A stretch of 64,000 nt of DNA, taken from the IMG/VR virus record IMGVR_UViG_3300021170_000008, positions 42,135-106,134 of that record, one strand, 5' to 3'. The stretch's first letter is position 1. Each line of letters begins with the position of its first letter. Below are positions 1 through 64,000 of this stretch, one piece after another. The position numbers were made by a program, and so were the translations under genes. The notes beneath the pieces were generated by a model. It did no database searches and was not told the origin of the DNA. It was given only the letters and a program-made list of their open reading frames with translations. The stretch is from a virus.

Positions 1-510
1 CAAGAAGCCTCTAACGTCGTCTACGATCTTCCAGTTTTGATCGACCACCGCAGCGGTCGCAAGGCATCCGACATCGCCATGGCGGTAAAAGCGATCCACC
101 AAAAAACTCCTGTGTCGCTCGTGTGCATAGACTACATCCAGCTTGTGCGACCGGCGCATCGTAGCTCGTCTGGGAACGAACGTCTGACGGAAATAACGAC
201 CGACATCCAGCAGTTGGCGAAAGATACCGGCATCCCGTTCCTGATCGCGTCGCAGTTGAACCGCGAGTCGCAAAAACGCGGCTACCAATCGAAAAAAGAG
301 ATCGTCCCACAGCTTTCAGATTTTCGCGATTCTGGATCTATCGAACAGTGCGCTAACGTCGCGATGATCATCAACCGTCCACAGGTTGATCAGGTTCGCG
401 GTGACTCTAGCTCACGCGCCGACATTCACGTATTGAAGAATCGTGACGGCGCAATCGGCGTCGTGCCGCTGCGCTTTACGGGATGGAAGTTCAGCTTCGC
501 AAATTCGTAA
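1..510 (+). CDS. dnaB: Replicative DnaB-like helicase, C-terminal part (5' truncated by window)
   Basis: Motifs VCIDYIQL, ASQLNRE, PQLSDFRDSGSIEQCAN, KNRDG. Confidence 0.93.
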   Translation, partial: QEASNVVYDLPVLIDHRSGRKASDIAMAVKAIHQKTPVSLVCIDYIQLVRPAHRSSSGNERLTEITTDIQQLAKDTGIPFLIASQLNRESQKRGYQSKKEIVPQLSDFRDSGSIEQCANVAMIINRPQVDQVRGDSSSRADIHVLKNRDGAIGVVPLRFTGWKFSFANS

Positions 511-518
511 CGAAGTGC

Positions 519-548
519 TTGACACGATGTACGGAAACGCCGCATACT
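519..548 (+). promoter_or_regulatory. sigma70-like promoter TTGACA-N18-CATACT
   Basis: Intergenic, perfect -35. Confidence 0.55.
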
Positions 549-591
549 TAATCGTTCAGAAATCCAAACGCAGTACTTTTCGAGGTATCTA

Positions 592-1362
592 ATGGCCGAC
601 ATCGCGATCCGCGACAACTCAGACGCCGTATTTCTATCTACAATACTCAGCCCGGAAGAGAAAGAGATCATCCGCGAACTGCTCACAACTACGCGCCCGG
701 CAAACGAGGTCATCCCGGATGATATTTCATCTTCCGACCTGTGGATGATGCTGGCGGCAACGTGTAAGGGCGTCAAGGGCGTAGAAGACGCTAAGAGCCG
801 CCTGAAAATCTTCCTTGGAAGAATGTTGGTCCAGCTTCAAAAACACCCCGAACTGTATCAGGCCCACGGCTATCCCAACTACAATTCCTTTATGACCGAG
901 GGCGTCCAGGCGCTGTTCGGCGTCAGTCGCAACGAAGCGTTCGTCTGCAAGAAAATCATCGAAGAGCTTGGCGACCGTCTGACCATCGAAGAGATGTCCG
1001 ACATGGGGATCAGCAACTTGAATCTGGTGGCCAATGCGATCCGGCAGAAGGTCCCAGACGGCGTCGCTTCGGACGTTCGGGAACGCGAGATAACGTACTG
1101 GGTCGATCACGGCAAGACCGATAATTACGCGACCCTCAAAGAGCGTCTAGTGATCCGTGGCATTATCGATGAGGGCGAAATCGATATGCAGATGCTCAGT
1201 ATAAATCTCCAGAAAAGTGTCCGGGATCGCTGGATGCGGTTCCGGAAACAAGACTGGGTCAAGGCTCACGCAGGCGAGACGGATTCGATGATCTTAGACG
1301 CGCTCATGTCTGAAGCAATGTGCTGGGAAGCGACTGTCGAACGGGAGCGGGAGCAGGCGTGA
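592..1362 (+). CDS. Hypothetical protein
   Basis: 256-aa ORF with SD GAGG; GTGA overlap with next gene. Confidence 0.75.
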   Translation: MADIAIRDNSDAVFLSTILSPEEKEIIRELLTTTRPANEVIPDDISSSDLWMMLAATCKGVKGVEDAKSRLKIFLGRMLVQLQKHPELYQAHGYPNYNSFMTEGVQALFGVSRNEAFVCKKIIEELGDRLTIEEMSDMGISNLNLVANAIRQKVPDGVASDVREREITYWVDHGKTDNYATLKERLVIRGIIDEGEIDMQMLSINLQKSVRDRWMRFRKQDWVKAHAGETDSMILDALMSEAMCWEATVEREREQA

Positions 1363-1931
1363 AGAAGATCCCGACAATGTTCGAGCGTGACTGGGCTGGC
1401 GATAAAAGCCGGGTCATAAACAAGATCCATCCAGGCTGTGAATGGGTCGCTAGCGGTGAAGGCGTTGCCACGCGCAAGATCGACGGCACTAGCTGTATGG
1501 TGCGTGACGGCAGGCTTTATAAGCGCAAAGAGCTACGGGCCGGTGAGCCGCAGCCTGCGGACTTTGAACTTTCCGACAAAGACGAAGAGATCGGAAAAAC
1601 GATAGGCTGGCTGCCGGTAGGCAACGGCCCGGAGGATAAGTGGCACCGTGAAGCATTCGCGGCAGTAGCATTGCCGGACGGTACGTACGAACTTGTCGGC
1701 CCTAAGATCCAGGGGAACCCGGAGGGGTTTACGTATCACTGCTTAGTGCCGCATGACGAGACCGGAGAGCTACCGGATGTCCCGCTAACCTTTGATGAAC
1801 TTAAGGAATTTCTGGACGGTCAGGATATCGAAGGTATCGTTTTCCATCACCCAGACGGCAGGATGGCTAAGATCAAGTTGAAGGATTTTGGCTTGAAACG
1901 CATGAGGCCGATGGATGCGCTCAGCGCGTAG
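1359..1931 (+). CDS. DUF5565 / RLIG1(C12orf29)-like ATP-dependent RNA ligase
   Basis: N-terminal MKKIPT.F.R, motif I TRKIDGT, GTYELVGPKIQGNP, IEGIVFHHPDGRMAKIK; GTG start overlaps upstream stop. Confidence 0.7.
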   Translation: MKKIPTMFERDWAGDKSRVINKIHPGCEWVASGEGVATRKIDGTSCMVRDGRLYKRKELRAGEPQPADFELSDKDEEIGKTIGWLPVGNGPEDKWHREAFAAVALPDGTYELVGPKIQGNPEGFTYHCLVPHDETGELPDVPLTFDELKEFLDGQDIEGIVFHHPDGRMAKIKLKDFGLKRMRPMDALSA

Positions 1932-2229
1932 CAAGGGCCTCAAAGATCCGGCTTATTTAGCTTTTGTCCATGAATTTACCTGTGTTGCCTGCGCCGGAGT
2001 GGTCGTAAAAAGAGTATCAGGTAGGCCAGTCCAGGCTCATCATGCGGGAGCGCGGGGATTGGGGCAGAAATGCTCAGACAGGGAAACAATCCCGCTCTGT
2101 TCACTGCACCATTTGGTAGGAAAGGACGCTATCCATGTCCTTGGTAGGAGATTCTGGGATTACCACGGACTAGACAAAGATCGAATAATCGAGACGCTAA
2201 ACAAGCTGTATGATTCGCGGGAGAAGTAG
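1915..2229 (+). CDS. DUF968-like zinc-binding HNH-related phage protein
   Basis: YLAFVHEFTCVAC...QAHH...GLGQKCSD..TIPLC..HH. Confidence 0.7.
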   Translation: MRSARSKGLKDPAYLAFVHEFTCVACAGVVVKRVSGRPVQAHHAGARGLGQKCSDRETIPLCSLHHLVGKDAIHVLGRRFWDYHGLDKDRIIETLNKLYDSREK

Positions 2230-2711
2230 TGATCACATTTACCGTCTACGGAACGCCTGCACCAAAGGGCAGCAAGAGATTTGTCGGGCTAAGTAAGCTC
2301 GGACGCGGAATCCTCGTAGAGTCAAGCAAGAAAGAAAAGCCATGGGCTGAGGCAGTTAAGTACGCCGCGCTACAAGCCAAGGAGGATGCCGGTGGCGGTC
2401 TTGATGGGCCGATCTCAGTCGTCATGTTTTTCACTCTCAAAAAACCGGCTTCCGCACCGAAACGTAAGATTACTTACCCAGACAAAAAGCCGGACTTGGA
2501 CAAGATTATCCGGAGCACGGCAGACGCCATGGTTGCATCTGGGATAATTCATGACGACTCAAGGATAGTTCAGATAGTAGCGGCTAAATTCTATCCTGGA
2601 GAAGCCTCACAGGCATTAACATCACCTGGGGTCAGGATTACCATCAGCGATTACCGCTTGACAAATACTCAGGCCGTGAGTGATTCTGGTACTGAAGGAG
2701 AACTTCAGTAA
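2229..2711 (+). CDS. rusA: RusA-family Holliday junction resolvase
   Basis: GTPAPKGS, KPDLDKIIRSTADAM, HDDSRIV. Confidence 0.9.
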   Translation: MITFTVYGTPAPKGSKRFVGLSKLGRGILVESSKKEKPWAEAVKYAALQAKEDAGGGLDGPISVVMFFTLKKPASAPKRKITYPDKKPDLDKIIRSTADAMVASGIIHDDSRIVQIVAAKFYPGEASQALTSPGVRITISDYRLTNTQAVSDSGTEGELQ

Positions 2712-2983
2712 TGAATATCGAGCAGATGGTTTTACAGTTGACCGCACAAAAGAATCGCCTGGATGTGGCGATCTCCGCGCTCCAGGCTTGCAATGGCACC
2801 CGGCGTGGACGACCACGAAAGATTTCTCTTCCTGAATTCGACTATCACCGTGGCCAGGAATTCGAAAGGCCGCGTAAGAAGAAGCGTCACATGAGCCCCG
2901 AAGGCCGTCTGGCGATCCAGAAAGCTATCCAGAAGATGTGGAAGCGCCGGAGAGCGGAAGCCAAGGCCAAGAAAACTAAGTAG
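2711..2983 (+). CDS. Small basic putative DNA-binding protein
   Basis: Coiled coil, AT-hook-like RRGRPRK, MSPEGRLAIQKAIQKMWKRRR tail. Confidence 0.6.
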   Translation: MNIEQMVLQLTAQKNRLDVAISALQACNGTRRGRPRKISLPEFDYHRGQEFERPRKKKRHMSPEGRLAIQKAIQKMWKRRRAEAKAKKTK

Positions 2984-2999
2984 GTAACAAGGAGAAAAT

Positions 3000-3407
3000 A
3001 TGCCTGGATGGTTTGGTGTTGGGTTGGATGGAACACTAGCTAAAAACGAGGGGGCCGATCTTGCGAAGACTATTGGCGAGCCAGTTCCTCTCATGGTTAA
3101 GCGAGTCCAAAAATGGATCTCTGGCGGTATCGAAGTCCGGATCTTCACGGATCGGGTGGCGGAAACAGGCCACGAGGGATTCTACTCATATCATTCAAAA
3201 CTAACCCCACAGGGGCAACGTAAGATCATCGAAGATTGGTGCCTTGATCACATCGGCACCGTGCTACCGGTAACCTGCGTGAAGGATTGGGGTATGGTAG
3301 TACCTTACGATCATCGCGCCGTAAGTGTTGAAAGGAATACCGGAAGACTGGCTTCAGTCCATGGGGACAGTGATGATGTCGATGTCGATACTGTTGAAGC
3401 CGCTTAA
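3000..3407 (+). CDS. HAD-fold (PNK-phosphatase-like) protein with degenerate motif I
   Basis: GWFGVGLDGTLA, IGEPVPLMV.RV, VRIFT.R, LPVTCVKD. Confidence 0.7.
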   Translation: MPGWFGVGLDGTLAKNEGADLAKTIGEPVPLMVKRVQKWISGGIEVRIFTDRVAETGHEGFYSYHSKLTPQGQRKIIEDWCLDHIGTVLPVTCVKDWGMVVPYDHRAVSVERNTGRLASVHGDSDDVDVDTVEAA

Positions 3408-4783
3408 TGACGCCGGTAATGATCCCAGACTTTCCACTTTCCGACCAAGACCTGCTTGAAGCCGGGATGTTTGCGGCAAAGGAAGCAAAGTTCGATCTGG
3501 CCGAGCGCTTATTCCTGGGCTCGGTCAGTCTGAACGGGAGAAACTATCACTCTCTCGGGAATCTGGGATCGCTGCTGAGCCGTTCAGGCCGTCTGGATGA
3601 AGCCCAGGAGTACCTGACCAGAGCTATCGCGACACGTCCTAGCCACGCTGTCGCCTGGGCTATGCTAGCGACGGTCTACAATCATAAAAATCAGTTCCTT
3701 GACGCCCGGCTGTGCGATCAACGAGCTATCGAGCTTGATCCGTCTCACGCTGAGTTTCACAAGCATCTAGCCGGGCAGTGGGAGATCGCCGGTAACTGGG
3801 ACAAAGCCGAAGAGTGCTACAAAAAAGCCGTCGAACTGGCCCCTGCTGACGCCTATATCCGTACCGGCTGGGGCATGGTCAAGATGCTCCGGGGGGATTT
3901 CGCTTACGGGTTACCACTCTATGAGTGCCGCAGGCAGCTTTCTGAAGCGTATAACGTCGGAATCAAGGGAGTGACGCAGCATCCCATTGAGATCTTCGCC
4001 CGGTGGGCCACACACAACGAAGAGTGTGAGCAGATTGTAATTGAATGCGAACAGGGCGTGGGGGATCTGTTCCAGATGTCCCGCTACGCGCCGATGCTTC
4101 AGAAGCTGTTCCCTAACGCCAATATCGTACTGCATTGTTTCCCGGCGCTCGTAGATCTCATGAAGCGTTTCTACGGGTTCCACGACATCGTATCGCAGGA
4201 CGAAGAGATTGAACATGCTAGCAACTCGTTCTCGGTAGCCGTGATGTCGCTGCCCTATCTGGCGACACTGTTTGGTCAGGATATATATCAGCCACCGACG
4301 CAGGTGAATCTGGAGGGATTGCCGCCGGTGTTGCGGAATGTGCCTGGGAGAGATTTCAAGATTGGCGTCTGCTGGAAGGGCAATCCAGGGCATGGACTAG
4401 ATCGCTTTCGGTCTGTCCCATTCGAAGCATTCAGGCAGGCGCTTCCGTATGTGCAGAGCTATACGATAGTGAACTTACAGTACAAGGACACCGAAGCTCC
4501 GGATAACTGGGTGAGTGGCACTTTTACGTGGGAGCAGACTCTGGCCACAGTCTCTAAGATTGATCTTGTTTTGACTGTTGATACAGCCGTGGCACATCTT
4601 GCCGGAACCATCGGGAAACCTGTCTGGCTGCTCACCGCTGCGTTAAATGATTTTCGGTGGCAATTAGAAAAGGAGACCACCCCATGGTACAACTCTATGA
4701 TACTTATAAGGCAGGAGAAATTATTGTCATGGGAGCCGGTAATGGCCAGGGTAAGGCAAATGCTGCAAAAATCCGTCCAATGA
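3407..4783 (+). CDS. TPR-repeat protein with C-terminal GT9-like glycosyltransferase
   Basis: TPR helices; EQGVGD.FQMSRY, IGVCWKGNP, DLVLTVDTAVAHLAG, DFRW..TPWY. Confidence 0.88.
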   Translation: MTPVMIPDFPLSDQDLLEAGMFAAKEAKFDLAERLFLGSVSLNGRNYHSLGNLGSLLSRSGRLDEAQEYLTRAIATRPSHAVAWAMLATVYNHKNQFLDARLCDQRAIELDPSHAEFHKHLAGQWEIAGNWDKAEECYKKAVELAPADAYIRTGWGMVKMLRGDFAYGLPLYECRRQLSEAYNVGIKGVTQHPIEIFARWATHNEECEQIVIECEQGVGDLFQMSRYAPMLQKLFPNANIVLHCFPALVDLMKRFYGFHDIVSQDEEIEHASNSFSVAVMSLPYLATLFGQDIYQPPTQVNLEGLPPVLRNVPGRDFKIGVCWKGNPGHGLDRFRSVPFEAFRQALPYVQSYTIVNLQYKDTEAPDNWVSGTFTWEQTLATVSKIDLVLTVDTAVAHLAGTIGKPVWLLTAALNDFRWQLEKETTPWYNSMILIRQEKLLSWEPVMARVRQMLQKSVQ

Positions 4784-5256
4784 AGTTAAACGCCAAGTCC
4801 ACGGCTCTTTTTTGGACTCACGTAAACGTAAGAGAAGAAGATAAATGCTGGGAGTGGATGGCGTACCGGAATCCAGACGGATACGGGATTATGGGCGTTG
4901 GTCGTGGAACCGCATCAGCGCATAGATACAGCTACTTGCTAGCGTTCGGGGACTTCGATCTGTCTCTTCGTGTTCGACACACCTGCGACAATCCTCCGTG
5001 CGTTAATCCTAAACACCTATTACTTGGTACGCAGGGTGACAATGTGATTGATTGTATTACTAGGGGGCGTAGGGGTGATATGTCACGTCCAGGTTCGCGG
5101 AATGCTATGGCGAAGCTCACCGAAGAATTAGTACTGAGGTTACGGTCTGAATGGATTCCAAGGATTGTTACTGCGAGAGACCTTAGCGCAAAATTTAATG
5201 TGCCGCATAGCACGGTATCGAAGGTATTATTGCGAAAAACCTGGAAGCATGTCTGA
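4780..5256 (+). CDS. HNH homing endonuclease
   Basis: CWEW..GYG..AHRYSY..VRHTCDNPPCVNPKHL..GTQGDN; C-terminal HTH. Confidence 0.9.
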   Translation: MKLNAKSTALFWTHVNVREEDKCWEWMAYRNPDGYGIMGVGRGTASAHRYSYLLAFGDFDLSLRVRHTCDNPPCVNPKHLLLGTQGDNVIDCITRGRRGDMSRPGSRNAMAKLTEELVLRLRSEWIPRIVTARDLSAKFNVPHSTVSKVLLRKTWKHV

Positions 5257-5355
5257 TTGCTCCAGCTTCGTGATCTCCGTCGTCACGGGTTCTGGTAGAT
5301 ATTTATTACCTACCGGGGGAGGCCGGTGGCGGCGGGGATCAGGAGGCTGTATAGC

Positions 5356-5493
5356 GTGATACGCGATATCCCAGACTTCCCGAAGTATGGAGTTGATGAT
5401 CTTGGAAAGTATCCGGAGCTTGGTAGAAAGTATGGCGTTAGTAGTAAAATGGCTGGCTATATTATTCGCCGTCAGTCTTGGACACATATATGA
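5356..5493 (+). pseudogene. Internally deleted NUMOD4-HTH homing endonuclease remnant (45 aa)
   Basis: SD AGGAGG; MIRDIPDFPKYGVDDLG joined to ELGRKYGVS..IIRRQSWTHI; stop overlaps next ATG. Confidence 0.55.
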
Positions 5494-6524
5494 TCCGAGC
5501 TTGCTTGCCGGTAGGGGATACATGGGGTTGGGGGGTTTGTGGGCGCAATCTACTCCAAGAACTTACCAAGCTAACCGATATAGGGCAAATCACAGATCCA
5601 GGATTGCCCCTATTGATGGCAGTGCAGGGAGCTAATTTCCAACCACTAAAGTACGTCCCATCCGGACCTAGGAATGTTGGATTTGCCTTCATTGAACAAC
5701 CATCGGAGGCTGTAAAATACATTGAGACATATAAGACCTACTACACCGATCTTATCTGCGGGTCACAGTGGATGGCCGAGATGATGCGGGAGATTGGTGT
5801 AGAGCGTACCCGCGTAGTACTACAAGGGTTAGACTCGGAAATCTTTAAGCCATCACCAGAACCAAGAGATCTAAATTCCCCATTTACAGTCTTTGTTGGA
5901 TCAAAAGCCGAACTCCGTAAAGGGACAGATATCGCTATCGCGGCCCTGGCGATCTTCCTGAGCAAGCACGCAGACGCGCAGGCGATCCTGGCTGTGGGTA
6001 ACCAGTGGCCCATAACGATGCACACGCTAGCGAATAGTAAGTGGATCAACTACCAACCAATCAGCGATGACTGGCGCATCCAGATCCGTGCTGTGCTTAC
6101 TGGCAACAATATATCCTTGTCTCAGGTTGAGCTTCCTGAGCTTAGCACCAATCTGATGATGCCAGATCTCTACCGGCGCTGCGACGTGGGATTATTTTTA
6201 AGTCGGGCCGAAGCCGGTACAAATATGGTCCTTAACGAAGCCGTGGCCTGCGGCGTCATGCCCATTGCGTCATTCGCCACGGGACACACAGATGTCCTAC
6301 GTGGTTTGGCTGGGGCTCAGAGTCTTTGTAACGGCAAGACTGATGGACCTGACGGCTGGTGGGAGCCGAACGACCTGGATGATATTTTGAAATACCTAGA
6401 AATGGCTTATCAGGACCGACAGCTTACCCGCAACAACGGGTTAGCGGCAGCTAAGTCTATTAAGAACGTCGTCAGGGACTGGCCCACTATGGCGAAGCGG
6501 ATACTGGAGGTTTTGACTAAGTGA
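5490..6524 (+). CDS. GT4-like (GT-B) glycosyltransferase
   Basis: FVGSKAELRKGTD, YRRCDVGLFLSRAEAGTNMVLNEAVACG. Confidence 0.85.
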   Translation: MIRACLPVGDTWGWGVCGRNLLQELTKLTDIGQITDPGLPLLMAVQGANFQPLKYVPSGPRNVGFAFIEQPSEAVKYIETYKTYYTDLICGSQWMAEMMREIGVERTRVVLQGLDSEIFKPSPEPRDLNSPFTVFVGSKAELRKGTDIAIAALAIFLSKHADAQAILAVGNQWPITMHTLANSKWINYQPISDDWRIQIRAVLTGNNISLSQVELPELSTNLMMPDLYRRCDVGLFLSRAEAGTNMVLNEAVACGVMPIASFATGHTDVLRGLAGAQSLCNGKTDGPDGWWEPNDLDDILKYLEMAYQDRQLTRNNGLAAAKSIKNVVRDWPTMAKRILEVLTK

Positions 6525-6898
6525 GAGAAAATATCGCCGCTAAGCTCATTGCGGCTGTTGTGATATGCGTAGTTAGTGTTGGAACGACGGTAGTGGTTCT
6601 TCGTAGTCAGCCTAAGCCACCCGTGGCCCCACCCGACAAAGTCTCCCGGCTCAAGCTCGACATCGAGCGTGACCGCAGGTTGTGGTGGGCGACGCAGGCA
6701 CAGTACGAGACCACGATTACAGATCAGCAGCGGCAGTTGCTCGGGACAATTCAGCAGCAGACTCAGAAAGTCCAGATGAAGATCAAGGAGCTTGACGGCT
6801 ACCTGGGGTGCGAGTCACGCAAGCAGATCCTAGATGAAGATCTTCTGGAGTGTAAGGTGCCGGTTGGCCCAGGCTTACTATCAGGAAAAGACAAGTGA
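6521..6898 (+). CDS. Membrane-anchored coiled-coil protein
   Basis: N-terminal hydrophobic helix; overlapping start/stop with neighbours. Confidence 0.6.
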   Translation: MRENIAAKLIAAVVICVVSVGTTVVVLRSQPKPPVAPPDKVSRLKLDIERDRRLWWATQAQYETTITDQQRQLLGTIQQQTQKVQMKIKELDGYLGCESRKQILDEDLLECKVPVGPGLLSGKDK

Positions 6899-7524
6899 AG
6901 CTAACGCCGACCATCTCTTTATTGATCAAACAGACGATAGACACCTGCGCGAAGTCAATCTACCAGGAACAAGAAGGCGGAATCCATAGTGAGTTAGTAC
7001 CGGCTGTCTGGAATTGGATTAAAGAGCGCGTTTCGATCCAGGTTGGTCAGCGAGTGCTAGATATAGGACCCGGCAACGGACTTGCTATAAATCTATTCCT
7101 TAAGGACGGCCTTGAGCCAATAGCTCTCTGCGGGAGCGAAGCTGAATGCGCCGCGATCAACACTTCAGGTACCGGCGCTGTCGCTCTCTGGGCCGACATG
7201 CACGAGATCTCGATGTTCAGTAACTTCTTTTCGGGCATCTTTGCTCGACACGCCCTGGAACATAGTTTCGCACCGTTAACTATGCTACTCGGGATGAAGT
7301 TCGCACTTAAGCCCGCTGGCTGGATTTACGTAGAGGTCCCTGCGCCGGGCACGGCCTGTAAGCATGACTCTGACAATCCGAACCATTTCAGCGTCCTAAG
7401 CAGGCCGATGTGGCGCAAGCTGATCGCCGACGCAGGCTTCAAGATCATCGACGAAGCGTCTATCACCTTCACCGTCCAGGCTGGCGACGACGAGTATTAT
7501 AGTTTTCTCGCAGTTCACGCTTGA
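6895..7524 (+). CDS. Class I SAM-dependent methyltransferase
   Basis: VLDIGPGNG, ARHALEH, LKPAGWIYVEVP. Confidence 0.88.
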   Translation: MKLTPTISLLIKQTIDTCAKSIYQEQEGGIHSELVPAVWNWIKERVSIQVGQRVLDIGPGNGLAINLFLKDGLEPIALCGSEAECAAINTSGTGAVALWADMHEISMFSNFFSGIFARHALEHSFAPLTMLLGMKFALKPAGWIYVEVPAPGTACKHDSDNPNHFSVLSRPMWRKLIADAGFKIIDEASITFTVQAGDDEYYSFLAVHA

Positions 7525-7573
7525 CAGCCCTTTCAAGCTCCGCCCCGAAGGCGACTATTTACTAAAATAGCGC

Positions 7574-7602
7574 TTGACACGAAGTACGGCAAGATGTATG
7601 CT
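7574..7602 (+). promoter_or_regulatory. sigma70 promoter of the Y RNA-Ro60 operon (TTGACA-N17-TATGCT)
   Basis: Near-consensus; predicted start coincides with the 5' end of Y RNA 1. Confidence 0.8.
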
Positions 7603-7609
7603 GGTTAAG

Positions 7610-7730
7610 TTCGGGTCGGCAGGTTAGCCTTATCTGGTTACCTTGGTTCGACTCCAAGACCCACGCAAGTGGGTTCTAGTAGCTCTGTTAAGGGGTTGCT
7701 AGTCGATGGCTGGCCACCCACTTATCCGGA
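7610..7730 (+). ncRNA. Y RNA 1 (YrlA-like, partial tRNA-like domain)
   Basis: TTCGGGT/ATCCGGA terminal helix with CG/ACTT motif; T-arm CTTGGTTCGACTCCAAG; GCAA-capped stem. Confidence 0.8.
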
Positions 7731-7747
7731 CACCTTTTAAGTTCTCA

Positions 7748-7881
7748 GATTCGGGTCGATAGATTAGGGTTATCTTTTATCAAAAGAGAGGTCGCTGGTT
7801 CGAGTCCAGCCGTGTCTCGCGAGGGGCGCGTAGCTCAGTTGGTAGGGCGCTAAAACGCCCTGGTTAACACTTATCCGAGTC
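7748..7881 (+). ncRNA. yrlA: Y RNA 2 (YrlA-type permuted tRNA mimic)
   Basis: GATTCGGGT/ATCCGAGTC helix; T-arm GCTGGTTCGAGTCCAGC precedes a loop-closed acceptor stem and D-arm TAGCTCAGTTGGTAGGGC; next to Ro60. Confidence 0.9.
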
Positions 7882-7896
7882 GATACTGCGTAGTTT

Positions 7897-7948
7897 GACG
7901 GTGGTTGATGTGACTTGCCCGGAAACGGGCCGTGGAGCCACGGTTACC
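7897..7948 (+). promoter_or_regulatory. Circularly permuted Y-box (putative Ro60-binding element) in the Ro60 5' leader
   Basis: GTGGTT..ACTT-GCCCG-GAAA-CGGGCCG-N11-TTACC: both Y strands in reversed order, joined by a GNRA loop. Confidence 0.6.
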
Positions 7949-8007
7949 TTACTTGGGGCCACGGGTCTGTCGATCCATCTGCGTCCCGAAATAGGAGAAA
8001 AAATCAC

Positions 8008-9633
8008 ATGGCAAAGAACTATCTGGCTGGCGTTTTGAACCCGTTGTCAGTTCCACAGTCCGAGCCGCTTCCCGGCAAAGAGATGGTCGCCAATAACGCA
8101 GGCGGCTACGTGTTCTCTATCTCCACAATGAAGCAGGTAGAGCGCTTCCTGATCTTGGGATCTGAGGGCGGTTCGTATTACGTCACCGAGCGCAAAATGA
8201 CGTTAGGCAACGTCAACGCCTTGAAGGCTGCGCTTGCCGCAGATGGACCTGCCGTTGTCCGGCTGATCGTCGATATCAGCACTAAGGGACGTGCCCCCAA
8301 GAATGACTCCGCGCTGTTTGCTCTGGCATTGGCTGCGAGCCCGAAGTTTGCCGACGCTCGCACCAACTCAATGGCGCTTGCCGCTCTGCCGCAGGTTGCA
8401 CGTACTGGCACGCACTTGTTCCAGTTCGTAAACTTCGTCGAAGGCAACAAGCTCCGTGGTTGGGGCCGTGGTCTGCGTGCGGCTGTGGCTGACTGGTACC
8501 TGTCGAAGACGCCGGACAAGTTGGCGTATCAGGCTGTGAAGTACCAGAACCGCGAGCAGTGGTCGCACCGCGATCTGCTTCGGCTGGTCCACGCGAATAA
8601 TCCGGCGCTCCAGAATGTTTTCCACTGGATCGTGAAGGGTGAGATCGAAGGTCCGGTACCGGCGTTTATTGAGGCATTCGAAAAGGCCAAGGTCTCAACT
8701 GATCCGAAAGAGATCATCAGCCTGATCGAGAGCGCCAACCTGACTCGGGAAATGATCCCGACGCAATTCCTGAACGATGTCGCTGTTTGGGACGCATTAC
8801 TCCAGAAGATGCCGCTGACGGCTATGGTCCGTAACCTGGGTAAGATGACGCAGGTCGGTTTGATCAAGCCGTTGTCGGACGCATCTGCGCTTGTTAGCGG
8901 ACGGCTCCGGAACCAGGAATGGCTGAACCGGGCGCGGGTCCACCCGATTGCTCTGCTGATGGCGGCTTCGACGTACGAGTCTGGCCGTGGTCTGCGTGGC
9001 AGTTTGACTTGGGAGGCCGTGAAGCCGGTTGTCGATGCGCTGGATGAAGCCTTCTATCTGGCCTTTGATAACATCGTTCCAACTGGCAAGCGGTTCTACC
9101 TTGGAATCGATGTCAGCGGATCGATGGGCATGGGAAGAGTGGCCGGTACGGCGCTTACCCCACGCGCAGGCGCGGCAGCGATGGCAATGGTGACGGCTCG
9201 CCGAGAGTCCAACTATTACATGGCAGGGTTCCAGGACAAGATGGTCCCGCTCGATATCGGGGCTCGTGACCGTCTGCCGGATGTTATCCGCAAGACCGAT
9301 AATCTGCCGTTTGGAGCCACGGATTGCGCTCAGCCGATGATCGATGCGTTGAAGAAGAAGCTCGAAGCCGATGTCTTCATCGTGTACACCGACAACGAGA
9401 CCTGGGCCGGTCCAAAGCACCCGACAGCAGCACTTCAGGAGTACCGGGAGAAGATGGGGATCAATTCGAAGTTGATCGTCTGTGGTTTGACGGCTACCGG
9501 CTTCTCTATCGCAGATCCGTCTGATCCTGGGATGCTTGATGTGGTTGGATTCGATACTTCTGTTCCTCAGGTAATCTCGTCGTTTGTCGGTGGAGGCGAG
9601 ATGCCGGAGGAACAGGAAGTCGAAGCAGAGTAA
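8008..9633 (+). CDS. rsr: Ro60 ortholog (TROVE + vWA)
   Basis: NNAGGYVF, RFLILGSEGGSYY, RTGTHLFQF, KYQNREQWSHRDLLRL, DVSGSM MIDAS, YTDNETW; SD AGGAG before ATG 8008. Confidence 0.96.
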   Translation: MAKNYLAGVLNPLSVPQSEPLPGKEMVANNAGGYVFSISTMKQVERFLILGSEGGSYYVTERKMTLGNVNALKAALAADGPAVVRLIVDISTKGRAPKNDSALFALALAASPKFADARTNSMALAALPQVARTGTHLFQFVNFVEGNKLRGWGRGLRAAVADWYLSKTPDKLAYQAVKYQNREQWSHRDLLRLVHANNPALQNVFHWIVKGEIEGPVPAFIEAFEKAKVSTDPKEIISLIESANLTREMIPTQFLNDVAVWDALLQKMPLTAMVRNLGKMTQVGLIKPLSDASALVSGRLRNQEWLNRARVHPIALLMAASTYESGRGLRGSLTWEAVKPVVDALDEAFYLAFDNIVPTGKRFYLGIDVSGSMGMGRVAGTALTPRAGAAAMAMVTARRESNYYMAGFQDKMVPLDIGARDRLPDVIRKTDNLPFGATDCAQPMIDALKKKLEADVFIVYTDNETWAGPKHPTAALQEYREKMGINSKLIVCGLTATGFSIADPSDPGMLDVVGFDTSVPQVISSFVGGGEMPEEQEVEAE

Positions 9634-9637
9634 TTCA

Positions 9638-9706
9638 AATCGGCGAGCCGATAGGGGATCGTTACCTATTGCAAAAAAGCGGTCCTCGGCAACTTGTTCG
9701 CCGGTT
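9638..9706 (+). ncRNA. Y RNA 3 (minimal)
   Basis: AATCGGCGAGC/GTTCGCCGGTT helix; CGAGCCG-N11-TTACC..ACTTGTTCG. Confidence 0.8.
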
Positions 9707-9712
9707 AATTTT

Positions 9713-9856
9713 TCTACGAGCCGGAGTGGATTCGTTATCTTACTCCAAGCCGAAAGGCAAACAATCGCTGTCGTTAAACAGCCATGCCGGGTAACTCTGG
9801 TATGCTTCACGTCAGAAATGATGTGTTGAAATGGATTCACGACACTTGTTCGTAGA
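9713..9856 (+). ncRNA. Y RNA 4 (multi-hairpin effector domain)
   Basis: TCTACGAGC/GTTCGTAGA helix; CGAGCCG-N11-TTATC..ACTTGTTCG; four internal hairpins. Confidence 0.8.
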
Positions 9857-9864
9857 GTAATCTG

Positions 9865-9934
9865 GCTTCGGGCCGAAGTGGGATGGTTATCTTTCTGAAA
9901 AAAAATATGCCATCCCGCACATACTTGTCCGAGC
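9865..9934 (+). ncRNA. Y RNA 5 (minimal, A-rich loop)
   Basis: CGGGCCG-N11-TTATC..ACTTGTCCG; GTGGGATGGT/GCCATCCCGC stem. Confidence 0.8.
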
Positions 9935-9959
9935 AAATCACTCCTGCTTCAGTTTCCGC

Positions 9960-9989
9960 TTGACAATAAGTATCCATCAATGCTAAACT
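9960..9989 (+). promoter_or_regulatory. sigma70 promoter TTGACA-N18-TAAACT (extended -10)
   Basis: Upstream of the AAA ATPase. Confidence 0.65.
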
Positions 9990-10036
9990 TGAAGCTGTCC
10001 ACAATTTCCAAGATAGAAGGTTGGTACCTATACCAC

Positions 10037-11569
10037 ATGGCAATAACCAGAAAAACGAAAGAGACGCTCGTGGACGATCTCGGCCAAGACTTTGAACTCC
10101 AGTTCAAGGAAGTGGGCCTGGACCGTCACGCGAAAGGAAAGATCGCCCTGCCAGAGAATATGACTCTGTCGGAGGGGATTTACTGGCTCAAACAGAAGCA
10201 GGCAGACGAAGAAACCATGGTCGTCGTCAACGAAAAAATTGACGGCTATCCGGTCGATGTCGCCTATTGCCTTCAGTTGGCCGTCCAGGATATGTTCGGC
10301 TTCCGGGAACTGAAGACCATCCCGCCGGAGCACTTCTTCGACAAAGAGAAGCCGCCGACATTCATGACCGTCCCGACCGACCACAAAGGCGGAACGGTTG
10401 AAGTATTCCTGGGTAGGTTCTCGGTGCCGGGCGCAGATGGATATCTTCAGACTGGCCGCATTAACAACGACGCTCTGATCATCCAAGGAAAGCTACGTCA
10501 GAAGAACATCCCGATCCTCCGGGCGCTGATCGCCAAGACCAAGGAAACGCTGGCCAAGCAATCGCTCTACAAGGGCAAGTCGTTCCGCGTGAAGTTCAAT
10601 GAAACGCTGGACGGCAAAATTATCGACAATCCGGAATTCATCGACGTAAGCAAGGCACCAGCCCGGCTGACGTTGAATGCCGAGACGGCGGAACTGGTCC
10701 GGGCGGCTCTGTGGACCCCGATTGAGCGCAGCAAGCAAACCAAGCATTTTGGGATGCCGCTCAAGCGTGGTGTTCTACTTTACGGCCACTACGGCACCGG
10801 CAAATCCCTGACGGCGCATGAGACGGCTCATCTGTGCTCGCAGCACGGCTGGACGTTCATCTATGTTAAGGATGTCACCGACCTGCGCGAGATGTATTCG
10901 TTCGCGGCGCGGTATTCGCCTGCGGTGCTCTTCGCTGAAGACATCGATCTGGTGATCAAGCATGAAGGCGACGACGGATCTGACTCCGTTAATGAACTGA
11001 ACAACGTGCTCGACGGCGTGGACAGCAAAGACAAAGACATCATTGTGGTCTTGACCACAAATCATGTGGAAAAGATCCCGGTGTCTCTGCTCCGTCCTGG
11101 CCGGTTCGACGCCATCGTCGAGTACTTCCCGCCTGACCGGGCGACGGCTGCGGCGTTGGTTGAGCAGTACGCAGGCGATGAAATCGACCGGGACGACTGG
11201 GATTGCGAAGAAGTCGGAAATGTCCTGGCCGGTAACATCCCGGCGACGATCCATGAAGTCGTCAAGCGAGCCAAGCTGTTTTCGATTGGCCGCTACCCGG
11301 CAGACTACCGGGGCAAGCTCCTGCTATCGACATCGGACATCATCAATTCGATGAAGAGTATGAGCAAGCACCTGGATCTTCTGAACACGAAGCCGTCCGA
11401 GAACCCGTCGTTCACCGAAGTCCTGGGTGGAGCAGTCGGCGAGAGTATCGCAAAGAATCTCGCCGTAGCTCTAGACGTTACAAAGCGTGGCGATAACTGG
11501 GGTGAAAAGCGCTCCAAAATAGCGGAGGAACGTATCCTGGCTCCGCTCGAAAACGGCAGCAGCAAGTAG
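10037..11569 (+). CDS. AAA+ ATPase (classic AAA clade) with N-terminal extension
   Basis: RGVLLYGHYGTGKS, FAEDID, LTTNH, LLRPGRFD. Confidence 0.92.
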   Translation: MAITRKTKETLVDDLGQDFELQFKEVGLDRHAKGKIALPENMTLSEGIYWLKQKQADEETMVVVNEKIDGYPVDVAYCLQLAVQDMFGFRELKTIPPEHFFDKEKPPTFMTVPTDHKGGTVEVFLGRFSVPGADGYLQTGRINNDALIIQGKLRQKNIPILRALIAKTKETLAKQSLYKGKSFRVKFNETLDGKIIDNPEFIDVSKAPARLTLNAETAELVRAALWTPIERSKQTKHFGMPLKRGVLLYGHYGTGKSLTAHETAHLCSQHGWTFIYVKDVTDLREMYSFAARYSPAVLFAEDIDLVIKHEGDDGSDSVNELNNVLDGVDSKDKDIIVVLTTNHVEKIPVSLLRPGRFDAIVEYFPPDRATAAALVEQYAGDEIDRDDWDCEEVGNVLAGNIPATIHEVVKRAKLFSIGRYPADYRGKLLLSTSDIINSMKSMSKHLDLLNTKPSENPSFTEVLGGAVGESIAKNLAVALDVTKRGDNWGEKRSKIAEERILAPLENGSSK

Positions 11570-11594
11570 GGTAGTTTCTCCTAGTGGCCGCAGG

Positions 11595-11792
11595 TTAGCT
11601 TCGTGCTGACTTGCGGCCTTTTTTCTTTTTACCGGCCTGTCTCTTCAAGACTCCGGATGCCATAGCAATAGCTCGGCCTTCTGAATAACCACGGTCAAGA
11701 GCGCTATTGGCTATGTGCGACCATTGGCGCTGCCTGCGTCCAGAAGTAGCTTTCTTGGTGTGTTTACGCGCACTGCTCTTTGTCCACGGCAT
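11595..11792 (-). CDS. Small basic protein
   Basis: 65 aa; MPWT..RQWSHIANSAL..EGRAIAMA..KKKKGRK. Confidence 0.7.
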   Translation of the reverse strand: MPWTKSSARKHTKKATSGRRQRQWSHIANSALDRGYSEGRAIAMASGVLKRQAGKKKKGRKSARS

Positions 11793-11793
11793 A

Positions 11794-13299
11794 TTATTTT
11801 GGCGGAGTACCGGTCCATCCCAAGCCCTTCAGAAATGCATTGAGTGTTTCGTCCGAGGGCGGGGTCTTGAGCCCAAGTTCACCTTTCCAGTTCTTCCTAT
11901 CTGCCCACCAGGACCTGGGCTTAGCAGCTAGTTTCGCTGCGTCTGGCCTTGCGAGAAGTTTGTTGACAACCGCTTCACGTCCTGCCGTTACGCGAGCTAG
12001 AACCTCATCTTCGTATTGCTTCGGCGGAAGATCTTTATATGTTTTACCTGGCTTTTCGGTCGGCGCTGCGGTAGTTTCCGCTGCTTCGGATTCTTCTGCT
12101 CCGCCCGGCGGAGTGCCGGTTGAACGAGTTTTGACTCTGGAACTTGGCGGAGTAAATTGCTCTCCAGGATTAGTCCCGGATGAACGCTGTCCGGATGGCT
12201 TACCACGTACAAGTTTGTAATCAGCTTTTTCTACTTTCGGTTCCTCTATAGGCTTAGGGCCTTTTGGCTTAACGGTAGATGGACTGTAGTCTTCTTTGCC
12301 TGGGGTGAATTTATACGCGCTCTCTTTCCCGCGCACCGGAGTGTGCTCCGGCGGAGCCTCAGGTGTTACTTTTACTTTTGCGCGTGGGTACGATGGACCG
12401 CTGGGCGGCTCTGCCCCACCAGGAGTATACTTTCGGGCTTGCTTGGCGACTCCGCCTTTGTTGGCTTCCCAGGCTTCTATCGATGTCGCGGCAGCAGTTG
12501 GTGGCGGAGGGGTTGGCGTAGGGCTATACGCTTCCCTAGCTCCCTTAAAGGCCCCCCGTATGGCCGGTACAGCGGCACCACCAATACCGCCCTTAACTGC
12601 CCCACCTACTCCACCCACTTCCCAGCCAGCGGCACCGCCGGTAAGTCCACCAGCTACCCAGGCCGGAGCCTTTACGTTCTTGCCTGTTATCTTAACCGGA
12701 ATCTCAACAGGAGCCGTAGCGCCTTCCCTGGCTCCCTTAGCCGCGCCAGCAGCAACATCCCCTAACGGGAAATCCTTGACGGCCTTCGCGCCACGCGCTA
12801 CCGTGCGAGCCGCCCCAGGTAGCTTCCATGGTATCTCAAACGATGCCCGTAAACCGGCGGCATGACCGATAGCTTCGGCATACTTGCCTTGCTGAATCTC
12901 GCGAAGGATCTGCTCCCCGGCTGGCCCTAATAGCGGTACAGCGCCCGTCAGCGAAGTTGCGGCCTCCTTGTAGTCCTTAGCCTTAAGCGCCTTCTCGGTG
13001 CGATCCAGCGCGTCCACGGTAGCGTGAAATGAATTTGTAGCTGTCGTGGGGAGATGTATAAGTGCGTTGAACGCAGCGACCGGATTCAAATTTTCCGCTG
13101 CCGCGCCAAGTCCGCGCTTGGCTTGATCCGCCATTACGGAAGCTGTACCAGAAACAGACCATGGCTGATCGCCAAGCGGTGGCTCTTTCTTTTCCGGAGT
13201 CGCATTTTGTCGCTTCTCCATGAAGGCATCAGGGTCGAACGCAGCCTGCTGCCTGCCAGCCATGAAGCTGTCGGGATCAAATTGAGCGGCCTGAGGCAC
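11794..13299 (-). CDS. Putative internal virion/ejection protein
   Basis: FDPDSFM/FDPDAFM N-terminal repeats, Gly/Ala-rich; distal end of the structural operon. Confidence 0.6.
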   Translation of the reverse strand: MPQAAQFDPDSFMAGRQQAAFDPDAFMEKRQNATPEKKEPPLGDQPWSVSGTASVMADQAKRGLGAAAENLNPVAAFNALIHLPTTATNSFHATVDALDRTEKALKAKDYKEAATSLTGAVPLLGPAGEQILREIQQGKYAEAIGHAAGLRASFEIPWKLPGAARTVARGAKAVKDFPLGDVAAGAAKGAREGATAPVEIPVKITGKNVKAPAWVAGGLTGGAAGWEVGGVGGAVKGGIGGAAVPAIRGAFKGAREAYSPTPTPPPPTAAATSIEAWEANKGGVAKQARKYTPGGAEPPSGPSYPRAKVKVTPEAPPEHTPVRGKESAYKFTPGKEDYSPSTVKPKGPKPIEEPKVEKADYKLVRGKPSGQRSSGTNPGEQFTPPSSRVKTRSTGTPPGGAEESEAAETTAAPTEKPGKTYKDLPPKQYEDEVLARVTAGREAVVNKLLARPDAAKLAAKPRSWWADRKNWKGELGLKTPPSDETLNAFLKGLGWTGTPPK

Positions 13300-15824
13300 T
13301 ATTTCTTCTCCCAGCCTTTAGCTTTAAACGCAGCCTCAGCGTCCTTGGCACTTAAACCAGGGTGATCTTTTACCGCTGCGTCCACGTCTGCCTGAGTATA
13401 GATTTTAGGTTTTGGCGGAGGTGGCGTCTGACCGGCTGAGGCTCTGCCGAGGGCGCTATCTTTAACTTCGCCTTTCAGTTTATCAAGGCTATCCTTCATC
13501 CCAGCTTGTTCTAGCACGGCCTGAGTTTTGATCTGATTAACCAAGCCAACAACTTCGCCCAACGTAGCGTTCGGATCGACAATCTTGTCTACATTCTCCG
13601 CAGTACTTACAGGAAGTTGGGCTCTAGACAGACCACCGCCTGACGTAACAGTCGCGTACTGGCGCTGGAAGTCATTTAGTGCAACTAAGTATTGACGAAT
13701 ATCTGGATCTCCGACAGCTTCCAGCTTTATACCTCTCCATTTTTGGTTGAGCCAAGGCGACCCAGACTGCGGAATCTTTTTTGCGAGATCCAAAATGTTC
13801 GGAGAAAAACGATCCATAATACTATTAAGTCTTTGGAGAGCCCCATAGCGTTCAACGGTGTCGCTAAGTGCCTTGATCTTATCTTTGTCAACAGCGGCAG
13901 CCGCCTGAAATTCAGACGGACTAAGGCCGGTGCGTCGAGCAAGTGCATCCTGTCCGGCTAATTTTCTGACGTTGGCCTTACCGCTTACCTTGGTTGTCCC
14001 CATCAGATCGCCAAGATAGATATCGATGTTCTTGTTTTCTTCTGCCGTCTGGGCGATTTGCTGTGGCGTTATAGCCGTAGCACCTACTGGCTTAGCGGCA
14101 GGCCTTGGCGCAGCCCCAGGTGGAGTCGCCGTCGTCGGCTTAGTGGTTGTGGGCGCTGGGGCCTGCCCACCAGGAGGTGCAGCTTGCGCGATAGGCTTGG
14201 CTACTGCTGGCGGAGTAGACGGTACCGGTGGCGTTGCTGCTGGCTTGCCGACCTGTCCCTTGAACGGGTCACCCGCGCCGACGCCAGTCAGCATCGCATC
14301 GATAGCTTCTTCTTGCTGTGTGCGACCAAGACGAATGCCTAGCGCCTTATATGTCTTTTTACCGGCGTCTTCCATCGCTTCGGCATTGGTCATCCCGAGC
14401 CCTCTTGCGGCACGGTAGAATTCACCGAACGTGCCGTAGGACTTAGATCGGATATCGGCGGTGATCTCTCCGGCAGTTTCAGTCCGGATCACATTTTCAA
14501 CCGGTTTCCCGGTAGCAACAGACCTTGGTGGCTCATCCGGGTTTTGCGGGTCTACCCATACTTCAACCGGATCGTCACTACCTTCCACAATGGCCCACGA
14601 AGTCTTGAGGTTATGCGGCTTAGTCGCAGCCTTGGCGTCTATTGGATAGAGCTTATCGTCCTTTCCTTGAACGTAATTACCGGTCTTTTTAACTGGCCCA
14701 CCGAAGGCAGTCTTAGCGTTCGGATTACCCTCTAAGATATCCGCTCCGGGAATTCCCTTAATGTCTTCGGCTAGGGACTTATTAGCACGCACCTTGTCAT
14801 TTTCGGCGATCCTATTAACGATCATCTTCGCGGTTGGATTGTTCGGATCTAATGTCAGCACCCGGTTGAGCCGCTTCATGAACTCCGGATCTTTCATTAC
14901 ATCCTGGGAGCCAGCCTGCGCTGGTGGGACTTGTGGCTGCTGTTGTGCCCCCGGAGGCGGAGCCGTCTGCGCTTGCTGTTGCGGTGCCGGTTGCTGACGC
15001 ATAGCGGTCGGCATTTGCTGCTGAGCGCCAGTAGTAGCTACCGTCTGCGGAGGCTGGGCTTGCTGCGGCGCTGCCGCCTGGGGTGCCGGTTGCCCGCCCG
15101 GCGGTGGAGGGGTCTGTTGCGCTTGTTGCTGTTGCGCCCCAGACCCGTACGGAAGGATGTTCGGCTTCTGTTGCTGTGGCTGCGCTGGCTGCTGTGCCGG
15201 TGCTGATTGTTGTGGCTGTTGACCGCTCTGCGGCTGTCCGTAGTTCTGGCTGTAGTACTGTGTTAGATCGTTAGCGGCTTTCTCTGCCGCCTGCGGTGCG
15301 GTCTGAGCCTTGTCCATGTCGGACCATATACCGCTGAGCGTCTTGTGGATTTGCTCTGGACCAAACTCGAATTTATTTGGCGGAGGCCCAACCATTCCAT
15401 CAAATACATTCTTCAGGGCCTTCAGCGCCGGATTTTCTTTGTCTTTTGACTTGTGCACCTCTTGGTATACATCTGCCCAACGTAGCGCATCTAACTTGCC
15501 ATATAGCTTCTGCTTGGTTACGGCATTCGGGTCATCTGAAGCATCCGGTAGGTTTGATTTTTCTACCCTACCCCTAGCGTCGTCGATATCTTGCTTTAGC
15601 TGATTGCGCTGTTGTTCTTGTTTGTCGAAGGCCATCTTACGGCCACGACTAAACCCTTCAAGGAACTTGTCGGCGATCATCGCCGAACCTTCGAGTGCTC
15701 CGCCGCCACCAGATACGGTTTGCGGTGCGGTTGACTGGTATTGCTGTGGCTGCAAAGATTCCGAGAATGGAAATGCTGAAATACTATAGGGATTGTTGAC
15801 TTGCCCTTGTTTTTCGTCTGCCAT
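13299..15824 (-). CDS. Putative internal virion/ejection protein (Q/P-rich)
   Basis: Long low-complexity ORF in the ejection cluster. Confidence 0.6.
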   Translation of the reverse strand: MADEKQGQVNNPYSISAFPFSESLQPQQYQSTAPQTVSGGGGALEGSAMIADKFLEGFSRGRKMAFDKQEQQRNQLKQDIDDARGRVEKSNLPDASDDPNAVTKQKLYGKLDALRWADVYQEVHKSKDKENPALKALKNVFDGMVGPPPNKFEFGPEQIHKTLSGIWSDMDKAQTAPQAAEKAANDLTQYYSQNYGQPQSGQQPQQSAPAQQPAQPQQQKPNILPYGSGAQQQQAQQTPPPPGGQPAPQAAAPQQAQPPQTVATTGAQQQMPTAMRQQPAPQQQAQTAPPPGAQQQPQVPPAQAGSQDVMKDPEFMKRLNRVLTLDPNNPTAKMIVNRIAENDKVRANKSLAEDIKGIPGADILEGNPNAKTAFGGPVKKTGNYVQGKDDKLYPIDAKAATKPHNLKTSWAIVEGSDDPVEVWVDPQNPDEPPRSVATGKPVENVIRTETAGEITADIRSKSYGTFGEFYRAARGLGMTNAEAMEDAGKKTYKALGIRLGRTQQEEAIDAMLTGVGAGDPFKGQVGKPAATPPVPSTPPAVAKPIAQAAPPGGQAPAPTTTKPTTATPPGAAPRPAAKPVGATAITPQQIAQTAEENKNIDIYLGDLMGTTKVSGKANVRKLAGQDALARRTGLSPSEFQAAAAVDKDKIKALSDTVERYGALQRLNSIMDRFSPNILDLAKKIPQSGSPWLNQKWRGIKLEAVGDPDIRQYLVALNDFQRQYATVTSGGGLSRAQLPVSTAENVDKIVDPNATLGEVVGLVNQIKTQAVLEQAGMKDSLDKLKGEVKDSALGRASAGQTPPPPKPKIYTQADVDAAVKDHPGLSAKDAEAAFKAKGWEKK

Positions 15825-15825
15825 G

Positions 15826-16428
15826 TTAGAGCGTTCCGAATGCCCCGCCACCGGCGGCTGTGCCTGCTGCGCCCGCTAAACTTCCGAGGAACGACATAGT
15901 ACTTGCCTTCCGTTGATTCTGCGCCGTCATGATATTCTGCAAAGCTCCCTGGCCTTGCTGAAATCCAGTTAACGCCTGACCCGTCCCAGTGAAGCCAGCG
16001 CCTTCCTGCTGGAGCCCGAGAGTAGCCTGACCTGCGGCAAGCTGGCCTAAATTCTGAAGCGCCCCAGTGTATGCCTGATTCATAGCTCCGGCGCTCGACT
16101 GGCTCTGCTGGATCTGGGCCTGCGCAAGAGCCACATCGCGCCCGGCTCCGGCTGGCACGGTATTGTAGATATTGTCTTCGGCCTGCTTTGCGCCTTGTGA
16201 AATTTGCCCGAGTAACGGAGCCGCAGCCGAGATGCGGTTAGCCTGACTCCCGGAGGCGATACCGGTATAAAAATCTACCAGAGGCTGCTGGAGCGTGTTG
16301 CTTCGCTGGATCTCCTGCTGTCCCTGCTGGAGAAACTGCTGCCCCAGAGCGTTTTGCTGTTGTCCAAGGGCTACCTGCTGTTGTTCAAGCGCCTGCGACT
16401 GTTTTTCCGTACTCGAAGATCCGCCCAT
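15826..16428 (-). CDS. Putative pilot/DNA-transfer protein
   Basis: MGGSSS start, Gln/Ala/Gly-rich; follows a GNAT-like gene as in many podoviruses. Confidence 0.6.
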   Translation of the reverse strand: MGGSSSTEKQSQALEQQQVALGQQQNALGQQFLQQGQQEIQRSNTLQQPLVDFYTGIASGSQANRISAAAPLLGQISQGAKQAEDNIYNTVPAGAGRDVALAQAQIQQSQSSAGAMNQAYTGALQNLGQLAAGQATLGLQQEGAGFTGTGQALTGFQQGQGALQNIMTAQNQRKASTMSFLGSLAGAAGTAAGGGAFGTL

Positions 16429-16478
16429 GAATACCTCACGGCCCGTATGTTATTGAGCCGTCGGTATAATTATCGGAT

Positions 16479-17087
16479 CTAAGGCTTTAGATGCCGCTCC
16501 CGAACTTCCTGCCAATGCTTGCGTGTAACTCCGCTAATATAGGCCGCACATGTCGGATAGTTGCCGTCTCCGTCAGGGTAGCAGGTATAACCGTCAAGTG
16601 GACCGTAAACCTGCCATCCTAAAGCCTTTACGAAACGTAATGCGGCGCGGTTTTTTTCTGGGGTACACCCGCAAAGCATCTCAAGCCCGGTAACTTTATC
16701 AAATATCCATTCCGTACATAGTGCTGCTGCTATCAGCGTCTGCCTGGGCGGGGTGTGTCTAAAGTATCCGTGGCCTACTTCCATCTTCTTCCCGCCGGAT
16801 TTTCCGACCGGGACCAAATTATTCATCCATGAAAACCCGATGTGCTCAGCCTTGTCGATGCCGTTAGCAACCGAGAAGCAGGCTAAGATGGCTGTCATTT
16901 TCGTACAGAATTCGTTCAAGATCCAAGCTAGGGTGGGCTCTGGGCCTTCGTGGAATATAAGCGGCAAGGTTTTCTCGTCCTGGAATCGAAGGAACCCGTT
17001 GATCAATAATTTTTCAACGGGATACGGAGCTACAAGTATTTGTCCGTACTGGTATATCCCACTATCTTCCTTCTTCAACTCAGGCAT
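16479..17087 (-). CDS. GNAT-fold protein
   Basis: GCTPEKNRAALRFVKALGW motif. Confidence 0.65.
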   Translation of the reverse strand: MPELKKEDSGIYQYGQILVAPYPVEKLLINGFLRFQDEKTLPLIFHEGPEPTLAWILNEFCTKMTAILACFSVANGIDKAEHIGFSWMNNLVPVGKSGGKKMEVGHGYFRHTPPRQTLIAAALCTEWIFDKVTGLEMLCGCTPEKNRAALRFVKALGWQVYGPLDGYTCYPDGDGNYPTCAAYISGVTRKHWQEVRERHLKP

Positions 17088-17111
17088 GTAGGATCGTAGC
17101 ACGGTTTACGC

Positions 17112-17140
17112 TTGACAACAAGTATTTGGCGTGCTAGGGT
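17112..17140 (+). promoter_or_regulatory. sigma70 promoter TTGACA-N17-TAGGGT
   Basis: Divergent intergenic region. Confidence 0.55.
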
Positions 17141-17239
17141 TAGGTTCAGGCGGCAGACCAATCGCGTACGACAAAGGGGAGGTTTTCCTCCGATTGCTTC
17201 CCTCCCGCGCTGCCGCCTTAAGTTTCCTGGGGAGTAAAA

Positions 17240-17743
17240 ATGAACATTGAGTTGATGAACCGCGTCCGCGCCAAGGTGTTAGCCGAGCCAAACCGGGTGA
17301 ACATGGAAAGATGGCAGCGGACGAAAAAGATACTCGGAATCTTCAAATGCGGAACGGTTTGCTGCATAGCTGGTCACGCTATTGAATCCGAAGGGGACTG
17401 TATTCCATATCACCTGGGGCAACATGGGGTAGTCGAAACTGGAGCCGCACTGCTTCAGATCCCACTGGATGAGGCTTACCTGCTATTCTTTTTCCATAAT
17501 GGGCAGGCGATGAAATTACCAGTATTTACTGGAGCTATAGACCCATATGTGGATCTGCGTATGCGCCTCGCCATTCGTCGTCCAGGCACCCCGCAGTATG
17601 CCGCCGTAGTAGCCGAAGCTATCGACCGGTGCATCGCACGGAACCACAAACCTGATCCGCAGCCGGAACCAGAGCCAGAGCCAGAGCCGATTGTCGTCGA
17701 GACAGACGAAGTTCGCGCTCACGCCTTAGGGGTGCGGCTGTAA
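17240..17743 (+). CDS. Hypothetical phage protein
   Basis: CGTVCCIAGHA motif, PEPEPEPEP linker, SD GGAG. Confidence 0.75.
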   Translation: MNIELMNRVRAKVLAEPNRVNMERWQRTKKILGIFKCGTVCCIAGHAIESEGDCIPYHLGQHGVVETGAALLQIPLDEAYLLFFFHNGQAMKLPVFTGAIDPYVDLRMRLAIRRPGTPQYAAVVAEAIDRCIARNHKPDPQPEPEPEPEPIVVETDEVRAHALGVRL

Positions 17744-18006
17744 TGGGTTGGTACGATCTGTCGATCTTGTTGAATATCGCCTGCGTGGCTGGGTTAATGG
17801 TGGTTCTGTGCTCAAGTGAAAACCGACGCAGGCTGGCTGCATGGTTACTAGCTTCGGCGCAGGCAAACGACGAGATCCGAGCGGCTAAGCTAGCCATCAT
17901 GGCCGAAGCCAAGATCAGGCGGGCCGATTTGGAGCAGCGCTTTAGATGCGGAAGTCAGTTAGAAGAATCTGAGTCTACTGAACGTCAGTTAGCACGCCGC
18001 CAGTAA
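17743..18006 (+). CDS. Small membrane protein
   Basis: N-terminal TM helix; coupled to upstream stop. Confidence 0.55.
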   Translation: MGWYDLSILLNIACVAGLMVVLCSSENRRRLAAWLLASAQANDEIRAAKLAIMAEAKIRRADLEQRFRCGSQLEESESTERQLARRQ

Positions 18007-18403
18007 ATACCAGCATAGTTTTTGCGACGCCTCCAACGGTAAAAGTTCCAACTATAGTTCCAGAGAAACCTCCGCCGACGGCTCCAATCGGCTGAGAGGT
18101 CTGTACGTTAGTACTGCTAGTCTGGAAAGCTCCAGACACTAGAGCCTGCCGCTGACTAGTTGGCGAGAACAGCGTTAGTCCGGAACGTAACGTCAGAACC
18201 GAATCTTTGTTGATTGGCGGGCTAGTCTGAGATGGAAGCTGAATGTCTGGGGCCGTCAGTAAGGCTGATAAGCTAACCGGCCCTGCTCCGCCAGATAGGG
18301 ATATGATCTGCCCCCAGGCCCGCTGAAAATTTCTATTCAATTTTCCAAGCGTAGGATCTTTTAGATCATCTTCGCTAATCTCTGGTAACGCTGGAGTTGA
18401 CAT
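17975..18403 (-). CDS. Putative virion protein
   Basis: SD GGAG before ATG 18403; in structural operon. Confidence 0.6.
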   Translation of the reverse strand: MSTPALPEISEDDLKDPTLGKLNRNFQRAWGQIISLSGGAGPVSLSALLTAPDIQLPSQTSPPINKDSVLTLRSGLTLFSPTSQRQALVSGAFQTSSTNVQTSQPIGAVGGGFSGTIVGTFTVGGVAKTMLVFTGGVLTDVQ

Positions 18404-18498
18404 AATTCTCCATTTCTTCTCCACCTGTAGTATAATAGGGGGCACTGGACGCTCTAACGTCCGATACCCCCTCACCAGAGGGCCTTGATGGAGGCCAA

Positions 18499-19002
18499 AT
18501 GGCTAAGTACGATCCTAAGCCACTTCCTGCGCTAAGAGCAAAGGATATCTCAAAATTCTGGGCGAACGTAGATCAATCCGCCGGGCCAAACGGATGCTGG
18601 CCGTGGACTGCCGGTTTATTCAAAACTGGAGGATACGGACAGATCAGGATAGGGAAAGCAAAGTACCGCGCTCATCGCATTGGGTACATGCTTCGCTATC
18701 AGGAAGACGCCTTCCCGCTTGATGTACTTCACCGCTGCGACAACCCGCCGTGCTGCAACGGCAGACACCTCTACGCCGGAACCCCGTTGGATAACGCACG
18801 CGACACTATCGGTCGCGGAAGAAGGCCACGGGGGCTTCGTGGTGCAGATGTTTCTGGATCTAAACTGACCGAGTCCGACGTAATTCGCATACGGCAGCTA
18901 GCGCTTACCTTTCAGCACAAGCAAATAGCCCCGATGTTCTCCGTATCTGAATCCAATATAACGATGATCGTAAATAGGCGAAGATGGAAACATATACCGT
19001 GA
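18499..19002 (+). CDS. HNH homing endonuclease (antisense within tail operon)
   Basis: CWPW, GYG, RAHR, VLHRCDNPPCCNGRHL..GTPLDN. Confidence 0.9.
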   Translation: MAKYDPKPLPALRAKDISKFWANVDQSAGPNGCWPWTAGLFKTGGYGQIRIGKAKYRAHRIGYMLRYQEDAFPLDVLHRCDNPPCCNGRHLYAGTPLDNARDTIGRGRRPRGLRGADVSGSKLTESDVIRIRQLALTFQHKQIAPMFSVSESNITMIVNRRRWKHIP

Positions 19003-19006
19003 ATGC

Positions 19007-20629
19007 TTACAGCAAATCACCCTGCCCACCGGACCTCATTTTTGCTACGCTAGAAAGATTCCACTTTCCAAGCCTTGGTTTGGCCACTGGCAACAGCATC
19101 TGCTGATTGATCGGCATTAAGTTGAATGCTTTGATCTGATCTTCTCCAAAACCTATGAATTCGATACGAGAATTCGCGTAGAGCTTGAATTTGGCGCAGG
19201 GATTGGGCGGGATGAACGTAGGAGTTACAAAAAACTCTGACCCGCAGAAGTCGTTCAACATTCCACAGGTTCCCATCATTTGGCCATTACTCCTGAAGGA
19301 CATAGCAATTGAGTTTAGTTCGGCAGGTGGCGGCACGGTGCCATTGATATGGTACGGCGGGATGAGAAGTTGGTTCAGTTCGTTATCGAAAAACACCGTC
19401 GGGCCAGTCCAGCTTGTATCGCTTGCTGCCCGAGTGTAGGTAATAATCTGCTCCCAACCTTCACCGAGTGGGCCTTCGTCATCAAAAGCGTTGCGCGTGT
19501 GGCAGATCGCAACGTAATACCTAGATTCGTCGGCATTTGTAAAGAAATACGGAGGCCCCTCCTCTGAATCCTCGAAGTCATAAACGGAGTCTATAAGCTC
19601 AAACGTAAAAGATGGACCAGATGCCGAGCTAGTGATCAAAAACCAGCAATTTGGTATGACCGGCGGAGCCGGAGACCAGACTCCGGGATCTATCTCACTA
19701 CAAATCGTAGGGAAAATAATTTTATTTACAGACGCAAGATACCTGGGAACGCTACTGACTGCGAACAGCGAAAACCCAGGACCGGCTGTTCCGAGCGTGG
19801 TCGATACAAGCGTATCATCCACCAATGCTCCTGTTGAATTTATCCTGGCACAGCGAAATTGCGTAACATCGGTAACGTTACTCTGCGGAAAAGTGTAATA
19901 CACGTCAGCGGTGAAGTAGAACACCCATGAAATACCGCTTCCGTCTACGCAGGCACCGACTACATCACCAGATAGGTTATGAATATTGGATGTGTTTTGA
20001 GGGCCAAATTGACCCTGGAAGATAGTGAGAGGCGAACTCCAAGAGCTTCCATTCCATAGGGTAGCCTTAACGTTGCTATATGAATCCCCAGCAGAGAAGC
20101 CTCCGTTTGTAAAATACTCATCATAGACAACTAGGAACGTAGTGGCGTTGATCATCGTCGCTGTGAACCACGGAAAGACTCTATCATTCCCTAACAGGAA
20201 ATGTGGAACCACTCCGTTTGAGGTTATTGGCGATCCGTACGATCCTAGTCCATTGGCAGAAAGATTGAATGGGACTATCTCTATTTCTCCTGTGTCATTG
20301 CGCTGATACACCCCAAGAGCGCGCGTGTTAGCTATATCCAAGATCCAATACACAAGCGATGACTGCGGGGCATTGAGCCTTGGAGCGTTTGCCGAGTCCA
20401 GTACCGTCCATACAACGCCGTCGGGGCTAGATGATACACCCATCACGTCATTATCGAAGTTATCCACGTATGGGTCGATTAAATTTGAATAAAATACATA
20501 GATATAGCCACCGTACTCTATTGGCGGTACAGTGAAGTTAGCCCCCCTATAGAAACCACCATCCCACAAGGATGGTTGCCCAAGGGATACGTGCGGGTCG
20601 AGTTGATTGACTAGATACGGTACTGGCAT
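19007..20629 (-). CDS. Beta-rich putative tail/receptor-binding protein with shared C-terminal tag
   Basis: Asp-box-like SSSPDGVVW; C-terminus shared with 20901-21353. Confidence 0.6.
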   Translation of the reverse strand: MPVPYLVNQLDPHVSLGQPSLWDGGFYRGANFTVPPIEYGGYIYVFYSNLIDPYVDNFDNDVMGVSSSPDGVVWTVLDSANAPRLNAPQSSLVYWILDIANTRALGVYQRNDTGEIEIVPFNLSANGLGSYGSPITSNGVVPHFLLGNDRVFPWFTATMINATTFLVVYDEYFTNGGFSAGDSYSNVKATLWNGSSWSSPLTIFQGQFGPQNTSNIHNLSGDVVGACVDGSGISWVFYFTADVYYTFPQSNVTDVTQFRCARINSTGALVDDTLVSTTLGTAGPGFSLFAVSSVPRYLASVNKIIFPTICSEIDPGVWSPAPPVIPNCWFLITSSASGPSFTFELIDSVYDFEDSEEGPPYFFTNADESRYYVAICHTRNAFDDEGPLGEGWEQIITYTRAASDTSWTGPTVFFDNELNQLLIPPYHINGTVPPPAELNSIAMSFRSNGQMMGTCGMLNDFCGSEFFVTPTFIPPNPCAKFKLYANSRIEFIGFGEDQIKAFNLMPINQQMLLPVAKPRLGKWNLSSVAKMRSGGQGDLL

Positions 20630-20937
20630 TAGGTCTTAGGGATAGCCGCTTCACACGCCGCAATATCCTCATCGCTTATCGTGATCTTGTGATCTGCTGC
20701 CCATTTCTGAGCCTGCTCTATTGAGTCCACGAAACGGGACATATGTATTTCAGGTATAGCTAAAATGAACTTAAGTACCGCTCCCTTTCTACTTCCTTCC
20801 GTGCTCTTGATAATTATCCCGCCACAGTGCTGCACATCTGAGCAAGGATGCCGAAACGGCACTAATCGCGCCACCTTAACGCCTAACATCATACCCACGT
20901 TTACCCCTCCGTCTCTCCAGCCGCAGTTAGGTTCCAC
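20629..20937 (-). CDS. Hypothetical protein
   Basis: 102-aa ORF coupled to downstream gene; start uncertain. Confidence 0.45.
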   Translation of the reverse strand: MEPNCGWRDGGVNVGMMLGVKVARLVPFRHPCSDVQHCGGIIIKSTEGSRKGAVLKFILAIPEIHMSRFVDSIEQAQKWAADHKITISDEDIAACEAAIPKT

Positions 20938-21353
20938 ATCCCAACTCGTGGCTCCGTCACCGGTAGCATCATCTCTTCGTCAACCTGGACTAAATTAAAG
21001 GATTGGATCTGATCTTCCCCGAAACCAATAAATTCGATAATTGAACTGGAGTAAAGTTTGAACTTGGCGCATTGCGATACCGAAGTATCGTATAATACTT
21101 CGAATATATTACCAGTAGTACCAAGGAGGAATATACTGGATAGATCGTACGAGCTACCGGCGATAGGGAAAAACTGAGATCCACCACCGACTATAATAGC
21201 CCCACGGCCAGACCCTATATTGGCGTCTCCGACCCTTGTGTCCGAGTTACCGATACTGGATTGAATCTGAATCCAGGAAGCTAATACGGAGATCGAAGAT
21301 AGCGGAACTTTTTGCCCCGTAGTAGCCGTAACGTCGGATATCGATACAATCAC
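20901..21353 (-). CDS. Small beta-sandwich virion protein with shared C-terminal tag
   Basis: N-terminus paralogous to 24796-25095; C-terminus paralogous to 19007-20629. Confidence 0.7.
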   Translation of the reverse strand: MIVSISDVTATTGQKVPLSSISVLASWIQIQSSIGNSDTRVGDANIGSGRGAIIVGGGSQFFPIAGSSYDLSSIFLLGTTGNIFEVLYDTSVSQCAKFKLYSSSIIEFIGFGEDQIQSFNLVQVDEEMMLPVTEPRVGMWNLTAAGETEG

Positions 21354-21365
21354 AGTAGAGGTCTT

Positions 21366-21650
21366 TCATTGCTTCGTATCTGGCTTTGCGTCCTGCTTAG
21401 ATTGAGTAGGCGCAGGCGGCAGAGCTAGCGTACATACCGGTTCCTGGAATTGGTCTATTTGCAAAACCATTCCGCGAGTCTGGCAATCCGCAATCTTTAC
21501 CTTCAGGTGATCCTCACGTTCCTGCTGAGCTTTGCGGAGATTGGCCGTTAGGCGATGATATTCGCGAAGCCATTGTGCGTCAGATTTTTGCTGTGATGTT
21601 TCCGCTAGAATTAGCGTAGCTAGGCAAGCCATAGCGAGTATTATTTTCAT
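21366..21650 (-). CDS. Secreted small protein
   Basis: Signal peptide MKIILAMACLATLILA. Confidence 0.65.
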   Translation of the reverse strand: MKIILAMACLATLILAETSQQKSDAQWLREYHRLTANLRKAQQEREDHLKVKIADCQTRGMVLQIDQFQEPVCTLALPPAPTQSKQDAKPDTKQ

Positions 21651-21738
21651 GGATTTATTTTACACCATAGCCTCTTCCCTGAATATTATCCTACGCCGAT
21701 GTTCTGGCGTTTTGCAAACCCGTCTAACCTGGATAGAC

Positions 21739-22767
21739 TCATGGGGTGTTACTCGTCATCCCCTCGATTGTGGTAACTAGCGTAGAGATAGGCATGGGGG
21801 CAATCGTCAGCTTAATGTGTGAGTGCCCCGTGACGGAAGTCCCGGCATTCGTACCTGTGTAGTATTTGTAAGTCGAGCCGTTGACCTCAAGATGCCATCC
21901 GTCGGCCAGCCCGCCCCCGTCGGTTGTCAGTTCATCAGGACTTGCAGGATAAAAGGTTTGCCCGGTGAAATAGGTACTCCTGTCTGGGTTAAGAGTCCAC
22001 GGACCAGCCAGCGATGTAGCGGTCCAGCGTGCTATTCCCCAGTGTGCGACCACCTGGGCGGCCCACACCCAATAGTTGCTGCCGACCTTTGCAATCCACG
22101 GGCCGCTGCATCCCGGTCCGCTGATGATCAGATTACCGGAATTGACCTTGGTCCATGGGCCGGTCAGCGCCGTGGCTGTAGCCCCTCCACACTCAAAGTC
22201 CCCGCCGTTATTTCCTTCGTAGACCATCGTCCAGGTCCCGCCGTCATTGAACATGCTGGAGTTTTCAATCGCGTCCTGATCGAAGGCCCCACTCGATCCT
22301 TTTGTCAGGACGTTTGAGGCGGCTAGGGTCCACGTCAGCCCGTCGCTGTCGGGGCTTGTCAGCACGTCCATGTTATTTGTGCTAAAATTCTTGGCGAACT
22401 CGTAAAACGTCGAGCCGTTGTGAACGATGTTCCCTCGGTGGTAATTAGTGATAACCGGATTGCCCGAATACTTGGTCCAGCCCGTCATGCCATCCGCGCT
22501 TTCCGCGTATCCTATCCCGGTCGCTCCACTCCATCCATCGCCTGAATACCACATGGCAAAGCACGGGCTAGGGATAAGTTGACATCCGGTCGCTCGCTGA
22601 AGTACTCGCGGCTCCTCAATCGAAGTGTTTTCCCATGCCTGTGTTGCTGTTAGCACGGTTCCCTGCCGAACCCAAACTGGGGCAGGGGGATCAGTGGTAT
22701 TAATATACCGAGAAGCACGTGTTCCCGTTGATAAAAAGAGCAGTAGCAGCAGAAGTAGAGCCTTCGT
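21739..22767 (-). CDS. Five-bladed beta-propeller glycoside-hydrolase-like protein; proposed ACG start with signal peptide
   Basis: WENTSIEEPRV, MWYSG, IGYAESADG..WTKY..NPV, FDQDAIEN; AGGAG 9 nt before ACG-KALLLLLLLFL. Confidence 0.65.
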   Translation of the reverse strand, partial: TKALLLLLLLFLSTGTRASRYINTTDPPAPVWVRQGTVLTATQAWENTSIEEPRVLQRATGCQLIPSPCFAMWYSGDGWSGATGIGYAESADGMTGWTKYSGNPVITNYHRGNIVHNGSTFYEFAKNFSTNNMDVLTSPDSDGLTWTLAASNVLTKGSSGAFDQDAIENSSMFNDGGTWTMVYEGNNGGDFECGGATATALTGPWTKVNSGNLIISGPGCSGPWIAKVGSNYWVWAAQVVAHWGIARWTATSLAGPWTLNPDRSTYFTGQTFYPASPDELTTDGGGLADGWHLEVNGSTYKYYTGTNAGTSVTGHSHIKLTIAPMPISTLVTTIEGMTSNTP

Positions 22768-24793
22768 ATTGGAATACTCCTGCGGTCGTGATGTTGAACT
22801 CGTCCACGCCCCCCGCCGCGCCGGTTCGAGTGTCATACGCAAAGGCTACTTGGACTGATGCGGGGCGATAACCACCCGGAAGAGTGGCCATTGTCGTACC
22901 CGCTGTTAGCGTCCCTAATGAAAGCAACCCACGAATGCACACGTTTCCAAAATTATCTTTTTTGAACTGACCGACTTGATTGCCAGATCCAAAGTCACCC
23001 CAACCATTGCTATACGATAAGCCTGTCCATGTAGTATCCGGGCCGCTGATTTTGCGTAACGCTGTACCATCATACTCAAGTACGTACACACCGCCTGCGA
23101 TTATATCACTGGCAACAAGGGCTGAACCCGTCGTATTTGCCGCGATAACGCTCTTGGCTGTGAACCCGCACCAAGCCACCGTGGACGCGCCGGTATTAGA
23201 GGCCTGAGGAACAAATATAAATTGGGCTCCAGTTGTTAGCGAGGTAGGACAAAAACTAGCAGATGGGCATGTGTATGTTGTTGTAGACCCGGTAGCATCA
23301 GCACAATAGGATAAACCGCTTATACTTACGGTCCCAGTCGATCCATTCACACTCGTCACAGGAGCAGCAGTCGCGGCAAACGGCATCACGCCACCTGAGC
23401 GCTGCGTGATCGAGTTGCTCGTACTCCCCGTTGAAGTAGTTACCGTGAAGTCCACAAACAGCGAGGCAGTGAGATCGATATTACTAGATACCGCCGTGTT
23501 GGTATCGTTAAAAACGCTATCCGGAGAAGTCGAAAGAGATCCTAGGTCAACCGTCAACGGCCCGTGGATTTCAAGATTCCCAGTTGTTCCGGTTGCCGAC
23601 GTATACCCAAGGAAATTCACGTTCCATGTGTTATTCGTGGAGTTGGCTAATGTGGCCGTTGAAGCAATCGACGCGAGCGTAACCACCGTGCCGCTTCCAC
23701 AGCCTGATACCGTGCAGAGCTTCACCTTGAATGTAAGAGTCGGAGTCTGCCCTATAGGTGTTGTATAGACACCCGCGCCGTTGAACAAAAAAGGCTGACG
23801 AAGGCTATTGAAATAACCAGACCCCAGGGTAAGTTCAATCAATTGCTGCTCAGAAGTACTATTAGCCGATACGGTTACTGGGGTTACGCTGGTAACCGAA
23901 GTACCGGTAGCGCCGCTACCCGTCCCGCAAGCGGCTCCCGCGTCCGCAATGTTGAACTTCCCTCCGCTAGAAACGAGCTTAGCGCAATCGTTATTAACAT
24001 AAGAAGCATCCGTTGGCAGCTTTAAGGATGCTGCCGCTGTGGCGGCACTCATATCTAACGTCATCGCTGATGTTCCGGTGTTGGTGCCCTGATTGCGAAC
24101 TAAGTTCGCCGTATCAGCAAGATTTGTAGACGTAAACCCGGTGAACACTCCAGTAGATATACCAGAAGAAGGAGACCCCCACAGAAGAAAATTATTCGCG
24201 GACGGAGCCGCTCCAGGATAAAGCAGTCCATAGCTAGTTACGGAGGCTGGGGCGAGTAAACTTACCGCCGTCGTCCCAAGTACTGGTAGTGTACCTTGAC
24301 CAAGGTCGAGCGCACCAGCTACGCCCGACCCAGACCCGGACGTGAGCGCCCCGGTAACAGTTAGGCTGGTGCCCGTAGCTACTCCGATTACCGGAGTTAT
24401 GAGTGTCGGCGTATTATTAAATACAGCAAGTCCGGTACCGGTTGGGTTTGAAAGAATACCAAGTAGTTGCGCTGAAGTGGTCGAAGCGAACTGACTAAGT
24501 GGGTTTAATACGGATGCTGCGTTAGTTACCTGCCCTACGGTATAATCTCCGGATGTCGCAACAACCGCTCCGGTCCTAGAAAATACACTCGACACGGCTC
24601 CGCCGCCACCGGAAATAGCACCCCATGTGCCGCTCTGGCAGGTGTAGAATGTACCATTCGGAGTTAACAAGCGAATCTGCGTGTTTCCACAAGCCCCAGA
24701 TGGGGTAGCCGTCACGAATTGTATTTGTGGGTTGTTCGGCTGTGCCAATGCCACCCCGAGCAACATAAATAGCAAAAGTGGAAGTTTTCGCAT
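22700..24793 (-). CDS. Tail-fibre-like protein with signal peptide
   Basis: VSSVFSRTGAVVA, VTSVNGSTG, C-terminal NGW..QFKKD.FGNV.IRG..ATLPGGYRP module. Confidence 0.75.
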   Translation of the reverse strand: MRKLPLLLFMLLGVALAQPNNPQIQFVTATPSGACGNTQIRLLTPNGTFYTCQSGTWGAISGGGGAVSSVFSRTGAVVATSGDYTVGQVTNAASVLNPLSQFASTTSAQLLGILSNPTGTGLAVFNNTPTLITPVIGVATGTSLTVTGALTSGSGSGVAGALDLGQGTLPVLGTTAVSLLAPASVTSYGLLYPGAAPSANNFLLWGSPSSGISTGVFTGFTSTNLADTANLVRNQGTNTGTSAMTLDMSAATAAASLKLPTDASYVNNDCAKLVSSGGKFNIADAGAACGTGSGATGTSVTSVTPVTVSANSTSEQQLIELTLGSGYFNSLRQPFLFNGAGVYTTPIGQTPTLTFKVKLCTVSGCGSGTVVTLASIASTATLANSTNNTWNVNFLGYTSATGTTGNLEIHGPLTVDLGSLSTSPDSVFNDTNTAVSSNIDLTASLFVDFTVTTSTGSTSNSITQRSGGVMPFAATAAPVTSVNGSTGTVSISGLSYCADATGSTTTYTCPSASFCPTSLTTGAQFIFVPQASNTGASTVAWCGFTAKSVIAANTTGSALVASDIIAGGVYVLEYDGTALRKISGPDTTWTGLSYSNGWGDFGSGNQVGQFKKDNFGNVCIRGLLSLGTLTAGTTMATLPGGYRPASVQVAFAYDTRTGAAGGVDEFNITTAGVFQYEGSTSAATALFINGNTCFSVY

Positions 24794-24795
24794 AG

Positions 24796-25095
24796 TTATA
24801 CCGTATTGTAAATTACCTGAAACGTATCTGACGTGGTCCCTCTAATGAATATCTGCGAAAGATCATATTGATTAGTGGATGCCGCAGGTGGAGCAAACTG
24901 AGAACCGGATGCGGATATTATGGCCCCCCTTGTGGCCGAGATGTTGCCATCGCCGATCCTAGCCGTGGCTGAGTTATTTGAGGAAGCCTGGACCTGAACC
25001 CAATTAGCCAAAACCGAAGTGGATGAAAGAGCTACATTAGAATTAGTCGTAGCTGTAACGTCAGGCAGTGATAGGATTGCCATCTGCATCTCCAA
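24796..25095 (-). CDS. Small beta-sandwich virion protein
   Basis: Paralog of the 20901-21353 N-terminus. Confidence 0.7.
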   Translation of the reverse strand: MEMQMAILSLPDVTATTNSNVALSSTSVLANWVQVQASSNNSATARIGDGNISATRGAIISASGSQFAPPAASTNQYDLSQIFIRGTTSDTFQVIYNTV

Positions 25096-25244
25096 TATAG
25101 ACAGGTATTCATAAATACTCCCGCCGTCTTGGGCATTAGCCCTTCGTTAAGTATTATCGGATCAGGATGTTTGCTGACATGCTGTCGGCGTACCGGTACG
25201 CTTAGCGGTAGGACATGGAGACATATCGGGCCGATCTCAATTTA

Positions 25245-28200
25245 TCAAGAAGTAGCCGATCCTGGGTCTGGACAAGGAGTGGAAAGCTGGAACCTATAGT
25301 TCCTGCTTTTGTTTAACACTCCGTCTAGCTTGGCTGGGAAATAGAATCTCTCAGTGTCGCGATTTGCGTGAGCTGGAAGTACTAATTGATAAAACTCAAC
25401 TGCGTTCTCCACGTAGAACGTCACGGTAAGCGGGCCAGAAGACCAGTATGTCAACCAACACTCTTTGAGAGCCTTCCACCCCGGATATCCCATATTTGTC
25501 TCAAAGCTATCATACCAGACGAGTTCCGCAGGCTCTGGTATGTAATCCAACCCGGTAGTAAAAACCTGAGCCTTTCCGCCGTTCCCAGGTGTCAGGACGA
25601 TCCTCCACAGCCTACCAACAAGTAGCCTAGGGTCCTGCTCAGAGTTCAACCCAATTATCCTCTCCCTGTCGTTGAAGTTAGTGGTAACCGTGATGGTCTT
25701 CCTGGTTGTCCCATCTGCCTGGATCTGAATAGTACACGGTACCCCGGCAGTGTCTATATTCATAACAAGATTACGCGCTACTTTCTCGTAAGGATGTCCG
25801 AGATCTGACCACTCTGTCCAAAAGAGCACGTCCGGTGGATACTTCTCGAAAGAGATTTTATACTTCCTAACGATCTGAGCATTCGCGTCGAGTGTCGTCG
25901 GCCTCAGCCTGATCTTCTTAACAATTGTTCCATCGTTGATCGGAAAAGTCACTTGCGTCCAGCTTGGACCCGTGAACGTCCCCGTAAGCGGCTCTAGGGT
26001 GAAGCTCTGGACACCCTGCGTTACGACCTGAGAGTTGGTAATTCCCGTGATTGTATCCATCGTCCAGGTATGCGGCGTAGATTTCATGTCATACCAGATT
26101 GATATTTCGTAGAGCCTTTTATCGTCCGGAGTACCTAGGTCGTCCCAATCGAAAGCTCGGCCAACCTGAATTTGGTCCAGCGAGAATACATTGAACGTAT
26201 TCGTATAGAAGTTTACGTTCGTTGTCGTTGTTCCAGAGAACCGCATCTGGATCGCATAGGCTTCTTTGCCGAAGCCGTTCTGGAAACGCTGAGGGATTCG
26301 TCTGCGGCCTTGCGCTGCACCGGCAGCCAGCGTCACGGAGTCCGTTGGGTCCGGAGTTAAGGAATAGTCGTATGTCACCTGGACATTGATCGCTCCGCCG
26401 TCGTTGTTTGTCTCCAGAACGTAATCCGCGAACTGTTTATTTATGGATGGCTGACCGGCAGTGTAGGCCGCTGATTCGAAAGCATAGGCAATGCCAGCCC
26501 CGTCGCTATAAGCATTTATCCATCCCTCTGATGTCCCAACGTCGTCAAAATATAAATTAGCCGTCGTGTTCGGTGTAAGGGTGACCGACTTAGCGATCAG
26601 TGTGTTACTTTCTACCGTCTGAGAGCTATTGATGTCGTACCGAAAACCGTCATCCTGTTCGGCATATTGAGCGGTTACAGCTACGCCACCTACTGGGTTG
26701 TGTGGGTCCAGATCTCCGATATCCTCCATCGACCAGCGGTCGTAGAGCATGTCATAGCGAAGACGATGATAAGATCCAGAGATGCCCGCGTAAACCATGT
26801 AGATACGCTGCTTGGAGTACATCATCGTGATGATGTCCTTGGGCGCGATTTCGGGCAGGGAGATCTGAACGGTACCGCTGGCTCCTGAGCCTCCTGGCTC
26901 AATAAAAGAAACAAGCGGTGTAGAGGTATATCCAGACCCACCGTTAGTGATCGTTACTGATGTCACCTGACCACCGCTTACAGTAGCTGTTGCTGTCGCC
27001 CCAGACCCACCCCCACCGGAGAAAACTACCTGCGGGGCAAATCCATAGAACGACCCGCCGCTGGTAATCGTGACTCCTGTGATAGCCCCAGGGTTATTGC
27101 TGTTGCCGGTGAGATCGATTGGCTCGTAAGGGCCTATGGTGTATCCATGAAACAGCGGATCGATAGCTTCGCTGCGCTTAACTGCTCGGCCACCAGACCA
27201 GGAATAGATGCCGTCGTAGCCTAAATACCAGATCTCATTTTGAGCCCGGCACCACGCCATACTACCGTAGAGACCACGCTCAGCTAGTGTTTCTACCGGG
27301 GATTGCATCTGTCCCTCAAAAACAGCGACAAGATACAACTTCTCCAGATTCATACAGAGTATTTCACCGTTGAACTCGGTGATGTTCATGATCGCGTTTG
27401 ACGGAGATCCTACGTTGATCTGGTCAAAAACACCGGTATTGAACTCTTCAACTGGGAATGCTTCCGGCCTGCCGTTTTTAGATTTGTACAGAACATGCGG
27501 GTTATTTTGGTCACCGGCGCAGAATACGGCATCAAAGGCCGCTACCGTAAATCTTGCTGGCTGAGCGCAGACGGCATCGCATGACACAAACACTGATGTC
27601 CCGAGAGTGGCCGCATCGGTATGATCGTATTGGAAATATGCAGTGATCGTCACCGGGCTCACCGCGATTACATATGCCGTTTCCTGTTTTGAGGTGTTCG
27701 GGGCAATCGTCAGTGTAGATCCAACCCTCAAGAAAGATGTCAAATCCGTTGTCGATAGACCAGATATTATGTTTACCTTAAAGGCATTGACCCCAATCTT
27801 GCCAGTACCTGCCGTATAGGAAACAAACGATGCAGTCAGGGGCGTCGGCAGGGTACTCAAAACAGGCGGATCGTTGTCGAAGGAAATAATCGGAGCATTG
27901 ATAATCGAAGCATCCGACTGACTATCCACAAACGTGACGACCTGTGGTATCTGGTTGATGTCTACGCTGTTGATGGCATACCCCAGAAACCTATATAGGC
28001 CGTCAGAGAAGGCACCGCCGCTGCGATAGACAGCGATAGCGGCATTGTTGGTCGTCGGCGCAGATGGGTTAGCGGGCGCTCCTGAAATCTGGTTATCCGA
28101 ACTGGAGATGAGCGTCAGCTTTACGCGCTGCCTGAGTGGAGTAACGGTATTCGTATCGAGCATGAGCGTGCATGGATTGCTCTCAAATCCAGTGATAGTG

Positions 28201-29687
28201 TTCCTATAGGTATAGGCATAGGAGTAGGCGTTCAAGGGCGCGTTGAACGATGTCGTGAAGGCATTCGGCCCGAATCCTCCGGCGATATAAATGTTCCCAA
28301 TCCAGAGAGTAATAGACGGATCTCCAACGGAGACGATCTGAAATCCGACTACATTGGCCCAGTTATACTTACCCTGACCGGCCAAACCAACCGGAAGGAA
28401 GTTCGGCTTGGGGATGTCAATCTCGGTCCAGACAGGTACGCTGGTAGACTGATCGGGACCAACTTGGGCCAATTCCTCTGCTTTAGCGGAAGTCGCTGTC
28501 GGATCGGCGATATCGAAATTACCGCTTACGCCAGTAGCGACATTAGTGGCGACTCCAGGAAGCGTCTGGGTTGCTGTAGCTAGTACCGATGCTTGCATTT
28601 GAAGCTGGCTCGGAAGAATCTCTTTTTCGTAGTAATCAGTTCCGGATGCGCTATTGACCATTACCCGGATACGGAGATCGGTGAGTAGGTCAGGCTGGGA
28701 GATGCCGATAGCCACATGAACAACGTCGTCGGTTTCATATCCGTCGTCCGGCTGACCGTCAAAATTAGCCGGTACCGGACTGACAGATCCACCCGGCAAT
28801 GGGATTACAGTTACGGTCCCAGGAGCAGCCGTGGGAGTGTCTGTTATGAATCCCGAGATGACCTGTTGGCCAGCTACCGGGGTCCCCGGAAGGTAGACCT
28901 GGAATGACGTACTCGTGGTCTGTTCTACGATCCCAAGGTTGATGGCTCCGACCTTAACTAATAGGCCGACAATAATACCTGACATGGAGACAGGAGTTAT
29001 GGCCACTAACCCAGGGCCGGTTCCTGATACAGATAAGATAGTCGTATTGATTCTGGAGTTATTATCTACAACCGCAAGCGGAGTGCCTGCGCCGTTCTGC
29101 GGCAAAAGTGTTATCTGATCAAGCCGTGCCTGTACTGGTTGCGTCGGAGGCAAGATCCCCCAGCGCTGAATAATCGTAGTCGGGATACCGCTGCCGTCTC
29201 CGCTGTTCAGGAATCCGGTATCTTTGAGCATTTTACGCTGAGCGCCGATGAAGGCGTACGGCGTACCGTTCGCGCCGGAGTTGTAGCGCGTCAGGGAGAA
29301 TCGCTGCTGGTCGTAGGTGGCTTGGACATCGGCGCAGTCCCCGGCCACGCTATGGAACGTCTGTGTGGCACCGGTGGGTGCTAGGGGACCGGTCGCTCGA
29401 AAGATCTCGCCGCCATTTCCACAGTAAAAAACATCCGTTGTCGATGATGTCCGGAGCTTATTGATGGTATGAATGAGAGACAGGCTGATCGGCCCAGTTT
29501 GCCGAATCCAGCCGGTATGAGCCGTAACTCGCCTATTCCCCGGTCGCTGAGTGATCACCCCCTCTTGGATGGATGTGATATTAGTGGCTTCCGATAGCTC
29601 CCCATCCTGTAGCTGCGCCACGTCTTTCTTTAGCACCAACCCCTTAACGGAGAATGGTACGACAACGGGATTGAACGGAGTAGGCAT
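25245..29687 (-). CDS. Large tail nozzle/stabilisation-like protein
   Basis: 1480 aa, beta-rich; follows adaptors; HVLYKSKNGRPEAFP propeller segment; repeated C-terminal sandwiches. Confidence 0.7.
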   Translation of the reverse strand: MPTPFNPVVVPFSVKGLVLKKDVAQLQDGELSEATNITSIQEGVITQRPGNRRVTAHTGWIRQTGPISLSLIHTINKLRTSSTTDVFYCGNGGEIFRATGPLAPTGATQTFHSVAGDCADVQATYDQQRFSLTRYNSGANGTPYAFIGAQRKMLKDTGFLNSGDGSGIPTTIIQRWGILPPTQPVQARLDQITLLPQNGAGTPLAVVDNNSRINTTILSVSGTGPGLVAITPVSMSGIIVGLLVKVGAINLGIVEQTTSTSFQVYLPGTPVAGQQVISGFITDTPTAAPGTVTVIPLPGGSVSPVPANFDGQPDDGYETDDVVHVAIGISQPDLLTDLRIRVMVNSASGTDYYEKEILPSQLQMQASVLATATQTLPGVATNVATGVSGNFDIADPTATSAKAEELAQVGPDQSTSVPVWTEIDIPKPNFLPVGLAGQGKYNWANVVGFQIVSVGDPSITLWIGNIYIAGGFGPNAFTTSFNAPLNAYSYAYTYRNTITGFESNPCTLMLDTNTVTPLRQRVKLTLISSSDNQISGAPANPSAPTTNNAAIAVYRSGGAFSDGLYRFLGYAINSVDINQIPQVVTFVDSQSDASIINAPIISFDNDPPVLSTLPTPLTASFVSYTAGTGKIGVNAFKVNIISGLSTTDLTSFLRVGSTLTIAPNTSKQETAYVIAVSPVTITAYFQYDHTDAATLGTSVFVSCDAVCAQPARFTVAAFDAVFCAGDQNNPHVLYKSKNGRPEAFPVEEFNTGVFDQINVGSPSNAIMNITEFNGEILCMNLEKLYLVAVFEGQMQSPVETLAERGLYGSMAWCRAQNEIWYLGYDGIYSWSGGRAVKRSEAIDPLFHGYTIGPYEPIDLTGNSNNPGAITGVTITSGGSFYGFAPQVVFSGGGGSGATATATVSGGQVTSVTITNGGSGYTSTPLVSFIEPGGSGASGTVQISLPEIAPKDIITMMYSKQRIYMVYAGISGSYHRLRYDMLYDRWSMEDIGDLDPHNPVGGVAVTAQYAEQDDGFRYDINSSQTVESNTLIAKSVTLTPNTTANLYFDDVGTSEGWINAYSDGAGIAYAFESAAYTAGQPSINKQFADYVLETNNDGGAINVQVTYDYSLTPDPTDSVTLAAGAAQGRRRIPQRFQNGFGKEAYAIQMRFSGTTTTNVNFYTNTFNVFSLDQIQVGRAFDWDDLGTPDDKRLYEISIWYDMKSTPHTWTMDTITGITNSQVVTQGVQSFTLEPLTGTFTGPSWTQVTFPINDGTIVKKIRLRPTTLDANAQIVRKYKISFEKYPPDVLFWTEWSDLGHPYEKVARNLVMNIDTAGVPCTIQIQADGTTRKTITVTTNFNDRERIIGLNSEQDPRLLVGRLWRIVLTPGNGGKAQVFTTGLDYIPEPAELVWYDSFETNMGYPGWKALKECWLTYWSSGPLTVTFYVENAVEFYQLVLPAHANRDTERFYFPAKLDGVLNKSRNYRFQLSTPCPDPGSATS

Positions 29688-29920
29688 TAAGACATCCTGG
29701 TGGCGAGATACGTGAAAGCTCCCCCTGAATTCAGGTAGACCCCGCCCACGGGAACACCGGCTGCGCTGGCGGCAGCGTCGCTAGCAGCGATAACAAACGG
29801 AGTCACCACAACACCAGAACCCAAACCAAGCACCGTGTCAGTTGTTTGCGCGAATGTGGCGGATTGGGCTAGATCTTCCACGTAGAGCGGCCTGGGCTGT
29901 ACTGTAATTGCATCTGGCAT
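29687..29920 (-). CDS. Small virion protein
   Basis: DAAASAAGVPVGGVY motif; coupled. Confidence 0.6.
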   Translation of the reverse strand: MPDAITVQPRPLYVEDLAQSATFAQTTDTVLGLGSGVVVTPFVIAASDAAASAAGVPVGGVYLNSGGAFTYLATRMS

Positions 29921-30747
29921 TATTGTGCATTCTCCTGTTCAAAGGCTTGGCTCATTATAGCCCCAAATAAGTTAATCCCCTCAGTGTAGCGAGCATTCGC
30001 GTAGACGGCCTTAAATTCGTCCTTTTGCTCTCCGTCCTGAGACCATATTCTTGCCAAGATTCCGTACTTTATATACGGCGTAGCGCTATCCGGAATCAAG
30101 TCGATAGTGTCTCCCAGTTGCCAGTTTGTGATCTTCCTGGGGATCGCTGTTGCTATCGTTTCTAGATTCGTAACAGAGACCGTCATCGATGCGATAGTCC
30201 CAAATAGTGGCGTCAGAGTCTCCAGGTAAGGCGTTCCGGAAAATCCATTTATGGTTCCAAAAAGGCCAGCAGGTGGTCCTATGATCTGGAGATCGTTCGT
30301 ATTTGAAGTCGCGGCGATCTGACCATATAGACCTTGACCAAGTAGCGTATTTACTGGATCTCCGTTTTCATTTGGTATTGGGCTCACTTGAAGCTGTTTG
30401 GCCTGAACTTCGTCCTGCTTCCAGGTTGTAGGGACATCAGTGGTACCAGCCCAGATTGAATCGGAGTTGTCCAAGTAGAATGTACTTGTGCGATGCAGGT
30501 AGGACTGGTCGTACGCTGCATAGACAGTATCGCTTACGTAATCGCTGATCGTATAAGTATCAACCCCAGCCTGAACATCGATGCAGTTTAATTTTTTAGC
30601 GAGACTTACTTTGGTCATGAAATCGTTGACCACTTCGCCGAACCATCCCAGAAAGTCGTTAACAGTGATGAGACCGAGCACGAGCCCGCCCGGTTCTAAC
30701 AGTTCGTCGCAAATTTGAAGATAAACATCCCGTACTTGCGTAGCCAT
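29920..30747 (-). CDS. Head-tail adaptor-like protein
   Basis: Position; IDVQAGVDTY, LQVSPIP pattern. Confidence 0.6.
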   Translation of the reverse strand: MATQVRDVYLQICDELLEPGGLVLGLITVNDFLGWFGEVVNDFMTKVSLAKKLNCIDVQAGVDTYTISDYVSDTVYAAYDQSYLHRTSTFYLDNSDSIWAGTTDVPTTWKQDEVQAKQLQVSPIPNENGDPVNTLLGQGLYGQIAATSNTNDLQIIGPPAGLFGTINGFSGTPYLETLTPLFGTIASMTVSVTNLETIATAIPRKITNWQLGDTIDLIPDSATPYIKYGILARIWSQDGEQKDEFKAVYANARYTEGINLFGAIMSQAFEQENAQ

Positions 30748-30750
30748 GGA

Positions 30751-31404
30751 CTAATCTTTCTGAACTGTCTCCGGGATGTAAAATTTTGGCATAACGGTTC
30801 CGCGCCAGATACTTGCTCGTTTCATGATATGGAGATACTGCTGGTAGTAAGCCGCAGACTGTTTGAATAGCGCCGCCGTCTCTTTGATCGTGACTACCTG
30901 GGAAGCCATCAATACCACTGGGTCAGTATACTCATTGGGGATCACAACAGTGTCCGTGTCATTCACCAGAAGCGCCGGTTCTGCTACCCCGGTCATCGTT
31001 AGAGCGGCTCCGCCGAGTGAGTCAGCAGGATGTATAGCGAACTTCTTAAAACCGCAGGGGACCCATTGGGACACCGGCAAGGCGGTGTTGTCTGTAGTAT
31101 CCCTAACCCAAGTAGCGTTTGACTTACCGATCTGGTTGGCGAAGGTCTTCTGGAGGTAGGTATCTTCGAACTGGACTCTGATAGGTATGAAGATCGATTC
31201 CGGAACGTCGTACCACACGCGCCCTGGTTCGGTTATTCCAGTGCCGACCGGAACGGTCGTCTGGATCATCCCGGTGAAGTTATTAAAGCAGCGGATACAC
31301 TCGTTGATAGCGTTAGTTAGCTCAGATTCCGCGTAGAAGAGTCGATTGTCATCGATACGTGAAAATACGCGGTTTTTGAGTTGTAGGAGCGTGACCGTTG
31401 GCAC
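30751..31404 (-). CDS. Head-tail adaptor-like protein
   Basis: TLLQLKNRV..ELTNAINE; FAIHPAD. Confidence 0.65.
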   Translation of the reverse strand: MPTVTLLQLKNRVFSRIDDNRLFYAESELTNAINECIRCFNNFTGMIQTTVPVGTGITEPGRVWYDVPESIFIPIRVQFEDTYLQKTFANQIGKSNATWVRDTTDNTALPVSQWVPCGFKKFAIHPADSLGGAALTMTGVAEPALLVNDTDTVVIPNEYTDPVVLMASQVVTIKETAALFKQSAAYYQQYLHIMKRASIWRGTVMPKFYIPETVQKD

Positions 31405-31415
31405 GTCGCCTCATC

Positions 31416-31727
31416 TTACTTCCCGATAATATCGCCGCGATTAAACGTCTTGCCGCCGGGCTCGTTCATGCGCTGCCACGATCTCCGCCGGACTTCGTTC
31501 TCGCCGAAGATGTGCCGCACAAACTCTTCTTCGCGACGTTCCCACTCAGGCTCCGCAGGCCCACGTACCGCAGCAGACAGTGGCGTTGTCGGGCTGTAGC
31601 TGGTCATGTCGTCGATAGGACTGAGATAGTCCTCGAAGTGCCGACCTGAGAGATGATCTGAGGTGACATCTGGCTTCGGTGGTTCGTATCCAGGGACAGG
31701 AGCTACTTGTGCTTTACGGTTACCCAT
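31416..31727 (-). CDS. Hypothetical protein
   Basis: ORF in operon. Confidence 0.55.
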   Translation of the reverse strand: MGNRKAQVAPVPGYEPPKPDVTSDHLSGRHFEDYLSPIDDMTSYSPTTPLSAAVRGPAEPEWERREEEFVRHIFGENEVRRRSWQRMNEPGGKTFNRGDIIGK

Positions 31728-31749
31728 AAGTATTGCTCAGAAGTATTCG

Positions 31750-31890
31750 TTAATACCTGCTAGCCTTGCGGCCCTTTTTGCCGCGTTTCTTTTTCATGTC
31801 GTGGCCGAACTGTCCCATACTTCCGCCTGATCCGCCAGCCATGCCATCGTTTCCACGGCCTTTCATGACTTTCTTTTTGCGTTTTGCCAT
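31750..31890 (-). CDS. Small basic peptide (46 aa)
   Basis: SD GAGGT; MAKRKKKV..KKKRGKKGRKASRY. Confidence 0.7.
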   Translation of the reverse strand: MAKRKKKVMKGRGNDGMAGGSGGSMGQFGHDMKKKRGKKGRKASRY

Positions 31891-31921
31891 TTATTACCTC
31901 CCCGCTATTATTATCGGATAG

Positions 31922-33079
31922 CTAGAACATCCAGTCTCCGTCCGCCGAAATTGCGTGATCTTGCTCGTAATTCGAACCCCGTACTCCCCAAGCATCGAAG
32001 TTCCAGGTATAGTCGGTCTGCGCCTTCGAGTTGTCAGCGTTAATTAAATCAGCTACCCCGCGTTCGAACTTCTGCTCGTAATCGTCGGCAGCTTTGGGGT
32101 TGTACCACGGATCGTCAAACTTGGGAGGCTGAGGGAACTTCATACGGAAAGCGTCCGCCAGAGCGCCGTGGATCAGAACCGTAGGGTTCAAGAAGTATGG
32201 CGGACGATCTCCTGGGGCAACCATGTCTTTCCACTGCTTGTAGTATGCGAAGTACAAATTGTACTGGACTAAGCTTGGTGGATAGATTTCGTACTGCATA
32301 TTCCCTTGGGCATTGGGGATATAGTCAGCCAACCAGATCGGTGAATTTGAGTTCTGCCTAATAGGATCGTTTGAATTCAGCCATTTTTGCGGAACGTGAA
32401 TGTTCAACGGTAGCGGCTGGATCGGGTCTATGACGAAAAAGATCTCCTTGATGTCGCTTGCCAGCGTCGTGTACGCCAGGACTATCTGATACCCGGCGTC
32501 GGTCAGCGTCGTCGCGCCCCAGGCGTTGTCCAGGATCAAGCCGGTTGAGCTAGTAACGCCCAGGATCGTGTAGTACGGGTTATTCGAGCTTATAAGTAAC
32601 TGAAGATTGGCCAGGGAACTTTGAGTAGCCGTACAGCCGCCGTTGTGAGATACCTGGAAATTAGCCAGTGCCTGCGTGCCTCTAATTTGCTGGATCGTAA
32701 CAATCTCCGGGGTACCAGTGGCATCGACATATAAGATGGAGTTATCGTTGATGTTCGACATCGACGCCGGAGTGAACCACTGGTTGCCTGGGCGCGTGAT
32801 TCCGTTCGGGATGATTGTATTTACGACATCGGAGACAGGCCATGCCGTGGCGGTCCCGGTGACTATATTTGAGCCCGTTGTTAGTGTGACTCCACCGGTG
32901 GTGTAGGCCGCAGGGATCGACAGAACGCCACGCGCCGCGAGTCCAGCCCAGTAGGGACGACGATCTAAGATGGTTCTAATTCTGTCGTTCAGTAAATCAA
33001 TTCCCAAAGAACGATCCAGATTTGGCCGACTACGTATAAGTCTCCCGAGCAATGTTGCGCACGTGTCCGGATACTGCAC
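31922..33079 (-). CDS. Adaptor/neck-like structural protein
   Basis: Position after capsid; EIYPP, LIHGALADA. Confidence 0.6.
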   Translation of the reverse strand: MQYPDTCATLLGRLIRSRPNLDRSLGIDLLNDRIRTILDRRPYWAGLAARGVLSIPAAYTTGGVTLTTGSNIVTGTATAWPVSDVVNTIIPNGITRPGNQWFTPASMSNINDNSILYVDATGTPEIVTIQQIRGTQALANFQVSHNGGCTATQSSLANLQLLISSNNPYYTILGVTSSTGLILDNAWGATTLTDAGYQIVLAYTTLASDIKEIFFVIDPIQPLPLNIHVPQKWLNSNDPIRQNSNSPIWLADYIPNAQGNMQYEIYPPSLVQYNLYFAYYKQWKDMVAPGDRPPYFLNPTVLIHGALADAFRMKFPQPPKFDDPWYNPKAADDYEQKFERGVADLINADNSKAQTDYTWNFDAWGVRGSNYEQDHAISADGDWMF

Positions 33080-33080
33080 C

Positions 33081-33743
33081 TTATGCCGCCTCCCACTGAA
33101 CGGTGGCTAGGCGGTACTGGAGCGTGCGGATTTCTTCTAGCGTGAGGGGATCGTTCTGATAATTGTTAAGGTGGAGAACAAAGCGATGACACCGGACGCA
33201 GGCCGTAAGACCGTTAGCTACATCAAAACGGAGACCAGGATGACTAGCGAAAGTTTTAATGTGATGAGCGTGTAGTCGCCCTCCACGCTCCCGGCAAATC
33301 TGACAGGTATAATCGTCGCGAACCAAGACCGCCTTAATCCATTCCCTGCCCTGCGTGGATTCTCTCTGTCTTTTTTTTTCTGGAGTTACTCCACCCTTCC
33401 AGTTAATATTAGCCGACCCTCGGACCTGTTCCGAAGAAAATATATTTCCGCCTGGAATAGGCCCGTACTTGGAAAATATAGCCTTACCGCTAGCTATAGA
33501 CTTCTTAAGCCTCTCGGGGCGCACATTAGAGCAACGGTTACATAAACCGAGATTTGGCTGATCTCGGTCATACTGTACGACGCGAGTATATCCGCAGTCT
33601 GGGCAGGTTAGTGGACCGATTATGCCGGTTTTTCTTAGATGAGACCTCTGTTCTGCTAGTTGCTTTCTCTTAGCCACAGAGGCTGCTATCCCGGACTTAT
33701 AGCCATTCGTCTCCGTAGTCCGTTTAGCCGAGCAAGATACCAT
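33081..33743 (-). CDS. HNH endonuclease
   Basis: NWKGG; RDDYTCQIC..HAHHI..NGLTAC..CH. Confidence 0.9.
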   Translation of the reverse strand: MVSCSAKRTTETNGYKSGIAASVAKRKQLAEQRSHLRKTGIIGPLTCPDCGYTRVVQYDRDQPNLGLCNRCSNVRPERLKKSIASGKAIFSKYGPIPGGNIFSSEQVRGSANINWKGGVTPEKKRQRESTQGREWIKAVLVRDDYTCQICRERGGRLHAHHIKTFASHPGLRFDVANGLTACVRCHRFVLHLNNYQNDPLTLEEIRTLQYRLATVQWEAA

Positions 33744-33758
33744 AGAAGTACTTGAGTA

Positions 33759-34517
33759 TCAATCAGCTACAACAAAAAAGTTAGTTGAGTCTGTGATGAT
33801 TGTTGCGTTTTGACCGGCAGTGAGAGTGATCGCCGCAGCGCCAGAAATTTGACCTGAAGCTGGAGTAGCCGTTACTGTTCCCGTCGCATGGATAGTAAAA
33901 GGTTTGCCTCTTACGTATCCAGCCGGTGCCGGTATTGTAAGAGCACCAGCGCCACTAACTACCCAACGGTCACGTACCGTAAGCGTCGCCGGTGGAGTAG
34001 GCGTGCTGATCTGATACTCCGGGTCCCGAGTCATAGTAAACCAGTTAGTCCCGTCCGTCATGCAGGTGAAGTCTTCCTGCGACATGATCGTTTGACTACC
34101 TGGGGTAGCTACACCATCCAATGAACCTGCTGCCGTAGAAATCGTAACTGGTTGCGCGGTTGCTTTGATGTCGTATTGGTGTTGCGAAAGCGCCGTAGAG
34201 GGAGCAGGTAGCGTCACCGTCCCCGCAGCCGTAATGAACAGGTACCGGTCAGAAGAAGCTAGCGTTGCAGATCCAGCCACTGTCCTGGTAGCGGTACCTC
34301 CGCCAGTAATCGGACCAGACGTGAATACTGGGCTAGATCCAGCGGTAGTACACACCCAGAACGCAGGTGCGCCGATTGTGCCACTTAAATTGAGGATCAG
34401 ATCCCCAAGCTGAATGACGCCACTAGTGTTGGTCGTTGGAATATCCGCCGCTCCGGTATCGGTAGCGAAGACATTCTGTCTGCCGAATTGGAATTCTTTT
34501 GCGTCTAATAGCGCCAT
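33759..34517 (-). CDS. Putative capsid decoration/structural protein
   Basis: Repeated TLP..I..TDGTNW modules. Confidence 0.55.
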   Translation of the reverse strand: MALLDAKEFQFGRQNVFATDTGAADIPTTNTSGVIQLGDLILNLSGTIGAPAFWVCTTAGSSPVFTSGPITGGGTATRTVAGSATLASSDRYLFITAAGTVTLPAPSTALSQHQYDIKATAQPVTISTAAGSLDGVATPGSQTIMSQEDFTCMTDGTNWFTMTRDPEYQISTPTPPATLTVRDRWVVSGAGALTIPAPAGYVRGKPFTIHATGTVTATPASGQISGAAAITLTAGQNATIITDSTNFFVVAD

Positions 34518-34535
34518 GATTTATTCGGCCTCCGC

Positions 34536-35171
34536 TTACTGCGTATTTATTGCGTGGAAATTAGTTCCGTCCGTAAACACCGTAAAGCTCTTTAAGGTGG
34601 TGAGTGTGAACGAAGCGGTTGTGTCCACCGTCCCAGAAACTGGTGTCAGCGTTAACGATCCAGTGCTCTCATTTATGATCGTGTACGGCCTTCCGATACC
34701 CAGCGTAGTCGGGATCGTTACCGTAGCCGCCGCGCTCAAGATCAAATAGCGTGTATTTGGCGAAAGCGTCGTCGCGCCAGCAGCGGTCGTTATACCGGTA
34801 GCGGCACCACCGGGGGTAATGGCTCGCCAGACGCTGTTCGCTGCATCAGCCTCCAGCCACACCGCATCGCCGCTATTAGAGATCAACGCAACGTCGCAAG
34901 TATCCCCTGAAGCCGGAGTAATAGTCGTCGGGAACTGGGCGATGTTCTTGATCAGTAGAGTGTACCCGTCACTGATCCCAGGAGTCGTTCCAGGAGTTCC
35001 CGGAGCCGTCGGCGGGACCTGATTGATCTTCGGTAGCGTCACCGTTCCACCTGCGGCCAAGTTCTGGATCAGGTACATCGGAGTTGGCGTTTGGCTGGGT
35101 CCGGTACCGAGAACTAAGGCAACATTGGTGTTGATGAGATTGTTGTATCCGGTGTTTGTAAAACTATACAT
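34536..35171 (-). CDS. Putative capsid decoration/structural protein
   Basis: Same repeated module as neighbour. Confidence 0.55.
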   Translation of the reverse strand: MYSFTNTGYNNLINTNVALVLGTGPSQTPTPMYLIQNLAAGGTVTLPKINQVPPTAPGTPGTTPGISDGYTLLIKNIAQFPTTITPASGDTCDVALISNSGDAVWLEADAANSVWRAITPGGAATGITTAAGATTLSPNTRYLILSAAATVTIPTTLGIGRPYTIINESTGSLTLTPVSGTVDTTASFTLTTLKSFTVFTDGTNFHAINTQ

Positions 35172-35184
35172 TTAATGAACCTCG

Positions 35185-36192
35185 TTAATTGATTGACTGC
35201 TTGCCTTTCTCCGGCACGGCGTCTACCGTAGCCTTGAATAACTCCGCAAAAGATCCCTTTGGCTTCTTACTGGATTTTCTGGATTCGATCATTCTGCGCT
35301 TTTCTATGGTGGTAAAATCCACCGAAGTAACATACGATCCGCCCCAGAATACTTCCCGGTTAAATTCCAACGGCTCCGGCCTGACAGCGCCGGGCATACA
35401 CCAATATGCACATACCTTTTCCATGTACTTGTGAACCAAGGAGTGCTCGAACTTACGCAATACGGCTAAGTTTTCTACACGATTGTCCAACTTGATGAGA
35501 TTCAAGTGGTGAACCACTTCGTCGATCTCCAGATATCTACCAATAGCCGACTCAGCCACATAGCGGTGCTCTGACACATATCCTTCCGGATTGGCACCAG
35601 GATGTCCCGGCATCTGGATTTTACGATAACCCTGACATTCAAACCGGTAGGTATATTTTTTCCTGTTTGCCTCAAGCCTTCTGCTGGCGACTTCGGATCT
35701 ATCGATACCCAGGCCATATCGGATAATGTTGGTTCTGACGGTGGATTCGCCACATCCAAAATGCTTGCAGATTTCCCCCATGGTCTGTTTTTTATTAACG
35801 TACATCTCGTGGAGTTCTTCGCGCGGAATCTCGTGGACGACTAGCGCTGTCTCCCGCCTGATCCCATGCCTTTTCCGATAAATGGCCACAGTTACATTAC
35901 TCACGCCAAGCTGGCGACCAATTTCAGCATCCGTCAATTTTTGGTCAATATATAGTGCCCGCAGTTCGTCAGCCGTCAATTTAAACTTCCTGGGCGGAGC
36001 TACGTACGGCAGGCGGTCTACCTTTAGCCGAAGGGCGATCTCTTTCTGGATACCGTACTCCTTCAAGCGCTTCTCCACTACGCCGCCAGAGACGCCAAAA
36101 TACTTGGCGATGTGCGTCACCTTCATATTCCGGGTAATGTACATCTCCCGGAGCGTCTCTGCGGTTTCGTTGAATGTTCTTGGTCTGGCCAT
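35185..36192 (-). CDS. HNH endonuclease with three N-terminal HTH repeats
   Basis: LREMY..IAK.FGVS-type repeats; GYVSEHRYV..EVVHHLN..KLDNRVENL. Confidence 0.88.
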   Translation of the reverse strand: MARPRTFNETAETLREMYITRNMKVTHIAKYFGVSGGVVEKRLKEYGIQKEIALRLKVDRLPYVAPPRKFKLTADELRALYIDQKLTDAEIGRQLGVSNVTVAIYRKRHGIRRETALVVHEIPREELHEMYVNKKQTMGEICKHFGCGESTVRTNIIRYGLGIDRSEVASRRLEANRKKYTYRFECQGYRKIQMPGHPGANPEGYVSEHRYVAESAIGRYLEIDEVVHHLNLIKLDNRVENLAVLRKFEHSLVHKYMEKVCAYWCMPGAVRPEPLEFNREVFWGGSYVTSVDFTTIEKRRMIESRKSSKKPKGSFAELFKATVDAVPEKGKQSIN

Positions 36193-36232
36193 AATTGATG
36201 ATCTCACGTTTTGTGTGGATCGTCAAGTTATA

Positions 36233-37318
36233 TTACAACAATGAGGTGCCCACGAGCTTAGCCGAGGTTCTGGGATTAGCGCAGACCAAATTTCCAGCCC
36301 AAACGAACTGCCCTGCTACGTCGAGAGATTGCTGCGCTTCCTTGAATCCAGTGAACCCAAACTGCGCCGATTTCGCATCAGAACTGAACATTTCGAGGTA
36401 GTTGGTGTTCAAAAGTAGCATGACCCCGTTAACAGAATCTGACGGCAAATATTTGTCTACGACGACAGTGCTCGCGTTGAACTGGAACGCATTGAAACCG
36501 ATCTTCCCCACGTCCGTGCCGCTGGCGTCCATGTTGTAGCGCTGGAGCGGCTGGATCGAGTTCCACATCCGGTTGTAGCCGGTCTGCGTGGTCGTGATCA
36601 GGTCCGGAAAATCTCTTCCAAACCAAGCGTTTCCGTATGCCGTATTTACGTCATTTAGCGTAAATGGGCTGAACGACCGGTTGGTATAGGAGTTTAATCC
36701 CTGGATCGCACTAGTAGGCGTCGTCGCGCCGGTGAACACCGGGGCCGTGGTGAAGAAGTCGGATCTCGTCTGTCCGCCGACCGCTAAGAACGACTTGGTC
36801 GAATCCGTGGCCGTCGAGTACGATCCGGAGCTATTCCCGTCGTCTACCCAGGCCAGAAGTCCATCAAGTGACTTCGTACCAGACAGAGCGCCGGTAAACG
36901 GCGGTGCTACAGAGGACTGACCGTCCTGGTAGAGCGCCGTCGCGATCAGCTTAGCCATCGTCATCGAAGCGTTAGCGAACTTCGACTCGACGATTGAGAA
37001 TGCCGCCTGCGGACCACGGTTTAAGATGTTATCGATGAAGTACAGGCTGACGTTTACGTAAACCGTCTTCACGTTCACCGTTACCGCCGTGTCGGTGGTA
37101 ACGTAGGCGATATTTATAGCATCGCCCTTCCCGAACCAGTCTCCGTTAAGCTGTGCGTATATCAACGGAGACTGGATGTAGGTACCACCCGCGAATCGCA
37201 TTCTCCGGCGTCCCAACATCCGCGCCAGAAGTGGCGACTCTTTAAAAATTACATCGGTCGTTCTCTCGACGATGTACTGCTCTGTATAAGCAGTCAGATC
37301 CGATAGCGATAGCGCCAT
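36233..37318 (-). CDS. Major capsid protein
   Basis: 361 aa after scaffold; DVIFKESPLL, GFNAFQFN..VVVD, GNLVCANPR. Confidence 0.8.
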   Translation of the reverse strand: MALSLSDLTAYTEQYIVERTTDVIFKESPLLARMLGRRRMRFAGGTYIQSPLIYAQLNGDWFGKGDAINIAYVTTDTAVTVNVKTVYVNVSLYFIDNILNRGPQAAFSIVESKFANASMTMAKLIATALYQDGQSSVAPPFTGALSGTKSLDGLLAWVDDGNSSGSYSTATDSTKSFLAVGGQTRSDFFTTAPVFTGATTPTSAIQGLNSYTNRSFSPFTLNDVNTAYGNAWFGRDFPDLITTTQTGYNRMWNSIQPLQRYNMDASGTDVGKIGFNAFQFNASTVVVDKYLPSDSVNGVMLLLNTNYLEMFSSDAKSAQFGFTGFKEAQQSLDVAGQFVWAGNLVCANPRTSAKLVGTSLL

Positions 37319-37389
37319 GATTTAGGCTCCCAATTCCCCTTAATTTTGACTAAACTTCGAACCTTCTCGTGGCGTACGCTGCCGCAAAA

Positions 37390-38325
37390 CTAACTTGCGC
37401 GTCGTTCCGCCTGCTTCCTCATGTATTCCCGAGCGGCGAATGCCGCGACACTGCCGTCACCCAATGGAACATCCGGAATCTTTGGCGCTTCACCATCCGC
37501 CGGTGCGCTCGGGACCAATTGCTTCTGGAGTACACCTAACTCTGGTCCACCCATATCCACCGGCCCGCCAGAATTCTGCCCCATCGCCTGCGCCTTTAAT
37601 CTTTCTGTCTTTTCTTCTGCGGCTTTCAGCTTAGCGTCGGTCTCTTCCTGTAATTTCTTCATTTCAGCGTCGTGCTTCTCTTGCATGGCTTTTTGACGCC
37701 GCTCAACCACCCAGTCCTTCTCATAGAAGTCACGGAGGTCGAAATTATTCTTTTCTGCTGCTGCCTTCACGAGCGGCTTAGGATCAAGCACTTCCCCGAA
37801 CTCGGCTTGGTGCTTCTGCATGATATACGGAACATCTAACGCTGCTGTCGCCACCGGTTGGGTATACGATTTAACGTAATCCGTCAGGGATGTTTCTTTT
37901 TCTTTAAGTGTCTTTTCCAGCCCAGCGTTCGTCACCAGACCCTTATCCTTCATGAAGCCTTCAGACCACTGCCCAAGCTGTTCGAATGTCATTTGATCCC
38001 CCTGTCCCAAAGCTGCCTGCCGAGCCGTCTCCAGATCCGTCTCCAGCGCCTGGATCTTCTCGGCCTTTTCAAATTCGGACTTCGTCATCTTCTGTTCGTC
38101 CAACCAGTAATCGTCGCGCCACTTCTTCCATTGCTGAGCGAGATTCACGTCTCCGCGAACTTCGTCCATCTTGCGCGAAAATTCCGACTGTGCCAGTACG
38201 GAATCCCGAATCTTTGGGATCTTTTGCCCTAGTTCCTCCATTGCCTTTCGTACCGGACCCTTAAATTCAAATTCTTCATCCGGTAGCGTCTCTAGCAATA
38301 GTTCGAAACTACTCTTACCTGCCAT
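37390..38325 (-). CDS. Putative scaffolding protein
   Basis: Charged coiled coil, QSEFSRKM motif; just upstream of MCP. Confidence 0.65.
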   Translation of the reverse strand: MAGKSSFELLLETLPDEEFEFKGPVRKAMEELGQKIPKIRDSVLAQSEFSRKMDEVRGDVNLAQQWKKWRDDYWLDEQKMTKSEFEKAEKIQALETDLETARQAALGQGDQMTFEQLGQWSEGFMKDKGLVTNAGLEKTLKEKETSLTDYVKSYTQPVATAALDVPYIMQKHQAEFGEVLDPKPLVKAAAEKNNFDLRDFYEKDWVVERRQKAMQEKHDAEMKKLQEETDAKLKAAEEKTERLKAQAMGQNSGGPVDMGGPELGVLQKQLVPSAPADGEAPKIPDVPLGDGSVAAFAAREYMRKQAERRAS

Positions 38326-38350
38326 AAATCACCTCCAGCTAAGTCTTAGA

Positions 38351-38731
38351 TTACGCCGCTATGGCGTTTGTGGGTTGACCTTCCGTACCCTGCCGGGTCG
38401 GTTCCAGTCCTGCCCTTTGACTTGAGCCTTGCGATTGTTGCTTCTGTTTTGCAGCTTGGATTTCCTGCATGAACTGCGCCCCAACCTGAGCGATCTTTTT
38501 AACGTACTCGATCAGAACGGGGTTTTCCATCGCCAACACCTTGGCTACATCCGTCAACTTCTGAGAAATATCGTTCATCAGCGACTCAGCCAGATCCATG
38601 CCGGTCTTCTGCTGGGGCTGCATCGAGCCCGCCTGAGAAGCCTTATCCGCATATGCAGCCAGAGGTGAATCAGACTGCTGAGCCGTCACGTCCGGCGCTT
38701 GCGGTGGAATGCTGGTGTCGCCTGCGGCCAC
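38351..38731 (-). CDS. Hypothetical head-assembly protein
   Basis: ORF in operon. Confidence 0.55.
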   Translation of the reverse strand: MAAGDTSIPPQAPDVTAQQSDSPLAAYADKASQAGSMQPQQKTGMDLAESLMNDISQKLTDVAKVLAMENPVLIEYVKKIAQVGAQFMQEIQAAKQKQQSQGSSQRAGLEPTRQGTEGQPTNAIAA

Positions 38732-39013
38732 CTACTTACCGTCCCCCTGCTGTTTCTTTGCCCGCTCGCTCATCGGCGTCGGGTAGGAATCCCAGCCCTT
38801 GACCGGAGTACGCCCCATCGGAGCCTCACTCGCTACGGTCTGCCGGGTGCCTTCACTCACTTCGCTGCGGAAGTCTTCTACCGGTGTCCGTGACAGGTCA
38901 CATTTTGAACCGACCATCTGCATCTCCGGTTTGCCTGCGCGGTCGTCGAATTCGCCGCGAAGAGGACTCTTTTTGTCGAGCGGCATTTCCGATCCGTTAA
39001 ATTCTTTCATCAT
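38732..39013 (-). CDS. Hypothetical protein
   Basis: SD AGGAG. Confidence 0.55.
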   Translation of the reverse strand: MMKEFNGSEMPLDKKSPLRGEFDDRAGKPEMQMVGSKCDLSRTPVEDFRSEVSEGTRQTVASEAPMGRTPVKGWDSYPTPMSERAKKQQGDGK

Positions 39014-39091
39014 GATCTTTACTCCTGATTTACTGCTTTAAGCCAAGGGGCCATCTGGAATCCCTTCAGGCCCCTCGTGGAACGGGCCTAA

Positions 39092-39148
39092 CTACTTCCG
39101 TTTCCCCTTGCGGCCCTTCTTCCGACGATTTGCCATTTCACCTACCAT
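39092..39148 (-). CDS. Micropeptide MVGEMANRRKKGRKGKRK
   Basis: Strong SD AAAGGAGG; paralog of 39244-39294. Confidence 0.7.
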   Translation of the reverse strand: MVGEMANRRKKGRKGKRK

Positions 39149-39243
39149 GGTTGGGATTCCTCCTTTCTGGCTCCCGACCCGTTCTTTATACTCGTGGACC
39201 GGAGCCGCCGAGTTACTGCTTCGAAATCCCAATACGCTAACGC

Positions 39244-39294
39244 CTAGCGCTTGTGCTTGCGGCCACGCTTGCGGTTTGCCTGTTCTCCAGCCAT
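39244..39294 (-). CDS. Micropeptide MAGEQANRKRGRKHKR
   Basis: Strong SD AAAGGAG; paralog of 39092-39148. Confidence 0.7.
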   Translation of the reverse strand: MAGEQANRKRGRKHKR

Positions 39295-39380
39295 TGTTGG
39301 TATCTCCTTTCTTTTGAAACTATCGTTACGATTATCGGACGACTGTTGAAAGCAAAGGAGAATTATGTATTGATTAATAC

Positions 39381-41237
39381 TTATAGCTTGCCGGACTTCT
39401 CTTGCTTGCCGCGTGGAGATTTTCCGGACGGAGAAAGACCTGATTCTTTCTCCTGCATAAGTTGCTTTATAAGCTCGTCGGCGTTAGGAAGTTCAAGGAC
39501 CCGATACAGTTCCTTGAGTGGGAGAGCCCCACGGGCATATAGCTGCATTGCGAACATCTTCTCGCGGTCGCGAGATCCACCATGGATAGATCCAGATTTG
39601 ATCCGCATTCCGAAGTTCTTCCAGTGATCCCATTTAGGAAGCTGGTAATTTGGAACAAGCGATCCTGGGTCGTAATCGAAATCAGCAAGGGTCACACCAT
39701 CAGCGCCGTACTGCTTCATGCGTTGCTGGGTCGTGTAGAACTGGAAGACATTCGATAATGCCTGCGTCCCTACATCACGTATAAATACCTCTACGTAACG
39801 CTCTTCCAGGCGCAGTGAAGTGTTAAGTGAGTCGCGCATCTGATCCAGGGTTTCCCCGCTCGGGACCTGTTTCTTTTTCGAAAGCGCGTTAACATCTACA
39901 GCGTTTGACATCCGGTCAAATTCTGGGATCAGGTACTGCAAAAGCAACTGAAACACATAGGCCGGAATGTCTGGCGGGTCCATGTAGCGTAGATCCGTAG
40001 CTACATTCGCCATCGGACCCATGTATAACTTAGCCCCAGGCATGTCCGAGAAAAACTCTTTCCAGGACGCCGATGGGATCGCTCCAGTCTTTGTAATGGC
40101 CTGCGGGTTAAGCGCCCGCTTGACCATATCGAGGACACCAGCTACGATCTCGTTGATGGCGTTGTTGATTGGCAGTAAATCCCGATACTGACTTAGTCCC
40201 CAGAACGACCATGGGATCGGGTTTAATCTGAGCGCCGCAAACGGATACAGCCCGTGCCAAAAAGGAGACGGGCCGTCGTATAGCCGCCTACGTCCGCCGA
40301 AAATTATCAGGCGTTTTCTAGGATAGAGACGTTCCCCAGGCTGGACCCAGTACCACCAATTGTAAGCATCAAGTGGCCAATATGGGTGCCGCATCAGAAC
40401 CGGCCTGCGGGATTCGTTGATGCTCGGATCGTCTACATAAATCTCTTGAAGCTCAACTGACCTAAAAATAGAAGATACGGCCTCCGGTGGTGGGTTTGCC
40501 CCACCGAGGGCTCTTTGCATCGCCGGTGATAATCCATTCCAGACATACTCGTCTACGTTGTCGGGGCGGTTGTACTTAGCGTTCTGTCCACGGACATCAA
40601 ATACAGATGCTTCTTTGTCAATCCCCTCAGAGTCGAACGGGAAGCGTGTCCTGTAATACGATATGGCCTTCCAGGTCTTATATAGAACACCAGTCGATTC
40701 CTGGATACCAAACCCAGGCTGTACTGGCATAACAGAGTCAGGACCACAGGAAATAACACGCATTGATCCAGGGTAAGCAGCCCCAATCTTCCAGAATCCT
40801 GTACCCATGAGCTTGGTGATGTCGGCGACACGGACCAGATCGAGGTCCATGTCTTTGTCCATCCACTCGTGTTCGAAGATTCTCTTTACGATCTCAGATT
40901 GCTGCTGAAGATCCGGTCTGCGGCTGAATACGTCGATTACCGGCCTGGAGTCTGTCAACATCGACAGATTGTCGATCCTGGCTTTGTTGAGACGGTTGCT
41001 ACTAAAAGCCGATTTGTAGCGTGGACGGCGGCGATCCCAGTAATCTCCACTTATACTTTTTATGTAGGTGGGGATTTTCTTGAGTTCTTCGTTCAGGCGA
41101 GCCGTGTCTTGGGCTTCCTGCTTGAACTGCTCACGCCAGTATTGTAACTTTTTTTCGTACCCATCCGGAGATGAAGAACGGGCCTCAGGCGAAGAGTCGA
41201 ACCACATTGGACCATTAGGGAGCGTTTCCGACGGCAT
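39381..41237 (-). CDS. Portal protein
   Basis: 618 aa between terminase and scaffold; GTGFWK, SPFWHGLYPF, SFWGLS. Confidence 0.8.
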   Translation of the reverse strand: MPSETLPNGPMWFDSSPEARSSSPDGYEKKLQYWREQFKQEAQDTARLNEELKKIPTYIKSISGDYWDRRRPRYKSAFSSNRLNKARIDNLSMLTDSRPVIDVFSRRPDLQQQSEIVKRIFEHEWMDKDMDLDLVRVADITKLMGTGFWKIGAAYPGSMRVISCGPDSVMPVQPGFGIQESTGVLYKTWKAISYYRTRFPFDSEGIDKEASVFDVRGQNAKYNRPDNVDEYVWNGLSPAMQRALGGANPPPEAVSSIFRSVELQEIYVDDPSINESRRPVLMRHPYWPLDAYNWWYWVQPGERLYPRKRLIIFGGRRRLYDGPSPFWHGLYPFAALRLNPIPWSFWGLSQYRDLLPINNAINEIVAGVLDMVKRALNPQAITKTGAIPSASWKEFFSDMPGAKLYMGPMANVATDLRYMDPPDIPAYVFQLLLQYLIPEFDRMSNAVDVNALSKKKQVPSGETLDQMRDSLNTSLRLEERYVEVFIRDVGTQALSNVFQFYTTQQRMKQYGADGVTLADFDYDPGSLVPNYQLPKWDHWKNFGMRIKSGSIHGGSRDREKMFAMQLYARGALPLKELYRVLELPNADELIKQLMQEKESGLSPSGKSPRGKQEKSGKL

Positions 41238-41260
41238 CTGATTCTATTACGTTTATCGGA

Positions 41261-41458
41261 TTACTTCAGGATGTTGCTGTGCCGACTAAGGATATGTTCG
41301 CAGACTTCATTTGGTCCGCCACGGTACAATTCGAATGATCGCTGACAGTCTGGGCAAAATATGACTATGTAGTCAGGAGACTCGCTACCGCGCATGGCCT
41401 CGCTGTATGACGCTTCTAATTCCTTAAGGTCGCTCATTATTCGTCCGTCTCTAGCCAC
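41261..41458 (-). CDS. Small zinc-binding protein
   Basis: CPDC..CEH. Confidence 0.5.
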   Translation of the reverse strand: MARDGRIMSDLKELEASYSEAMRGSESPDYIVIFCPDCQRSFELYRGGPNEVCEHILSRHSNILK

Positions 41459-41901
41459 GGCAAGCCGTCTTTAGGCTTGACCGGACCCCAGGCTTCTGCG
41501 CCGACGCCTACGGTGTCTAAGCGCCTTCCGTCTGCCGAGATGATAGAGTTGGGATTCATCTCGTCTGGCATGATCAGTCCCTCTTCGCGACAGTAACTTT
41601 TTTGCTCGCTGTGGGTACGGATTAAACACTTCTCGGGGCCACCATCCGCGAGCCTGCTAGACTTATTCCTCCAGACGAAGTGGCCGTCACCGAATTTTTG
41701 GTGCCGTTCCATGCCCGGAACTTCAAACTTGTCGAGAGTCCCGGTCCAGAGAGCATTGAAAGTAGAGATCTGTCGTATCATCTGCTGGCCGCACTTGGGG
41801 CAGTTTGGATCTGGCTTTGATATCGTCCTGGCGAACCACTCGTAGCGGATGCCTGAGATCTCGCAGGCTGGCGTTTCGCAAACTAGCTCCCTTATCGGCA
41901 T
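41437..41901 (-). CDS. FmdB-like zinc-ribbon protein
   Basis: MPIRELVC...CPKCG..M.RQIS. Confidence 0.65.
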   Translation of the reverse strand: MPIRELVCETPACEISGIRYEWFARTISKPDPNCPKCGQQMIRQISTFNALWTGTLDKFEVPGMERHQKFGDGHFVWRNKSSRLADGGPEKCLIRTHSEQKSYCREEGLIMPDEMNPNSIISADGRRLDTVGVGAEAWGPVKPKDGLPWLETDE

Positions 41902-42344
41902 TAGTAGAACTGCGCCCTCGGACCCTTTATTCTGCCTTCTAGTTCAACGAACTCGATCAGGCGCAACAGAGCCCAATCCTTAGCGGCTTCTCGCTTGTCG
42001 TTGGAGGAATCGATGTTTATTTCGTACCCGCTCTGGGTGAGGCCGATATTAAAGCAGTCTCCACGGTTATACCAATCCCCGCACCCAGTAGTACACCAGT
42101 AGGCATTATTGCGATGACTGAAGTCGTGCTCTCCGCCAATGGGATCGATTCGAGCCGCTAGCCATTGCCCAACTTCAAATAGTCCGTCGCTTCTGGTTTT
42201 GAACCCAGTCCATCGGAACTTCCAGCCAGAATGCTCGAAAACATCCCTTGTCTCCACCCTGGACGGAGATGCGCTAGCAGTAGACACTACGGCAGTCGCC
42301 GCGCCTGCGCCGCCAAGCAACCCGAAGAATTGCTTCCTGGTCAT
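41901..42344 (-). CDS. Protein with Tat-like signal peptide
   Basis: MTRKQFFGLLGGAGAATA..ASA. Confidence 0.6.
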   Translation of the reverse strand: MTRKQFFGLLGGAGAATAVVSTASASPSRVETRDVFEHSGWKFRWTGFKTRSDGLFEVGQWLAARIDPIGGEHDFSHRNNAYWCTTGCGDWYNRGDCFNIGLTQSGYEINIDSSNDKREAAKDWALLRLIEFVELEGRIKGPRAQFY

Positions 42345-42901
42345 GCAGCCACTCCTGCCGTATCTTGCTGCTTAATCAGGGATAGTATATCTGCCCCGCT
42401 GAACTTCTTTTTGCCGAGCAGCTTTTCGAGCTTCCGTCCGTCTTTCTCGGTTAGATATACGACCGGCTCGTAGGTCTGGTTGTTTACGTAGAACGCCAAA
42501 CTGTCCCGAATCATGCGCATCGCCATGTCTGTCATGACTTCTTCTGGCGTCATCCCGATGACCTGGGCGTGCTCGGCAATCGCTGGCCAGAGCGCTGGTT
42601 CTACGTTGACCTTGATCGTGTACTGACCTTCTTCGCGACCTGCGGATTTCTGGATGACTTCGAGAAGATCCGTGTCGTTGGCTACGGGTGACCCGACGGC
42701 TTCCTCGATCTTTTTAAGATTCTCCGGCTTGACCATGATTCCACCGTTGGCAAACTGATCCAGGAACTGAGCGCACATAATGCTAAGTGCTAATGCCAAA
42801 TTCCCGCCATCGGTTTTCTTAACAGCGGCGATCTTCTCGTATGCGTCTTTTGAAATCGTTAGCTCGACCGGTAGGGTCAACTTATTATCTTTGCCTGCCA
42901 T
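42341..42901 (-). CDS. Hypothetical protein (possible ribbon-helix-helix repeats)
   Basis: ORF with SD GAGG. Confidence 0.6.
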   Translation of the reverse strand: MAGKDNKLTLPVELTISKDAYEKIAAVKKTDGGNLALALSIMCAQFLDQFANGGIMVKPENLKKIEEAVGSPVANDTDLLEVIQKSAGREEGQYTIKVNVEPALWPAIAEHAQVIGMTPEEVMTDMAMRMIRDSLAFYVNNQTYEPVVYLTEKDGRKLEKLLGKKKFSGADILSLIKQQDTAGVAA

Positions 42902-42980
42902 GGGTTCCTCTAGTTAAGGAATTGTAGAGCAAAATTTCAATTAAATCAAGAGCTTGAAAGTATTTATAGATACTTCACGC

Positions 42981-43009
42981 TTGACGCAAAGTATTCCAGG
43001 TGATAGAAT
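42981..43009 (+). promoter_or_regulatory. sigma70 promoter TTGACG-N17-TAGAAT
   Basis: Directly upstream of the methylase. Confidence 0.7.
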
Positions 43010-43015
43010 GTACAT

Positions 43016-43789
43016 CTGCCCAACACATTTACAATCCACTGCGGCGATTGCCTGGACGTGATGCGAACGCTGCCATCAAAAAGTATTGATATTGTTTTTA
43101 CGAGTCCTCCATACAACCTGCAAACCCACATAACAAAAGGTAAGAACTACTGGTTAACTGTTGGCAAGATGAAAAAATCTAGGCTAGGCAAGGGGTATGC
43201 CGCCAGCAAAGATGACATGCCGTATGACGAGTATGTGCGCTGGCAGAAATCTGTACTGCTTGAATGCTGGAGATTATTAACCGATACCGGGGCTATATTC
43301 TACAATCACAAGCCGCGTATCCAGGATGGGCTTCTGTACACTCCGTTAGACCTTAATCCTGGATTGCCTGTACGGCAGATCCTGATCTGGAAACGCGCCG
43401 GTGGCATAAACTGCTCACCTACGTTCTTCATGTCAACACATGAGTGGATTGTGATATTCGCCAAGCCAGCGTTCCAGATACGCGACCGCTCGGCGTCTGG
43501 GATCGGGGATGTCTGGGAGATCCACCAGGGCAATCAGTCAAACCAGCCAAAGCACCCGGCTCCATTCCCTATGGAATTGCCGCTGCGGGCACTGACGGCG
43601 TTACGCAAGGAAGAGCGGGTAATCTTGGACCCGTTCATGGGCTCCGGAACTACCGGCGCAGCCTGCATGAAGACCAAGCGCGACTTCATCGGTATAGACA
43701 TCTCAAAAGAATACTGCGATATGGCCAGAAATAGAATATCCTTGGCGCAGCGTGGAGATTTCTATTCCTGGATGGAGTACGGAAACTAA
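43016..43789 (+). CDS. Beta-class N4-C/N6-A DNA methyltransferase (probable CTG start)
   Basis: IHCGDCL upstream of GTG 43058, TSPPY, HPAPFP, LDPFMGSGTT. Confidence 0.9.
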   Translation: MPNTFTIHCGDCLDVMRTLPSKSIDIVFTSPPYNLQTHITKGKNYWLTVGKMKKSRLGKGYAASKDDMPYDEYVRWQKSVLLECWRLLTDTGAIFYNHKPRIQDGLLYTPLDLNPGLPVRQILIWKRAGGINCSPTFFMSTHEWIVIFAKPAFQIRDRSASGIGDVWEIHQGNQSNQPKHPAPFPMELPLRALTALRKEERVILDPFMGSGTTGAACMKTKRDFIGIDISKEYCDMARNRISLAQRGDFYSWMEYGN

Positions 43790-46098
43790 AGCTCCCAATA
43801 CTCTGGCGTCTTGCCCATAGAGCGACCTGATTCCGATCCAAATACTTCGTCGTAGATCTTCTCTGGGTCCATCCCTGGATCAGTTATCATACGGTTGCGC
43901 TCCATGGAAATCTTGATCGACTTACATTTTTCGCATCTCACAAACCCGTGGTCGTGATCCTGCGGCGGGGTATTTGAGAACCAAGTATTGTTACACGACT
44001 TGCAGGTATATTTAAGCTCTGCGCTTTCGTCGTTATTGTCCTTGAATATAGGGATGTATCCACGAGAGTCGTCGTAGTGGCCTTCGTAGGCGCACCACAG
44101 GGCCATCATAGTTGCGAAAAGCTCGTCGTCGTGCGTATCCGAGTCGGCTCCGGCTACGCGGTCGTCGTAGTCGTCCTTGACGAAGTTTTTCATTTCTTCG
44201 GCGGTGATCGAAGACCGCACGAAGAACATCTTGTATTCCAGAAATCTACGGAAGTTCTGATGGAGCCGTGGGCGTGATTGTTGGTTCGTGAACCAGCCGA
44301 TTTTATTGGACATCACATTAATAGAATCCATGTGTTTCCAACGATAAAGATTCGGGTATTGACAGATAGTCCGTAACCATGTAGCGGCGGTGTCGTAGCG
44401 GTTTACTTCGACCGATACCTCACACTCGTTATAGAGCCTTCCGAGCACGTTGATCTGTTCTGCAAAATCCTGTGGGCTGGTTCGGTTAGATCTCCAGACG
44501 GCTACCTGATGTGTCGGACCAATTTGACTAGATACGCTCATCTTGATAACAGAAGCCACGCTGTAGTCGCAATTTCCGCCCAGGCCCTCCGATACGTCGG
44601 CACCGATATAGTACCGGTCTTCCTGGGTTGGATATTCCCATATCCGCAGAGGACAGAAATCGTACAGGTGATTCTCTTTGCAGTCTTCTATAATGCAACG
44701 CGCCGAAGCTGGGTCGATCTGGCCGCTCTCCGTGACTCTCGTGTACTTTGGGTCTACAGCATGGATTCTACCGGCTCGATCCAGAAATCCAGTCAGTAGG
44801 GGGTGCCGGACGTTGACGTTGGCGAAGTCCTGGGCGGTCTTACCGAAAACCTGATACCCCGATACCTGGAACGCGTCTTCGGCAGTCCCTGCTTGTTCTT
44901 GAGCAAGTAGTTTTTGGGATTTTTCATCGCCCCTGGTATTAGCTATAAGATACTGCATCCAGGCAAGTTGGTCGTCTACTAGTTTTAACGGATACGTCGA
45001 TCCAACTTTGCAAATCCTGCACTTCTCTTCTGATTGGTCCAGGTTTTTGATCCAGCGATTGAAGAACCTAAAGCAGTTATCGCAACGCACCCAATCATGC
45101 TCTGCGCGGGAACGCATATCAAACAATTCTTTGTCGAATATCTGCCCCGGTGTCGGCTTTCTAAAGTGCCTGCGGTCCACAAACCACGGCAGGAATAGCG
45201 GGCTCCAGTCCGATTCATCCCCTAGCGCCTCGCAGCGCTTCCAGAACTCGTGAGAGAAAGTATTGGCACCCTTAGCGGTGGATTCAAGGAAGGCGAAGAC
45301 TTCCGTTCCGCCTTCAAGAGCATACTTCAAATCTTCTTCGATGATCTGGCGGGCTCTCCAGGGGTCGTAAGAGGACCACTCGCTAAGATGGGCCGCAGAG
45401 ATACGATATCCCTGCCCGACGCCACTGATAGCGTTAGCGCTCTTCACCATCACCCGGCTCATATTGCCTGGGTCTACGCGCCGCATGGTGTCGTCAGGAT
45501 TGTCAAATATCAGACCGGCTTCGAACGTACGGCTGGAGTAGCGCGGTTTGATCCACCATGGCAACTTGTCATAGATGTTCGCCATGATGCCGAACAGGTC
45601 CTTGGTGTGATCCCGGTCGTAGGAAACGACCACGGCGTTGACGCCAGTATGGAAGATGCTCTTCCAGGCTATCAGGGCTTCGATTAAAGTCGAGCAGCCC
45701 AATCTGCGTGACTTGATTATGACTATCTTCTGGGGCTTACCTTGAGCCTTCAAGTCTAACATTCTTTGATAGATAAGCTCTTGAGAGTCCCACAATCCAA
45801 AGAGTGCTTCCTGACCCCGGTCGTCGATGATCCAGAAGTAGTTTCTGGCGGCGTAGACGAAGTCCTTGCGGCACTTATTGATCTCGCCTTCGACGGCCCT
45901 AAGTTCGTCTTTGGTGAGAGCGTCCCAGTTGTCGCGCTCTTTCTGGTCCATGTGCTTGATCAAGTCAAGCACAGCAGAATCCTGCACCCAACGGGATTTA
46001 GGTGGTTCAGCCTGGAATTGTCTATATTGTGGAATCTCTGGAGGTGGAATCTCAACAACAGACTGATTTGGTACTATAACCATCGAAGTATTGGCCAA
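43786..46098 (-). CDS. terL: Terminase large subunit
   Basis: IIKSRRLGCST, AHLSE, LESTAKG, IGADVSEG..DYS, HDDELFA. Confidence 0.9.
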   Translation of the reverse strand: MANTSMVIVPNQSVVEIPPPEIPQYRQFQAEPPKSRWVQDSAVLDLIKHMDQKERDNWDALTKDELRAVEGEINKCRKDFVYAARNYFWIIDDRGQEALFGLWDSQELIYQRMLDLKAQGKPQKIVIIKSRRLGCSTLIEALIAWKSIFHTGVNAVVVSYDRDHTKDLFGIMANIYDKLPWWIKPRYSSRTFEAGLIFDNPDDTMRRVDPGNMSRVMVKSANAISGVGQGYRISAAHLSEWSSYDPWRARQIIEEDLKYALEGGTEVFAFLESTAKGANTFSHEFWKRCEALGDESDWSPLFLPWFVDRRHFRKPTPGQIFDKELFDMRSRAEHDWVRCDNCFRFFNRWIKNLDQSEEKCRICKVGSTYPLKLVDDQLAWMQYLIANTRGDEKSQKLLAQEQAGTAEDAFQVSGYQVFGKTAQDFANVNVRHPLLTGFLDRAGRIHAVDPKYTRVTESGQIDPASARCIIEDCKENHLYDFCPLRIWEYPTQEDRYYIGADVSEGLGGNCDYSVASVIKMSVSSQIGPTHQVAVWRSNRTSPQDFAEQINVLGRLYNECEVSVEVNRYDTAATWLRTICQYPNLYRWKHMDSINVMSNKIGWFTNQQSRPRLHQNFRRFLEYKMFFVRSSITAEEMKNFVKDDYDDRVAGADSDTHDDELFATMMALWCAYEGHYDDSRGYIPIFKDNNDESAELKYTCKSCNNTWFSNTPPQDHDHGFVRCEKCKSIKISMERNRMITDPGMDPEKIYDEVFGSESGRSMGKTPEYWEL

Positions 46099-46101
46099 TA
46101 C

Positions 46102-46494
46102 TTACTGCGGAGTAACGTCAACCATGGCGTTACGTGGGGAATCCGTACTTTCAAGCCTCCGCAAAATTCCTTCGAAGCTCTGCGTTGATTGAGATGGGCC
46201 TTCTTCGGAAGGAGCTACCGCTACGTTCTGATTTCGGTTGTAAATCTGAGTAACTACACTGACTCCGTTTTGCGGCTTCAGTACGTTAGCCACCTGCAAG
46301 CCCATCTCCAGGGCCTTCATGTTTCCATCACGGATCTTCTCAATCAGCATTGGATACGCCGCGTTTACGAGATCTGCGATATTCTCGCAATACTTTTTCT
46401 GCTGGAATTTTTCGATGTTGGAGAGGGTTACTTTGGACTTATTGCGGCGTGGCTTAACCGCTGCGTCCTGTTTAGAAATAGCTACTTCGGCCAT
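46102..46494 (-). CDS. Putative terminase small subunit
   Basis: Size and position upstream of TerL. Confidence 0.5.
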   Translation of the reverse strand: MAEVAISKQDAAVKPRRNKSKVTLSNIEKFQQKKYCENIADLVNAAYPMLIEKIRDGNMKALEMGLQVANVLKPQNGVSVVTQIYNRNQNVAVAPSEEGPSQSTQSFEGILRRLESTDSPRNAMVDVTPQ

Positions 46495-46522
46495 TTCTAT
46501 TATTGTCGGACGGTGGGAGTAG

Positions 46523-46595
46523 TGCCGGTGGAGGGACTTGCACCCACACTTGGACGGCTTTTAAGGCCGTTTTCTCTGCGTTGGAATACACCGGC
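46523..46595 (-). tRNA. tRNA-Leu(TAA), short variable loop, no CCA
   Basis: ACGGC-CTTAAAA-GCCGT; T-loop TGCAAGT. Confidence 0.8.
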
Positions 46596-46601
46596 GAGAT
46601 G

Positions 46602-46693
46602 TGGTGGGCGACGAGGGAGTTGAACCCCCAGCGGGTCCGAAGGACCTCCAGTTCTACAGACTGGCGCGGGCTACCGATACCCGCAAGACGCCC
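46602..46693 (-). tRNA. tRNA-Tyr(GTA)
   Basis: CCAGT-CTGTAGA-ACTGG; long V arm; CCA. Confidence 0.85.
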
Positions 46694-46694
46694 A

Positions 46695-46781
46695 TGGCGG
46701 AAGCGGCGTGACTCGAACACGCATGACCTATTCGGTCCCGATATTAGCAGTATCGTGGGATACCATTTACCCGACGCTTCC
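46695..46781 (-). tRNA. tRNA-Ser(GCT)
   Basis: CGATA-CTGCTAA-TATCG; long V arm; G73, CCA. Confidence 0.88.
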
Positions 46782-47249
46782 GTTTGAAATGGCAGGGCTG
46801 GCAAGGGTCGAACTCGCAATCGCTGTTTTGGAAGCAGCTACCGTCACCGTCCGGTCAGCCCTATAAATTCTACGCTTTCTGTTTGCCTCCGCACGGAAAA
46901 CCATACAGATATCACACTTGCATTTCCGCTTGAATGCAAAGGACCAGCCACCATGTGTTGCCTTCTGATTATCCCCATTTTCTCTTGTCTTTTCCAGATG
47001 GCACGGCTTGCATAATAACTGGCACTTCAAAAGCTCAGCCTCAAATAAATCCTTTCTCTTCTGCCACATCCTTCCGATGTCGCCAACCTTAGTGGCCGGA
47101 TCGATATGGTCAAAATCAAGATTCTTGGTAGCCCCACATCGGACGCATTTGCCTCCTAATTTAGCTAGCGCGTACTGCCTGCGGCGCTCCCTCCACTTCG
47201 GTAGATAATCCCGAAGATATTCCTGCATTTTCTTGCGAGTGTAGGCCAT
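46767..47249 (-). CDS. HNH endonuclease reading through tRNA-Trp
   Basis: LGGKCVRCG..LDFDHIDP..KCQLLCKPCH; own leaderless promoter. Confidence 0.88.
   Translation of the reverse strand: MAYTRKKMQEYLRDYLPKWRERRRQYALAKLGGKCVRCGATKNLDFDHIDPATKVGDIGRMWQKRKDLFEAELLKCQLLCKPCHLEKTRENGDNQKATHGGWSFAFKRKCKCDICMVFRAEANRKRRIYRADRTVTVAASKTAIASSTLASPAISNGSVG
46790..46862 (-). tRNA. tRNA-Trp(CCA)
   Basis: Loop TTCCAAA; G73, CCA. Confidence 0.8.
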
Positions 47250-47291
47250 GCGGAAGTTTATCACGCAGGCACTCACCGCGCAAATTAAAAG

Positions 47292-47385
47292 TGGAGGAGG
47301 ACCAGGGTCTCCAACCCTGACACCCGTTTAGGGTCTGCTGGGTTCGGGCCAGTGGCCGTTAGGGCGAATCTCGGCTTAGTCCTCC
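47292..47385 (-). tRNA. Atypical tRNA-Ser(CGA)
   Basis: Loop CCCGAAC (C33), long V arm, T-loop TTGGAGA, CCA. Confidence 0.6.
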
Positions 47386-47386
47386 A

Positions 47387-47464
47387 TGGTACCCGCCCTC
47401 GGATTCGAACCGAGACTGTTCAGTTTCTAAAACTGAGGACTCCTGCCAGTTGGTCTAGGCGGGC
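47387..47464 (-). tRNA. tRNA-Leu(TAG), short variable loop
   Basis: TCAGT-TTTAGAA-ACTGA; CCA. Confidence 0.85.
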
Positions 47465-47483
47465 AAAATGAATGTCAAAGATC

Positions 47484-47557
47484 TGGAGAGCTAGCGCAGA
47501 GTCGAACTGCGTACGTCTCTTTTGCAGAGAGATCCCTGGCCGGTCGGGGTCTAGCTC
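47484..47557 (-). tRNA. tRNA-Cys(GCA)
   Basis: TCTCT-CTGCAAA-AGAGA; U73, CCA. Confidence 0.8.
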
Positions 47558-47575
47558 AAACTGAGTTTTTGGGAT

Positions 47576-47653
47576 TTAATAACTTGAGAGTTGCAGTCGG
47601 GATGACCACAAACAGGAACGCGACAGGAGGGATAAAATGTGTGCGCGGTTCAT
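47576..47653 (-). CDS. Putative leaderless leader peptide MNRAHILSLLSRSCLWSSRLQLSSY
   Basis: ATG 6 nt after the -10; Leu/Ser/Cys/Trp/Tyr-rich; precedes tRNAs for those residues. Confidence 0.55.
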   Translation of the reverse strand: MNRAHILSLLSRSCLWSSRLQLSSY

Positions 47654-47659
47654 GTTTAG

Positions 47660-47688
47660 ATATTACTTCAATACTTGCGGCGCGTCAA
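47660..47688 (-). promoter_or_regulatory. sigma70 promoter TTGACG-N17-TAATAT
   Basis: Upstream of the Cys-Leu-Ser-Trp-Ser-Tyr-Leu tRNA sub-operon. Confidence 0.7.
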
Positions 47689-47935
47689 GCATTTTCTTTC
47701 TCGTATAGTACTCCCTAGCCGAGAAGTCCATCCCTAAGGCACGCTTAATAACTTCCTCTAGGGGGCGTAACCCTTGATAGTGGTCTCGCACCGGGAACAA
47801 TATCTCCTTCCCGTCTACGCACCACATCCACTCGGCCTGCGGCAAATCATTCTTACGGATAACGACACGCGGCTTCATTCTACTAGCCCGGCTCGTGGCC
47901 CGTCCCTTCGCAGCGTGGACAATCATACCTTCCAT
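47663..47935 (-). CDS. Hypothetical protein
   Basis: ORF; true start probably ATG 47878. Confidence 0.45.
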   Translation of the reverse strand: MEGMIVHAAKGRATSRASRMKPRVVIRKNDLPQAEWMWCVDGKEILFPVRDHYQGLRPLEEVIKRALGMDFSAREYYTRKKMLDAPQVLK

Positions 47936-48122
47936 GCACGCACGCTAGGAACCCACTACCGGCGCAGCGCTGGCAGGCGATTGTCTGGATTGTGTTTTCG
48001 ATAGGCGGATCTGGGTACTTCGGGTCGCGATGGATCTTGGGAACGATCACCCGCGTCGTCTTGACCCGGCCTACCCGCTCACGGGCTATCCATTTGATTT
48101 CCTTGGGGACGTTGCGCTTCAT
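47883..48122 (-). CDS. Small protein with CxxCxGxG zinc finger
   Basis: CQRCAGSG..CPRCEGTG. Confidence 0.55.
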   Translation of the reverse strand: MKRNVPKEIKWIARERVGRVKTTRVIVPKIHRDPKYPDPPIENTIQTIACQRCAGSGFLACVHGRYDCPRCEGTGHEPG

Positions 48123-48281
48123 TCTGAATCTCTATCGATCACCACGACCGTAACTCCCTCTTCTGACATCAGAATGAAATTACGCGCCTTCGTATCCGGA
48201 TCAAAGAACCGGTCTCGCTCCTGGGGGAATACGTGATGCAGTAGAGTTGCCCAGGCAGCATACGGCAGCCTTACGTGAATT

Positions 48282-48710
48282 TTAGCCACGCTCTTTCTCC
48301 AGCATCGCCTTGATGAACGGCTCAATACCGCCGTCGAGTACCGGTTCCAGCGGCAATTCAACGCCGGTGCGATGGTCAAGCACCGTGCCACGCTTGAAGT
48401 TGTACGTCCTGATCTTTTCGCCCTTCTCGGCGGTCTGGCGCGTTCTTTCTACCGGCACTCCAGCCATTCTTCTGGCGCATTCTATCCGGTGCCAGTCCTG
48501 GAACTCCTTTGATGCTACCAGACGCTTGAATGCAGCTTCCCGGTTCTTGGTATTGCTGCGGTGTTCACGGCCTTCGCCACGGGCTCCGGATGCTTTGTGG
48601 ATCAGACGTACGCCGCTGTTGGACGTGTCTTTACCTCCGCCTCCAGCCCCTCCTACCGAGAAGGTCTGAATCTAGAAGTCTTTCTTGGTGACACTAAAAA
48701 GCAGTTCCAT
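48282..48710 (-). pseudogene. RF-1-domain (PrfH/ArfB-like) gene with in-frame TAG at codon 13 and GGQ replaced by GGG
   Basis: MELLFSVTKKDF*IQTFSVGGAGGGGKDTSNSGVRLIH..RSNTKNREAAFKRL..IRTYNF..VLDHR. Confidence 0.75.
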
Positions 48711-48919
48711 TACGCCCTCGCCGCCATTCTCTCCGCTCTCCTGGCTGCTGCCGCAGACGACCGGATCTGCCCTACGTGAAACCCGTTACAGAACGGACAC
48801 CGATACGCCCTGAACTTGGCCTTCTTGAGCTTATGTAAGCTCTTAGCCCGTATCTGGGCGTCCTCCAGGGTGTGGTGGATCTTCTTCCTGCCGCATTGTC
48901 TTTGCTGAAGGTCTGTCAT
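48710..48919 (-). CDS. Small zinc-finger phage protein
   Basis: CGRKK..AYRCPFCNGFHVG. Confidence 0.7.
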   Translation of the reverse strand: MTDLQQRQCGRKKIHHTLEDAQIRAKSLHKLKKAKFRAYRCPFCNGFHVGQIRSSAAAARRAERMAARA

Positions 48920-48924
48920 AAATT

Positions 48925-49000
48925 TGGCTGGGAGTCTTGGGATCGAACCAAGGACCTTCTCTTTCAGAGAGAGACGCTCTGCCGACTGAGCTAACCCCCA
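48925..49000 (-). tRNA. tRNA-Gln(CTG)
   Basis: TCTCT-CTCTGAA-AGAGA; U1-A72, G73, CCA. Confidence 0.85.
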
Positions 49001-49227
49001 GTAAGACTATCTTTTTCTGTATCGAACGGCTCCATCGGTTCCGTGATCGACGTGTCTTCGCACTCTTCGTAGTTGCCTACCCGGCGCAGGTACTCCTTGC
49101 CTCCGTCCACGGAGATATTTCCGCACTTACAGGACCGGAAGTCATGTACCGACTTCGACTCGATCTCTTCCCCGCACTTCAAGCACTTGACGCTGTTGCG
49201 GATGATTTTCTCTCGCGGTATTTTCAT
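48991..49227 (-). CDS. Small zinc-binding phage protein
   Basis: KCLKCGEEIES..HDFRSCKCG..VDGG.EYLRR. Confidence 0.75.
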   Translation of the reverse strand: MKIPREKIIRNSVKCLKCGEEIESKSVHDFRSCKCGNISVDGGKEYLRRVGNYEECEDTSITEPMEPFDTEKDSLTGG

Positions 49228-49616
49228 TTGTATTTACCTACCGCCAGCCGCAATTTAGCGTTTTCCGTACGTAGGGCCAGCAGTTCGTGCCAAGTAAACT
49301 CAGCGTTCATCTTATCAGAGATGAAAGATCCTTCCAGATACGCAATCCACGCCTTGTCCGATAGCTGCTTGTTTAACTTGCGAAGTCTTTTGGATTCCTT
49401 CAGCCAGTCTGATGCCCTCTTAAAAACTCTGTCTATATAACGCTGATCAACACTCTCCTGACGGGTATGGCAAATCCCCTGAGCCGCGTGCTTCCCTTTG
49501 AATTTACAGTCAGCCTGAACACAGAAGCTCTCCCAGATCTCGCGCTGGAACACGCGGGTCTCGGTCTTGTGCTTCCCGCCGTGCTTGATGATCTTGACTG
49601 GTTTTTCTTGTTTCAT
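49224..49616 (-). CDS. Hypothetical protein
   Basis: 130-aa ORF, coupled. Confidence 0.55.
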   Translation of the reverse strand: MKQEKPVKIIKHGGKHKTETRVFQREIWESFCVQADCKFKGKHAAQGICHTRQESVDQRYIDRVFKRASDWLKESKRLRKLNKQLSDKAWIAYLEGSFISDKMNAEFTWHELLALRTENAKLRLAVGKYK

Positions 49617-49621
49617 AAATT

Positions 49622-49650
49622 TGGTAGCGCCGGAGCGACTCGAACGCTCA
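49622..49650 (-). pseudogene. Orphan tRNA 3' fragment (T-arm, acceptor strand, CCA)
   Basis: GAGCGTTCGAGTCGCTC-CGGCGCT-ACCA with no 5' half. Confidence 0.65.
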
Positions 49651-49656
49651 TAAAAT

Positions 49657-49733
49657 TGGTGGCTGGAATCGGTTTCGAACCGCCTTTCAGCGTTTTCAGC
49701 GCTGCTCTGTCACCAGACCAGATCCATCCAGCC
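49657..49733 (-). tRNA. tRNA-Phe(GAA)
   Basis: CAGCG-CTGAAAA-CGCTG; CCA; imperfect T stem. Confidence 0.75.
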
Positions 49734-50256
49734 CTTGCTTAACCAAACGAGAATATATAGCATCGACCGCCGTCAGCATATCCGCGTTAGTTATCACGTT
49801 ACCGTGCTCTATCCTATGACAGTTAGCGCACAACAATCGACACTTCTTTATCTCAGCCGCAATAGCACTCCACGATCTACTTGCCGAAGTCCCAACAGTA
49901 AAATCCTTGCCTCCGACATGATGGAAATCAAGAGCCGCTAGCGGGACCACGGAACTACACCTAGTACAGCTTCCTCCCATTATCTTAACGGCTGCCATTT
50001 TTGTAGCAGTGCGCCTGATCTTGGATATACATGCTCCGCAACGCCTTGACCTCCCACGACAGTCTTTCCCGCAGAAGCGGCATGACCCACTAATTTCTCT
50101 GCTCTTTCTGTCCTTCTTAGGGATGTGGATTCTTTTAGTATTATGAGATAGATACGGAGAGCAATCCAAGCAATACTTACGATCCCTGAACCATTTTCTC
50201 TTTCCATCAATCACCATAGTTGACGGGAAGATAGATTGACACTTACGGCACACCAT
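49696..50256 (-). CDS. HNH endonuclease ending in the tRNA-Phe anticodon loop
   Basis: MGGSCTRC..ALDFHH..KCRLLCANCHRIEH. Confidence 0.88.
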   Translation of the reverse strand: MVCRKCQSIFPSTMVIDGKRKWFRDRKYCLDCSPYLSHNTKRIHIPKKDRKSREISGSCRFCGKDCRGRSRRCGACISKIRRTATKMAAVKIMGGSCTRCSSVVPLAALDFHHVGGKDFTVGTSASRSWSAIAAEIKKCRLLCANCHRIEHGNVITNADMLTAVDAIYSRLVKQGLDGSGLVTEQR

Positions 50257-50272
50257 GCACTATTGTATCACA

Positions 50273-50719
50273 TCATGCCTTGACCCCGTTGGCTACAGCG
50301 CTATTGTCAGTAACAATTCTTTCGAAGATCTTCAGCCCATCCGTCTGAGCATTGAACTTCATGTTCTTGCTGCCTGGGCTCGTTCCTGACCAGATCAAAA
50401 TTAACCCGCCGTCGCCTTTCGCCCACTCCGACATCTGCATATTCCGAATGATTCCGGCTTGTTTCCCGAACTTTTTCCAGTCGGCCTTCATGACCTCAGG
50501 CTTCACTTTAAGTTCGTACCGAAGCCACGCTTCAGCTACCTCGTCTACGCCTTTGGCCCCGCCGACGCAGAACTTGCTGTTCACCCAGCCATCAAGCTCG
50601 TCCAGGCCCTGTCTGATGTACTCGTAGATCAACTGGCGCTCGCCGATCACGTCGGACATGCGCTTGCCTTCTTTCTCGGCCCCGATCCAGCGCGACCCGG
50701 CGATAACTATACGCCGCAT
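50273..50719 (-). CDS. SLOG-family (DUF2493/YspA-like) protein
   Basis: IVIAGSR, GGAKGVD, ADWKKFGKQAGIIRN.QM, SPGSKNM. Confidence 0.8.
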   Translation of the reverse strand: MRRIVIAGSRWIGAEKEGKRMSDVIGERQLIYEYIRQGLDELDGWVNSKFCVGGAKGVDEVAEAWLRYELKVKPEVMKADWKKFGKQAGIIRNMQMSEWAKGDGGLILIWSGTSPGSKNMKFNAQTDGLKIFERIVTDNSAVANGVKA

Positions 50720-51270
50720 AGCCTGCGCCAAAGCAAAACAGCAAGACCGGTCAGTACAAGAGCCGCAGACCCAGGCTCCGGAACATCCGTAACATAGTAC
50801 GGAAATAATCTGATCCAACCTCCGCCGTCGCATTCCGAACAAGACCCGGAAACAGATCCAGCTATCGTAAACTGCTCTCCAGAATAGAACTCATACTCGG
50901 GCATACCGTGCGGTCCAATGCCGACATTGGGTAGACTGACACTGAATCCAGACCGTCCCCATATTGCCGTGGCATCTTGCGCTGCGTATAGCTCAATCAT
51001 CCCAGGCAATCCAGAAGTCGTCACGATGTCCATCTCAATTGAGAACGACGCTGACCCCGAAGCCTCCGTACATTGATCGAAAGCATTACACCAAGACGAC
51101 AGTAAGACTGTAGCTACCGGCAGGTTCGAAAACGGATCAACTTCAGCGTAAGCGCTGGCGGTAGCGCCTGATCCTGACGCCTGCTGAGACGTGTTAAACA
51201 CAGCAGGGCCAAGTGAAACCGTATCGGCCAACAGCGGCAACGAAAGCGCCAGTAGCAGCATGGCCTTCAT
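50707..51270 (-). CDS. PEP-CTERM surface protein
   Basis: Signal peptide; VPEPGSAALVLTGLAVLLWRR. Confidence 0.88.
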   Translation of the reverse strand: MKAMLLLALSLPLLADTVSLGPAVFNTSQQASGSGATASAYAEVDPFSNLPVATVLLSSWCNAFDQCTEASGSASFSIEMDIVTTSGLPGMIELYAAQDATAIWGRSGFSVSLPNVGIGPHGMPEYEFYSGEQFTIAGSVSGSCSECDGGGWIRLFPYYVTDVPEPGSAALVLTGLAVLLWRRLCGV

Positions 51271-51276
51271 ATCTTT

Positions 51277-51305
51277 ATTATCGCTCTACGCAAAGTATCT
51301 GTCAA
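51277..51305 (-). promoter_or_regulatory. Promoter TTGACA-N17-GATAAT (leaderless PEP-CTERM gene)
   Basis: ATG 6 nt after the -10. Confidence 0.65.
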
Positions 51306-51380
51306 GACTAATCAGGCCGTCCGCCGGGCTTCCCGCTAGGTTAGGGCTGGGTAAGCAACAACGTGACGGCCTGAACTTGT

Positions 51381-51456
51381 TGGCGTCCCTGCGGAGAATT
51401 GAACTCCGATTGTCGGCTTGAGAAACCGATTTCCTTGCCGTTTAGAAGACAGGGAC
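51381..51456 (-). tRNA. tRNA-Glu(CTC)
   Basis: Loop TTCTCAA; CCA. Confidence 0.85.
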
Positions 51457-51457
51457 G

Positions 51458-51532
51458 TGGCGGGCGCGAGCAGAATCGAACTGCCGTCGAGGCATAGACA
51501 GTGCCCCATCTTGGCCACTAGAAGACGCGCCC
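51458..51532 (-). tRNA. tRNA-Asp(GTC)
   Basis: Loop CTGTCTA; CCA. Confidence 0.85.
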
Positions 51533-51538
51533 TAAACT

Positions 51539-51613
51539 TGGTGCTCGGCTCCGGACTTGAACCGGAATTGTCAGATTCGTAATCTGAAGACCTATCCATT
51601 GATCGAACCGAGC
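51539..51613 (-). tRNA. tRNA-Arg(ACG)
   Basis: Loop TTACGAA; CCA. Confidence 0.85.
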
Positions 51614-51614
51614 A

Positions 51615-51688
51615 TGGTACCGCCAGCGAGAATCGGACTCGCGTTGCAGGAGTGAAAATCCTGATTCCTACCACTAGAAGATGGCGGC
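51615..51688 (-). tRNA. tRNA-Glu(TTC)
   Basis: Loop TTTTCAC; CCA. Confidence 0.82.
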
Positions 51689-51698
51689 ATAAATCTAA

Positions 51699-51772
51699 TG
51701 AGCCCGGAGAGAATCGAACTCTCGATGTACGGATTAAAAATCCGTTGCTCGGCCAACGTGAGCGACGGGCTC
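51699..51772 (-). tRNA. tRNA-Lys(TTT), no CCA
   Basis: Loop TTTTTAA. Confidence 0.85.
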
Positions 51773-51779
51773 GCAAAAC

Positions 51780-51857
51780 TGGTGGACCGCCTCGGACTCG
51801 AACCGAGAATCGCCGGAGTAAGAATCCGGAGCTTTAATCCAATTTAGCTAACGGTCC
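51780..51857 (-). tRNA. tRNA-Lys(CTT)
   Basis: Loop TTCTTAC; CCA. Confidence 0.85.
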
Positions 51858-51863
51858 AAACTT

Positions 51864-51942
51864 TGGTGCCTCTTCTTGGATTCGAACCAAGGGCCTACCG
51901 ATTATGAGCCGGTTGCTCTGGGCCAGACTGAGCTAAAGAGGC
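51864..51942 (-). tRNA. tRNA-Met or Ile2 (CAT)
   Basis: Loop CTCATAA; CCA. Confidence 0.85.
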
Positions 51943-51946
51943 AAAA

Positions 51947-52021
51947 TGGTTGGGAGTGACAGACTCGAACTGTCGTAGTAAGATTCAAAATCTTACGTCC
52001 TAGCCGCTGAACGAACTCCCA
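51947..52021 (-). tRNA. tRNA-Gln(TTG)
   Basis: Loop TTTTGAA; U1-A72; CCA. Confidence 0.85.
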
Positions 52022-52028
52022 TCAAAAT

Positions 52029-52105
52029 TGGTGCGCCTGGGAGGAATCGAACCCCCGTAGTCTCCGGTAGAAACGGAGCGCATAAATCCGCTCTGCCACA
52101 GGCGC
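52029..52105 (-). tRNA. tRNA-Arg(TCT)
   Basis: Loop TTTCTAC; CCA. Confidence 0.85.
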
Positions 52106-52109
52106 TTAA

Positions 52110-52203
52110 TGGCCACCGACTGGGCGACTCACACCCTCGACTCTCGCCGGGGTAACTTGCGGCATACGATCCGCATGGCGACGATCCCAGCATCTAGTGG
52201 CCA
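52110..52203 (-). ncRNA. Unassigned structured RNA in the tRNA array
   Basis: Nested helices TGGCCAC/GTGGCCA, CTGGG/CCCAG, TCGCC/GGCGA, TGCGG/CCGCA; fills one tRNA slot. Confidence 0.55.
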
Positions 52204-52206
52204 ACT

Positions 52207-52280
52207 TGGTCCCTTCGGAACGAGTCGCACGTTCGTCGGTCGGTTATCAGCCGACTGCATTGCTCTTATGCTACGAAGGG
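52207..52280 (-). tRNA. tRNA-Ile(GAT)
   Basis: Loop CTGATAA; T-loop TGCGACT; CCA. Confidence 0.82.
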
Positions 52281-52285
52281 GAAAT

Positions 52286-52361
52286 TGGTACCGGTATCCA
52301 GACTCGAACTGGAATTCCTGCCTTCGGAGGACAGTGCCCTGATCCCTTGGACGATACCGGC
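52286..52361 (-). tRNA. tRNA-Arg(CCG)
   Basis: Loop CTCCGAA; CCA. Confidence 0.85.
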
Positions 52362-52367
52362 GAAACT

Positions 52368-52441
52368 TTTAGGCGTCGAGATTTGAACTCGAATTTGCCC
52401 CTTAGGAGGGGGCCGTCGTATCCGGGTTGGACCACGCCCAA
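52368..52441 (-). tRNA. tRNA-Arg(CCT), no CCA
   Basis: GCCCC-CTCCTAA-GGGGC. Confidence 0.7.
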
Positions 52442-52443
52442 CT

Positions 52444-52519
52444 TGGTACCGGGGTAGAGGATCGAACTCTACTGCAACTGTGTGTAGGACAGTGGCCCTC
52501 TCCAGAAGGCGACCCCGGC
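52444..52519 (-). tRNA. tRNA-Val(TAC)
   Basis: Loop CCTACAC (C33); CCA. Confidence 0.8.
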
Positions 52520-52526
52520 ATTGAAA

Positions 52527-52616
52527 TGGCTCACGGGGCAGGATTCGAACCTGCGGCGGGGACTGAGTCCCTCCTGATTAACAGTCAGGCTCCTGCTACC
52601 ACTCGGATACCCGTGA
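52527..52616 (-). tRNA. tRNA-Asn(GTT) with long variable arm
   Basis: Loop CTGTTAA; V arm GGGAC-TCA-GTCCC; G73, CCA. Confidence 0.8.
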
Positions 52617-52623
52617 ATAAAAT

Positions 52624-52698
52624 TGGTCGGGGTAGGTGTTCTCGACTCACCGGCCTCAGCTTCCCAAAAGCCGCGCTCTGCCTCTGAGCTATACCCCG
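52624..52698 (-). tRNA. tRNA-Pro(TGG), atypical T arm
   Basis: Loop TTTGGGA; C1-G72; CCA. Confidence 0.78.
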
Positions 52699-52702
52699 AA
52701 AT

Positions 52703-52777
52703 TGGTTGCGGAGGGGAGAATCGAACTCCCGATCCCGTGCGCCCGAGGCACGTACCATACCACTTGGCTACTCCGCA
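52703..52777 (-). tRNA. tRNA-Pro(CGG)
   Basis: Loop CTCGGGC; CCA. Confidence 0.82.
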
Positions 52778-52786
52778 AAAACTTGA

Positions 52787-52847
52787 TGCCGGGGTGCCGG
52801 ATTTTCACCGACCGCCCATGGTTGAAACCGCGTGCTCCGACCCCGGC
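52787..52847 (-). ncRNA. D-armless tRNA-like small RNA
   Basis: 8-bp GCCGGGGT/ACCCCGGC stem; T arm GTCGG-TGAAAAT-CCGGC. Confidence 0.55.
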
Positions 52848-52898
52848 GCATTGGACTGCATTCTATTGTCAAACAACTCAGCCCAACCAACTAATGAG

Positions 52899-53009
52899 CT
52901 ATGTGTACTTCTTAACCCAGCGGCACACGCCGCAGATGATGCAGCGTAACTTCTCTACGTTCTCCGTCACCTTGCCGCATCGCTTGCAGAAGATCGCTTC
53001 TTGATCCAT
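52899..53009 (-). CDS. Small zinc-ribbon peptide (36 aa)
   Basis: CKRCGK..CIICG. Confidence 0.5.
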   Translation of the reverse strand: MDQEAIFCKRCGKVTENVEKLRCIICGVCRWVKKYT

Positions 53010-53015
53010 AACTTT

Positions 53016-53091
53016 TGGGAGGCTATGTCAGGATCGAACTGACGTAAACGGTTCCACAGACCGTCCCCTGAACCACTCGGGTAATAGCCCC
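53016..53091 (-). tRNA. tRNA-His(GTG)
   Basis: G-1:C73; loop CTGTGGA; CCA. Confidence 0.88.
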
Positions 53092-53102
53092 GCATTCAAA
53101 CT

Positions 53103-53182
53103 TGGTGGAGCACTGGAGTAACGATCTCCACTGAAATTCCGCATTGCAAGTGCGGCGACCACCCCATGCAGTCCCGTGCCCC
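53103..53182 (-). tRNA. tRNA-Ala(TGC)
   Basis: G3:U70; loop CTTGCAA; T-loop ATCGTTA; CCA. Confidence 0.82.
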
Positions 53183-53187
53183 AAAAC

Positions 53188-53265
53188 TGGAGCGAGTGGA
53201 GCGATTTGAACGCTCGGCCTGTTCGTTGGCAACGAACCGCTCTAGCCAGACTGAGCTACACCCGC
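53188..53265 (-). tRNA. tRNA-Gly(GCC)
   Basis: Loop TTGCCAA; U73, CCA. Confidence 0.88.
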
Positions 53266-53658
53266 CGAATACATTCCCGGTATACGCTTAGGATTTCTCT
53301 CCCGCTGCGCCTTCAATCTCTGCCGTTGATGTTCTCTACACAATTCGCACCGGCAGCCACGCCTATACGATGCGTGCGTTCCGTGTACAGCATCCCTACG
53401 AAATTCCTCCGCCGTCTTTTTCTCATGGCACTTCCTGCACAGGACCTGACACTTCTTTAATTCCTCAGTCCTAGTACTTTCCTTCCATGACCAGATCCTG
53501 TGCGACACTTTCGTCTTTGGGTCGATGTGGTCAACTTCAAGCCTTTCCCATGACCCACACCGCCTGCACGGCCCGTTTGCGGAAAGCCATTCATTCCGAC
53601 GTTTCCGAATCCATTTGAGCCTATATTCTTTTTGCTCCACCGGATCAATGTAAGGCAT
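53242..53658 (-). CDS. HNH endonuclease ending in the tRNA-Gly D arm
   Basis: CRRCG..LEVDHIDP..KCQVLC..CH; HGT..Y..GCRCELC; promoter TTGACT-N17-TAACAT. Confidence 0.88.
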   Translation of the reverse strand: MPYIDPVEQKEYRLKWIRKRRNEWLSANGPCRRCGSWERLEVDHIDPKTKVSHRIWSWKESTRTEELKKCQVLCRKCHEKKTAEEFRRDAVHGTHASYRRGCRCELCREHQRQRLKAQRERNPKRIPGMYSAGVAQSG

Positions 53659-53701
53659 GGAGCGATGTTACAGGACAAACCCGACAGAGTCAATCTCAAA
53701 A

Positions 53702-53775
53702 TGGAGCGGATGGCGAGAATCGGACTCGCGTCTTGAGTTTGGAAGACTCAGGCCCTACCACTGGACGACATCCGC
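53702..53775 (-). tRNA. tRNA-Gly(TCC)
   Basis: Loop CTTCCAA; U73, CCA. Confidence 0.85.
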
Positions 53776-53781
53776 CCTAAC

Positions 53782-53958
53782 TTAGTCTGCTCCGCTTGCG
53801 CCGGTCGCATCCGATACCGACGCCAGCATCATCGCTTCAACAGCGTCAGCAAAATCGTCTTGCTCGTCGGGCGACAACTCGCCGTTCCGGATCATACACT
53901 GATGGCATCCTTCCCGATACCGGTAATGCGCCGCACACGGCAATCTGTTTTGTTCCAT
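53782..53958 (-). CDS. Small hypothetical protein (58 aa)
   Basis: SD GGGAG; CAAH..CHQC. Confidence 0.5.
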   Translation of the reverse strand: MEQNRLPCAAHYRYREGCHQCMIRNGELSPDEQDDFADAVEAMMLASVSDATGASGAD

Positions 53959-53984
53959 AACTAACTCCCTGGTTTTACTATAAC

Positions 53985-54059
53985 TGGAGCCCCGCCGGGA
54001 GCTTGAATCCCGCTAGCTGCCTTACCAAAGCAGTTCATCGCCATCTATGATTGCAGGGC
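53985..54059 (-). tRNA. tRNA-Thr(GGT)
   Basis: Loop TTGGTAA; CCA. Confidence 0.8.
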
Positions 54060-54065
54060 CTAAAC

Positions 54066-54140
54066 TGGAGCACCATCGCGGAGTTGAACCGCGCTGTCTG
54101 GTATACGAAGCCAGGGCATCGCCAGCAATGCTTATGGTGC
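54066..54140 (-). tRNA. tRNA-Thr(CGT)
   Basis: Loop TTCGTAT; CCA. Confidence 0.8.
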
Positions 54141-54156
54141 CTAATTCTGATTGTTC

Positions 54157-54241
54157 CCGGTGTGACGCCGCTTGGGCTTGGGAAGTTATGCCAAGCGGCT
54201 GAATTGGTCCCGGCGCGTTTCAATCGCCATGACTCTACCGG
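54157..54241 (-). ncRNA. Unassigned structured RNA in the tRNA array
   Basis: CCGGT/ACCGG closing stem; hairpins GGCG/CGCC and GCCGCTTGG/CCAAGCGGC. Confidence 0.5.
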
Positions 54242-54247
54242 CTGGAT

Positions 54248-54328
54248 TGGTTGCGGGAATCGGATTTGAACCGATATGATTCCGGCTTATGAGACCGGCG
54301 CTGGGGCCAGATTCCAGTCCATCCCGCT
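54248..54328 (-). tRNA. tRNA-Met(CAT), initiator-like 1:72 mismatch
   Basis: Loop CTCATAA; 3' TCCCGCAACCA; lacks the GGG/CCC anticodon-stem signature. Confidence 0.78.
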
Positions 54329-54337
54329 TCAAATGTT

Positions 54338-54408
54338 TGGGGCTAGCTGACAGAATTGAACTGTCCCTGAAACCATACAAGGGGTTCGGCGCGGCCACGC
54401 GAGCTAGC
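54338..54408 (-). tRNA. Atypical tRNA-Thr(TGT)
   Basis: Short D arm; GAACC-CCTTGTAT-GGTTT; CCA. Confidence 0.6.
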
Positions 54409-54458
54409 ACGCATGTCGAACCGATCATCCCTGATGTGTTCAAAAGCTCCACGGTCTA

Positions 54459-54486
54459 ATCTTACCACTCCCAGGTATCTTGTCAA
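54459..54486 (-). promoter_or_regulatory. Main tRNA-array promoter TTGACA-N16-TAAGAT (extended -10)
   Basis: About 50 nt upstream of the first tRNA. Confidence 0.75.
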
Positions 54487-54592
54487 GCACTATTTTAAGG
54501 GCGGTGTTTCATGTAGGTATAACCAGTACCTTGTCATGCGGCTCTCCCGCAGCACCATGCCGCCCTTCCCCGTGCGTCCACTACGGAGAACT

Positions 54593-55075
54593 TTATACTA
54601 CTGTAATTCCACCCGGACCCGGCTGCTCGGTCGGCAGCGGCGGTAATCCGGATTCGGCCTGCGGCTGGATCTCAATCCCGCTTAGAACCGCATTCCCAAC
54701 CGTTGCCGTAAACTGCATCGATAGATTCCCGTTTGTAACAATCGCCGGTACCGTCAGCGTATACGGGACCATCAGTCCAGCCAGCGCAAACAAATCAATA
54801 ACTTGCGTCAGTAGTCCATTAACCATGATGGTGAATCTTCGCTGACCTGGACCGGTCTTGTTTGGCTCTAAAAATAACAAGTTTACGATATAAAAGCCGT
54901 TCGAAGTCACATACGACGCTGTGAATGCCGGGCCATAGCGCAGCGTCTGATAGACGCCAGATTGATTCCCCATATTTGGATCGTTAGCCGGTCCCCACAA
55001 CGTCCCGCTACAACCGAAGTCTGCGACATAATTCCCTACCGCAGGCCCACCGATGTTCACCAGCAGCGGGTCCAA
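54593..55075 (-). CDS. Malectin-domain protein
   Basis: VYQTLRYG, Y.VNLLFLE, GQRRFTIMVNG, IDLFALAG, NAVLSGIEI. Confidence 0.8.
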   Translation of the reverse strand: MDPLLVNIGGPAVGNYVADFGCSGTLWGPANDPNMGNQSGVYQTLRYGPAFTASYVTSNGFYIVNLLFLEPNKTGPGQRRFTIMVNGLLTQVIDLFALAGLMVPYTLTVPAIVTNGNLSMQFTATVGNAVLSGIEIQPQAESGLPPLPTEQPGPGGITVV

Positions 55076-55609
55076 CTACGATCTCCCGAGAGCACTACCA
55101 ACCCAGCATCCACCAACCGGCACTGTTATTTCCTGTGGTAGCTCTAACGCACGTAGACGCGCCGCTGGTGCCGTCGGCGTCGCCGGAGCTAGTTTGGTAG
55201 CAAGCCAGTGCGCGAGCAGTCCAGCGCCTGCAGAAACCGTCACCGCCATGGTTTTCTCACTAGGAGGCATCTTCACGCTGCCGGTTATAAATGCTCCAGC
55301 TAGGCTAGCTAGCTCGGCGGTATCTGCGCTGATCTCTGCTAGGGATTTCCGTACCGTCAAAAGATCAATCGACCCAGGCGAAAACAGGGACTGATTGTTG
55401 AGTGCGGCAGCCTGGATTACTTCACTTGACGACACGCGAGTCCCTACTGAGGCGCACACTCGGACATCTTTTACAACGACACCAGGGATGCCGCGATCTA
55501 AAAATGTCCGACGCGCCGTGCGTGGTCCGTTAGAGACCGTGACAGTAACCTGAGCCAATGCCGGAATTGTCAATGCCCCGAATAGCGCGAAGATGAAACG
55601 GCAGATCAC
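55076..55609 (-). CDS. Secreted/membrane protein
   Basis: Signal peptide ending ALA-Q. Confidence 0.6.
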   Translation of the reverse strand: MICRFIFALFGALTIPALAQVTVTVSNGPRTARRTFLDRGIPGVVVKDVRVCASVGTRVSSSEVIQAAALNNQSLFSPGSIDLLTVRKSLAEISADTAELASLAGAFITGSVKMPPSEKTMAVTVSAGAGLLAHWLATKLAPATPTAPAARLRALELPQEITVPVGGCWVGSALGRS

Positions 55610-56115
55610 TTCTTGGGTGCTGGCTGAGAGACTTTCGGCAATGCCTTTATGGCGACGACAGTCTGCTGAGCCTTTGTGCGTAGCATCTCAAACTTGGCTA
55701 CATCGGCGTTGCTGAGCTTCGCCGCTCTGGCGGCTGGGACTGCACCGACTACCGGAGCGGGATTAGCAGCTAAATAGTTCACAACATCCTGAGCTATAAG
55801 CGCCACGATGTTGGCCACGGCCTGCGGAATTCCAGGCGGCAGCGTCGGAGCGATTTGTTTTGCGAGACATCCAGCGATAGTCGCCAGTTGCGTTGGGTTA
55901 GGCGCACCAGACACACTCCCGATGCAGTCCGCCACAGCCGCTATGTAGGCGGGAACTTGCGGCGGGATAGGGACGCCTGCTGCCTGAAGTATTGGGACTG
56001 CGGCGGCAGTTGAGTCCACAACGGCTTGGAGAACATTGAGGGTACCGCACGAGGCCAGCGCCATCGCCAGCGAGATCGTGAGTAGGACCGCAATCGGAGC
56101 CCGTGCTTTGATCAT
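55606..56115 (-). CDS. Putative lipoprotein
   Basis: Lipobox LASC. Confidence 0.65.
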   Translation of the reverse strand: MIKARAPIAVLLTISLAMALASCGTLNVLQAVVDSTAAAVPILQAAGVPIPPQVPAYIAAVADCIGSVSGAPNPTQLATIAGCLAKQIAPTLPPGIPQAVANIVALIAQDVVNYLAANPAPVVGAVPAARAAKLSNADVAKFEMLRTKAQQTVVAIKALPKVSQPAPKK

Positions 56116-56432
56116 AATGTCACCGGATGCGTGCTCGAATACCAGTCTTGATATGCTTGCGGTGTGTTCATCGGCAACTGCTTAAGTAGAATGATGCCGT
56201 ACCACGCCTTAAATGCGTCGATGGTCTGCTGAATAACGGATGCCGCTGCCGAGCTACCTGGGAAAGCAATCCCAAAAGCTACGGCCTCCTGCGTCAGATT
56301 AGCAGCAAACTGATCTGGCGTAGGCGGGAGAATGCGGTCGCTTCCGACCTGAAACCCCTGCGTCCACTGCAAAAGCTGGTCCGCCATCATATCGGCGAAA
56401 CTAGCGTAAAACGTGCTTGGCGTTGTTGCCAT
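56112..56432 (-). CDS. Hypothetical protein
   Basis: Coupled ORF. Confidence 0.6.
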   Translation of the reverse strand: MATTPSTFYASFADMMADQLLQWTQGFQVGSDRILPPTPDQFAANLTQEAVAFGIAFPGSSAAASVIQQTIDAFKAWYGIILLKQLPMNTPQAYQDWYSSTHPVTL

Positions 56433-56435
56433 TTA

Positions 56436-57170
56436 TTATTCTCCCCTTTGTCTCTGAGATTTCCATTGATTTGACAACTCCGGCGTTAACGGAAGCGTCA
56501 TATTATCTTCACCAGCGCCTTGAGGTTCTTTCCCGAGCGGGAAGCCGGTTGATTCTAACCCTATAGCGTTGCTCAAATCTCCAGGCCGATTCATCGTCGG
56601 CGGCATCTTCGGTACTAGCACTCGCGGCGTTTTTGTGTACATCGATTCCGCTTGCTTAATGATGTCTACGGTAAGCTCATCCGCATCCAGGCGCTTGTCG
56701 GTTGTCGAAATTTTGACTGCCGGTCCAATACGCTGCCCAGATTGATCCGTCATCGGAGCTTCTGGCTGTTGATAAATAATTTGAACAAAACCTAAGTCTC
56801 CTGGAGCCGCCTGAACAAATTTCTGGATCTGGAATGGCACATTAAAACCTTGTGGCTGCACACTCAGCAGACTTGGCATTTGATCTCTTGCGAAGGCGGC
56901 AAGTTGTTCTTTTGTCCAGATTTCTACTAGCCGTCCGTCGTTAGTATTATCGGCTGACGAAAGTCTCTGCGAAATATCCGTCTGAAGATTTTGGACTTGC
57001 TTAGTCGGCGGCGTTTCTATCAGCACGGCCTTACCTGAACTACCCATGACAGCCTCTAAATCCTGCATAGCTCCTATTAGTTGATCGACTACCTCTTCTA
57101 GCCCTAGCTTCTTCCCGCTACACCGAGAGAGAACGCGGACCATAACGGGCCTAAACTCTTCAGGTTTCAT
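56436..57170 (-). CDS. Hypothetical protein
   Basis: ATG 57170 follows the upstream stop. Confidence 0.6.
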   Translation of the reverse strand: MKPEEFRPVMVRVLSRCSGKKLGLEEVVDQLIGAMQDLEAVMGSSGKAVLIETPPTKQVQNLQTDISQRLSSADNTNDGRLVEIWTKEQLAAFARDQMPSLLSVQPQGFNVPFQIQKFVQAAPGDLGFVQIIYQQPEAPMTDQSGQRIGPAVKISTTDKRLDADELTVDIIKQAESMYTKTPRVLVPKMPPTMNRPGDLSNAIGLESTGFPLGKEPQGAGEDNMTLPLTPELSNQWKSQRQRGE

Positions 57171-57172
57171 AC

Positions 57173-57667
57173 TTACCCCAACTCGAACGCTGATGCGCCG
57201 ACGACCATCTTTTGTTCTTCTTCTAAGATCCGTGCGAGCGCCGACTCCATAGTCAACCCCGGAGTTGTCTGCATCATTTCCTGCGCCCTCCAAGCAAAAT
57301 CCTTCCGTTCATCCGGGGGCATTTCAAACCCGCGTACATCGTCCTTTTTGAAGATCGCCTCCCGCAGAGCTTTGATCTCTCGGCGCAGGGCTGTAATCTC
57401 AACGACCTGGGCGGCACATAGCTTACCTAATCCCTCCGTTAAACGCGGCAGATCCTTAAGTGAGCCGGTAGCGGTAATAAGCACTTCTGAGTATTTATCA
57501 ATACTTTCCGTGTTGGCGGATAGCGCTTCAACCATAGCCAGTGCCGTCTGCGCCTGGGCTGTGGACCGCTGGGCATTGCGCCGATAGAGCAGAACACCCA
57601 CAGTTACGATTCCAGCCAGGACGATAGTCCCAAGTATTGATATAAGTACAGCCTCTAACGTGCTCAC
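57173..57667 (-). CDS. Membrane-anchored coiled-coil protein
   Basis: N-terminal TM helix. Confidence 0.6.
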   Translation of the reverse strand: MSTLEAVLISILGTIVLAGIVTVGVLLYRRNAQRSTAQAQTALAMVEALSANTESIDKYSEVLITATGSLKDLPRLTEGLGKLCAAQVVEITALRREIKALREAIFKKDDVRGFEMPPDERKDFAWRAQEMMQTTPGLTMESALARILEEEQKMVVGASAFELG

Positions 57668-57716
57668 CGGTATAGGGTTCCTTGATTTTTGACCTACAAC
57701 ATGCTAAGCTAGTTCC

Positions 57717-57950
57717 GTGAAAAAAGCAAGGCCCGCGAACAGGGCCAAGGATATGGAGACGGACGGGGAGATGACAGGCAAAAAACTTGGACGCAGGCCA
57801 TTGCCGGAGGGGCAGCGCAGGATACAGTTCGGTACTAGGATCGCACCAGCTACACTCGATGGCCTCAAGGCCATAGCTGGGTCAAATGGAAATAACCTGG
57901 GGCGCGTAATCGACGAGCTTGTAGCGGCAGCTAGGGCTAAATCTCGATAG
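57717..57950 (+). CDS. Ribbon-helix-helix-like regulator
   Basis: GRRPLP..IQFGTRI..TLDGLK..LGRVIDELV. Confidence 0.6.
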   Translation: MKKARPANRAKDMETDGEMTGKKLGRRPLPEGQRRIQFGTRIAPATLDGLKAIAGSNGNNLGRVIDELVAAARAKSR

Positions 57951-58497
57951 ATCTTTTTGGGGGTGTATCGGCGCAGGCGAGATCTTTTGATGTCACCGGC
58001 GCTGGTTCGGTATTGCTTATACTACCTGCCGCCATATCTACACCCATCACCGCATACTGCGGGTTCCCTGATGGCCACATCTCAACAATCGATTTAATGT
58101 TACCGCCGTCATCCGTAAGGGTATAGTACTGCGATGCGGCTCCCTCCGGGAACGTGACTGAGACGTTAGATAAGTAACGCTTATATGGCGGTAATGGAGT
58201 CCAATCAGCACTCGTCAACGGCGTCGTAACTAATTTCACGTCGCTAGCCTTAAACTGATAGGGCTCAGCCTCTACCCCGGTAAGTCCTCCAAGGCGCTCC
58301 AACGCACTCCAACTTACATTAAATTGATCTACGTAGATCTTTCCCGCCGGTATCCGGAATGTCACCGACACGTCTGCCGTAGTCCCGTTGCGCTGAAGGA
58401 CTTCCGCCTTCATAACTTCAGCGGTCGTAGACGACATGCGCTGTTCGTTCAGAAAGAACGCCAGCCCAGGCGTGATTTGTAGGGCGATGATCTCCAT
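57937..58497 (-). CDS. Hypothetical protein
   Basis: ORF in operon. Confidence 0.55.
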   Translation of the reverse strand: MEIIALQITPGLAFFLNEQRMSSTTAEVMKAEVLQRNGTTADVSVTFRIPAGKIYVDQFNVSWSALERLGGLTGVEAEPYQFKASDVKLVTTPLTSADWTPLPPYKRYLSNVSVTFPEGAASQYYTLTDDGGNIKSIVEMWPSGNPQYAVMGVDMAAGSISNTEPAPVTSKDLACADTPPKRSIEI

Positions 58498-58501
58498 TTG
58501 A

Positions 58502-58720
58502 TTACAACTCGATAGCTCTACTTCCGCCATTAGCTCTGATGTCCGCTATGCTGATTGCTTGCGGCGATAGACCCATCATTCGGTCCTCAATTTCCCGTAG
58601 AGTACGCGCCGAGTTTTCGTACCGTTCGCCAAGCGTTAACAAAATAGCCGGGTTAGTCCTACCCCTTTTTCTGCCGCGCTTTGACCTCATCTTGCGTCGA
58701 TAGGCAACTTCACCGATCAT
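58502..58720 (-). CDS. Hypothetical protein
   Basis: C-terminus IRANGGSRAIEL shared with upstream gene. Confidence 0.55.
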   Translation of the reverse strand: MIGEVAYRRKMRSKRGRKRGRTNPAILLTLGERYENSARTLREIEDRMMGLSPQAISIADIRANGGSRAIEL

Positions 58721-59232
58721 AGTTCGATAGCGCGTTTCCCGCCGTTGGCGCGGACTTCGGCTGGATCCACAGTTGGCTCTTCTGGTTTCATACTGGCGAC
58801 CTTGGACATCGCCTCCTGGATCTGTGCTTGCTTTGCGGTCTGTTCCATCTGGCGGATCTGCTCCCAGTAGCGCCGCTCCATAAGCTGGCGGACATCTTCT
58901 GCGGTTGTCTCTGGCTGCGGCGGCACCCAGATCCCAGTAGTCGTTAGAGTGGGATAGGTGATCGTGTTCGGCGAAACGTAGACGTTCTGGAGAGAGCCCC
59001 AGCCGGTGACGCTCTCGGCATTATTCGAAAGATTCGAAAGCGAGTTATTCGAAGCCGTCTGCGCCTGCTGCTGACCGGCCCACTCCGCGAACCCTACAGC
59101 GCTGACGGCGTTCTCGCTTCCGTCCGTCAATCCATTCATGAAAGATCCTAGCATATACCGTGCTCCCATGGCTGATGCTTTCCCCATGTGGGCATCATGA
59201 CGCATATCGACCAATACGTCAAGCAAAAACAA
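58717..59232 (-). CDS. Hypothetical protein
   Basis: C-terminus VRANGGKRAIEL; start uncertain. Confidence 0.55.
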   Translation of the reverse strand: MFLLDVLVDMRHDAHMGKASAMGARYMLGSFMNGLTDGSENAVSAVGFAEWAGQQQAQTASNNSLSNLSNNAESVTGWGSLQNVYVSPNTITYPTLTTTGIWVPPQPETTAEDVRQLMERRYWEQIRQMEQTAKQAQIQEAMSKVASMKPEEPTVDPAEVRANGGKRAIEL

Positions 59233-59280
59233 ATCGCCACCGCCCAGACAGGCACGGTGGCGATAGGCTCCGTGACAGGA

Positions 59281-59574
59281 TTACGGTTTGCGCGGGCCAG
59301 CCGGAGGCGGAACCACCGGGACCGGCGTTCCCGGAGGCGTGGTGTTGATCGCGGTCAACTGCGCCTGGATCTGCGTGGTCTGCGCCTGGATGGCATCCAG
59401 CGTAGCCTGATCGGCGGGGGTGATATCCCCAGGCGAGTTCTGGAGCGTGGTGATCAGGGCATCCAGAGCCGCGACACCGGTTGCGATGTTGTTAATCGCC
59501 GTGACCAAACTGTTCAAAACGCTAGTTTCGGCGGCTGCGAACGCCTGAATAGCTGCTGAGTTTGTGACTGACAT
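59281..59574 (-). CDS. Helical hypothetical protein
   Basis: SD AAGGAG; ITPADQATLD motif. Confidence 0.65.
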   Translation of the reverse strand: MSVTNSAAIQAFAAAETSVLNSLVTAINNIATGVAALDALITTLQNSPGDITPADQATLDAIQAQTTQIQAQLTAINTTPPGTPVPVVPPPAGPRKP

Positions 59575-59640
59575 TAAATTTCTCCTTATTAGTTTGAGTA
59601 ATTGTTCTTTCAGAGATTGTGACATGATCTCCGATTTCTT

Positions 59641-59937
59641 TCAAGAGCCAGGAGGCTTAGTTGAGATTGCGTTTGCCTCGTCGAGCGCGGCCTTAGTCTG
59701 AGCTTGCAGGTCATCGAGCGCCTTTTGATCCTCTGGCGTGATAGCCGAGCCAGTACCCGACATCCCTAAGAATGCAGATATCGATTCCAGTTGAGTCTGA
59801 ATTGAGTCCTGGCCCTTTTGGGCGAGGGTTTGATTGCTGATGATCTCATCTAGTTTTTTAACTATGTCCTTGTTGCCGCCATGATTTTCCACGGCATCAA
59901 TGAACACATCAGAAATAGTATTGAAGATACTAGGCAT
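59641..59937 (-). CDS. Helical hypothetical protein (paralog of neighbour)
   Basis: SD AGGAGG; ITPEDQKALD motif. Confidence 0.65.
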   Translation of the reverse strand: MPSIFNTISDVFIDAVENHGGNKDIVKKLDEIISNQTLAQKGQDSIQTQLESISAFLGMSGTGSAITPEDQKALDDLQAQTKAALDEANAISTKPPGS

Positions 59938-61807
59938 TCGGGACCTCCTGGGCGGCGATGGCTTGGGTTCCGGGGGTGTATGTAGAACGTATGCGCTGCG
60001 AAAGCGGTATCTTACGAAGTGCTCTACGTGAACCAATATATGGACGAGCCCGCATCTTCGCGTCTGCTTCTGTCCGTGCAGTCGTCTGCTGCCACCCCGC
60101 ATTGAGATTATTCAAATCCAAAAAACTAATGTAACCGCCTGGAGATAGTTGTAGTGGTGCTGTTAACTTTCCGGTTACTGTAGGCCCCCTGAAGTCAAAG
60201 GGGCCATTAGATCCTGGCTGGAACCAATCCGGAGTAACAAAAGAAGAAACAGGCACACTAGTCCCTGCACCGACCCAACCAGCAGGGATCGTTATAGCGT
60301 ACCCATCCGCATCAGCTTCAACTGCATCGCAATTTTCATAAGCATACAGAATTGAGTCAACCTGCGCTGATAAATTTACATGCGGGTCAATACCCATCTC
60401 GCAATTGTGGACGAACACGCCAGAGCCGATAGCGAAATTGTGATACCTATCCACGGTAAGGTCATATACATCCGCAGTTCCACACGATTCTATGCTCACC
60501 ACCTTATGGTTTACAGCGCCAACACAAAGAGAGCAAGTCGGTTCCGTCAGGCCCCTCGCCTCATGCCACCGCGCATGGAGAGACCTACGCCTGCCTAGGT
60601 TCATCTTTTCCATAGCCTCTGGATTGGACCGCAGAAGATCCATGGCCTTCTTCCCAGCTACGGTAGCAACGGCACGATGCTTCTCGGATTTGTTGTATGC
60701 GGTTATATTCTGGCGAGCAACTTCACGCCGCCCTGGAGCACCAGCTAGTTCAGCTAGACGTTTACGGCCAGCTTCAGATCTTGCCCAGGCCCCTAGGTAT
60801 GCGCCACGCTTTTCGCGTTCTTCTTTAGTATAAAAGCGCTGCATGTCAGACTTGTGCTTCTCGGACTTGTTATAGGCCACCAATGAAGCCTTACCGCGCT
60901 CCCCCATCTTCCGTCTGTTCTCCGGTGAGATCTTACGCGGCGTCCCCTTCGCCTCAAACGCCCGACGATGCTCGTCGATGTGGGCGGCATGGATTTCCTG
61001 ATGAGCCTTCCAAGTAAGTACTTGGATATTATCGGGAGAATTATTGAACCGATTGAAGTCCGCATGGTGTCGAACGTAACCACTGGAGCAGTATGGCACC
61101 ACCATTCTATGCGTGAAAACCCAGCCATCCACAGACGGAATATACACTTGCTCGTATTCCTTGGAATCTTTGTTATTTGGGTCTATTGGCTCTAGACGCC
61201 TATAGAGCGGCATCAAAGAATCTCCGTTAGCTAAACTTGCGGCCTTGCGGTAAGAACCATCGCGCATCAGGAATGGATGGTCCGCCGTACACTTCACCGT
61301 TGATCCGTCGTCCATCGTAACCGTGACAACTTCTCGATGGCCGGTCATCCTAGCGGAGTGAGCCAATCCAGGCCGTAAGCTGCCATCTTCCTTACAGGAG
61401 TAAACCCAAAACTTTTCCCTGCCGACAAGATCCTTAATCTGTACCTTTGTCCCGTCCAGCAGGGGGACTATGGTTTCACCGTCTAGGCATAATTCGTGAC
61501 TTACTGTTCGCTCGATGCTGCTTCCATCCGCTAGTGTCGTCTCGACGAACGCCTGACCGAGAGGGAGGCCCGCAGGGCTGACATCATGGACGCCTAGTTC
61601 TCCAGCCTGCGTGGCGTTATCCATAAGGAAAAGTGTCCAGTGATCCAGACTTGGATTGGACCCAGATGGAGTGTAGTATATCCTTGCATTGAATCCCCAG
61701 ATTGGATAGAGATCCCGAGTTACCTGGATCTGTAATGCGTTCGCCAGGACCGGCAGATCGGCGTCTTTGTAGGCGGTCGATTTGTTAACGATAGAGATGC
61801 CGATCAT
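59930..61807 (-). CDS. Zincin-like (SHELxE..DP) protein interrupted by an intein
   Basis: Extein LGVHD..TVSHEL/CEMGIDP..YENCDAVE..SFVTPDWF. Confidence 0.75.
   Translation of the reverse strand: MIGISIVNKSTAYKDADLPVLANALQIQVTRDLYPIWGFNARIYYTPSGSNPSLDHWTLFLMDNATQAGELGVHDVSPAGLPLGQAFVETTLADGSSIERTVSHELCLDGETIVPLLDGTKVQIKDLVGREKFWVYSCKEDGSLRPGLAHSARMTGHREVVTVTMDDGSTVKCTADHPFLMRDGSYRKAASLANGDSLMPLYRRLEPIDPNNKDSKEYEQVYIPSVDGWVFTHRMVVPYCSSGYVRHHADFNRFNNSPDNIQVLTWKAHQEIHAAHIDEHRRAFEAKGTPRKISPENRRKMGERGKASLVAYNKSEKHKSDMQRFYTKEEREKRGAYLGAWARSEAGRKRLAELAGAPGRREVARQNITAYNKSEKHRAVATVAGKKAMDLLRSNPEAMEKMNLGRRRSLHARWHEARGLTEPTCSLCVGAVNHKVVSIESCGTADVYDLTVDRYHNFAIGSGVFVHNCEMGIDPHVNLSAQVDSILYAYENCDAVEADADGYAITIPAGWVGAGTSVPVSSFVTPDWFQPGSNGPFDFRGPTVTGKLTAPLQLSPGGYISFLDLNNLNAGWQQTTARTEADAKMRARPYIGSRRALRKIPLSQRIRSTYTPGTQAIAAQEVPNA
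60404..61489 (-). mobile_element. Intein (362 aa) with HNH homing endonuclease
   Basis: CLDGET start, CTADHPF block B, VYDLTV..HNF..FVHN/C end; internal THR..RHHADFNRFNNSPDNI. Confidence 0.92.
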
Positions 61808-61810
61808 GCC

Positions 61811-62011
61811 CTAATGCCTTCCGTTAACCGACGGGATGGGGACGTTACTGATGCTGCCTAGCACGCCGAATACACTAAGGAGATATAGGACTACGCAAAT
61901 TATTACGACGACATTGAGGATGTTTTTAATTTTGCCGTCCATCGGGACGTAAGTATTTACTAACCACATAAGGACCCCAATTACAATCAACGTGATGATA
62001 AGTCCAAGCAT
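61811..62011 (-). CDS. Two-TM small membrane protein (Thivi_2564-like)
   Basis: LIVIGVLMWLVNTYVPMDGKIKNILNVVV. Confidence 0.75.
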   Translation of the reverse strand: MLGLIITLIVIGVLMWLVNTYVPMDGKIKNILNVVVIICVVLYLLSVFGVLGSISNVPIPSVNGRH

Positions 62012-62057
62012 TTTTTGTTTCTCGCTTTCGTTTTACTTAGAGTACGCCAACATCCAC

Positions 62058-62435
62058 TTACTCTCCCTCCTTGGGAGGTGACGGATTAGGCAGCGTCGTT
62101 TCCGTCTTTGTTGTTTTTTCATCCGTAACTTTGATCGTCTCCGGGGTTACGTCTATATTCCTATGGCTTTGTTCTGCGGATTTAGTCAATCCAGGCCCGG
62201 TGCCCTGCGGCACGGCTACCACCATAGTGCTGTTGCCCTGCATCATATTGATAGCAGAGATTCTTTGACCTACGGTGTATTTAATAATACCTAGTACCCA
62301 CTGTCCCCATACATTCTTCGGGGTCGGCGCAGTATTGACTGCATGAGCCACTATCCCAAGGGCCGTAGAGCCCGCAAAGAAAGTAATAAAATGCTCCCAA
62401 CTAATTACCGGATCGGCTAGTGCCGCCAACATCAT
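62058..62435 (-). CDS. Putative holin-like membrane protein
   Basis: Hydrophobic N-terminal half; lysis region. Confidence 0.45.
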   Translation of the reverse strand: MMLAALADPVISWEHFITFFAGSTALGIVAHAVNTAPTPKNVWGQWVLGIIKYTVGQRISAINMMQGNSTMVVAVPQGTGPGLTKSAEQSHRNIDVTPETIKVTDEKTTKTETTLPNPSPPKEGE

Positions 62436-62457
62436 AATGTGGTTGCTCCCGTTTGGA

Positions 62458-62880
62458 TTATTTCCTCGTTACAAATGAAACCAGCCACCCCACGAGCCCA
62501 CCCAGTAGGGCGCAGAGAGTAGCCAACGCTGCCATGGTCGCCTTGATCCCATCTACCTTGCCGGTATCGCTGGCGTCCTTGAGTTCTAGCCTCATAATCC
62601 TTCCTTCGATTTCTCGGTTGCGCTCTTCAAGCGTAGAGAATCCACGCCGGACTTCTGAGGCTAGATTCCCTATATCTCTCCGAACAGTGGAGATCAGGAC
62701 AGCCGTAACCTCATTGCGCTTGACGTTTTCAAGCTGCCCCTCATTTAACTCTTCATCACTCATTCGGATCGCTCCACATGCGTCGCATAGCCCTACATCT
62801 ATCTTCGACGCAATCTCTTCGATTTCGGAATTTTTCACAATCATCCTTGCCTCCAGACCATCCAGAGGCTGCTCCCGCAC
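62458..62880 (-). CDS. Coiled-coil protein with C-terminal TM
   Basis: Sequence composition. Confidence 0.55.
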   Translation of the reverse strand: MREQPLDGLEARMIVKNSEIEEIASKIDVGLCDACGAIRMSDEELNEGQLENVKRNEVTAVLISTVRRDIGNLASEVRRGFSTLEERNREIEGRIMRLELKDASDTGKVDGIKATMAALATLCALLGGLVGWLVSFVTRK

Positions 62881-62922
62881 TTACCGGTCCATTCCAGTCC
62901 GGTCACTCAGACAACAGTATCC

Positions 62923-63354
62923 CTACTTACCGCTATATATCCTAAGAATCAGACCTACAATAAGTCCGCCACAGATCGCCGCTACGCTTGTAGCTCCTAT
63001 AGTAATGCCGATAATTCTAGACTGAAACTTAGAAAAATCATTCCGTACTTCCGCAACCCTGTCGTTTAGACGGTCCCGCTCAACATCAAACAGGGGGCGG
63101 GCAACGAACGATGATTCCTTAGCCACGGCGTCAGCGTGGGCATGGTTGAGCCGCTCAAGATGCTGCCCTAGCTCGCGCTCATGTAAAGATAGTGCCTTGT
63201 CCCTCTCACGAAGCTCTGCCGTAACAGCCTTGTCTCTTTCCAAAAATTTAGTATCAACTAGTTTATGGAAAGACTCTACGCCAGATTCGAGCCTAGCGAT
63301 CCTCTCTCCTATAGCTGCTCGGTCGCAATCTTCCATAACCCTAACACTGGACAA
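62923..63354 (-). CDS. Coiled-coil protein with C-terminal TM
   Basis: Sequence composition. Confidence 0.55.
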   Translation of the reverse strand: MSSVRVMEDCDRAAIGERIARLESGVESFHKLVDTKFLERDKAVTAELRERDKALSLHERELGQHLERLNHAHADAVAKESSFVARPLFDVERDRLNDRVAEVRNDFSKFQSRIIGITIGATSVAAICGGLIVGLILRIYSGK

Positions 63355-63447
63355 TTTACTTTGTCTCCGACTCCCTCGCGGGCTGCGCCAGCAGGAACAC
63401 AGGAGACAGGCAAATAAAGGATGACCATATCGTTATGATTATCGGCC

Positions 63448-63840
63448 TTATCCTGTTACGGTTTTACCAGATGGAGAGTATTGATCAATACCTATATAAG
63501 TCCAGAGCGGGACATTCTCATCCTCGATAGCGGCCCAATTCTTAACATTGGCGATGTAGGCTTCCGTGTTGTTGTTGTCTGTCGGCGGAGCCCATATCGA
63601 GATAAGCTGCCGTAACGTATTCCCCTCCGCTATGTGCAGCGAAACGACATGCGCCGCCCCAGCTACCCCTTGCTGGCGTGTGGGAGGTAGCCAAAAACCG
63701 CCCTGCATCGGGATAATTACGCCATAGGGAGTGCCCTTGAGCCACGGCGCTGCCCGAAGATTCCCTGGATTTGTGTGATCCGCAGGCATCCCTTCTTGCC
63801 GAAAAATGGCTGCGATCAGGCGTTGGATTAGATCCCCCAT
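63448..63840 (-). CDS. Lysozyme-fold muramidase / putative endolysin
   Basis: AIFRQEG, NPGNLR, TLRQLISIWAPP..NNTEAY. Confidence 0.75.
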   Translation of the reverse strand: MGDLIQRLIAAIFRQEGMPADHTNPGNLRAAPWLKGTPYGVIIPMQGGFWLPPTRQQGVAGAAHVVSLHIAEGNTLRQLISIWAPPTDNNNTEAYIANVKNWAAIEDENVPLWTYIGIDQYSPSGKTVTG

Positions 63841-64000
63841 GGTTTAGTGAACCACCTTTCCAGGGAATACCGTCCCGCCTGAGGTCACAGCCCGGCTGGT
63901 TACGGGTGCGACGGGGGCGACATCTCCAGCCGAAGGCGCAAGTAGGCGTGTAGATATAGTTGAATTACCGCCATCCCTGAATACAGCCAAAAAGTAACCT

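What the first reader, a model, noticed from the sequence alone, without database searches (positions are those of the whole stretch)
7897..8007. Circularly permuted Y-box in the Ro60 mRNA leader: candidate autoregulatory switch
Seen: a sixth copy of the motif, CGGGCCG-N11-TTACC (7926-7948). Its partner strand ACTT-GCCCG (7913-7921) lies upstream rather than downstream and is joined by a GAAA tetraloop; GTGGTT (7901) pairs with AGCCAC (7936). The Ro-binding module is therefore an internal hairpin about 45 nt before the Ro60 SD. Competing pairings exist (CCGTGG 7930 / CCACGG 7959; GCGTAG 7888 / CTGCGT 7979, near the SD). Inference: free Ro60 binds its own leader, matching protein level to Y RNA level, as in ribosomal-protein mimicry. 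I know of no description of this.
Basis: partly seen in the sequence, partly recalled or inferred. Interest (0 to 1): 0.88.

Follow-up and report, generated by a model that had tools for sequence, protein, structure and literature searches.

The report
Rearranged Y-RNA stem in Ro60 leader
The untranslated leader of this phage's Ro60 gene contains a small hairpin that copies, with its strands in swapped order, the stem through which Ro60 is thought to hold its partner Y RNAs; similar hairpins sit in front of many other Ro60 genes, so Ro60 may limit its own synthesis, but this is untested and this copy lies unusually far from the ribosome-binding site.

Summary

- **Context.** The Ro60 (TROVE) gene at 8008-9633 sits in one apparent transcription unit with five canonical Y RNAs: Y1 and Y2 upstream, Y4 to Y6 downstream.
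- **The hairpin.** ACUU-GCCCG-GAAA-CGGGC-CG (7913-7932) puts the Y-RNA terminal stem in swapped strand order.
- **Model support.** A covariance model trained only on such hairpins from other Ro60 loci ranks it first in the 64-kb window (18.1 bits, E 0.0016). A mini-Y model finds Y4 and Y6 but not the leader.
- **Family.** In 218 distinct Ro60 leaders, 32 carry a swapped-order hairpin where about 4 are expected. The stem covaries, and the hairpin usually ends 17-23 nt before the AUG, against the ribosome-binding site.
- **What differs here.** This hairpin ends 77 nt before the AUG. It keeps complementary "upper stem" flanks and UUACC, so it is a whole circularly permuted mini-Y. A weaker hairpin (7953-7989) holds the usual place.
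- **Cautions.** The same hairpin type also forms at ordinary junctions between tandem Y RNAs, so it may be a relic. Ro60 binding and autoregulation are only inferred.

This scan noted the same kind of leader mimic in at least 8 other genomes. My literature searches found no description.

The parts
7574..7602 (+). sigma-70-like promoter (TTGACA-17-TATGCT). Its predicted start coincides with the 5' end of Y1. No promoter-like or terminator-like site lies between it and the Ro60 start; one terminator-like site lies inside the ORF (8984-9000).
7609..7731 (+). Y1: canonical Y RNA (CGGGU-CG ... UUAUC ... CACUU-AUCCG) with a T-arm-like hairpin
7748..7881 (+). Y2: YrlA-like Y RNA with T- and D-arm mimics. 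Its cognate 3' strand is CACUUAUCCG at 7868-7877.
   Evidence: (RF02553, 33.5 bits, below the gathering score of 69)
7897..7906 (+). upstream arm, equivalent to the 3' strand of a Y 'upper stem'; complementary to 7936-7945
   Evidence: predicted pair probability is low
7907..7916 (+). GAUGUGACUU: equivalent to the xACUU side of the Y-RNA internal loop
7917..7930 (+). core hairpin GCCCG-GAAA-CGGGC: the Y terminal stem with strands swapped and closed by a GNRA loop
7931..7948 (+). CGUGG, then the upper-stem 5' strand AGCCACGG, then UUACC. This is the 5' half of a mini-Y at the canonical N11 spacing.
7953..7989 (+). HP2: the SD-proximal hairpin, UUGGGGC...GUCCCGA. With ACUU (7951-7954) before it and CGAAA-UAGGAG after it, it occupies the place of the family's leader hairpin, but the polarity of its stem pairs is flipped.
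   Evidence: (18.7 bits, E 0.006, best hit in the window)
7993..7997 (+). Shine-Dalgarno AGGAG. In the leader-only fold its AGG pairs with CCU 7947-7949.
8008..9633 (+). Ro60 / TROVE + vWA gene (541 aa)
   Evidence: homologues
9640..9704 (+). Y4: canonical mini-Y
   Evidence: (33.2 bits)
9713..9856 (+). Y5: Y scaffold with a multi-hairpin payload
9864..9937 (+). Y6: canonical mini-Y
   Evidence: (54.3 bits)

Best explanation
**What it is (shown).**
- Positions 7897-7948 are a Y-RNA-derived module in circularly permuted order: upper-stem 3' strand, xACUU, terminal-stem 3' strand, GAAA, terminal-stem 5' strand, CG, upper-stem 5' strand, UUACC.
- It lies in the leader of the Ro60 mRNA, which appears to be co-transcribed with Y1 and Y2 from a promoter at about 7574-7602.

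**How it arose (inferred).** It most likely came from a tandem duplication of the mini-Y that sits next to the SD in the closest relatives. The outer halves were then lost.

**Function (inferred).**
- It is a cis-acting site for free Ro60, which couples Ro60 synthesis to the pool of Y RNAs that compete for the protein.
- In most family members the hairpin's CGAA strand runs straight into the SD, so bound Ro60 would block the 30S subunit.
- Here the good mimic ends 62 nt before the SD. Any effect would have to be indirect, for example by favouring the fold in which HP2 and the CCU/AGG pairing cover the SD, by acting together with the weak SD-proximal hairpin, or by changing mRNA stability.
For: - **Local anatomy.** It is confirmed. 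The core hairpin is stable in every folding context.
- **Family model.** Model R2, trained on 20 leader hairpins from other loci, ranks 7911-7936 first in the 64-kb window.
- **Not a normal Y.** The mini-Y model R3 finds Y6 (54.3 bits) and Y4 (33.2 bits) but gives no hit in the leader.
- **Permutation.** Rotated into normal order, the sequence folds as a mini-Y (-21.3 kcal/mol). It also scores above 2000 of 2000 shuffles against a mini-Y sequence profile.
- **Recurrence.** 32 of 218 distinct Ro60 leaders carry a swapped-order hairpin within 100 nt of the AUG, against about 4 expected. Most end 17-23 nt from the AUG and are followed by CGAA and the SD.
- **Covariation.** 94% of cells are paired, 6 of 7 pairs show double changes, and 0 of 500 shuffles reach this.
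- **Specificity.** The Ro60 leader is the top genome-wide hit in 5 of 5 bacterial genomes.
- **Complete permuted Ys elsewhere.** Thirteen other loci show a whole permuted Y: hairpin A, AACCUU, hairpin B, CGAA, SD.
- **Ro60 site motifs.** Chen et al. 2014 (PMC4201824) give GNCGAAN0-1G and YUAY as the conserved Y-RNA motifs and GNCGAAN0-1G as the likely Rsr recognition motif. They state that Ro60 contacts mainly the 5' strand.
Against: - No binding or expression data exist for this element or for any family member.
- HP1 ends 77 nt from the AUG, outside the family's 17-23 nt.
- HP1 has CGUG where the family and the published motif have CGAA.
- The SD-proximal hairpin HP2 matches the family model only weakly (18.7 bits, while genome-scale noise reaches 19-22 bits), and its stem pairs are flipped.
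- R2 scores ordinary tight junctions between tandem Y RNAs equally well.
- No close relative of this phage was available, so conservation of this particular leader could not be tested. The best hits were 56% amino-acid identity at loci and 62% for a protein whose contig could not be fetched.
Confidence: 0.42

Rival explanations
1. It is an evolutionary relic. The hairpin is simply the junction between two tandem mini-Y copies that have since lost their outer halves (a pseudo-Y). It has no role beyond being tolerated in the leader.
For: - Tight junction hairpins (xCUU-GCCCG, 3-6 nt loop, CGGGC-CGAAG...GGUUAUC) are common inside Y arrays and score like HP1 with R2.
- HP1's 5'-type strand is followed by a normal Y 5' half including UUACC at N11.
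- The closest relative by protein (L020) has an intact mini-Y ending 29 nt before its AUG, in the corresponding position.
- The 3' half after 7949 is degenerate.
- CGAA is lost.
Against: - After two deletions the junction still keeps 5 perfect Watson-Crick pairs, a GNRA loop, ACUU, and flanks that still pair with each other.
- This phage's Y RNAs have different upper stems, so flank complementarity across a junction is not automatic.
- Leader hairpins of this type are under selection elsewhere.
Confidence: 0.3
2. It is a separate small Ro60-bound RNA, like M. smegmatis YrlB. It would be cut out of the Y1-Y2-Ro60 precursor and would act in trans as a non-canonical hairpin-type Y RNA, not as an mRNA operator.
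For: - Chen et al. 2014 found that YrlB lies between YrlA and rsr, is bound by Rsr, and is processed from the same precursor.
- The element follows the YrlA-like Y2 directly, and the long hairpin 7890-7953 is a compact unit.
Against: - There is no T-arm or other payload.
- It matches no Rfam family and does not match the mini-Y model.
- Only 127 nt separate Y2 from the AUG, and no promoter or terminator lies there.
Confidence: 0.16
3. It is generic leader structure. The hairpins would protect the 5' end of the processed Ro60 mRNA or guide cleavage of the precursor, without any Ro60 recognition.
For: - A stable GNRA-capped hairpin downstream of processed RNAs is a common mRNA stabiliser (general knowledge).
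- The leader's fold energy is ordinary.
Against: - This does not explain why the unpaired flanks xCUU and CG(AA), which are the Y-RNA internal-loop motifs, are kept across the family while the stem covaries.
- It also does not explain why the hairpin is found only at Ro60 genes in whole genomes.
Confidence: 0.1

Closest known systems
Ro60-binding terminal stem of bacterial and phage Y RNAs (YrlA/YrlB type; Rfam RF02553; Chen et al. 2014, PMC4201824; Thermus phage phiLo Yrl1/Yrl2, PMC12135203)
   Same: - It has the same G/C-rich 5-bp helix (CGGGC/GCCCG).
- It has the same flanking unpaired motifs: xACUU on one strand and CG-N2-G on the other.
- UUACC lies at the same spacing.
- It is encoded next to Ro60 on the same strand.
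   Different: - The strand order is swapped, and the end that is normally open is closed by GAAA.
- It carries no effector payload.
- It has CGUG instead of CGAA.
- It lies inside an mRNA leader.
Swapped-order Y-stem hairpin at the SD of other Ro60 genes. It is defined here and was noted earlier in this scan; my literature searches did not find it.
   Same: - It shares the layout xCUU, stem, short loop, stem, CG, and the same polarity of the stem pairs.
- It is the best R2 hit in the window.
   Different: - In the family the hairpin ends 17-23 nt before the AUG, and CGAA runs into the SD.
- Here it ends 77 nt before the AUG, and a Y 5' half follows in place of the SD.
- A second, weak hairpin holds the SD-proximal place.
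Autogenous translational operators that mimic the protein's main RNA ligand (ribosomal-protein leaders that mimic rRNA; E. coli thrS leader that mimics tRNA-Thr). Basis: general knowledge.
   Same: A copy of the ligand's binding determinant sits in the leader of the gene that encodes the binding protein. The free ligand would compete and relieve repression.
   Different: Binding and repression are unproven here, and the best mimic does not overlap the ribosome-binding site.
M. smegmatis YrlB (Chen et al. 2014)
   Same: It lies between a YrlA-type RNA and the Ro60 gene in one transcription unit.
   Different: YrlB is a processed RNA, bound by Rsr in trans, with a possible T-arm. No T-arm is seen here, and processing is unknown.

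Membership tests
Canonical bacterial/phage Y RNA | A long stem formed by the 5' and 3' termini carries the Ro60 site | tested here: not met
   The strands are in swapped order and joined by GAAA. The mini-Y model R3 hits Y4 and Y6 but not the leader.
Canonical bacterial/phage Y RNA | GNCGAAN0-1G motif on the 5' strand (Chen 2014) | tested here: inconclusive
   HP1 reads GCCGUGG: GNCG is kept and AA is replaced by UG. This phage's own Y RNAs also vary at those two positions (GC, AU, AU, GA, AA).
Canonical bacterial/phage Y RNA | YUAY at the entry to the loop | tested here: met
   UUACC at 7944-7948, at the same N11 spacing as in the five Y RNAs.
Canonical bacterial/phage Y RNA | Encoded beside a Ro60 gene, on the same strand | tested here: met
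YrlA subfamily | tRNA-like T and D arms | tested here: not met
   There is no Rfam or tRNA hit in 7881-8007. The YrlA hit is Y2, at 7787-7851.
Canonical bacterial/phage Y RNA | Bound by Ro60 | not testable with these tools
   This needs EMSA or immunoprecipitation.
Swapped-order Y-stem hairpin of Ro60 leaders | Layout xCUU, 5-7 bp stem (G-C, C-G, Y-R, C-G ...), short loop, stem, CG | tested here: met
   R2 gives 18.1 bits, E 0.0016, the top hit in 64 kb. Every stem pair has the family's polarity.
Swapped-order Y-stem hairpin of Ro60 leaders | The hairpin ends 17-23 nt before the AUG, with CGAA running into the SD | tested here: not met
   HP1 ends 77 nt before the AUG and reads CGUG. The SD-proximal place is taken by HP2, which matches R1 only weakly (18.7 bits) and has flipped stem pairs.
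Autogenous operator by ligand mimicry | The protein binds its own leader and represses translation, and the ligand competes | not testable with these tools
   Only the mimicry at sequence and structure level was shown.
YrlB-like processed RNA | A discrete processed RNA between YrlA and rsr, bound by Rsr | not testable with these tools
   The position fits. No transcript data are available.

The most novel reading that the evidence does not exclude
Ro60 proteins of many phages and bacteria control their own synthesis through a circularly permuted Y-RNA stem built into the mRNA leader, so that Ro60 output tracks the Y-RNA pool. This phage would carry a two-part version: a complete permuted mini-Y (7897-7948) acts as a Ro60-sensing domain and switches the downstream hairpin and SD pairing.
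Probability: 0.3. Interest if true: 0.8.

Novelty: new variant of a known kind. Interest (0 to 1): 0.6.

Why it matters
How Ro60 levels are matched to Y RNA levels is unknown in any organism. A cis-acting copy of the Y-RNA stem in Ro60 leaders would be the first autogenous control proposed for this protein family. It would also be a new example of regulation by ligand mimicry.

It would be easy to test, because the minimal hairpin is 20-30 nt long. This window adds a variant in which a whole mini-Y has been circularly permuted. That shows how such operators could arise from junctions in tandem Y-RNA arrays.

If the element is only a relic, it still documents how Y-RNA arrays turn over by duplication and deletion.

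Tried and rejected
1. **A third canonical mini-Y at 7926-7988.** Rejected. R3 gives no hit, there is no complementary upper stem, and no ACUU precedes the 3' strand.
2. **HP1's 3'-type strand as an alternative 3' end of Y2.** This would give a 170-nt form. It is unlikely, because the cognate strand at 7868-7881 gives 9 bp and adjoins Y2's upper stem, against 5-7 bp for the alternative.
3. **Close relatives for covariation of this leader.**
   - None was found in phage records, IMG/VR or metagenomes; all were 56% amino-acid identity or less.
   - An exact 20-mer scan of viral contigs found nothing.
4. **Rfam.** Nothing matched in the leader.
5. **An unbiased tally of Y-stem flank composition.** It was too noisy because of register ambiguity, so I did not use it.
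6. **A sequence-only profile of mini-Ys.** It barely separates real mini-Ys (Y4 scores only 7.3 bits), so I used it only against shuffles.
7. **Terminator or attenuator.** Rejected. No U-tract follows, and the scan finds no terminator-like site in the leader.
8. **An N-terminal extension of Ro60 from the in-frame TTG at 7915.** Rejected. Homologues align from residues 1-17 of the protein that starts at the ATG at 8008, and that ATG has a good SD.
9. **Literature.** I found no paper on Ro60 leader autoregulation. Two reviews were not held.

Full report
**Setting**

The window is part of a 106-kb IMG/VR virus record. The ORF at 8008-9633 encodes a 541-aa Ro60 protein with TROVE and Ro60-vWA domains (E 1e-49 and 1e-66). 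Homologues align from residues 1-17, which confirms the ATG at 8008. That ATG is preceded by AGGAG at 7993-7997.

- exact matches at 7612, 7752, 7926 and 9869;
- matches with one mismatch at 9644 and 9717.

In total there are 7 matches in the window against 1.3 expected, and 0 of 100 shuffles reach 7.

Five of the six copies are normal Y RNAs, each with a 3' strand xACUU-RYYCG downstream:
- Y1 at 7609-7731.
- Y2 at 7748-7881. It has a partial YrlA match covering the T and D arms (33.5 bits, below the gathering score).
- Y4, Y5 and Y6 after the stop codon.

A model of 22 mini-Y RNAs from other loci (R3) finds Y6 at 54.3 bits and Y4 at 33.2 bits.

A good sigma-70-like promoter at 7574-7602 would start transcription at the first base of Y1. 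The next promoter-like site lies after Y6. The scan finds neither a promoter-like nor a terminator-like site between Y2 and the Ro60 start; one terminator-like site lies inside the ORF at 8984-9000. The Y RNAs and the Ro60 gene therefore look like one transcription unit, but this is inferred.

**The observation**

- ACUU 7913-7916
- GCCCG 7917-7921
- GAAA 7922-7925
- CGGGC 7926-7930
- CG 7931-7932
- UUACC 7944-7948
- GUGGUU 7901-7906, opposite AGCCAC 7936-7941
- CCGUGG 7930 / CCACGG 7959
- GCGUAG 7888 / CUGCGU 7979

The GAAA-capped core hairpin appears in every fold, with pair probabilities of 0.96-1.0 for four of its five pairs.

The outer stem extends to 9 pairs with one mismatch (7897-7906 with 7936-7945). 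It is present in the minimum-energy fold of 7881-7992. In the ensemble, however, its probability is only 0.13 for the leader alone and 0.01 for the transcript from the promoter. It competes with a local CCGUG-GAGC-CACGG hairpin (0.84) or with CCGUGG/CCACGG (0.95). The leader's fold energy is ordinary (z = -0.9).

**Is it a third normal Y RNA?**

No.
- The first 28 nt from 7922 align with the 5' halves of mini-Y RNAs, including all invariant positions.
- The 3' half lacks both the complementary upper strand and ACUU, and R3 gives no hit there.
- The missing 3' half (upper strand, xACUU, GCCCG) lies upstream instead, at 7897-7921.
- When I join 7924-7953 to 7895-7923 in a script, the sequence folds as a textbook mini-Y with terminal stem, internal loop, upper stem and apical loop (-21.3 kcal/mol).
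- The joined sequence also beats 2000 of 2000 shuffles against a mini-Y sequence profile. That profile is weak, though: the genuine Y4 scores no better.

So 'circularly permuted' is an accurate description.

**Comparison with other Ro60 loci**

No close relative was available.

I therefore collected 258 Ro60 loci from viral contigs, metagenomes and bacterial genomes and classified 218 distinct leaders by script:
- 90 have a normal Y RNA ending 90 nt or less before the AUG (13 of these also carry the swapped-order hairpin). This group includes the window's closest relative, L020, where the Y RNA ends 29 nt before the AUG.
- 32 have a swapped-order hairpin (xCUU, stem, loop, stem, CG) that does not begin a normal Y RNA. 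About 4 are expected from the background rate.

In most of the 32, the hairpin ends 17-23 nt before the AUG and is followed by CGAA and the SD.

In an alignment of 21 such leaders:
- the stem is 94% paired;
- 6 of 7 pairs show changes on both sides, and 0 of 500 shuffles reach this;
- sliding the partner columns drops pairing to 29-46%;
- the unpaired CUU and CCGAA flanks are nearly invariant.

In five whole bacterial genomes of 4-7 Mb, the best hit of the leader model R1 is the Ro60 leader every time (25-39 bits; other hits reach 22 bits at most).

In 13 other loci a second, covarying hairpin sits directly upstream. The order is upper hairpin, AACCUU, terminal hairpin, CGAA, SD. That is a complete Y RNA permuted at a different point.

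A cultured phage, Sinorhizobium phage Phosso, has a weak match to the R1 model (17.1 bits) at the same place.

CUU and CGAA are the motifs that face each other in the internal loop of a Y RNA. Chen et al. 2014 give GNCGAAN0-1G as the likely Rsr recognition motif and note that Ro60 contacts mainly that strand. The phiLo study used CGAA to find two Ro60-binding RNAs upstream of a phage Ro60 gene.

**Where the window fits**
- R2 was trained on the hairpin and its flanks from other loci. Its best hit in the whole window is 7911-7936 (18.1 bits, E 0.0016; the next hit scores 11.6). All five stem pairs there have the family's polarity.
- R1 also models the SD and the AUG. It does not pick that hairpin. 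Its best hit in the window is 7941-8010 (18.7 bits, E 0.006; the next hit scores 12.3).
- The R1 hit aligns ACUU-G (7951-7955), a 30-nt insert and C-CGAAAUAGGAG with the family. That region forms a stable hairpin, HP2, at 7953-7989 (probability 0.98 in the leader alone). However, its pairs are flipped relative to the family, and 18.7 bits is within genome-scale noise.

The window therefore splits the family's features. The good sequence mimic ends 77 nt before the AUG and is followed by a Y 5' half. The usual place holds only a weak look-alike.

**A necessary caution**

R2 also hits many sites inside Y-RNA arrays; only 8 of its 130 hits are on the opposite strand to Ro60. Many of these are tight junctions between two complete tandem Y RNAs. 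They have 3-6-nt loops, and the 5'-type strand continues as CGAAG...GGUUAUC.

Junction hairpins are thus inherent to arrays with similar stems. In some loci (L179, L243, L192) the flanks across the junction also pair.

The window's hairpin has the junction form, but neither neighbouring Y RNA is complete:
- Y2 has its own, better 3' strand at 7868-7881.
- The downstream half is degenerate.

The simplest history is a tandem duplication of the SD-proximal mini-Y followed by two truncations. Whether the product is used or merely tolerated cannot be decided from sequence.

**Mechanism**

I favour a cis-acting Ro60 site that gives feedback on Ro60 synthesis (about 0.4).

Shown:
- the mimicry;
- its recurrence, covariation and specificity to Ro60 leaders at the family level;
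- the window's membership at the hairpin level.

Inferred:
- Ro60 binding;
- repression;
- competition by Y RNAs.

For this window, direct occlusion of the SD is unlikely because 62 nt lie between the hairpin and the SD. In the leader-only fold, the AGG of the SD pairs with CCU of UUACCU on top of HP2 (unpaired probability 0.02-0.07). In the long-transcript fold HP2 is replaced and the SD is more open. A conformational effect is therefore conceivable, but these predictions depend on context and I do not rely on them.

Rivals:
- a relic junction (0.3);
- a YrlB-like processed RNA that binds Ro60 in trans (0.16; Chen 2014 describe such an RNA between YrlA and rsr);
- a generic stabilising or processing structure (0.1).

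**Novelty**

My searches found no paper that describes a Ro60-binding mimic in Ro60 leaders or Ro60 autoregulation. Two reviews were not held.

Earlier notes of this scan report the same leader mimic in at least eight other genomes. I re-derived the family here independently, so it is not new to the scan.

What this window adds is a displaced, whole-mini-Y permutation. This points to array junctions as the evolutionary source of such leader hairpins.

Noticed in passing
window 46523-53775 (- strand): An array of 20 tRNA genes lies in this phage record (Rfam tRNA, 45-66 bits).
   Followed up: no
window 47094-47153 (+): There is a weak mini-Y-like match (R3 11.9 bits, E 2: GGCCGGA...CAUUUGCC) beside the tRNA array. 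R2 also has sub-threshold hits at 47829-47849 (-) and 52391-52415 (+). These are probably noise, but they could be diverged Y-like elements far from the Ro60 gene.
   Followed up: no
window 7947-7949 with 7993-7995: In the leader-only fold, CCU of the UUACCU motif pairs with AGG of the Shine-Dalgarno on top of HP2. The unpaired probability of AGG is 0.02-0.07. The pairing disappears when the transcript is folded from the promoter.
   Followed up: partly
window 7915-8007 (+): An in-frame TTG at 7915 opens the Ro60 reading frame 93 nt upstream with no stop codon. Homologues and the SD argue that it is not used.
   Followed up: partly
L116, L119, L121, L127, L128, L131, L138, L141, L156, L142, L025, L112, L175 (about 75 nt before each Ro60 AUG): These loci carry a complete permuted Y in the leader: a covarying upper hairpin, AACCUU, a covarying terminal hairpin, CGAA, the SD and then the AUG.
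   Followed up: yes
L261 648-694 (Sinorhizobium phage Phosso, PV764938): This cultured jumbo phage has AAUU-GCCC-CAAAA-GGGC-CGGAUGAGAAGGAG just before its Ro60 AUG (R1, 17.1 bits). It is a convenient system for experiments.
   Followed up: partly
L179 1376-1425; L243 1298-1345; L192 1260-1305: In these loci the sequences flanking tight Y-junction hairpins also pair with each other (7-9 bp), as in the window. Arrays could therefore fold in two registers: normal Y RNAs, or permuted Ys across junctions.
   Followed up: partly
L186 3399-3987 and other arrays: Ro60 loci of bacterial MAGs carry long arrays of Y RNAs with 3-4-nt spacers. Only 8 of the 130 R2 hits are on the opposite strand to Ro60.
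   Followed up: partly
window 9960-9989 and 9980-11569: A second TTGACA-type promoter lies directly after Y6. It overlaps the listed ATG of the next ORF (an AAA/STAND-like ATPase), so that start codon is probably wrong.
   Followed up: no

Follow-up and report, generated by a model that had tools for sequence, protein, structure and literature searches.

A soil phage nozzle protein whose missing C-terminal end is carried as a tag by two downstream proteins, a candidate docking system on the tail tip

In the 64,000-nt stretch of phage DNA analyzed here (the window), the predicted nozzle protein A stops short of the end that is normal for its family, and that end, about 50 aa long, is present as a C-terminal tag on two proteins encoded downstream, B2-tag (150 aa) and F-tag (540 aa), which have nothing in common outside it. 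On sequence comparison the tag is the displaced C-terminus of the nozzle, and we consider it probable that, by fold complementation in trans, it tethers receptor-binding-type modules to the nozzle. The translated reading frame of A closes with ...NYRFQLSTPCPDPGSATS and a stop codon. About 60 of 70 homologs align to A up to residue ~1470, the alignment reaching ..LNKSRNYRFQLST, and where A ends in ..YRFQLST they run on in cis for another 36–55 aa as FKLY..SRIE..G.DQR.., the sequence shared by the two tags. Both tags align with these cis tails column for column, and a tag HMM picks out B2-tag with an E-value of 2.7e-13. The tagged segments of the two proteins are identical at 32 of 48 positions from the Cys to WNL (BLASTP 32/55, E 8e-24), and there are only two copies of the tag in the whole 106-kb genome. 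The initial annotation had described the end of A, the near-identical tags and their positions (20901–21071 and 19007–19198) correctly, and its proposal that the tags represent the end lacking from the last nozzle domain, to be checked by a cis continuation FKLY..IEF, is borne out by the same ~60 homologs. Direct searches with the carriers were less informative: a tblastn search of GenBank phages with the 150-aa protein gave no match, a homolog search with it returned only itself, and a representative search with a two-sequence tag profile, which is too narrow, yielded only 9 proteins.

Table 1. Features of the nozzle locus, in window positions
Feature	Position	Strand	Basis or remark
Nozzle protein gene A, 1480 aa	25245..29687	minus	truncated just before the last beta-hairpin of the final jelly-roll
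Last, incomplete jelly-roll of A (~residues 1381–1480), proposed socket	25248..25547	minus	alignment to cis homologs
B1, 99-aa small domain protein without tag	24796..25095	minus	paralog of the N-terminal part of B2-tag
C, 697-aa fiber-like protein in cassette	22700..24793	minus	ORF; PHROG match weak
D, 367-aa cassette protein, start uncertain	21739..22842	minus	ORF; no Pfam or PHROG match
E, 94-aa small cassette protein	21366..21650	minus	ORF; no family match
B2-tag, 150 aa: B-type domain (residues 1–93) + tag (95–150, DNA 20904–21071)	20901..21353	minus	BLASTP, tag HMM
102-aa ORF between tag genes, doubtful as called, maybe short 3' part coding	20629..20937	minus	ORF list; no family match
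F-tag, 540 aa: body ~1–475 + tag (478–540, DNA 19010–19198)	19007..20629	minus	BLASTP, tag HMM
HNH homing endonuclease, in convergent orientation to F-tag and adjoining its end	18499..19002	plus	PHROG HNH families, E 1e-21
166-aa protein, far edge of insertion	17975..18475	minus	conserved downstream neighbor of cis-type nozzle genes

First, the identity of A, for which the name nozzle had already been proposed, is supported by its predicted fold. Nozzle or tail-hub chains make up ~31 of the top 50 Foldseek PDB matches to an AlphaFold model of residues 1–1180 (pLDDT 82, pTM 0.73), with probability 1.0 and a best E-value of 1.3e-20, and include those of cyanophage A4, SU10, the crAss001 muzzle, P22 gp10, and T7 gp12; the TM-scores are modest (0.2–0.5) due to the many domains of the model. 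Judged by this model, A is a podovirus nozzle of the type with a platform and beta-propeller core. A PDB sequence-profile search with the nozzle family matched no solved chain. The gene order agrees with that of T7 gp12- and P22 gp10-type nozzles, in which the gene lies downstream of those for portal and capsid: A belongs to a structural module with the portal (39381–41237), the major head protein (36233–37318), and weak "tail protein" matches (30751–33079), all upstream of it on the same strand. While A resembles T7 gp12, P22 gp10, SU10, and the crAss001 muzzle in the fold of residues 1–1180 (E 1e-20 to 1e-8), it is larger and bears a C-terminal array of jelly-roll repeats. The repeated sandwiches reported earlier are weakly visible by sequence within the protein (E 0.03); their support comes from the C-terminal region being all-beta in the model and matching several times in some homologs. 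Among cultured phages, Tunturi 1 and 2 come closest in sequence (27% identity across 23% of A); they are podoviruses (PMC11924767), and from the nozzle fold the ~106-kb phage of this soil metagenome would likewise be podovirus-like.

Second, it has to be asked whether the locus is intact. The locus comes from one contig assembled from a metagenome, and the sole DNA run containing that contig is probably its own source, which leaves some room for regarding it as a non-functional relic or an assembly artefact, with a damaged nozzle and leftover tags, or with a chimeric contig. This explanation is already largely refuted, and we give it almost no weight: an independent Logan assembly of the probable source run contains a 105,910-bp contig that is identical throughout the region, so that two assemblers agree at depth 31, CheckV rates the genome 100% complete, and the same architecture is present in nine other contigs from different samples. 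The tags themselves, direct repeats on the same strand with 71% DNA identity across 143 nt, have reached saturation at synonymous sites (pS 0.87) and keep their protein sequence (pN 0.15), and hence are not decaying relics; by this measure both are under purifying selection. The earlier suggestion of a relic of insertion thus holds for the origin of the arrangement, an insertion inside an ancestral gene, and fails where it implies decay.

The insertion is apparent from the gene on its far side. In locus L034, a homolog of the 166-aa protein directly follows a full-length nozzle gene (41% identity, E 5e-18), and in L035 the ORF after the nozzle gene gives a weaker match (25% identity, E 3e-8); this order, a cis nozzle gene and then the homolog, identifies the cassette as having been inserted within the ancestral gene. 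The intervening DNA has seven ORFs, some of them for conserved structural-type proteins. B1, which adjoins the nozzle gene downstream, matches residues 1–93 of B2-tag (58% identity, E 2e-33), and these are the only two copies of the B-type domain in the genome; since B1 has no tag, the tag is not the sole means by which such modules are kept. As for the body of F, BNR_2/sialidase clusters account for 3 of the 10 ESM Atlas matches listed in a predicted-structure search (TM as high as 0.66 relative to the query and 0.80 relative to the matched cluster), a lead toward a BNR/sialidase-like beta-propeller. A Pfam search with ten proteins of the region gave no match. A −1 frameshift joining B1 to C was considered and rejected, as the C frame is open for only ~45 nt upstream and no slippery site is seen by eye. 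A promoter and terminator scan stayed below shuffle expectation and was uninformative.

Third, the window's phage is not alone. Nine IMG/VR contigs of a second clade, from different samples, have the same nozzle break and one tag each in trans. Of the IMG/VR loci, 27 are of sufficient length for a judgment: 18 have the tag in cis and 9 have it in trans with a tagless nozzle, and neither a locus without a tag nor one with both forms was found among them. The second-clade carriers are proteins of 206, 365, or 687 aa, one with a weak match to an F5/8-type-C carbohydrate-binding domain, and their tag sits behind a flexible linker of TTVS repeats or poly-Pro. A tree of the nozzle core requires the trans state to have arisen at least twice, each tag is closest to the cis tails from relatives of its own nozzle, and a single origin is rejected in an AU test only marginally (p 0.044), for a group that was named after the tree had been seen. 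Together these observations suggest, with moderate support, that the two splits arose separately, with the proviso that recombination of 3' ends could mimic independent origins. A JGI metagenome scan recovered cis forms only, and a related-locus search with the C-terminal module recovered one viral locus.

Might such loci simply mark a mosaic boundary? The 3' end of the nozzle gene would then be the right-hand homology arm for cassette exchange and the fusion of the tag a by-product, with the truncated nozzle working alone and the tag having another use for its carrier, such as folding or oligomerization. Several features fit: in both lineages a variable region lies between nozzle end and tag with conserved genes downstream, the tags of L005, L008, and L012 are nearly identical in DNA and protein while their carriers differ, and the HNH endonuclease abuts the last tag. 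Exchange of this kind leaves unaccounted for, however, the reading frame kept in all five carrier proteins, the linkers ahead of the tag, the conservation at family-conserved positions despite synonymous saturation, and the absence of any tagless nozzle without a tag elsewhere. We therefore consider a boundary without docking unlikely; a boundary as such is compatible with docking and does not exclude it.

Docking by fold complementation is supported, in addition to the second split lineage and the constant presence of the tag in cis or trans among the loci judged, by structure prediction. In a model of a cis homolog, the first ~17 residues of the tag make up the closing pair of strands in the final sandwich (pLDDT 76–92). 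Prediction of a complex between A residues 1263–1480 and the F tag scored 0.69, compared to 0.00 for the best of three controls, a pass that is expected given that the two halves are contiguous in relatives; roughly, and with our own alignments, 58 of 80 complexes of known structure reach this mark, as do 2 of 110 mismatched pairs. The runs had at least 58% of contacts in common, with a partner pLDDT of at least 50, and place the predicted tag contacts on A at residues 1404–1415 and 1466–1473. As the tag and the A domain are effectively halves of a split gene, the score partly reflects the cis fold, and the prediction is a model of binding that does not itself show binding. It also counts against complementation that the genome has one type of acceptor domain for two tags, a stoichiometry and a choice for which the model does not account.

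From these elements a sequence of events can be proposed. The nozzle gene has been cut within the loop that precedes the last beta-hairpin of the final jelly-roll, and ~6.2 kb of host-recognition-type genes now lie inside the ancestral gene. The displaced ~50 aa are translated as the C-terminal tag of B2 (a 93-aa adaptor-like domain) and of F (a 475-aa BNR-type propeller). Most likely, each tag would then slot into the incomplete final domain of a nozzle subunit, supplying the two missing strands and an arm that packs on the neighboring domain, such that the carrier is tethered to the tail tip. Physical docking, the presence of the carriers in the virion, and their receptor-binding role are what we infer, and the fold or weak domain matches of F and the other carriers provide leads to what they do. 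A bolder generalization, which we put forward more tentatively than docking itself, is that of a plug and socket: the terminal hairpin of the nozzle may be a portable C-terminal docking tag through which the tail tip could display any fused protein, splits and cassettes may recur at the loop that precedes the final strand of each repeat, and the two tags may load two modules, here perhaps locked by an intermolecular disulfide. In the window's phage a Cys stands on both sides of the break, Cys1472 in A and Cys95 or Cys478 in the tags; the Cys link between A and the tags, proposed in the initial annotation, remains a conjecture since the second split lineage has no Cys there.

Alternatively, a full-length nozzle could be restored at expression, by DNA deletion, RNA splicing, or protein trans-splicing that joins residue ~1472 to a tag. 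The many HNH homing endonucleases of the genome and the flanking Cys residues would suit such a process, which we nonetheless consider very unlikely: positions 18000–30000 hold no Rfam intron or other RNA family, the genome has no reverse transcriptase and no serine recombinase, the tags are the only direct repeats at the break, no joined form is present among the source-run contigs (which are blind to rare variants), and the long open frames that precede the tags encode real proteins whose sequence is conserved across contigs. A self-splicing intron was rejected on the same Rfam result and on the coding content of the intervening DNA, and an intein on the lack, by inspection, of intein-like motifs at the termini. 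The idea of a switchable receptor-binding system is not supported. An invertible or shufflon-type switch, as in Mu Gin and P1 Cin, is at odds with tags that are direct repeats on one strand and with a genome that has no resolvase or invertase match, and no rearranged form was seen among the contigs; a diversity-generating retroelement is at odds with the lack of an RVT_1 match in the genome and with copies that differ at ~29% of positions, involving all four bases. Co-display of the two modules, or competition between them, on the multimeric nozzle is as likely as switching.

Proteins completed by a strand from another polypeptide have a classical precedent in chaperone-usher pili (Fim/Pap), in which an incomplete beta-sandwich is filled in this way to yield a very stable non-covalent link; each pilin lacks one strand of its Ig fold, which the N-terminal extension of the next subunit provides via a chaperone intermediate. 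In the nozzle, by contrast, a C-terminal tag would supply two jelly-roll strands, no candidate for a chaperone is present, and the arrangement arose by gene splitting. A parallel in architecture is Pseudomonas podophage A1002, whose nozzle is split into gp39 (nozzle-rope) and gp42 (nozzle-base; PMC13730344). There, and by our reading here, an ancestral single nozzle is distributed over two polypeptides with domains completed by added beta-strands, and one piece attaches a fiber (PMC13730344). In A1002, platform and propeller core are shared out between two proteins dedicated to the nozzle (PMC13730344), whereas the present nozzle keeps its core whole and has lost just the final hairpin of a distal jelly-roll, which has become joined to unrelated, variable proteins, two within a single genome. 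Klebsiella podophages KP32 (gp38) and KP34 (gp57) have a conserved docking peptide, able to carry foreign domains, on their secondary receptor-binding proteins (PMC13352976). In both cases a short conserved peptide on a variable receptor-binding protein mediates attachment to the virion, here by prediction. The Klebsiella peptide is N-terminal and ~29 aa long, and its binding partner is the T4gp10-like branching domain on another receptor-binding protein (PMC13352976). The tag described here is C-terminal, ~50 aa long, and a piece of its acceptor's own fold, the proposed partner being the nozzle itself.

Attachment of receptor-binding proteins is generally thought to proceed via N-terminal anchor domains or N-terminal docking peptides. 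If our reading is true, the anchor is a C-terminal fragment of the acceptor's own fold, obtained by splitting a structural gene in a loop and turning the cut-off strands into a tag, a route that may have been taken at least twice and that would explain host-range cassettes inside a tail gene. Should binding be real, tag and socket would constitute a compact, self-specifying pair for display on phage tails, a tagless nozzle would predict a tagged receptor-binding protein nearby as a rule for annotation, and the locus would be a second, independent natural split nozzle beside the single published one, that of A1002. Soil phages are poorly known, and the only cultured relatives identified by sequence infect Acidobacteriota. 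Further candidate splits are P0069 with P0075, P0080, and P0053/55/66 with P0073; for P0053/55/66, P0069, and P0073–75, a putative second split point is indicated by sequence complementarity and matching contig statistics. Finally, a soil metatranscriptome contains small contigs identical to positions 23710–24098 and 24641–24836, in the region of C.

Protein A (1480 aa), which the initial annotation called a nozzle protein, receives no name from Pfam, PHROGs or a PDB sequence profile. That designation is nevertheless supported by its predicted fold, because about 31 of the best 50 Foldseek matches to the AlphaFold model of residues 1-1180 (pLDDT 82) are podovirus nozzle or tail-hub proteins (best E 1.3e-20), the matches including cyanophage A4, SU10, the crAss001 muzzle, P22 gp10, T7 gp12, Kp9 and Carin-1. 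Among GenBank phages, only Tunturi 1 and 2, podoviruses of Acidobacteriota (PMC11924767), have any sequence match to A.

The initial annotation also described a nozzle that ends short and two downstream ORFs that share a C-terminal tag, and both observations hold. A ends in ..NYRFQLSTPCPDPGSATS*, and the 150-aa and 540-aa proteins are alike only over the C-terminal ~55 residues (32/55 identical, E 8e-24; 32/48 from the Cys to WNL), the only two copies of the tag in the whole genome. A search with the C-terminal third of A yielded 70 homologues of 938-2162 aa, about 60 of which align to A residue 1461-1475 and then continue in cis for 36-55 further residues with the consensus pFKlYaDsSRiE....G.DQR.ay.Q..., the ..FKLY..IEF continuation that had been proposed as a check. 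Since both tags match these cis tails column for column, the tag represents the normal C-terminus of the family; in the window its two copies lie 4.2 and 6.0 kb downstream, each joined in frame to another protein, and we regard it as almost certainly the displaced C-terminus of the nozzle. The split arrangement is not an assembly artefact, since the probable source run, assembled independently by Logan, gives exactly this sequence for the region at depth 31.

The 150-aa protein is paralogous to B1 over its residues 1-93 (58% identity), hence, with the shared tag, the names B2-tag (150 aa) and F-tag (540 aa). This B domain of 93-99 aa is thus present twice, free as B1 and tag-fused as B2; it has no homologue but itself in a 5.8-billion-protein set and may be an adaptor. 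As a lead, an Atlas structure search likens the predicted body of F to BNR/sialidase propellers.

Gene row around the split nozzle gene (IMG/VR virus record of 106,134 bp, rated 100% complete; window, its final 64 kb)
Feature	Position	Strand	Basis or remark
A, 1480 aa	25245-29687	minus	ORF
B1, 99 aa	24796-25095	minus	ORF; directly after nozzle gene, 2 nt before C
C, 697 aa	22700-24793	minus	ORF
D, 367 aa	21739-22842	minus	ORF
E, 94 aa	21366-21650	minus	ORF
B2-tag, 150 aa	20901-21353	minus	ORF
102-aa ORF, doubtful	20629-20937	minus	ORF
F-tag, 540 aa	19007-20629	minus	ORF
HNH endonuclease	18499-19002	plus	PHROG match; convergent with F-tag, abuts end of second tag gene
166-aa ORF	17975-18475		After HNH endonuclease in row
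HNH endonuclease	33081-33743	minus	
HNH endonuclease	35185-36207	minus	

The portal and major head genes lie upstream of A on the same strand, and the three HNH homing endonuclease genes are free-standing within the structural module. C, D and E have hydrophobic, signal-peptide-like starts, unusual for virion proteins. Two small contigs from a soil metatranscriptome of a different study are 100% identical to 23710-24098 (in C) and 24641-24836 (the B1/C junction), placing this phage or a very close relative in a second sample, as evidence of occurrence and not of transcription.

The split recurs in relatives. Of 30 IMG/VR loci with A homologues, all that are long enough to judge have one match to a tag HMM based on ~65 tails, in cis at the nozzle gene end at 18 loci and in trans, on a separate protein, at nine. 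The latter form a single clade, 43% identical to A, whose nozzle ends in the same loop (..LNKSKRKRMTIDTVAS) and whose tag (VFKLYADGSRLEWMACGADQRSAYQQTTLSTLMAPRI) ends a downstream protein of three forms: one of 206 aa, one of 365 aa that equals the first plus an F5/8-type-C carbohydrate-binding domain inserted into it (PF22633, 27.9 bits, just over the cut-off of 27.8), and one of 687 aa. A TTVS-repeat or poly-proline linker precedes the tag in all three, an anatomy to be expected if the tag is a docking peptide tethered to variable carriers of glycan-binding type. At one locus (L008:12545-13168), a family-2 glycosyltransferase (PF00535, E 5e-9) lies between the tagless nozzle gene and the 687-aa gene.

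As had been proposed, the tag fits the strands missing from the last nozzle domain. In the cis homologue P0074, modelled with a 17-row alignment, the C-terminal region forms tandem beta-sandwich domains (pLDDT ~90) of which the first ~17 tag residues (FRLY...RLEWFA) are the last two strands (pLDDT 76-92), the other ~25 being of low confidence; Foldseek relates these domains to galactose-binding/CBM-like jelly-rolls and, weakly, to parts of T7-type nozzles. Complex prediction for A(1263-1480) and the F tag, with a separate alignment per chain, scored 0.69 (best of three controls, 0.00), a mark that 58 of 80 solved complexes attain, along with 2 of 110 mismatched pairs (rough counts, because own alignments were used). 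The runs have at least 58% of contacts in common, with partner pLDDT of at least 50; the predicted contacts join tag NPCAKFKLYANSRIEFIGFG to A 1404-1415 (WKALKECWLTYW) and 1466-1473, and tag LPVAKPRLGKWNL to the start of the preceding domain. Such a pass is expected because the two chains amount to the halves of a domain that relatives have in one piece, and the prediction shows compatibility of the tag with A rather than binding.

How often did the nozzle split, and how? In a nozzle-core tree (416 columns, 68 rows), A groups with the cis proteins P0009 and P0011 and with P0053 and P0055 (support 98), the other trans clade groups with cis P0062 (support 97), and the starred branches require at least two changes of state. 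The AU test puts a single trans clade at p 0.044, a marginal value for a group chosen after the tree was seen. The tag of L005, a trans locus, is nearest to the cis tail of P0062 (25/35); the window tags resemble each other most and, after that, the long-type tails found among the relatives of A. The tags thus keep to the lineages of their nozzles, and the better, if unproven, reading is that the gene was split on two separate occasions in one and the same loop. At another locus (L034), a full-length nozzle gene is directly followed by a homologue of the 166-aa ORF, which identifies the 6.2 kb from A's stop to the last tag as inserted within the ancestral gene. Duplications seem to flank it (B1...B2 and tag1...tag2), a pattern that would fit tandem cassette stacking via unequal recombination between related phages. 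Of the alternative that the tags are a relic of insertion and duplication within the gene, the insertion thus stands. The relic does not: the tags diverge with pS 0.87 (synonymous sites saturated) and pN 0.15, and the residues kept between them are those conserved across the nozzle family, a pattern of substitution that argues they are no relic.

We lean towards the tag being a docking plug that acts by fold complementation: nozzle subunits would be produced with an open last jelly-roll, which B2-tag and F-tag would complete in trans, thereby becoming fixed to the tail tip. As the genome has one acceptor domain type, and solved nozzles suggest six subunits, the two carriers would share or compete for sites. 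Alternatively, a full-length nozzle might be restored in cis, against which stand the lack of an Rfam intron in 18000-30000, of a reverse transcriptase or serine recombinase in the genome, and of joined nozzle-tag forms in contigs, which can't reveal rare forms; nothing points to a genetic switch, leaving the proposed 'switchable' system unsupported. A Cys stands at the break of A (C1472) and in both tags, and several cis homologues have two in the break loop (e.g., DPCCGF, SCDDCVPF), making an intermolecular disulfide conceivable, as a conjecture from sequence. At the break of the other split clade there is no Cys, and the suggested Cys linkage is likewise unsupported. The window phage has one Cys left on each side of the break, in a loop with two in several cis nozzles; CC or CxxC precedes FKLY in cis-type L020, L023, L024, P0068, P0079 and P0080.

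Donor-strand complementation occurs in pili, and the present case would work alike. For phage tail fibres or receptor-binding proteins, a full-text literature search found no paper describing strand complementation. Besides pili, there are two closest precedents: in podophage A1002 the nozzle is split between two proteins, each of which adds strands that complete the platform and propeller of the other (PMC13730344), and in KP32-type phages the secondary receptor-binding proteins have an N-terminal docking peptide (PMC13352976). The present case would work like both, but the part split here is the distal hairpin, and the tag sits at the C-terminus of unrelated carriers; unlike all three precedents, it involves two carriers in one genome and recurs.

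Further homologues seem, on circumstantial grounds, to be split at least one jelly-roll repeat further upstream. P0069 ends in ..KKIRLRPK and the nozzle-like part of P0075 starts at YIVRDYKF, the strand next after that end; both are recorded on two contigs, the longest of 40,511 bp, and probably share that one. P0053, P0055 and P0066 have a propeller in place of everything past residue 1263, the propeller protein P0073 finishes with that repeat's last strand followed by two jelly-rolls and the tag, and P0080 starts with MADFKIFGYKF, again the last strand of a repeat. These apparent breaks likewise fall in the loop before a repeat's last strand, with propeller or Ig-like domains on either side.

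Follow-up and report, generated by a model that had tools for sequence, protein, structure and literature searches.

A serine- and leucine-rich 25-codon reading frame in the conserved spacer ahead of a phage tRNA block

The last tRNA block in the tRNA island of a soil phage is preceded by a short open reading frame (ORF). Leu, Ser, Cys, Trp and Tyr, the five amino acids carried by the tRNAs of this block, account for 16 of the 24 codons behind the ATG of the ORF. The conserved block that covers most of the ORF is a real feature, as are the ORF and its composition, and the enrichment in these five amino acids is no composition effect. We nevertheless regard the ORF, with moderate confidence, as an incidental frame in a conserved, transcribed spacer. 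A preliminary description of this DNA had interpreted it as a leader peptide that senses tRNA supply and induces the tRNA genes behind it. That interpretation is partly supported overall: the anatomy and the codon statistics could be reproduced, whereas the proposed mechanism is without support, as set out below.

The tRNA island and its last block

The window analyzed here, 64,000 nucleotides in length, is the final part of an IMG/VR phage record of 106,134 bp. Reading is predominantly on the minus strand from ~11.8 kb of the window onward, and a co-oriented tRNA island at 46.5-54.4 kb lies directly upstream of a gene for a 770-aa terminase-like protein (43786-46098). ARAGORN identified 27 tRNAs in the island and Rfam added five more, bringing the total to ~32; small ORFs and three HNH genes are interspersed among them, and all of the island genes and tRNAs are on one strand. 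The array covers all 20 amino acids once Cys and Trp are counted. The tRNAs added by Rfam are:

46793-46862: tRNA-Trp
52627-52698: tRNA-Pro(UGG)
54254-54326: tRNA with a CAU anticodon
47487-47557: tRNA-Cys, visible only if searched alone
tRNA-Tyr gene, counted among the Rfam additions and scored under the tRNA-Sec model

The ~10-kb region that contains the island appears to be peculiar to this phage lineage. In the closest readable relative (L016, 61% terminase identity), homologues of 56436-57293 and 46102-46494 are adjacent with zero tRNAs between them, which makes the ~10-kb block between these genes in the present phage, tRNA island included, an accessory insertion of this lineage. In five relatives whose sequences are complete or nearly so, there are only 0-2 tRNAs. 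The closest terminase, that of P0001, is 63% identical and lies on a 104.7-kb contig. Terminase alignments brought up 51 IMG/VR and 17 JGI loci at no more than 61% identity, none of which has the tRNA island; the terminase alone, used as a query against IMG/VR, gave no match, and blastn of 46400-48200 against the INPHARED phages returned a tRNA-Leu match only.

The last tRNA block and the sequence immediately upstream of it contain the following features, in the order in which they are read:

47663-47878, minus strand: upstream 72-aa gene (90 aa if the start is 47935), in the same frame as the 25-codon ORF, with its TAA 9 nt before the ATG of that ORF
47576-47653, minus strand: 25-codon ORF starting with ATG, stop included, from the ORF listing
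47484-47557, minus strand: tRNA-Cys (anticodon GCA, U73, encoded CCA); Rfam tRNA score 38.3 bits, E = 2e-7, when searched alone
47472-47483, minus strand: motif GATCTTTGACAT between tRNA-Cys and tRNA-Leu, a single occurrence in the window
47387-47464, minus strand: tRNA-Leu (anticodon TAG), found by ARAGORN; Rfam score 46.5 bits
47297-47386, minus strand: tRNA-like element, read earlier as tRNA-Ser (CGA), not validated as a tRNA
46767-47276, minus strand: HNH endonuclease ORF (PF01844, a weak match with E = 0.0013), running through tRNA-Trp into tRNA-Ser
46522-46862, minus strand: tRNA-Trp (CCA), tRNA-Ser (GCT), tRNA-Tyr (GTA) and tRNA-Leu (TAA); Ser, Tyr and Leu from ARAGORN, Trp from Rfam

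The upstream 72-aa gene has a clearly gene-like coding score (+16.5 bits); it is without a Pfam family and is a singleton in the protein collection. The preliminary description had placed the 25-codon ORF at 47653-47576, 18 nt before tRNA-Cys, and our analysis reproduced both the coordinates and the gap, with the stop of the ORF 18 nt ahead of the first base of tRNA-Cys (47557). It had also listed seven downstream tRNAs in the order Cys-Leu-Ser-Trp-Ser-Tyr-Leu. Six of these were confirmed by ARAGORN or Rfam, whereas the first of the two Ser genes, Ser(CGA), proved to be only tRNA-like. The minimum-energy fold of tRNA-Cys is a clean cloverleaf, and this tRNA was not picked up by ARAGORN or by the wider Rfam scans. 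The tRNA-Trp scores 30.6 bits in Rfam against a gathering cut-off of 29 bits for RF00005, and ARAGORN sees Trp under relaxed settings. For the 'Ser(CGA)' element there was no tRNA match by ARAGORN or by Rfam (E <= 10); it can be folded as a cloverleaf with a long extra arm only if constrained, at a cost of 0.6 kcal/mol over the minimum free energy, and has C33 and an odd T-loop.

The only comparative data for this region came from three soil runs mapped on 46400-48400. Run X3, which is from a different study, contains fragments of a closer relative, with tRNA stretches ~95% identical and the HNH gene 86% identical, and its version of a neighboring gene for a 79-aa protein has the residues of P0124 in the diverged segment. 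The 'Ser(CGA)' element is kept in X3 and its 3' part is kept in one contig of run X1; it is a conserved tRNA-like element rather than a validated tRNA. The sequence that precedes this element in the X3 relative appears to be a different one. The same 12 letters as in GATCTTTGACAT are found behind a tRNA-Leu homologue in another X1 contig. This boxA-like motif would agree at ~9 of 12 positions with the E. coli rrn boxA consensus. The RNA run X2 covers just part of the HNH gene within the mapped interval. Four homologues of the 79-aa neighbor protein were found, all on small ENA, NCBI or Logan contigs, and their alignment gave zinc-finger-level matches only against GTDB genomes and IMG/VR.

Codon composition, frames and conservation of the spacer

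Codons 7-25 of the ORF comprise 6 Leu, 7 Ser, 1 Cys, 1 Trp and 1 Tyr (16 of 19) with no Phe and no Pro, a recount that agrees with the figures given previously. The preliminary description had further argued that this enrichment goes beyond pure compositional bias and had suggested shuffling at fixed base composition as a check, and the argument withstood it. Mononucleotide shuffles in which an open frame was required had a mean of 8.7 such codons out of 24 and reached 16 with P = 8e-4, while none of the 69,120 open dinucleotide-preserving shuffles attained 16. When the whole spacer was scored, the frame of the ORF gave 18, compared with 9 and 6 in the other two frames. The ORF is also the most enriched of the 452 ATG ORFs of 20-45 codons in the 106-kb genome, none of the others exceeding 60%. 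Only 4 regions of the genome reach 16/24 when all six frames are considered, and the chance of one of these 4 falling in the 100 nt before the matching tRNA block is ~0.002.

The spacer itself is unusual in its bases. By pyrimidine content it ranks among the top 0.5% of the 60-nt windows of the genome, and by its excess of C over G among the top 1-2% of windows; within the ORF, a pyrimidine occupies 20 of the 24 first codon positions and 11 of them are T. At the level of individual codons, 9 of the 16 enriched codons have a matching anticodon downstream if standard wobble rules are applied, as against 4.3 in shuffles (P = 0.005). Five of the seven Ser codons (TCC three times, TCA twice) are unreadable by Ser(CGA) or Ser(GCU), and two of the six Leu codons (CTC twice) are readable only with an unmodified U34. 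Because most of the Ser codons are unreadable by the phage Ser tRNAs, induction of the block would not relieve most stalls.

Codon usage in the ORF is lower than in every 24-codon window of the real genes of the phage (log-likelihood ratio -12.9), and a '+1 off-frame' model is favored for it by 13.7 bits. The context of its ATG ranks at the 32nd percentile among the gene starts of the phage itself and, among ATGs of any kind, in the top 15%; this is within the normal range for the Shine-Dalgarno-poor genes of this phage. The spacer carries these further features:

47559-47684, minus strand: neighboring frame, one base upstream of the ORF frame, open for 42 codons over the entire spacer
47569-47718, plus strand: 49-codon ORF with an indecisive coding score, absent from the protein collection
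47595-47654, minus strand: conserved block of ~60 nt, corresponding to ~codons 1-20 of the ORF, found on other short soil-metagenome contigs with unrelated flanks
47660-47688, minus strand: promoter-like site TTGACG-17-TAATAT, 6 nt before the ATG, with 9/12 consensus matches
47591-47651, minus strand: two hairpins predicted for the spacer RNA (47651-47616 and 47611-47591), with an unpaired A/U-rich tail behind them up to tRNA-Cys

The neighboring frame has no ATG, GTG or TTG before an internal GTG that leaves a 17-codon tail. It reads as a hydrophobic, membrane-helix-like peptide because codons with T or C in the middle specify Phe, Ile, Val, Leu, Pro, Ala and Thr. Its coding margin of -0.3 is ambiguous, with 7.7% of real windows below this value and 2.3% of off-frames above it. 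In the +1 frame of 22,550 real-gene windows, the count of Leu, Ser, Cys, Trp and Tyr codons reached a maximum of 15/24, and the mean was 8.8 where at least 80% of second positions were pyrimidines. Since the +1 shadow never exceeds 15/24, being the shadow of a hydrophobic gene accounts for only part of the enrichment; as a plain explanation of the ORF it was rejected as insufficient, i.e. the anomaly is reduced by it and not removed.

Production of the peptide by readthrough or frameshifting from the upstream gene was considered as well and was set aside: the sequence upstream in the relatives is unrelated, there is no slippery site after the TGA of the neighboring frame, and the array contains no suppressor tRNA.

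Run X1 is probably the source sample, and two of its low-depth contigs, 165 and 199 nt long, align with no more than 47595-47654 and 47595-47635, at ~83% identity and with unrelated flanks. One X3 contig is identical at 39 of 39 positions in 47597-47635; beyond this it has a variable part that is 3 nt longer, then CATGAACCGCGC as in the phage, and further upstream its sequence is unrelated. All of the reconstructed X1 and X3 variants retain the ATG and the frame of the ORF, across the 3-nt change in length, with non-conservative changes at codons 5-6. In the X1 consensus the ORF frame runs at least 10 codons further, into unconserved sequence where codons for Ser, Tyr, Cys and Leu are again frequent. 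The neighboring frame is likewise open in all variants and in the X1 consensus meets a TAG one codon past the end of the homology; the flank consensus of X1 is that of two contigs with 75-82% agreement. The plus-strand 49-codon ORF is truncated by a TGA in the X3 variant. Conservation of the ORF, which the preliminary description had named as a check, did not refute the idea, ATG and frame being kept in a few X1 and X3 fragments, but the neighboring frame is kept equally well.

In the X1 and X3 fragments the block is conserved to about the same degree as the adjacent tRNAs, whereas the flanking genes are not conserved. The block behaves as a conserved unit, and the fragments would appear to fit the ORF, the neighboring frame or a non-coding RNA element equally well.

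Searches for further relatives of the spacer were negative, and no relative carrying the island turned up in the databases that were covered. A 23-mer of tRNA-Cys gave no match in IMG/VR, and nor did a pattern tolerating synonymous changes in the neighboring frame; a leader pattern with a variable gap and the synonymous-change pattern for the ORF frame were also without a match. Protein queries, for which the ORF was read through its stop, yielded no candidates of 22-70 aa. Searching with tblastn for both frames among phages produced nothing meaningful, the ESM Atlas search gave chance-level scores, and the exact sequences are absent from the protein collection. The spacer is not repeated within the genome or in the fetched loci. 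No ORF rich in cognate codons stands ahead of the other tRNA blocks in the island of this phage, nor ahead of the tRNA blocks of Pseudomonas phage vB_PseuGesM_254, which served as a control.

Two matches to the ORF in the full HMMER scan were low-complexity repeats and were judged to be non-homologous.

Transcription signals and explanations of the ORF

The preliminary description had assigned a promoter, TTGACG-N17-TAATAT, 6 nt from the ATG. The letters and the spacing are present as described, but at 9/12 the match is no better than chance sites: there are 12 sites of this quality in a 10.7-kb region, compared with 6.8 +/- 2.7 in shuffles, and the local match is an ordinary, chance-level one. 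Better promoter-like sites exist upstream in the island, one at 51305-51277 and one, ahead of the first tRNA, at 54486-54459. Given the spacing of the local site, a transcript would start on the first base of the ATG. The -10 hexamer of this site shares bases with the TAA stop of the upstream gene, and because that gene is clearly coding, transcripts can simply enter the spacer from upstream. In X3 the hexamer ends in GCT instead of TAT, and one X1 variant has TATTCT there.

No terminator-like site was found on the minus strand near the ORF, in line with the earlier statement that no intrinsic terminator is evident. The fold of the 104-nt spacer has a z-score of -2.76, which becomes -1.65 without the 9 nt before the ATG. 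The two hairpins fold independently of the tRNA cloverleaves and have no U run behind them, and fold predictions contain no alternative in which the spacer pairs with the tRNAs. The arrangement by which an attenuation leader is recognized, i.e. an intrinsic terminator together with a mutually exclusive antiterminator over the ORF, is not found here, and an Rfam scan of the spacer returned no family match.

In the explanation that we favor, the 104-nt stretch from the upstream gene to tRNA-Cys would be a conserved pyrimidine-rich spacer that heads the last tRNA block of a ~10-kb accessory island. It would most likely be transcribed within long co-oriented island transcripts that start from the stronger promoter-like sites upstream, with the weak local site perhaps providing an additional start. 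The spacer RNA would fold into the two hairpins and the unpaired A/U-rich tail, ordinary pre-tRNA processing would free tRNA-Cys, and we infer that the ORF would go untranslated. Pyrimidines at first codon positions would then give rise to the U-N-N and C-U-N codons of the ORF. Codons that begin with U are those for Phe, Leu, Ser, Tyr, Cys and Trp, and the last tRNA block consists of decoders of U-first codons plus Leu-CUN and Ser-AGY, with Phe two genes upstream. Because the last block happens to decode U-first codons, the composition of the ORF and the tRNA set are joined by one sequence property. This link explains the coincidence in part, and coincidences of one in several hundred are to be expected from time to time. 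A small hydrophobic-peptide gene in the neighboring frame may have left the three-base periodicity behind. On this reading, the case illustrates how a designed match can be mimicked, with pyrimidine-first codons linking a Ser/Leu-rich frame to tRNAs for U-first codons.

Several observations stand against the incidental reading. The enrichment is too strong for all of the null models tried, and the ORF is one of only 4 such regions in the genome and lies right before matching tRNAs (the ~0.002 chance given above). The match between codons and anticodons exceeds that of shuffles, the ATG and frame are kept in the fragments, and the start context is normal. The conservation of the 60-nt block at the tRNA level is also left without an explanation by this reading.

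The explanation proposed originally is that the ORF is a translated, possibly leaderless, leader peptide, and that ribosomes slowed on codons for scarce tRNAs control the tRNA block. A stalled ribosome would shield the C-rich, G-poor RNA from Rho, as at tnaC, so that transcription continues into the tRNA genes, whereas with an ample supply the ribosome would depart at the UAA and Rho would terminate transcription. We consider this unlikely, and equally improbable is the variant in which ribosome speed sets the output of the Cys-Leu-Ser-Trp-Ser-Tyr-Leu block via Rho access or transcript stability. In its favor, the enrichment outlasts every composition control, the codon-level match is above that of shuffles, the RNA would begin at the ATG if the promoter-like site were used, and the C-over-G excess of the spacer is rut-like. 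The start context that is normal for the phage, the ATG and frame kept in both X3 and X1, and the continuation of the X1 consensus frame with Ser, Tyr, Cys and Leu codons all point the same way. Phage tRNAs rescue infection from tRNA-cleaving defenses (PMC11555353, PMC11464382, PMC13096335), and a demand-driven switch would therefore make sense. The proposed sensing mechanism was nevertheless not upheld: there is no structure that could transduce the signal, neither terminator nor antiterminator being present, only 18 nt separate the stop from tRNA-Cys, and just 9 of the 16 codons are readable, with most Ser codons beyond the reach of the phage Ser tRNAs and the Ser(CGA) gene itself unvalidated. 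The promoter is at chance level, with the last three bases of its -10 hexamer not kept in X3, and transcription could read in from upstream. The feature is confined to one block, no second block having such an ORF, and the case was chosen from a very large scan for this same coincidence. In a literature search no leader-peptide control of tRNA genes was found to be described, and the prior for such a sensor is low because it has no precedent. If it were true, it would be the first case of a cognate leader peptide governing tRNA genes instead of biosynthetic enzymes and a new means by which a phage meters replacement tRNAs against tRNA-cleaving defenses, and the feedback loop could let the phage answer the depletion or cleavage of tRNAs by host defenses.

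The ORF could also be the +1 shadow of the 3' end of a relic or extant gene for a small membrane protein in the neighboring frame, the start of which was lost in this phage by recombination at ~47654; the ORF would be incidental on this reading too. We find this doubtful. The 42-codon open frame reads as a hydrophobic helix and has a coding margin above 97.7% of off-frames, and the 13.7 bits by which the ORF fits the +1 model agree with it, as do the position of the homology start (47654), exactly on a codon boundary of the neighboring frame, and the X1 consensus, in which that frame stops one codon past the homology and is open through the upstream flank. Yet the frame has no start codon in the window, searches for protein homologues were without result, the synonymous-tolerant pattern was unmatched in IMG/VR, the coding margin of -0.3 is ambiguous, the X1 flank consensus agrees to only 75% between its two contigs, and a +1 shadow never stands at 16/24 in the real genes of this genome. 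Somewhat less probable again is a functional RNA element of the pre-tRNA, in which the hairpins and a C-rich loop would be a signal for processing, stability or antitermination. The predicted fold of the spacer is better than that of shuffled sequences and does not depend on the tRNAs, the block is kept at about the tRNA level when the flanking genes are not, and the variable part is the top of hairpin 1, with the lower stem and the 3' arm kept. The Rfam scan gave no support to such an element, however, the stems are identical and thus without compensatory changes, the fold z-score drops to -1.65 without the 9 nt before the ATG, and a frame-specific codon pattern is unaccounted for. It is very improbable that the plus-strand 49-codon ORF is the real gene and the minus-strand ORF its antisense shadow: the plus strand has a high purine content, also at first codon positions, and its coding score is not clearly worse than that of the alternatives, but the neighboring genes are all on the minus strand, the score is indecisive, the product is not in the protein collection, and in X3 the ORF is cut short by a TGA.

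Comparison with known systems

The ORF resembles the leaders of amino acid operons that are controlled by attenuation (ilvL of ilvGMEDA, and trpL, hisL, leuL, pheL and thrL) in being a short ORF right before genes that handle the same amino acids. The leader peptide ilvL contains a mixture of Leu, Ile and Val codons, comparable to the 16 of 19 found here. The principle of multi-amino-acid attenuation has been described (PMC1183508). Unlike in these leaders, the downstream genes here encode tRNAs instead of enzymes, a terminator hairpin with a U run and an antiterminator are both absent, the ORF has no Shine-Dalgarno sequence, and many of its codons are not those of the downstream tRNAs.

With tnaC, the spacer shares a C-rich, G-poor RNA around the ORF and the absence of an intrinsic terminator; since no intrinsic terminator is present, Rho is the only conceivable terminator. 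What the tnaC leader senses, via its nascent peptide, is free tryptophan rather than the supply of tRNA, and its stop is followed by a long spacer that contains the rut site. In contrast, only 18 nt lie between the stop and a structured tRNA here, and much of the stretch is predicted to be paired. The one well-known example of direct control by tRNA charging over translation-apparatus genes is that of the T-box riboswitches; they are RNA-only, tRNA-binding elements located ahead of synthetase or amino-acid genes. Rfam scans gave no T-box match in this region.

The island as a whole has closer parallels than the ORF. No terminase-level relative that was fetched carries it, and a literature search found no leader-peptide control described for phage tRNA arrays. 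With its ~32 co-oriented tRNAs, small ORFs and three HNH genes, it resembles the arrays with free-standing homing endonucleases in the segB region of T4 and the tRNA region of T5. As in Pseudomonas phage vB_PseuGesM_254, the tRNA array adjoins the terminase gene. Such phage tRNA arrays have been tied to escape from tRNA-cleaving defenses (PMC11555353, PMC11464382, PMC13096335).

The tRNA island and the neighbouring terminase gene

46500-56430: island of about 32 tRNAs, which also carries three HNH genes and numerous small ORFs

In L016, the closest readable relative, homologues of 56436-57293 and 46102-46494 lie side by side; judged from this gene order, the entire tRNA island is an insertion with respect to that relative. 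The tRNA count in terminase-level relatives is 0-2. Several of the closest homologues (P0002, P0004 and P0005) of the terminase-like product encoded at 43786-46098 (minus strand) are ∼350 aa longer than it and contain domains of the intein and homing-endonuclease type (PF14528 and PF14890), of which the window's own copy has none.

A tRNA, a short motif and a predicted RNA fold in the array

47484-47557, minus strand: tRNA-Cys
47472-47483, minus strand: motif GATCTTTGACAT, between tRNA-Cys and tRNA-Leu
52106-52206, minus strand: stretch of about 100 nt with a predicted stable fold, between tRNA-Ile and tRNA-Arg

The tRNA-Cys was undetected by ARAGORN, with both default and relaxed settings, and in Rfam scans of 10 kb and of 471 nt, and scored 38.3 bits in Rfam when 88 nt were supplied as the sole query; real tRNAs of the array can be hidden by speed filters. 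The motif that follows it, GATCTTTGACAT, occurs once within the window. In another contig from X1, the soil run that is probably the source sample, the identical 12 letters stand immediately after a homologue of the tRNA-Leu and are followed by AAGGAGG and an ATG. Candidate identities for the motif are a boxA-like element and a conserved -35 element.

The stretch between tRNA-Ile and tRNA-Arg is predicted to form a very stable (-45.2 kcal/mol), long, closed multi-stem structure; it is not a tRNA, and the Rfam scan of 10 kb gave no match to it.

Reading frames and translation initiation

48282-48710, minus strand: ORF with an in-frame TAG and, on read-through, a match to the RF-1 domain
46767-47276, minus strand: HNH endonuclease ORF, running across tRNA-Trp and ending within tRNA-Ser

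Once the TAG is read through, the first of these ORFs matches the Pfam RF-1 domain (PF00472, 55.5 bits), and by this match its product appears to be a protein of the release-factor or ArfB type encoded within the tRNA array; none of the tRNAs of the array is a suppressor. The HNH ORF has no stop codon ahead of tRNA-Trp, all of which is read through, and its stop falls within tRNA-Ser. Positions 46874-47082 of this gene are matched without a single difference by a contig from the soil metatranscriptome run X2. Across the whole genome, the Shine-Dalgarno signal is nearly absent at phage gene starts (at most 0.17 bits per position upstream of the ATG), which points to a host in which translation initiation is Shine-Dalgarno-poor.

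Comparison with a Pseudomonas phage array

OR575930.1, 22902-27966: locus of Pseudomonas phage vB_PseuGesM_254

This control phage has a strong promoter-like sequence, TTGACT-17-TATGAT, ahead of its first tRNA and, like the window, carries its tRNA array immediately upstream of the terminase large-subunit gene.
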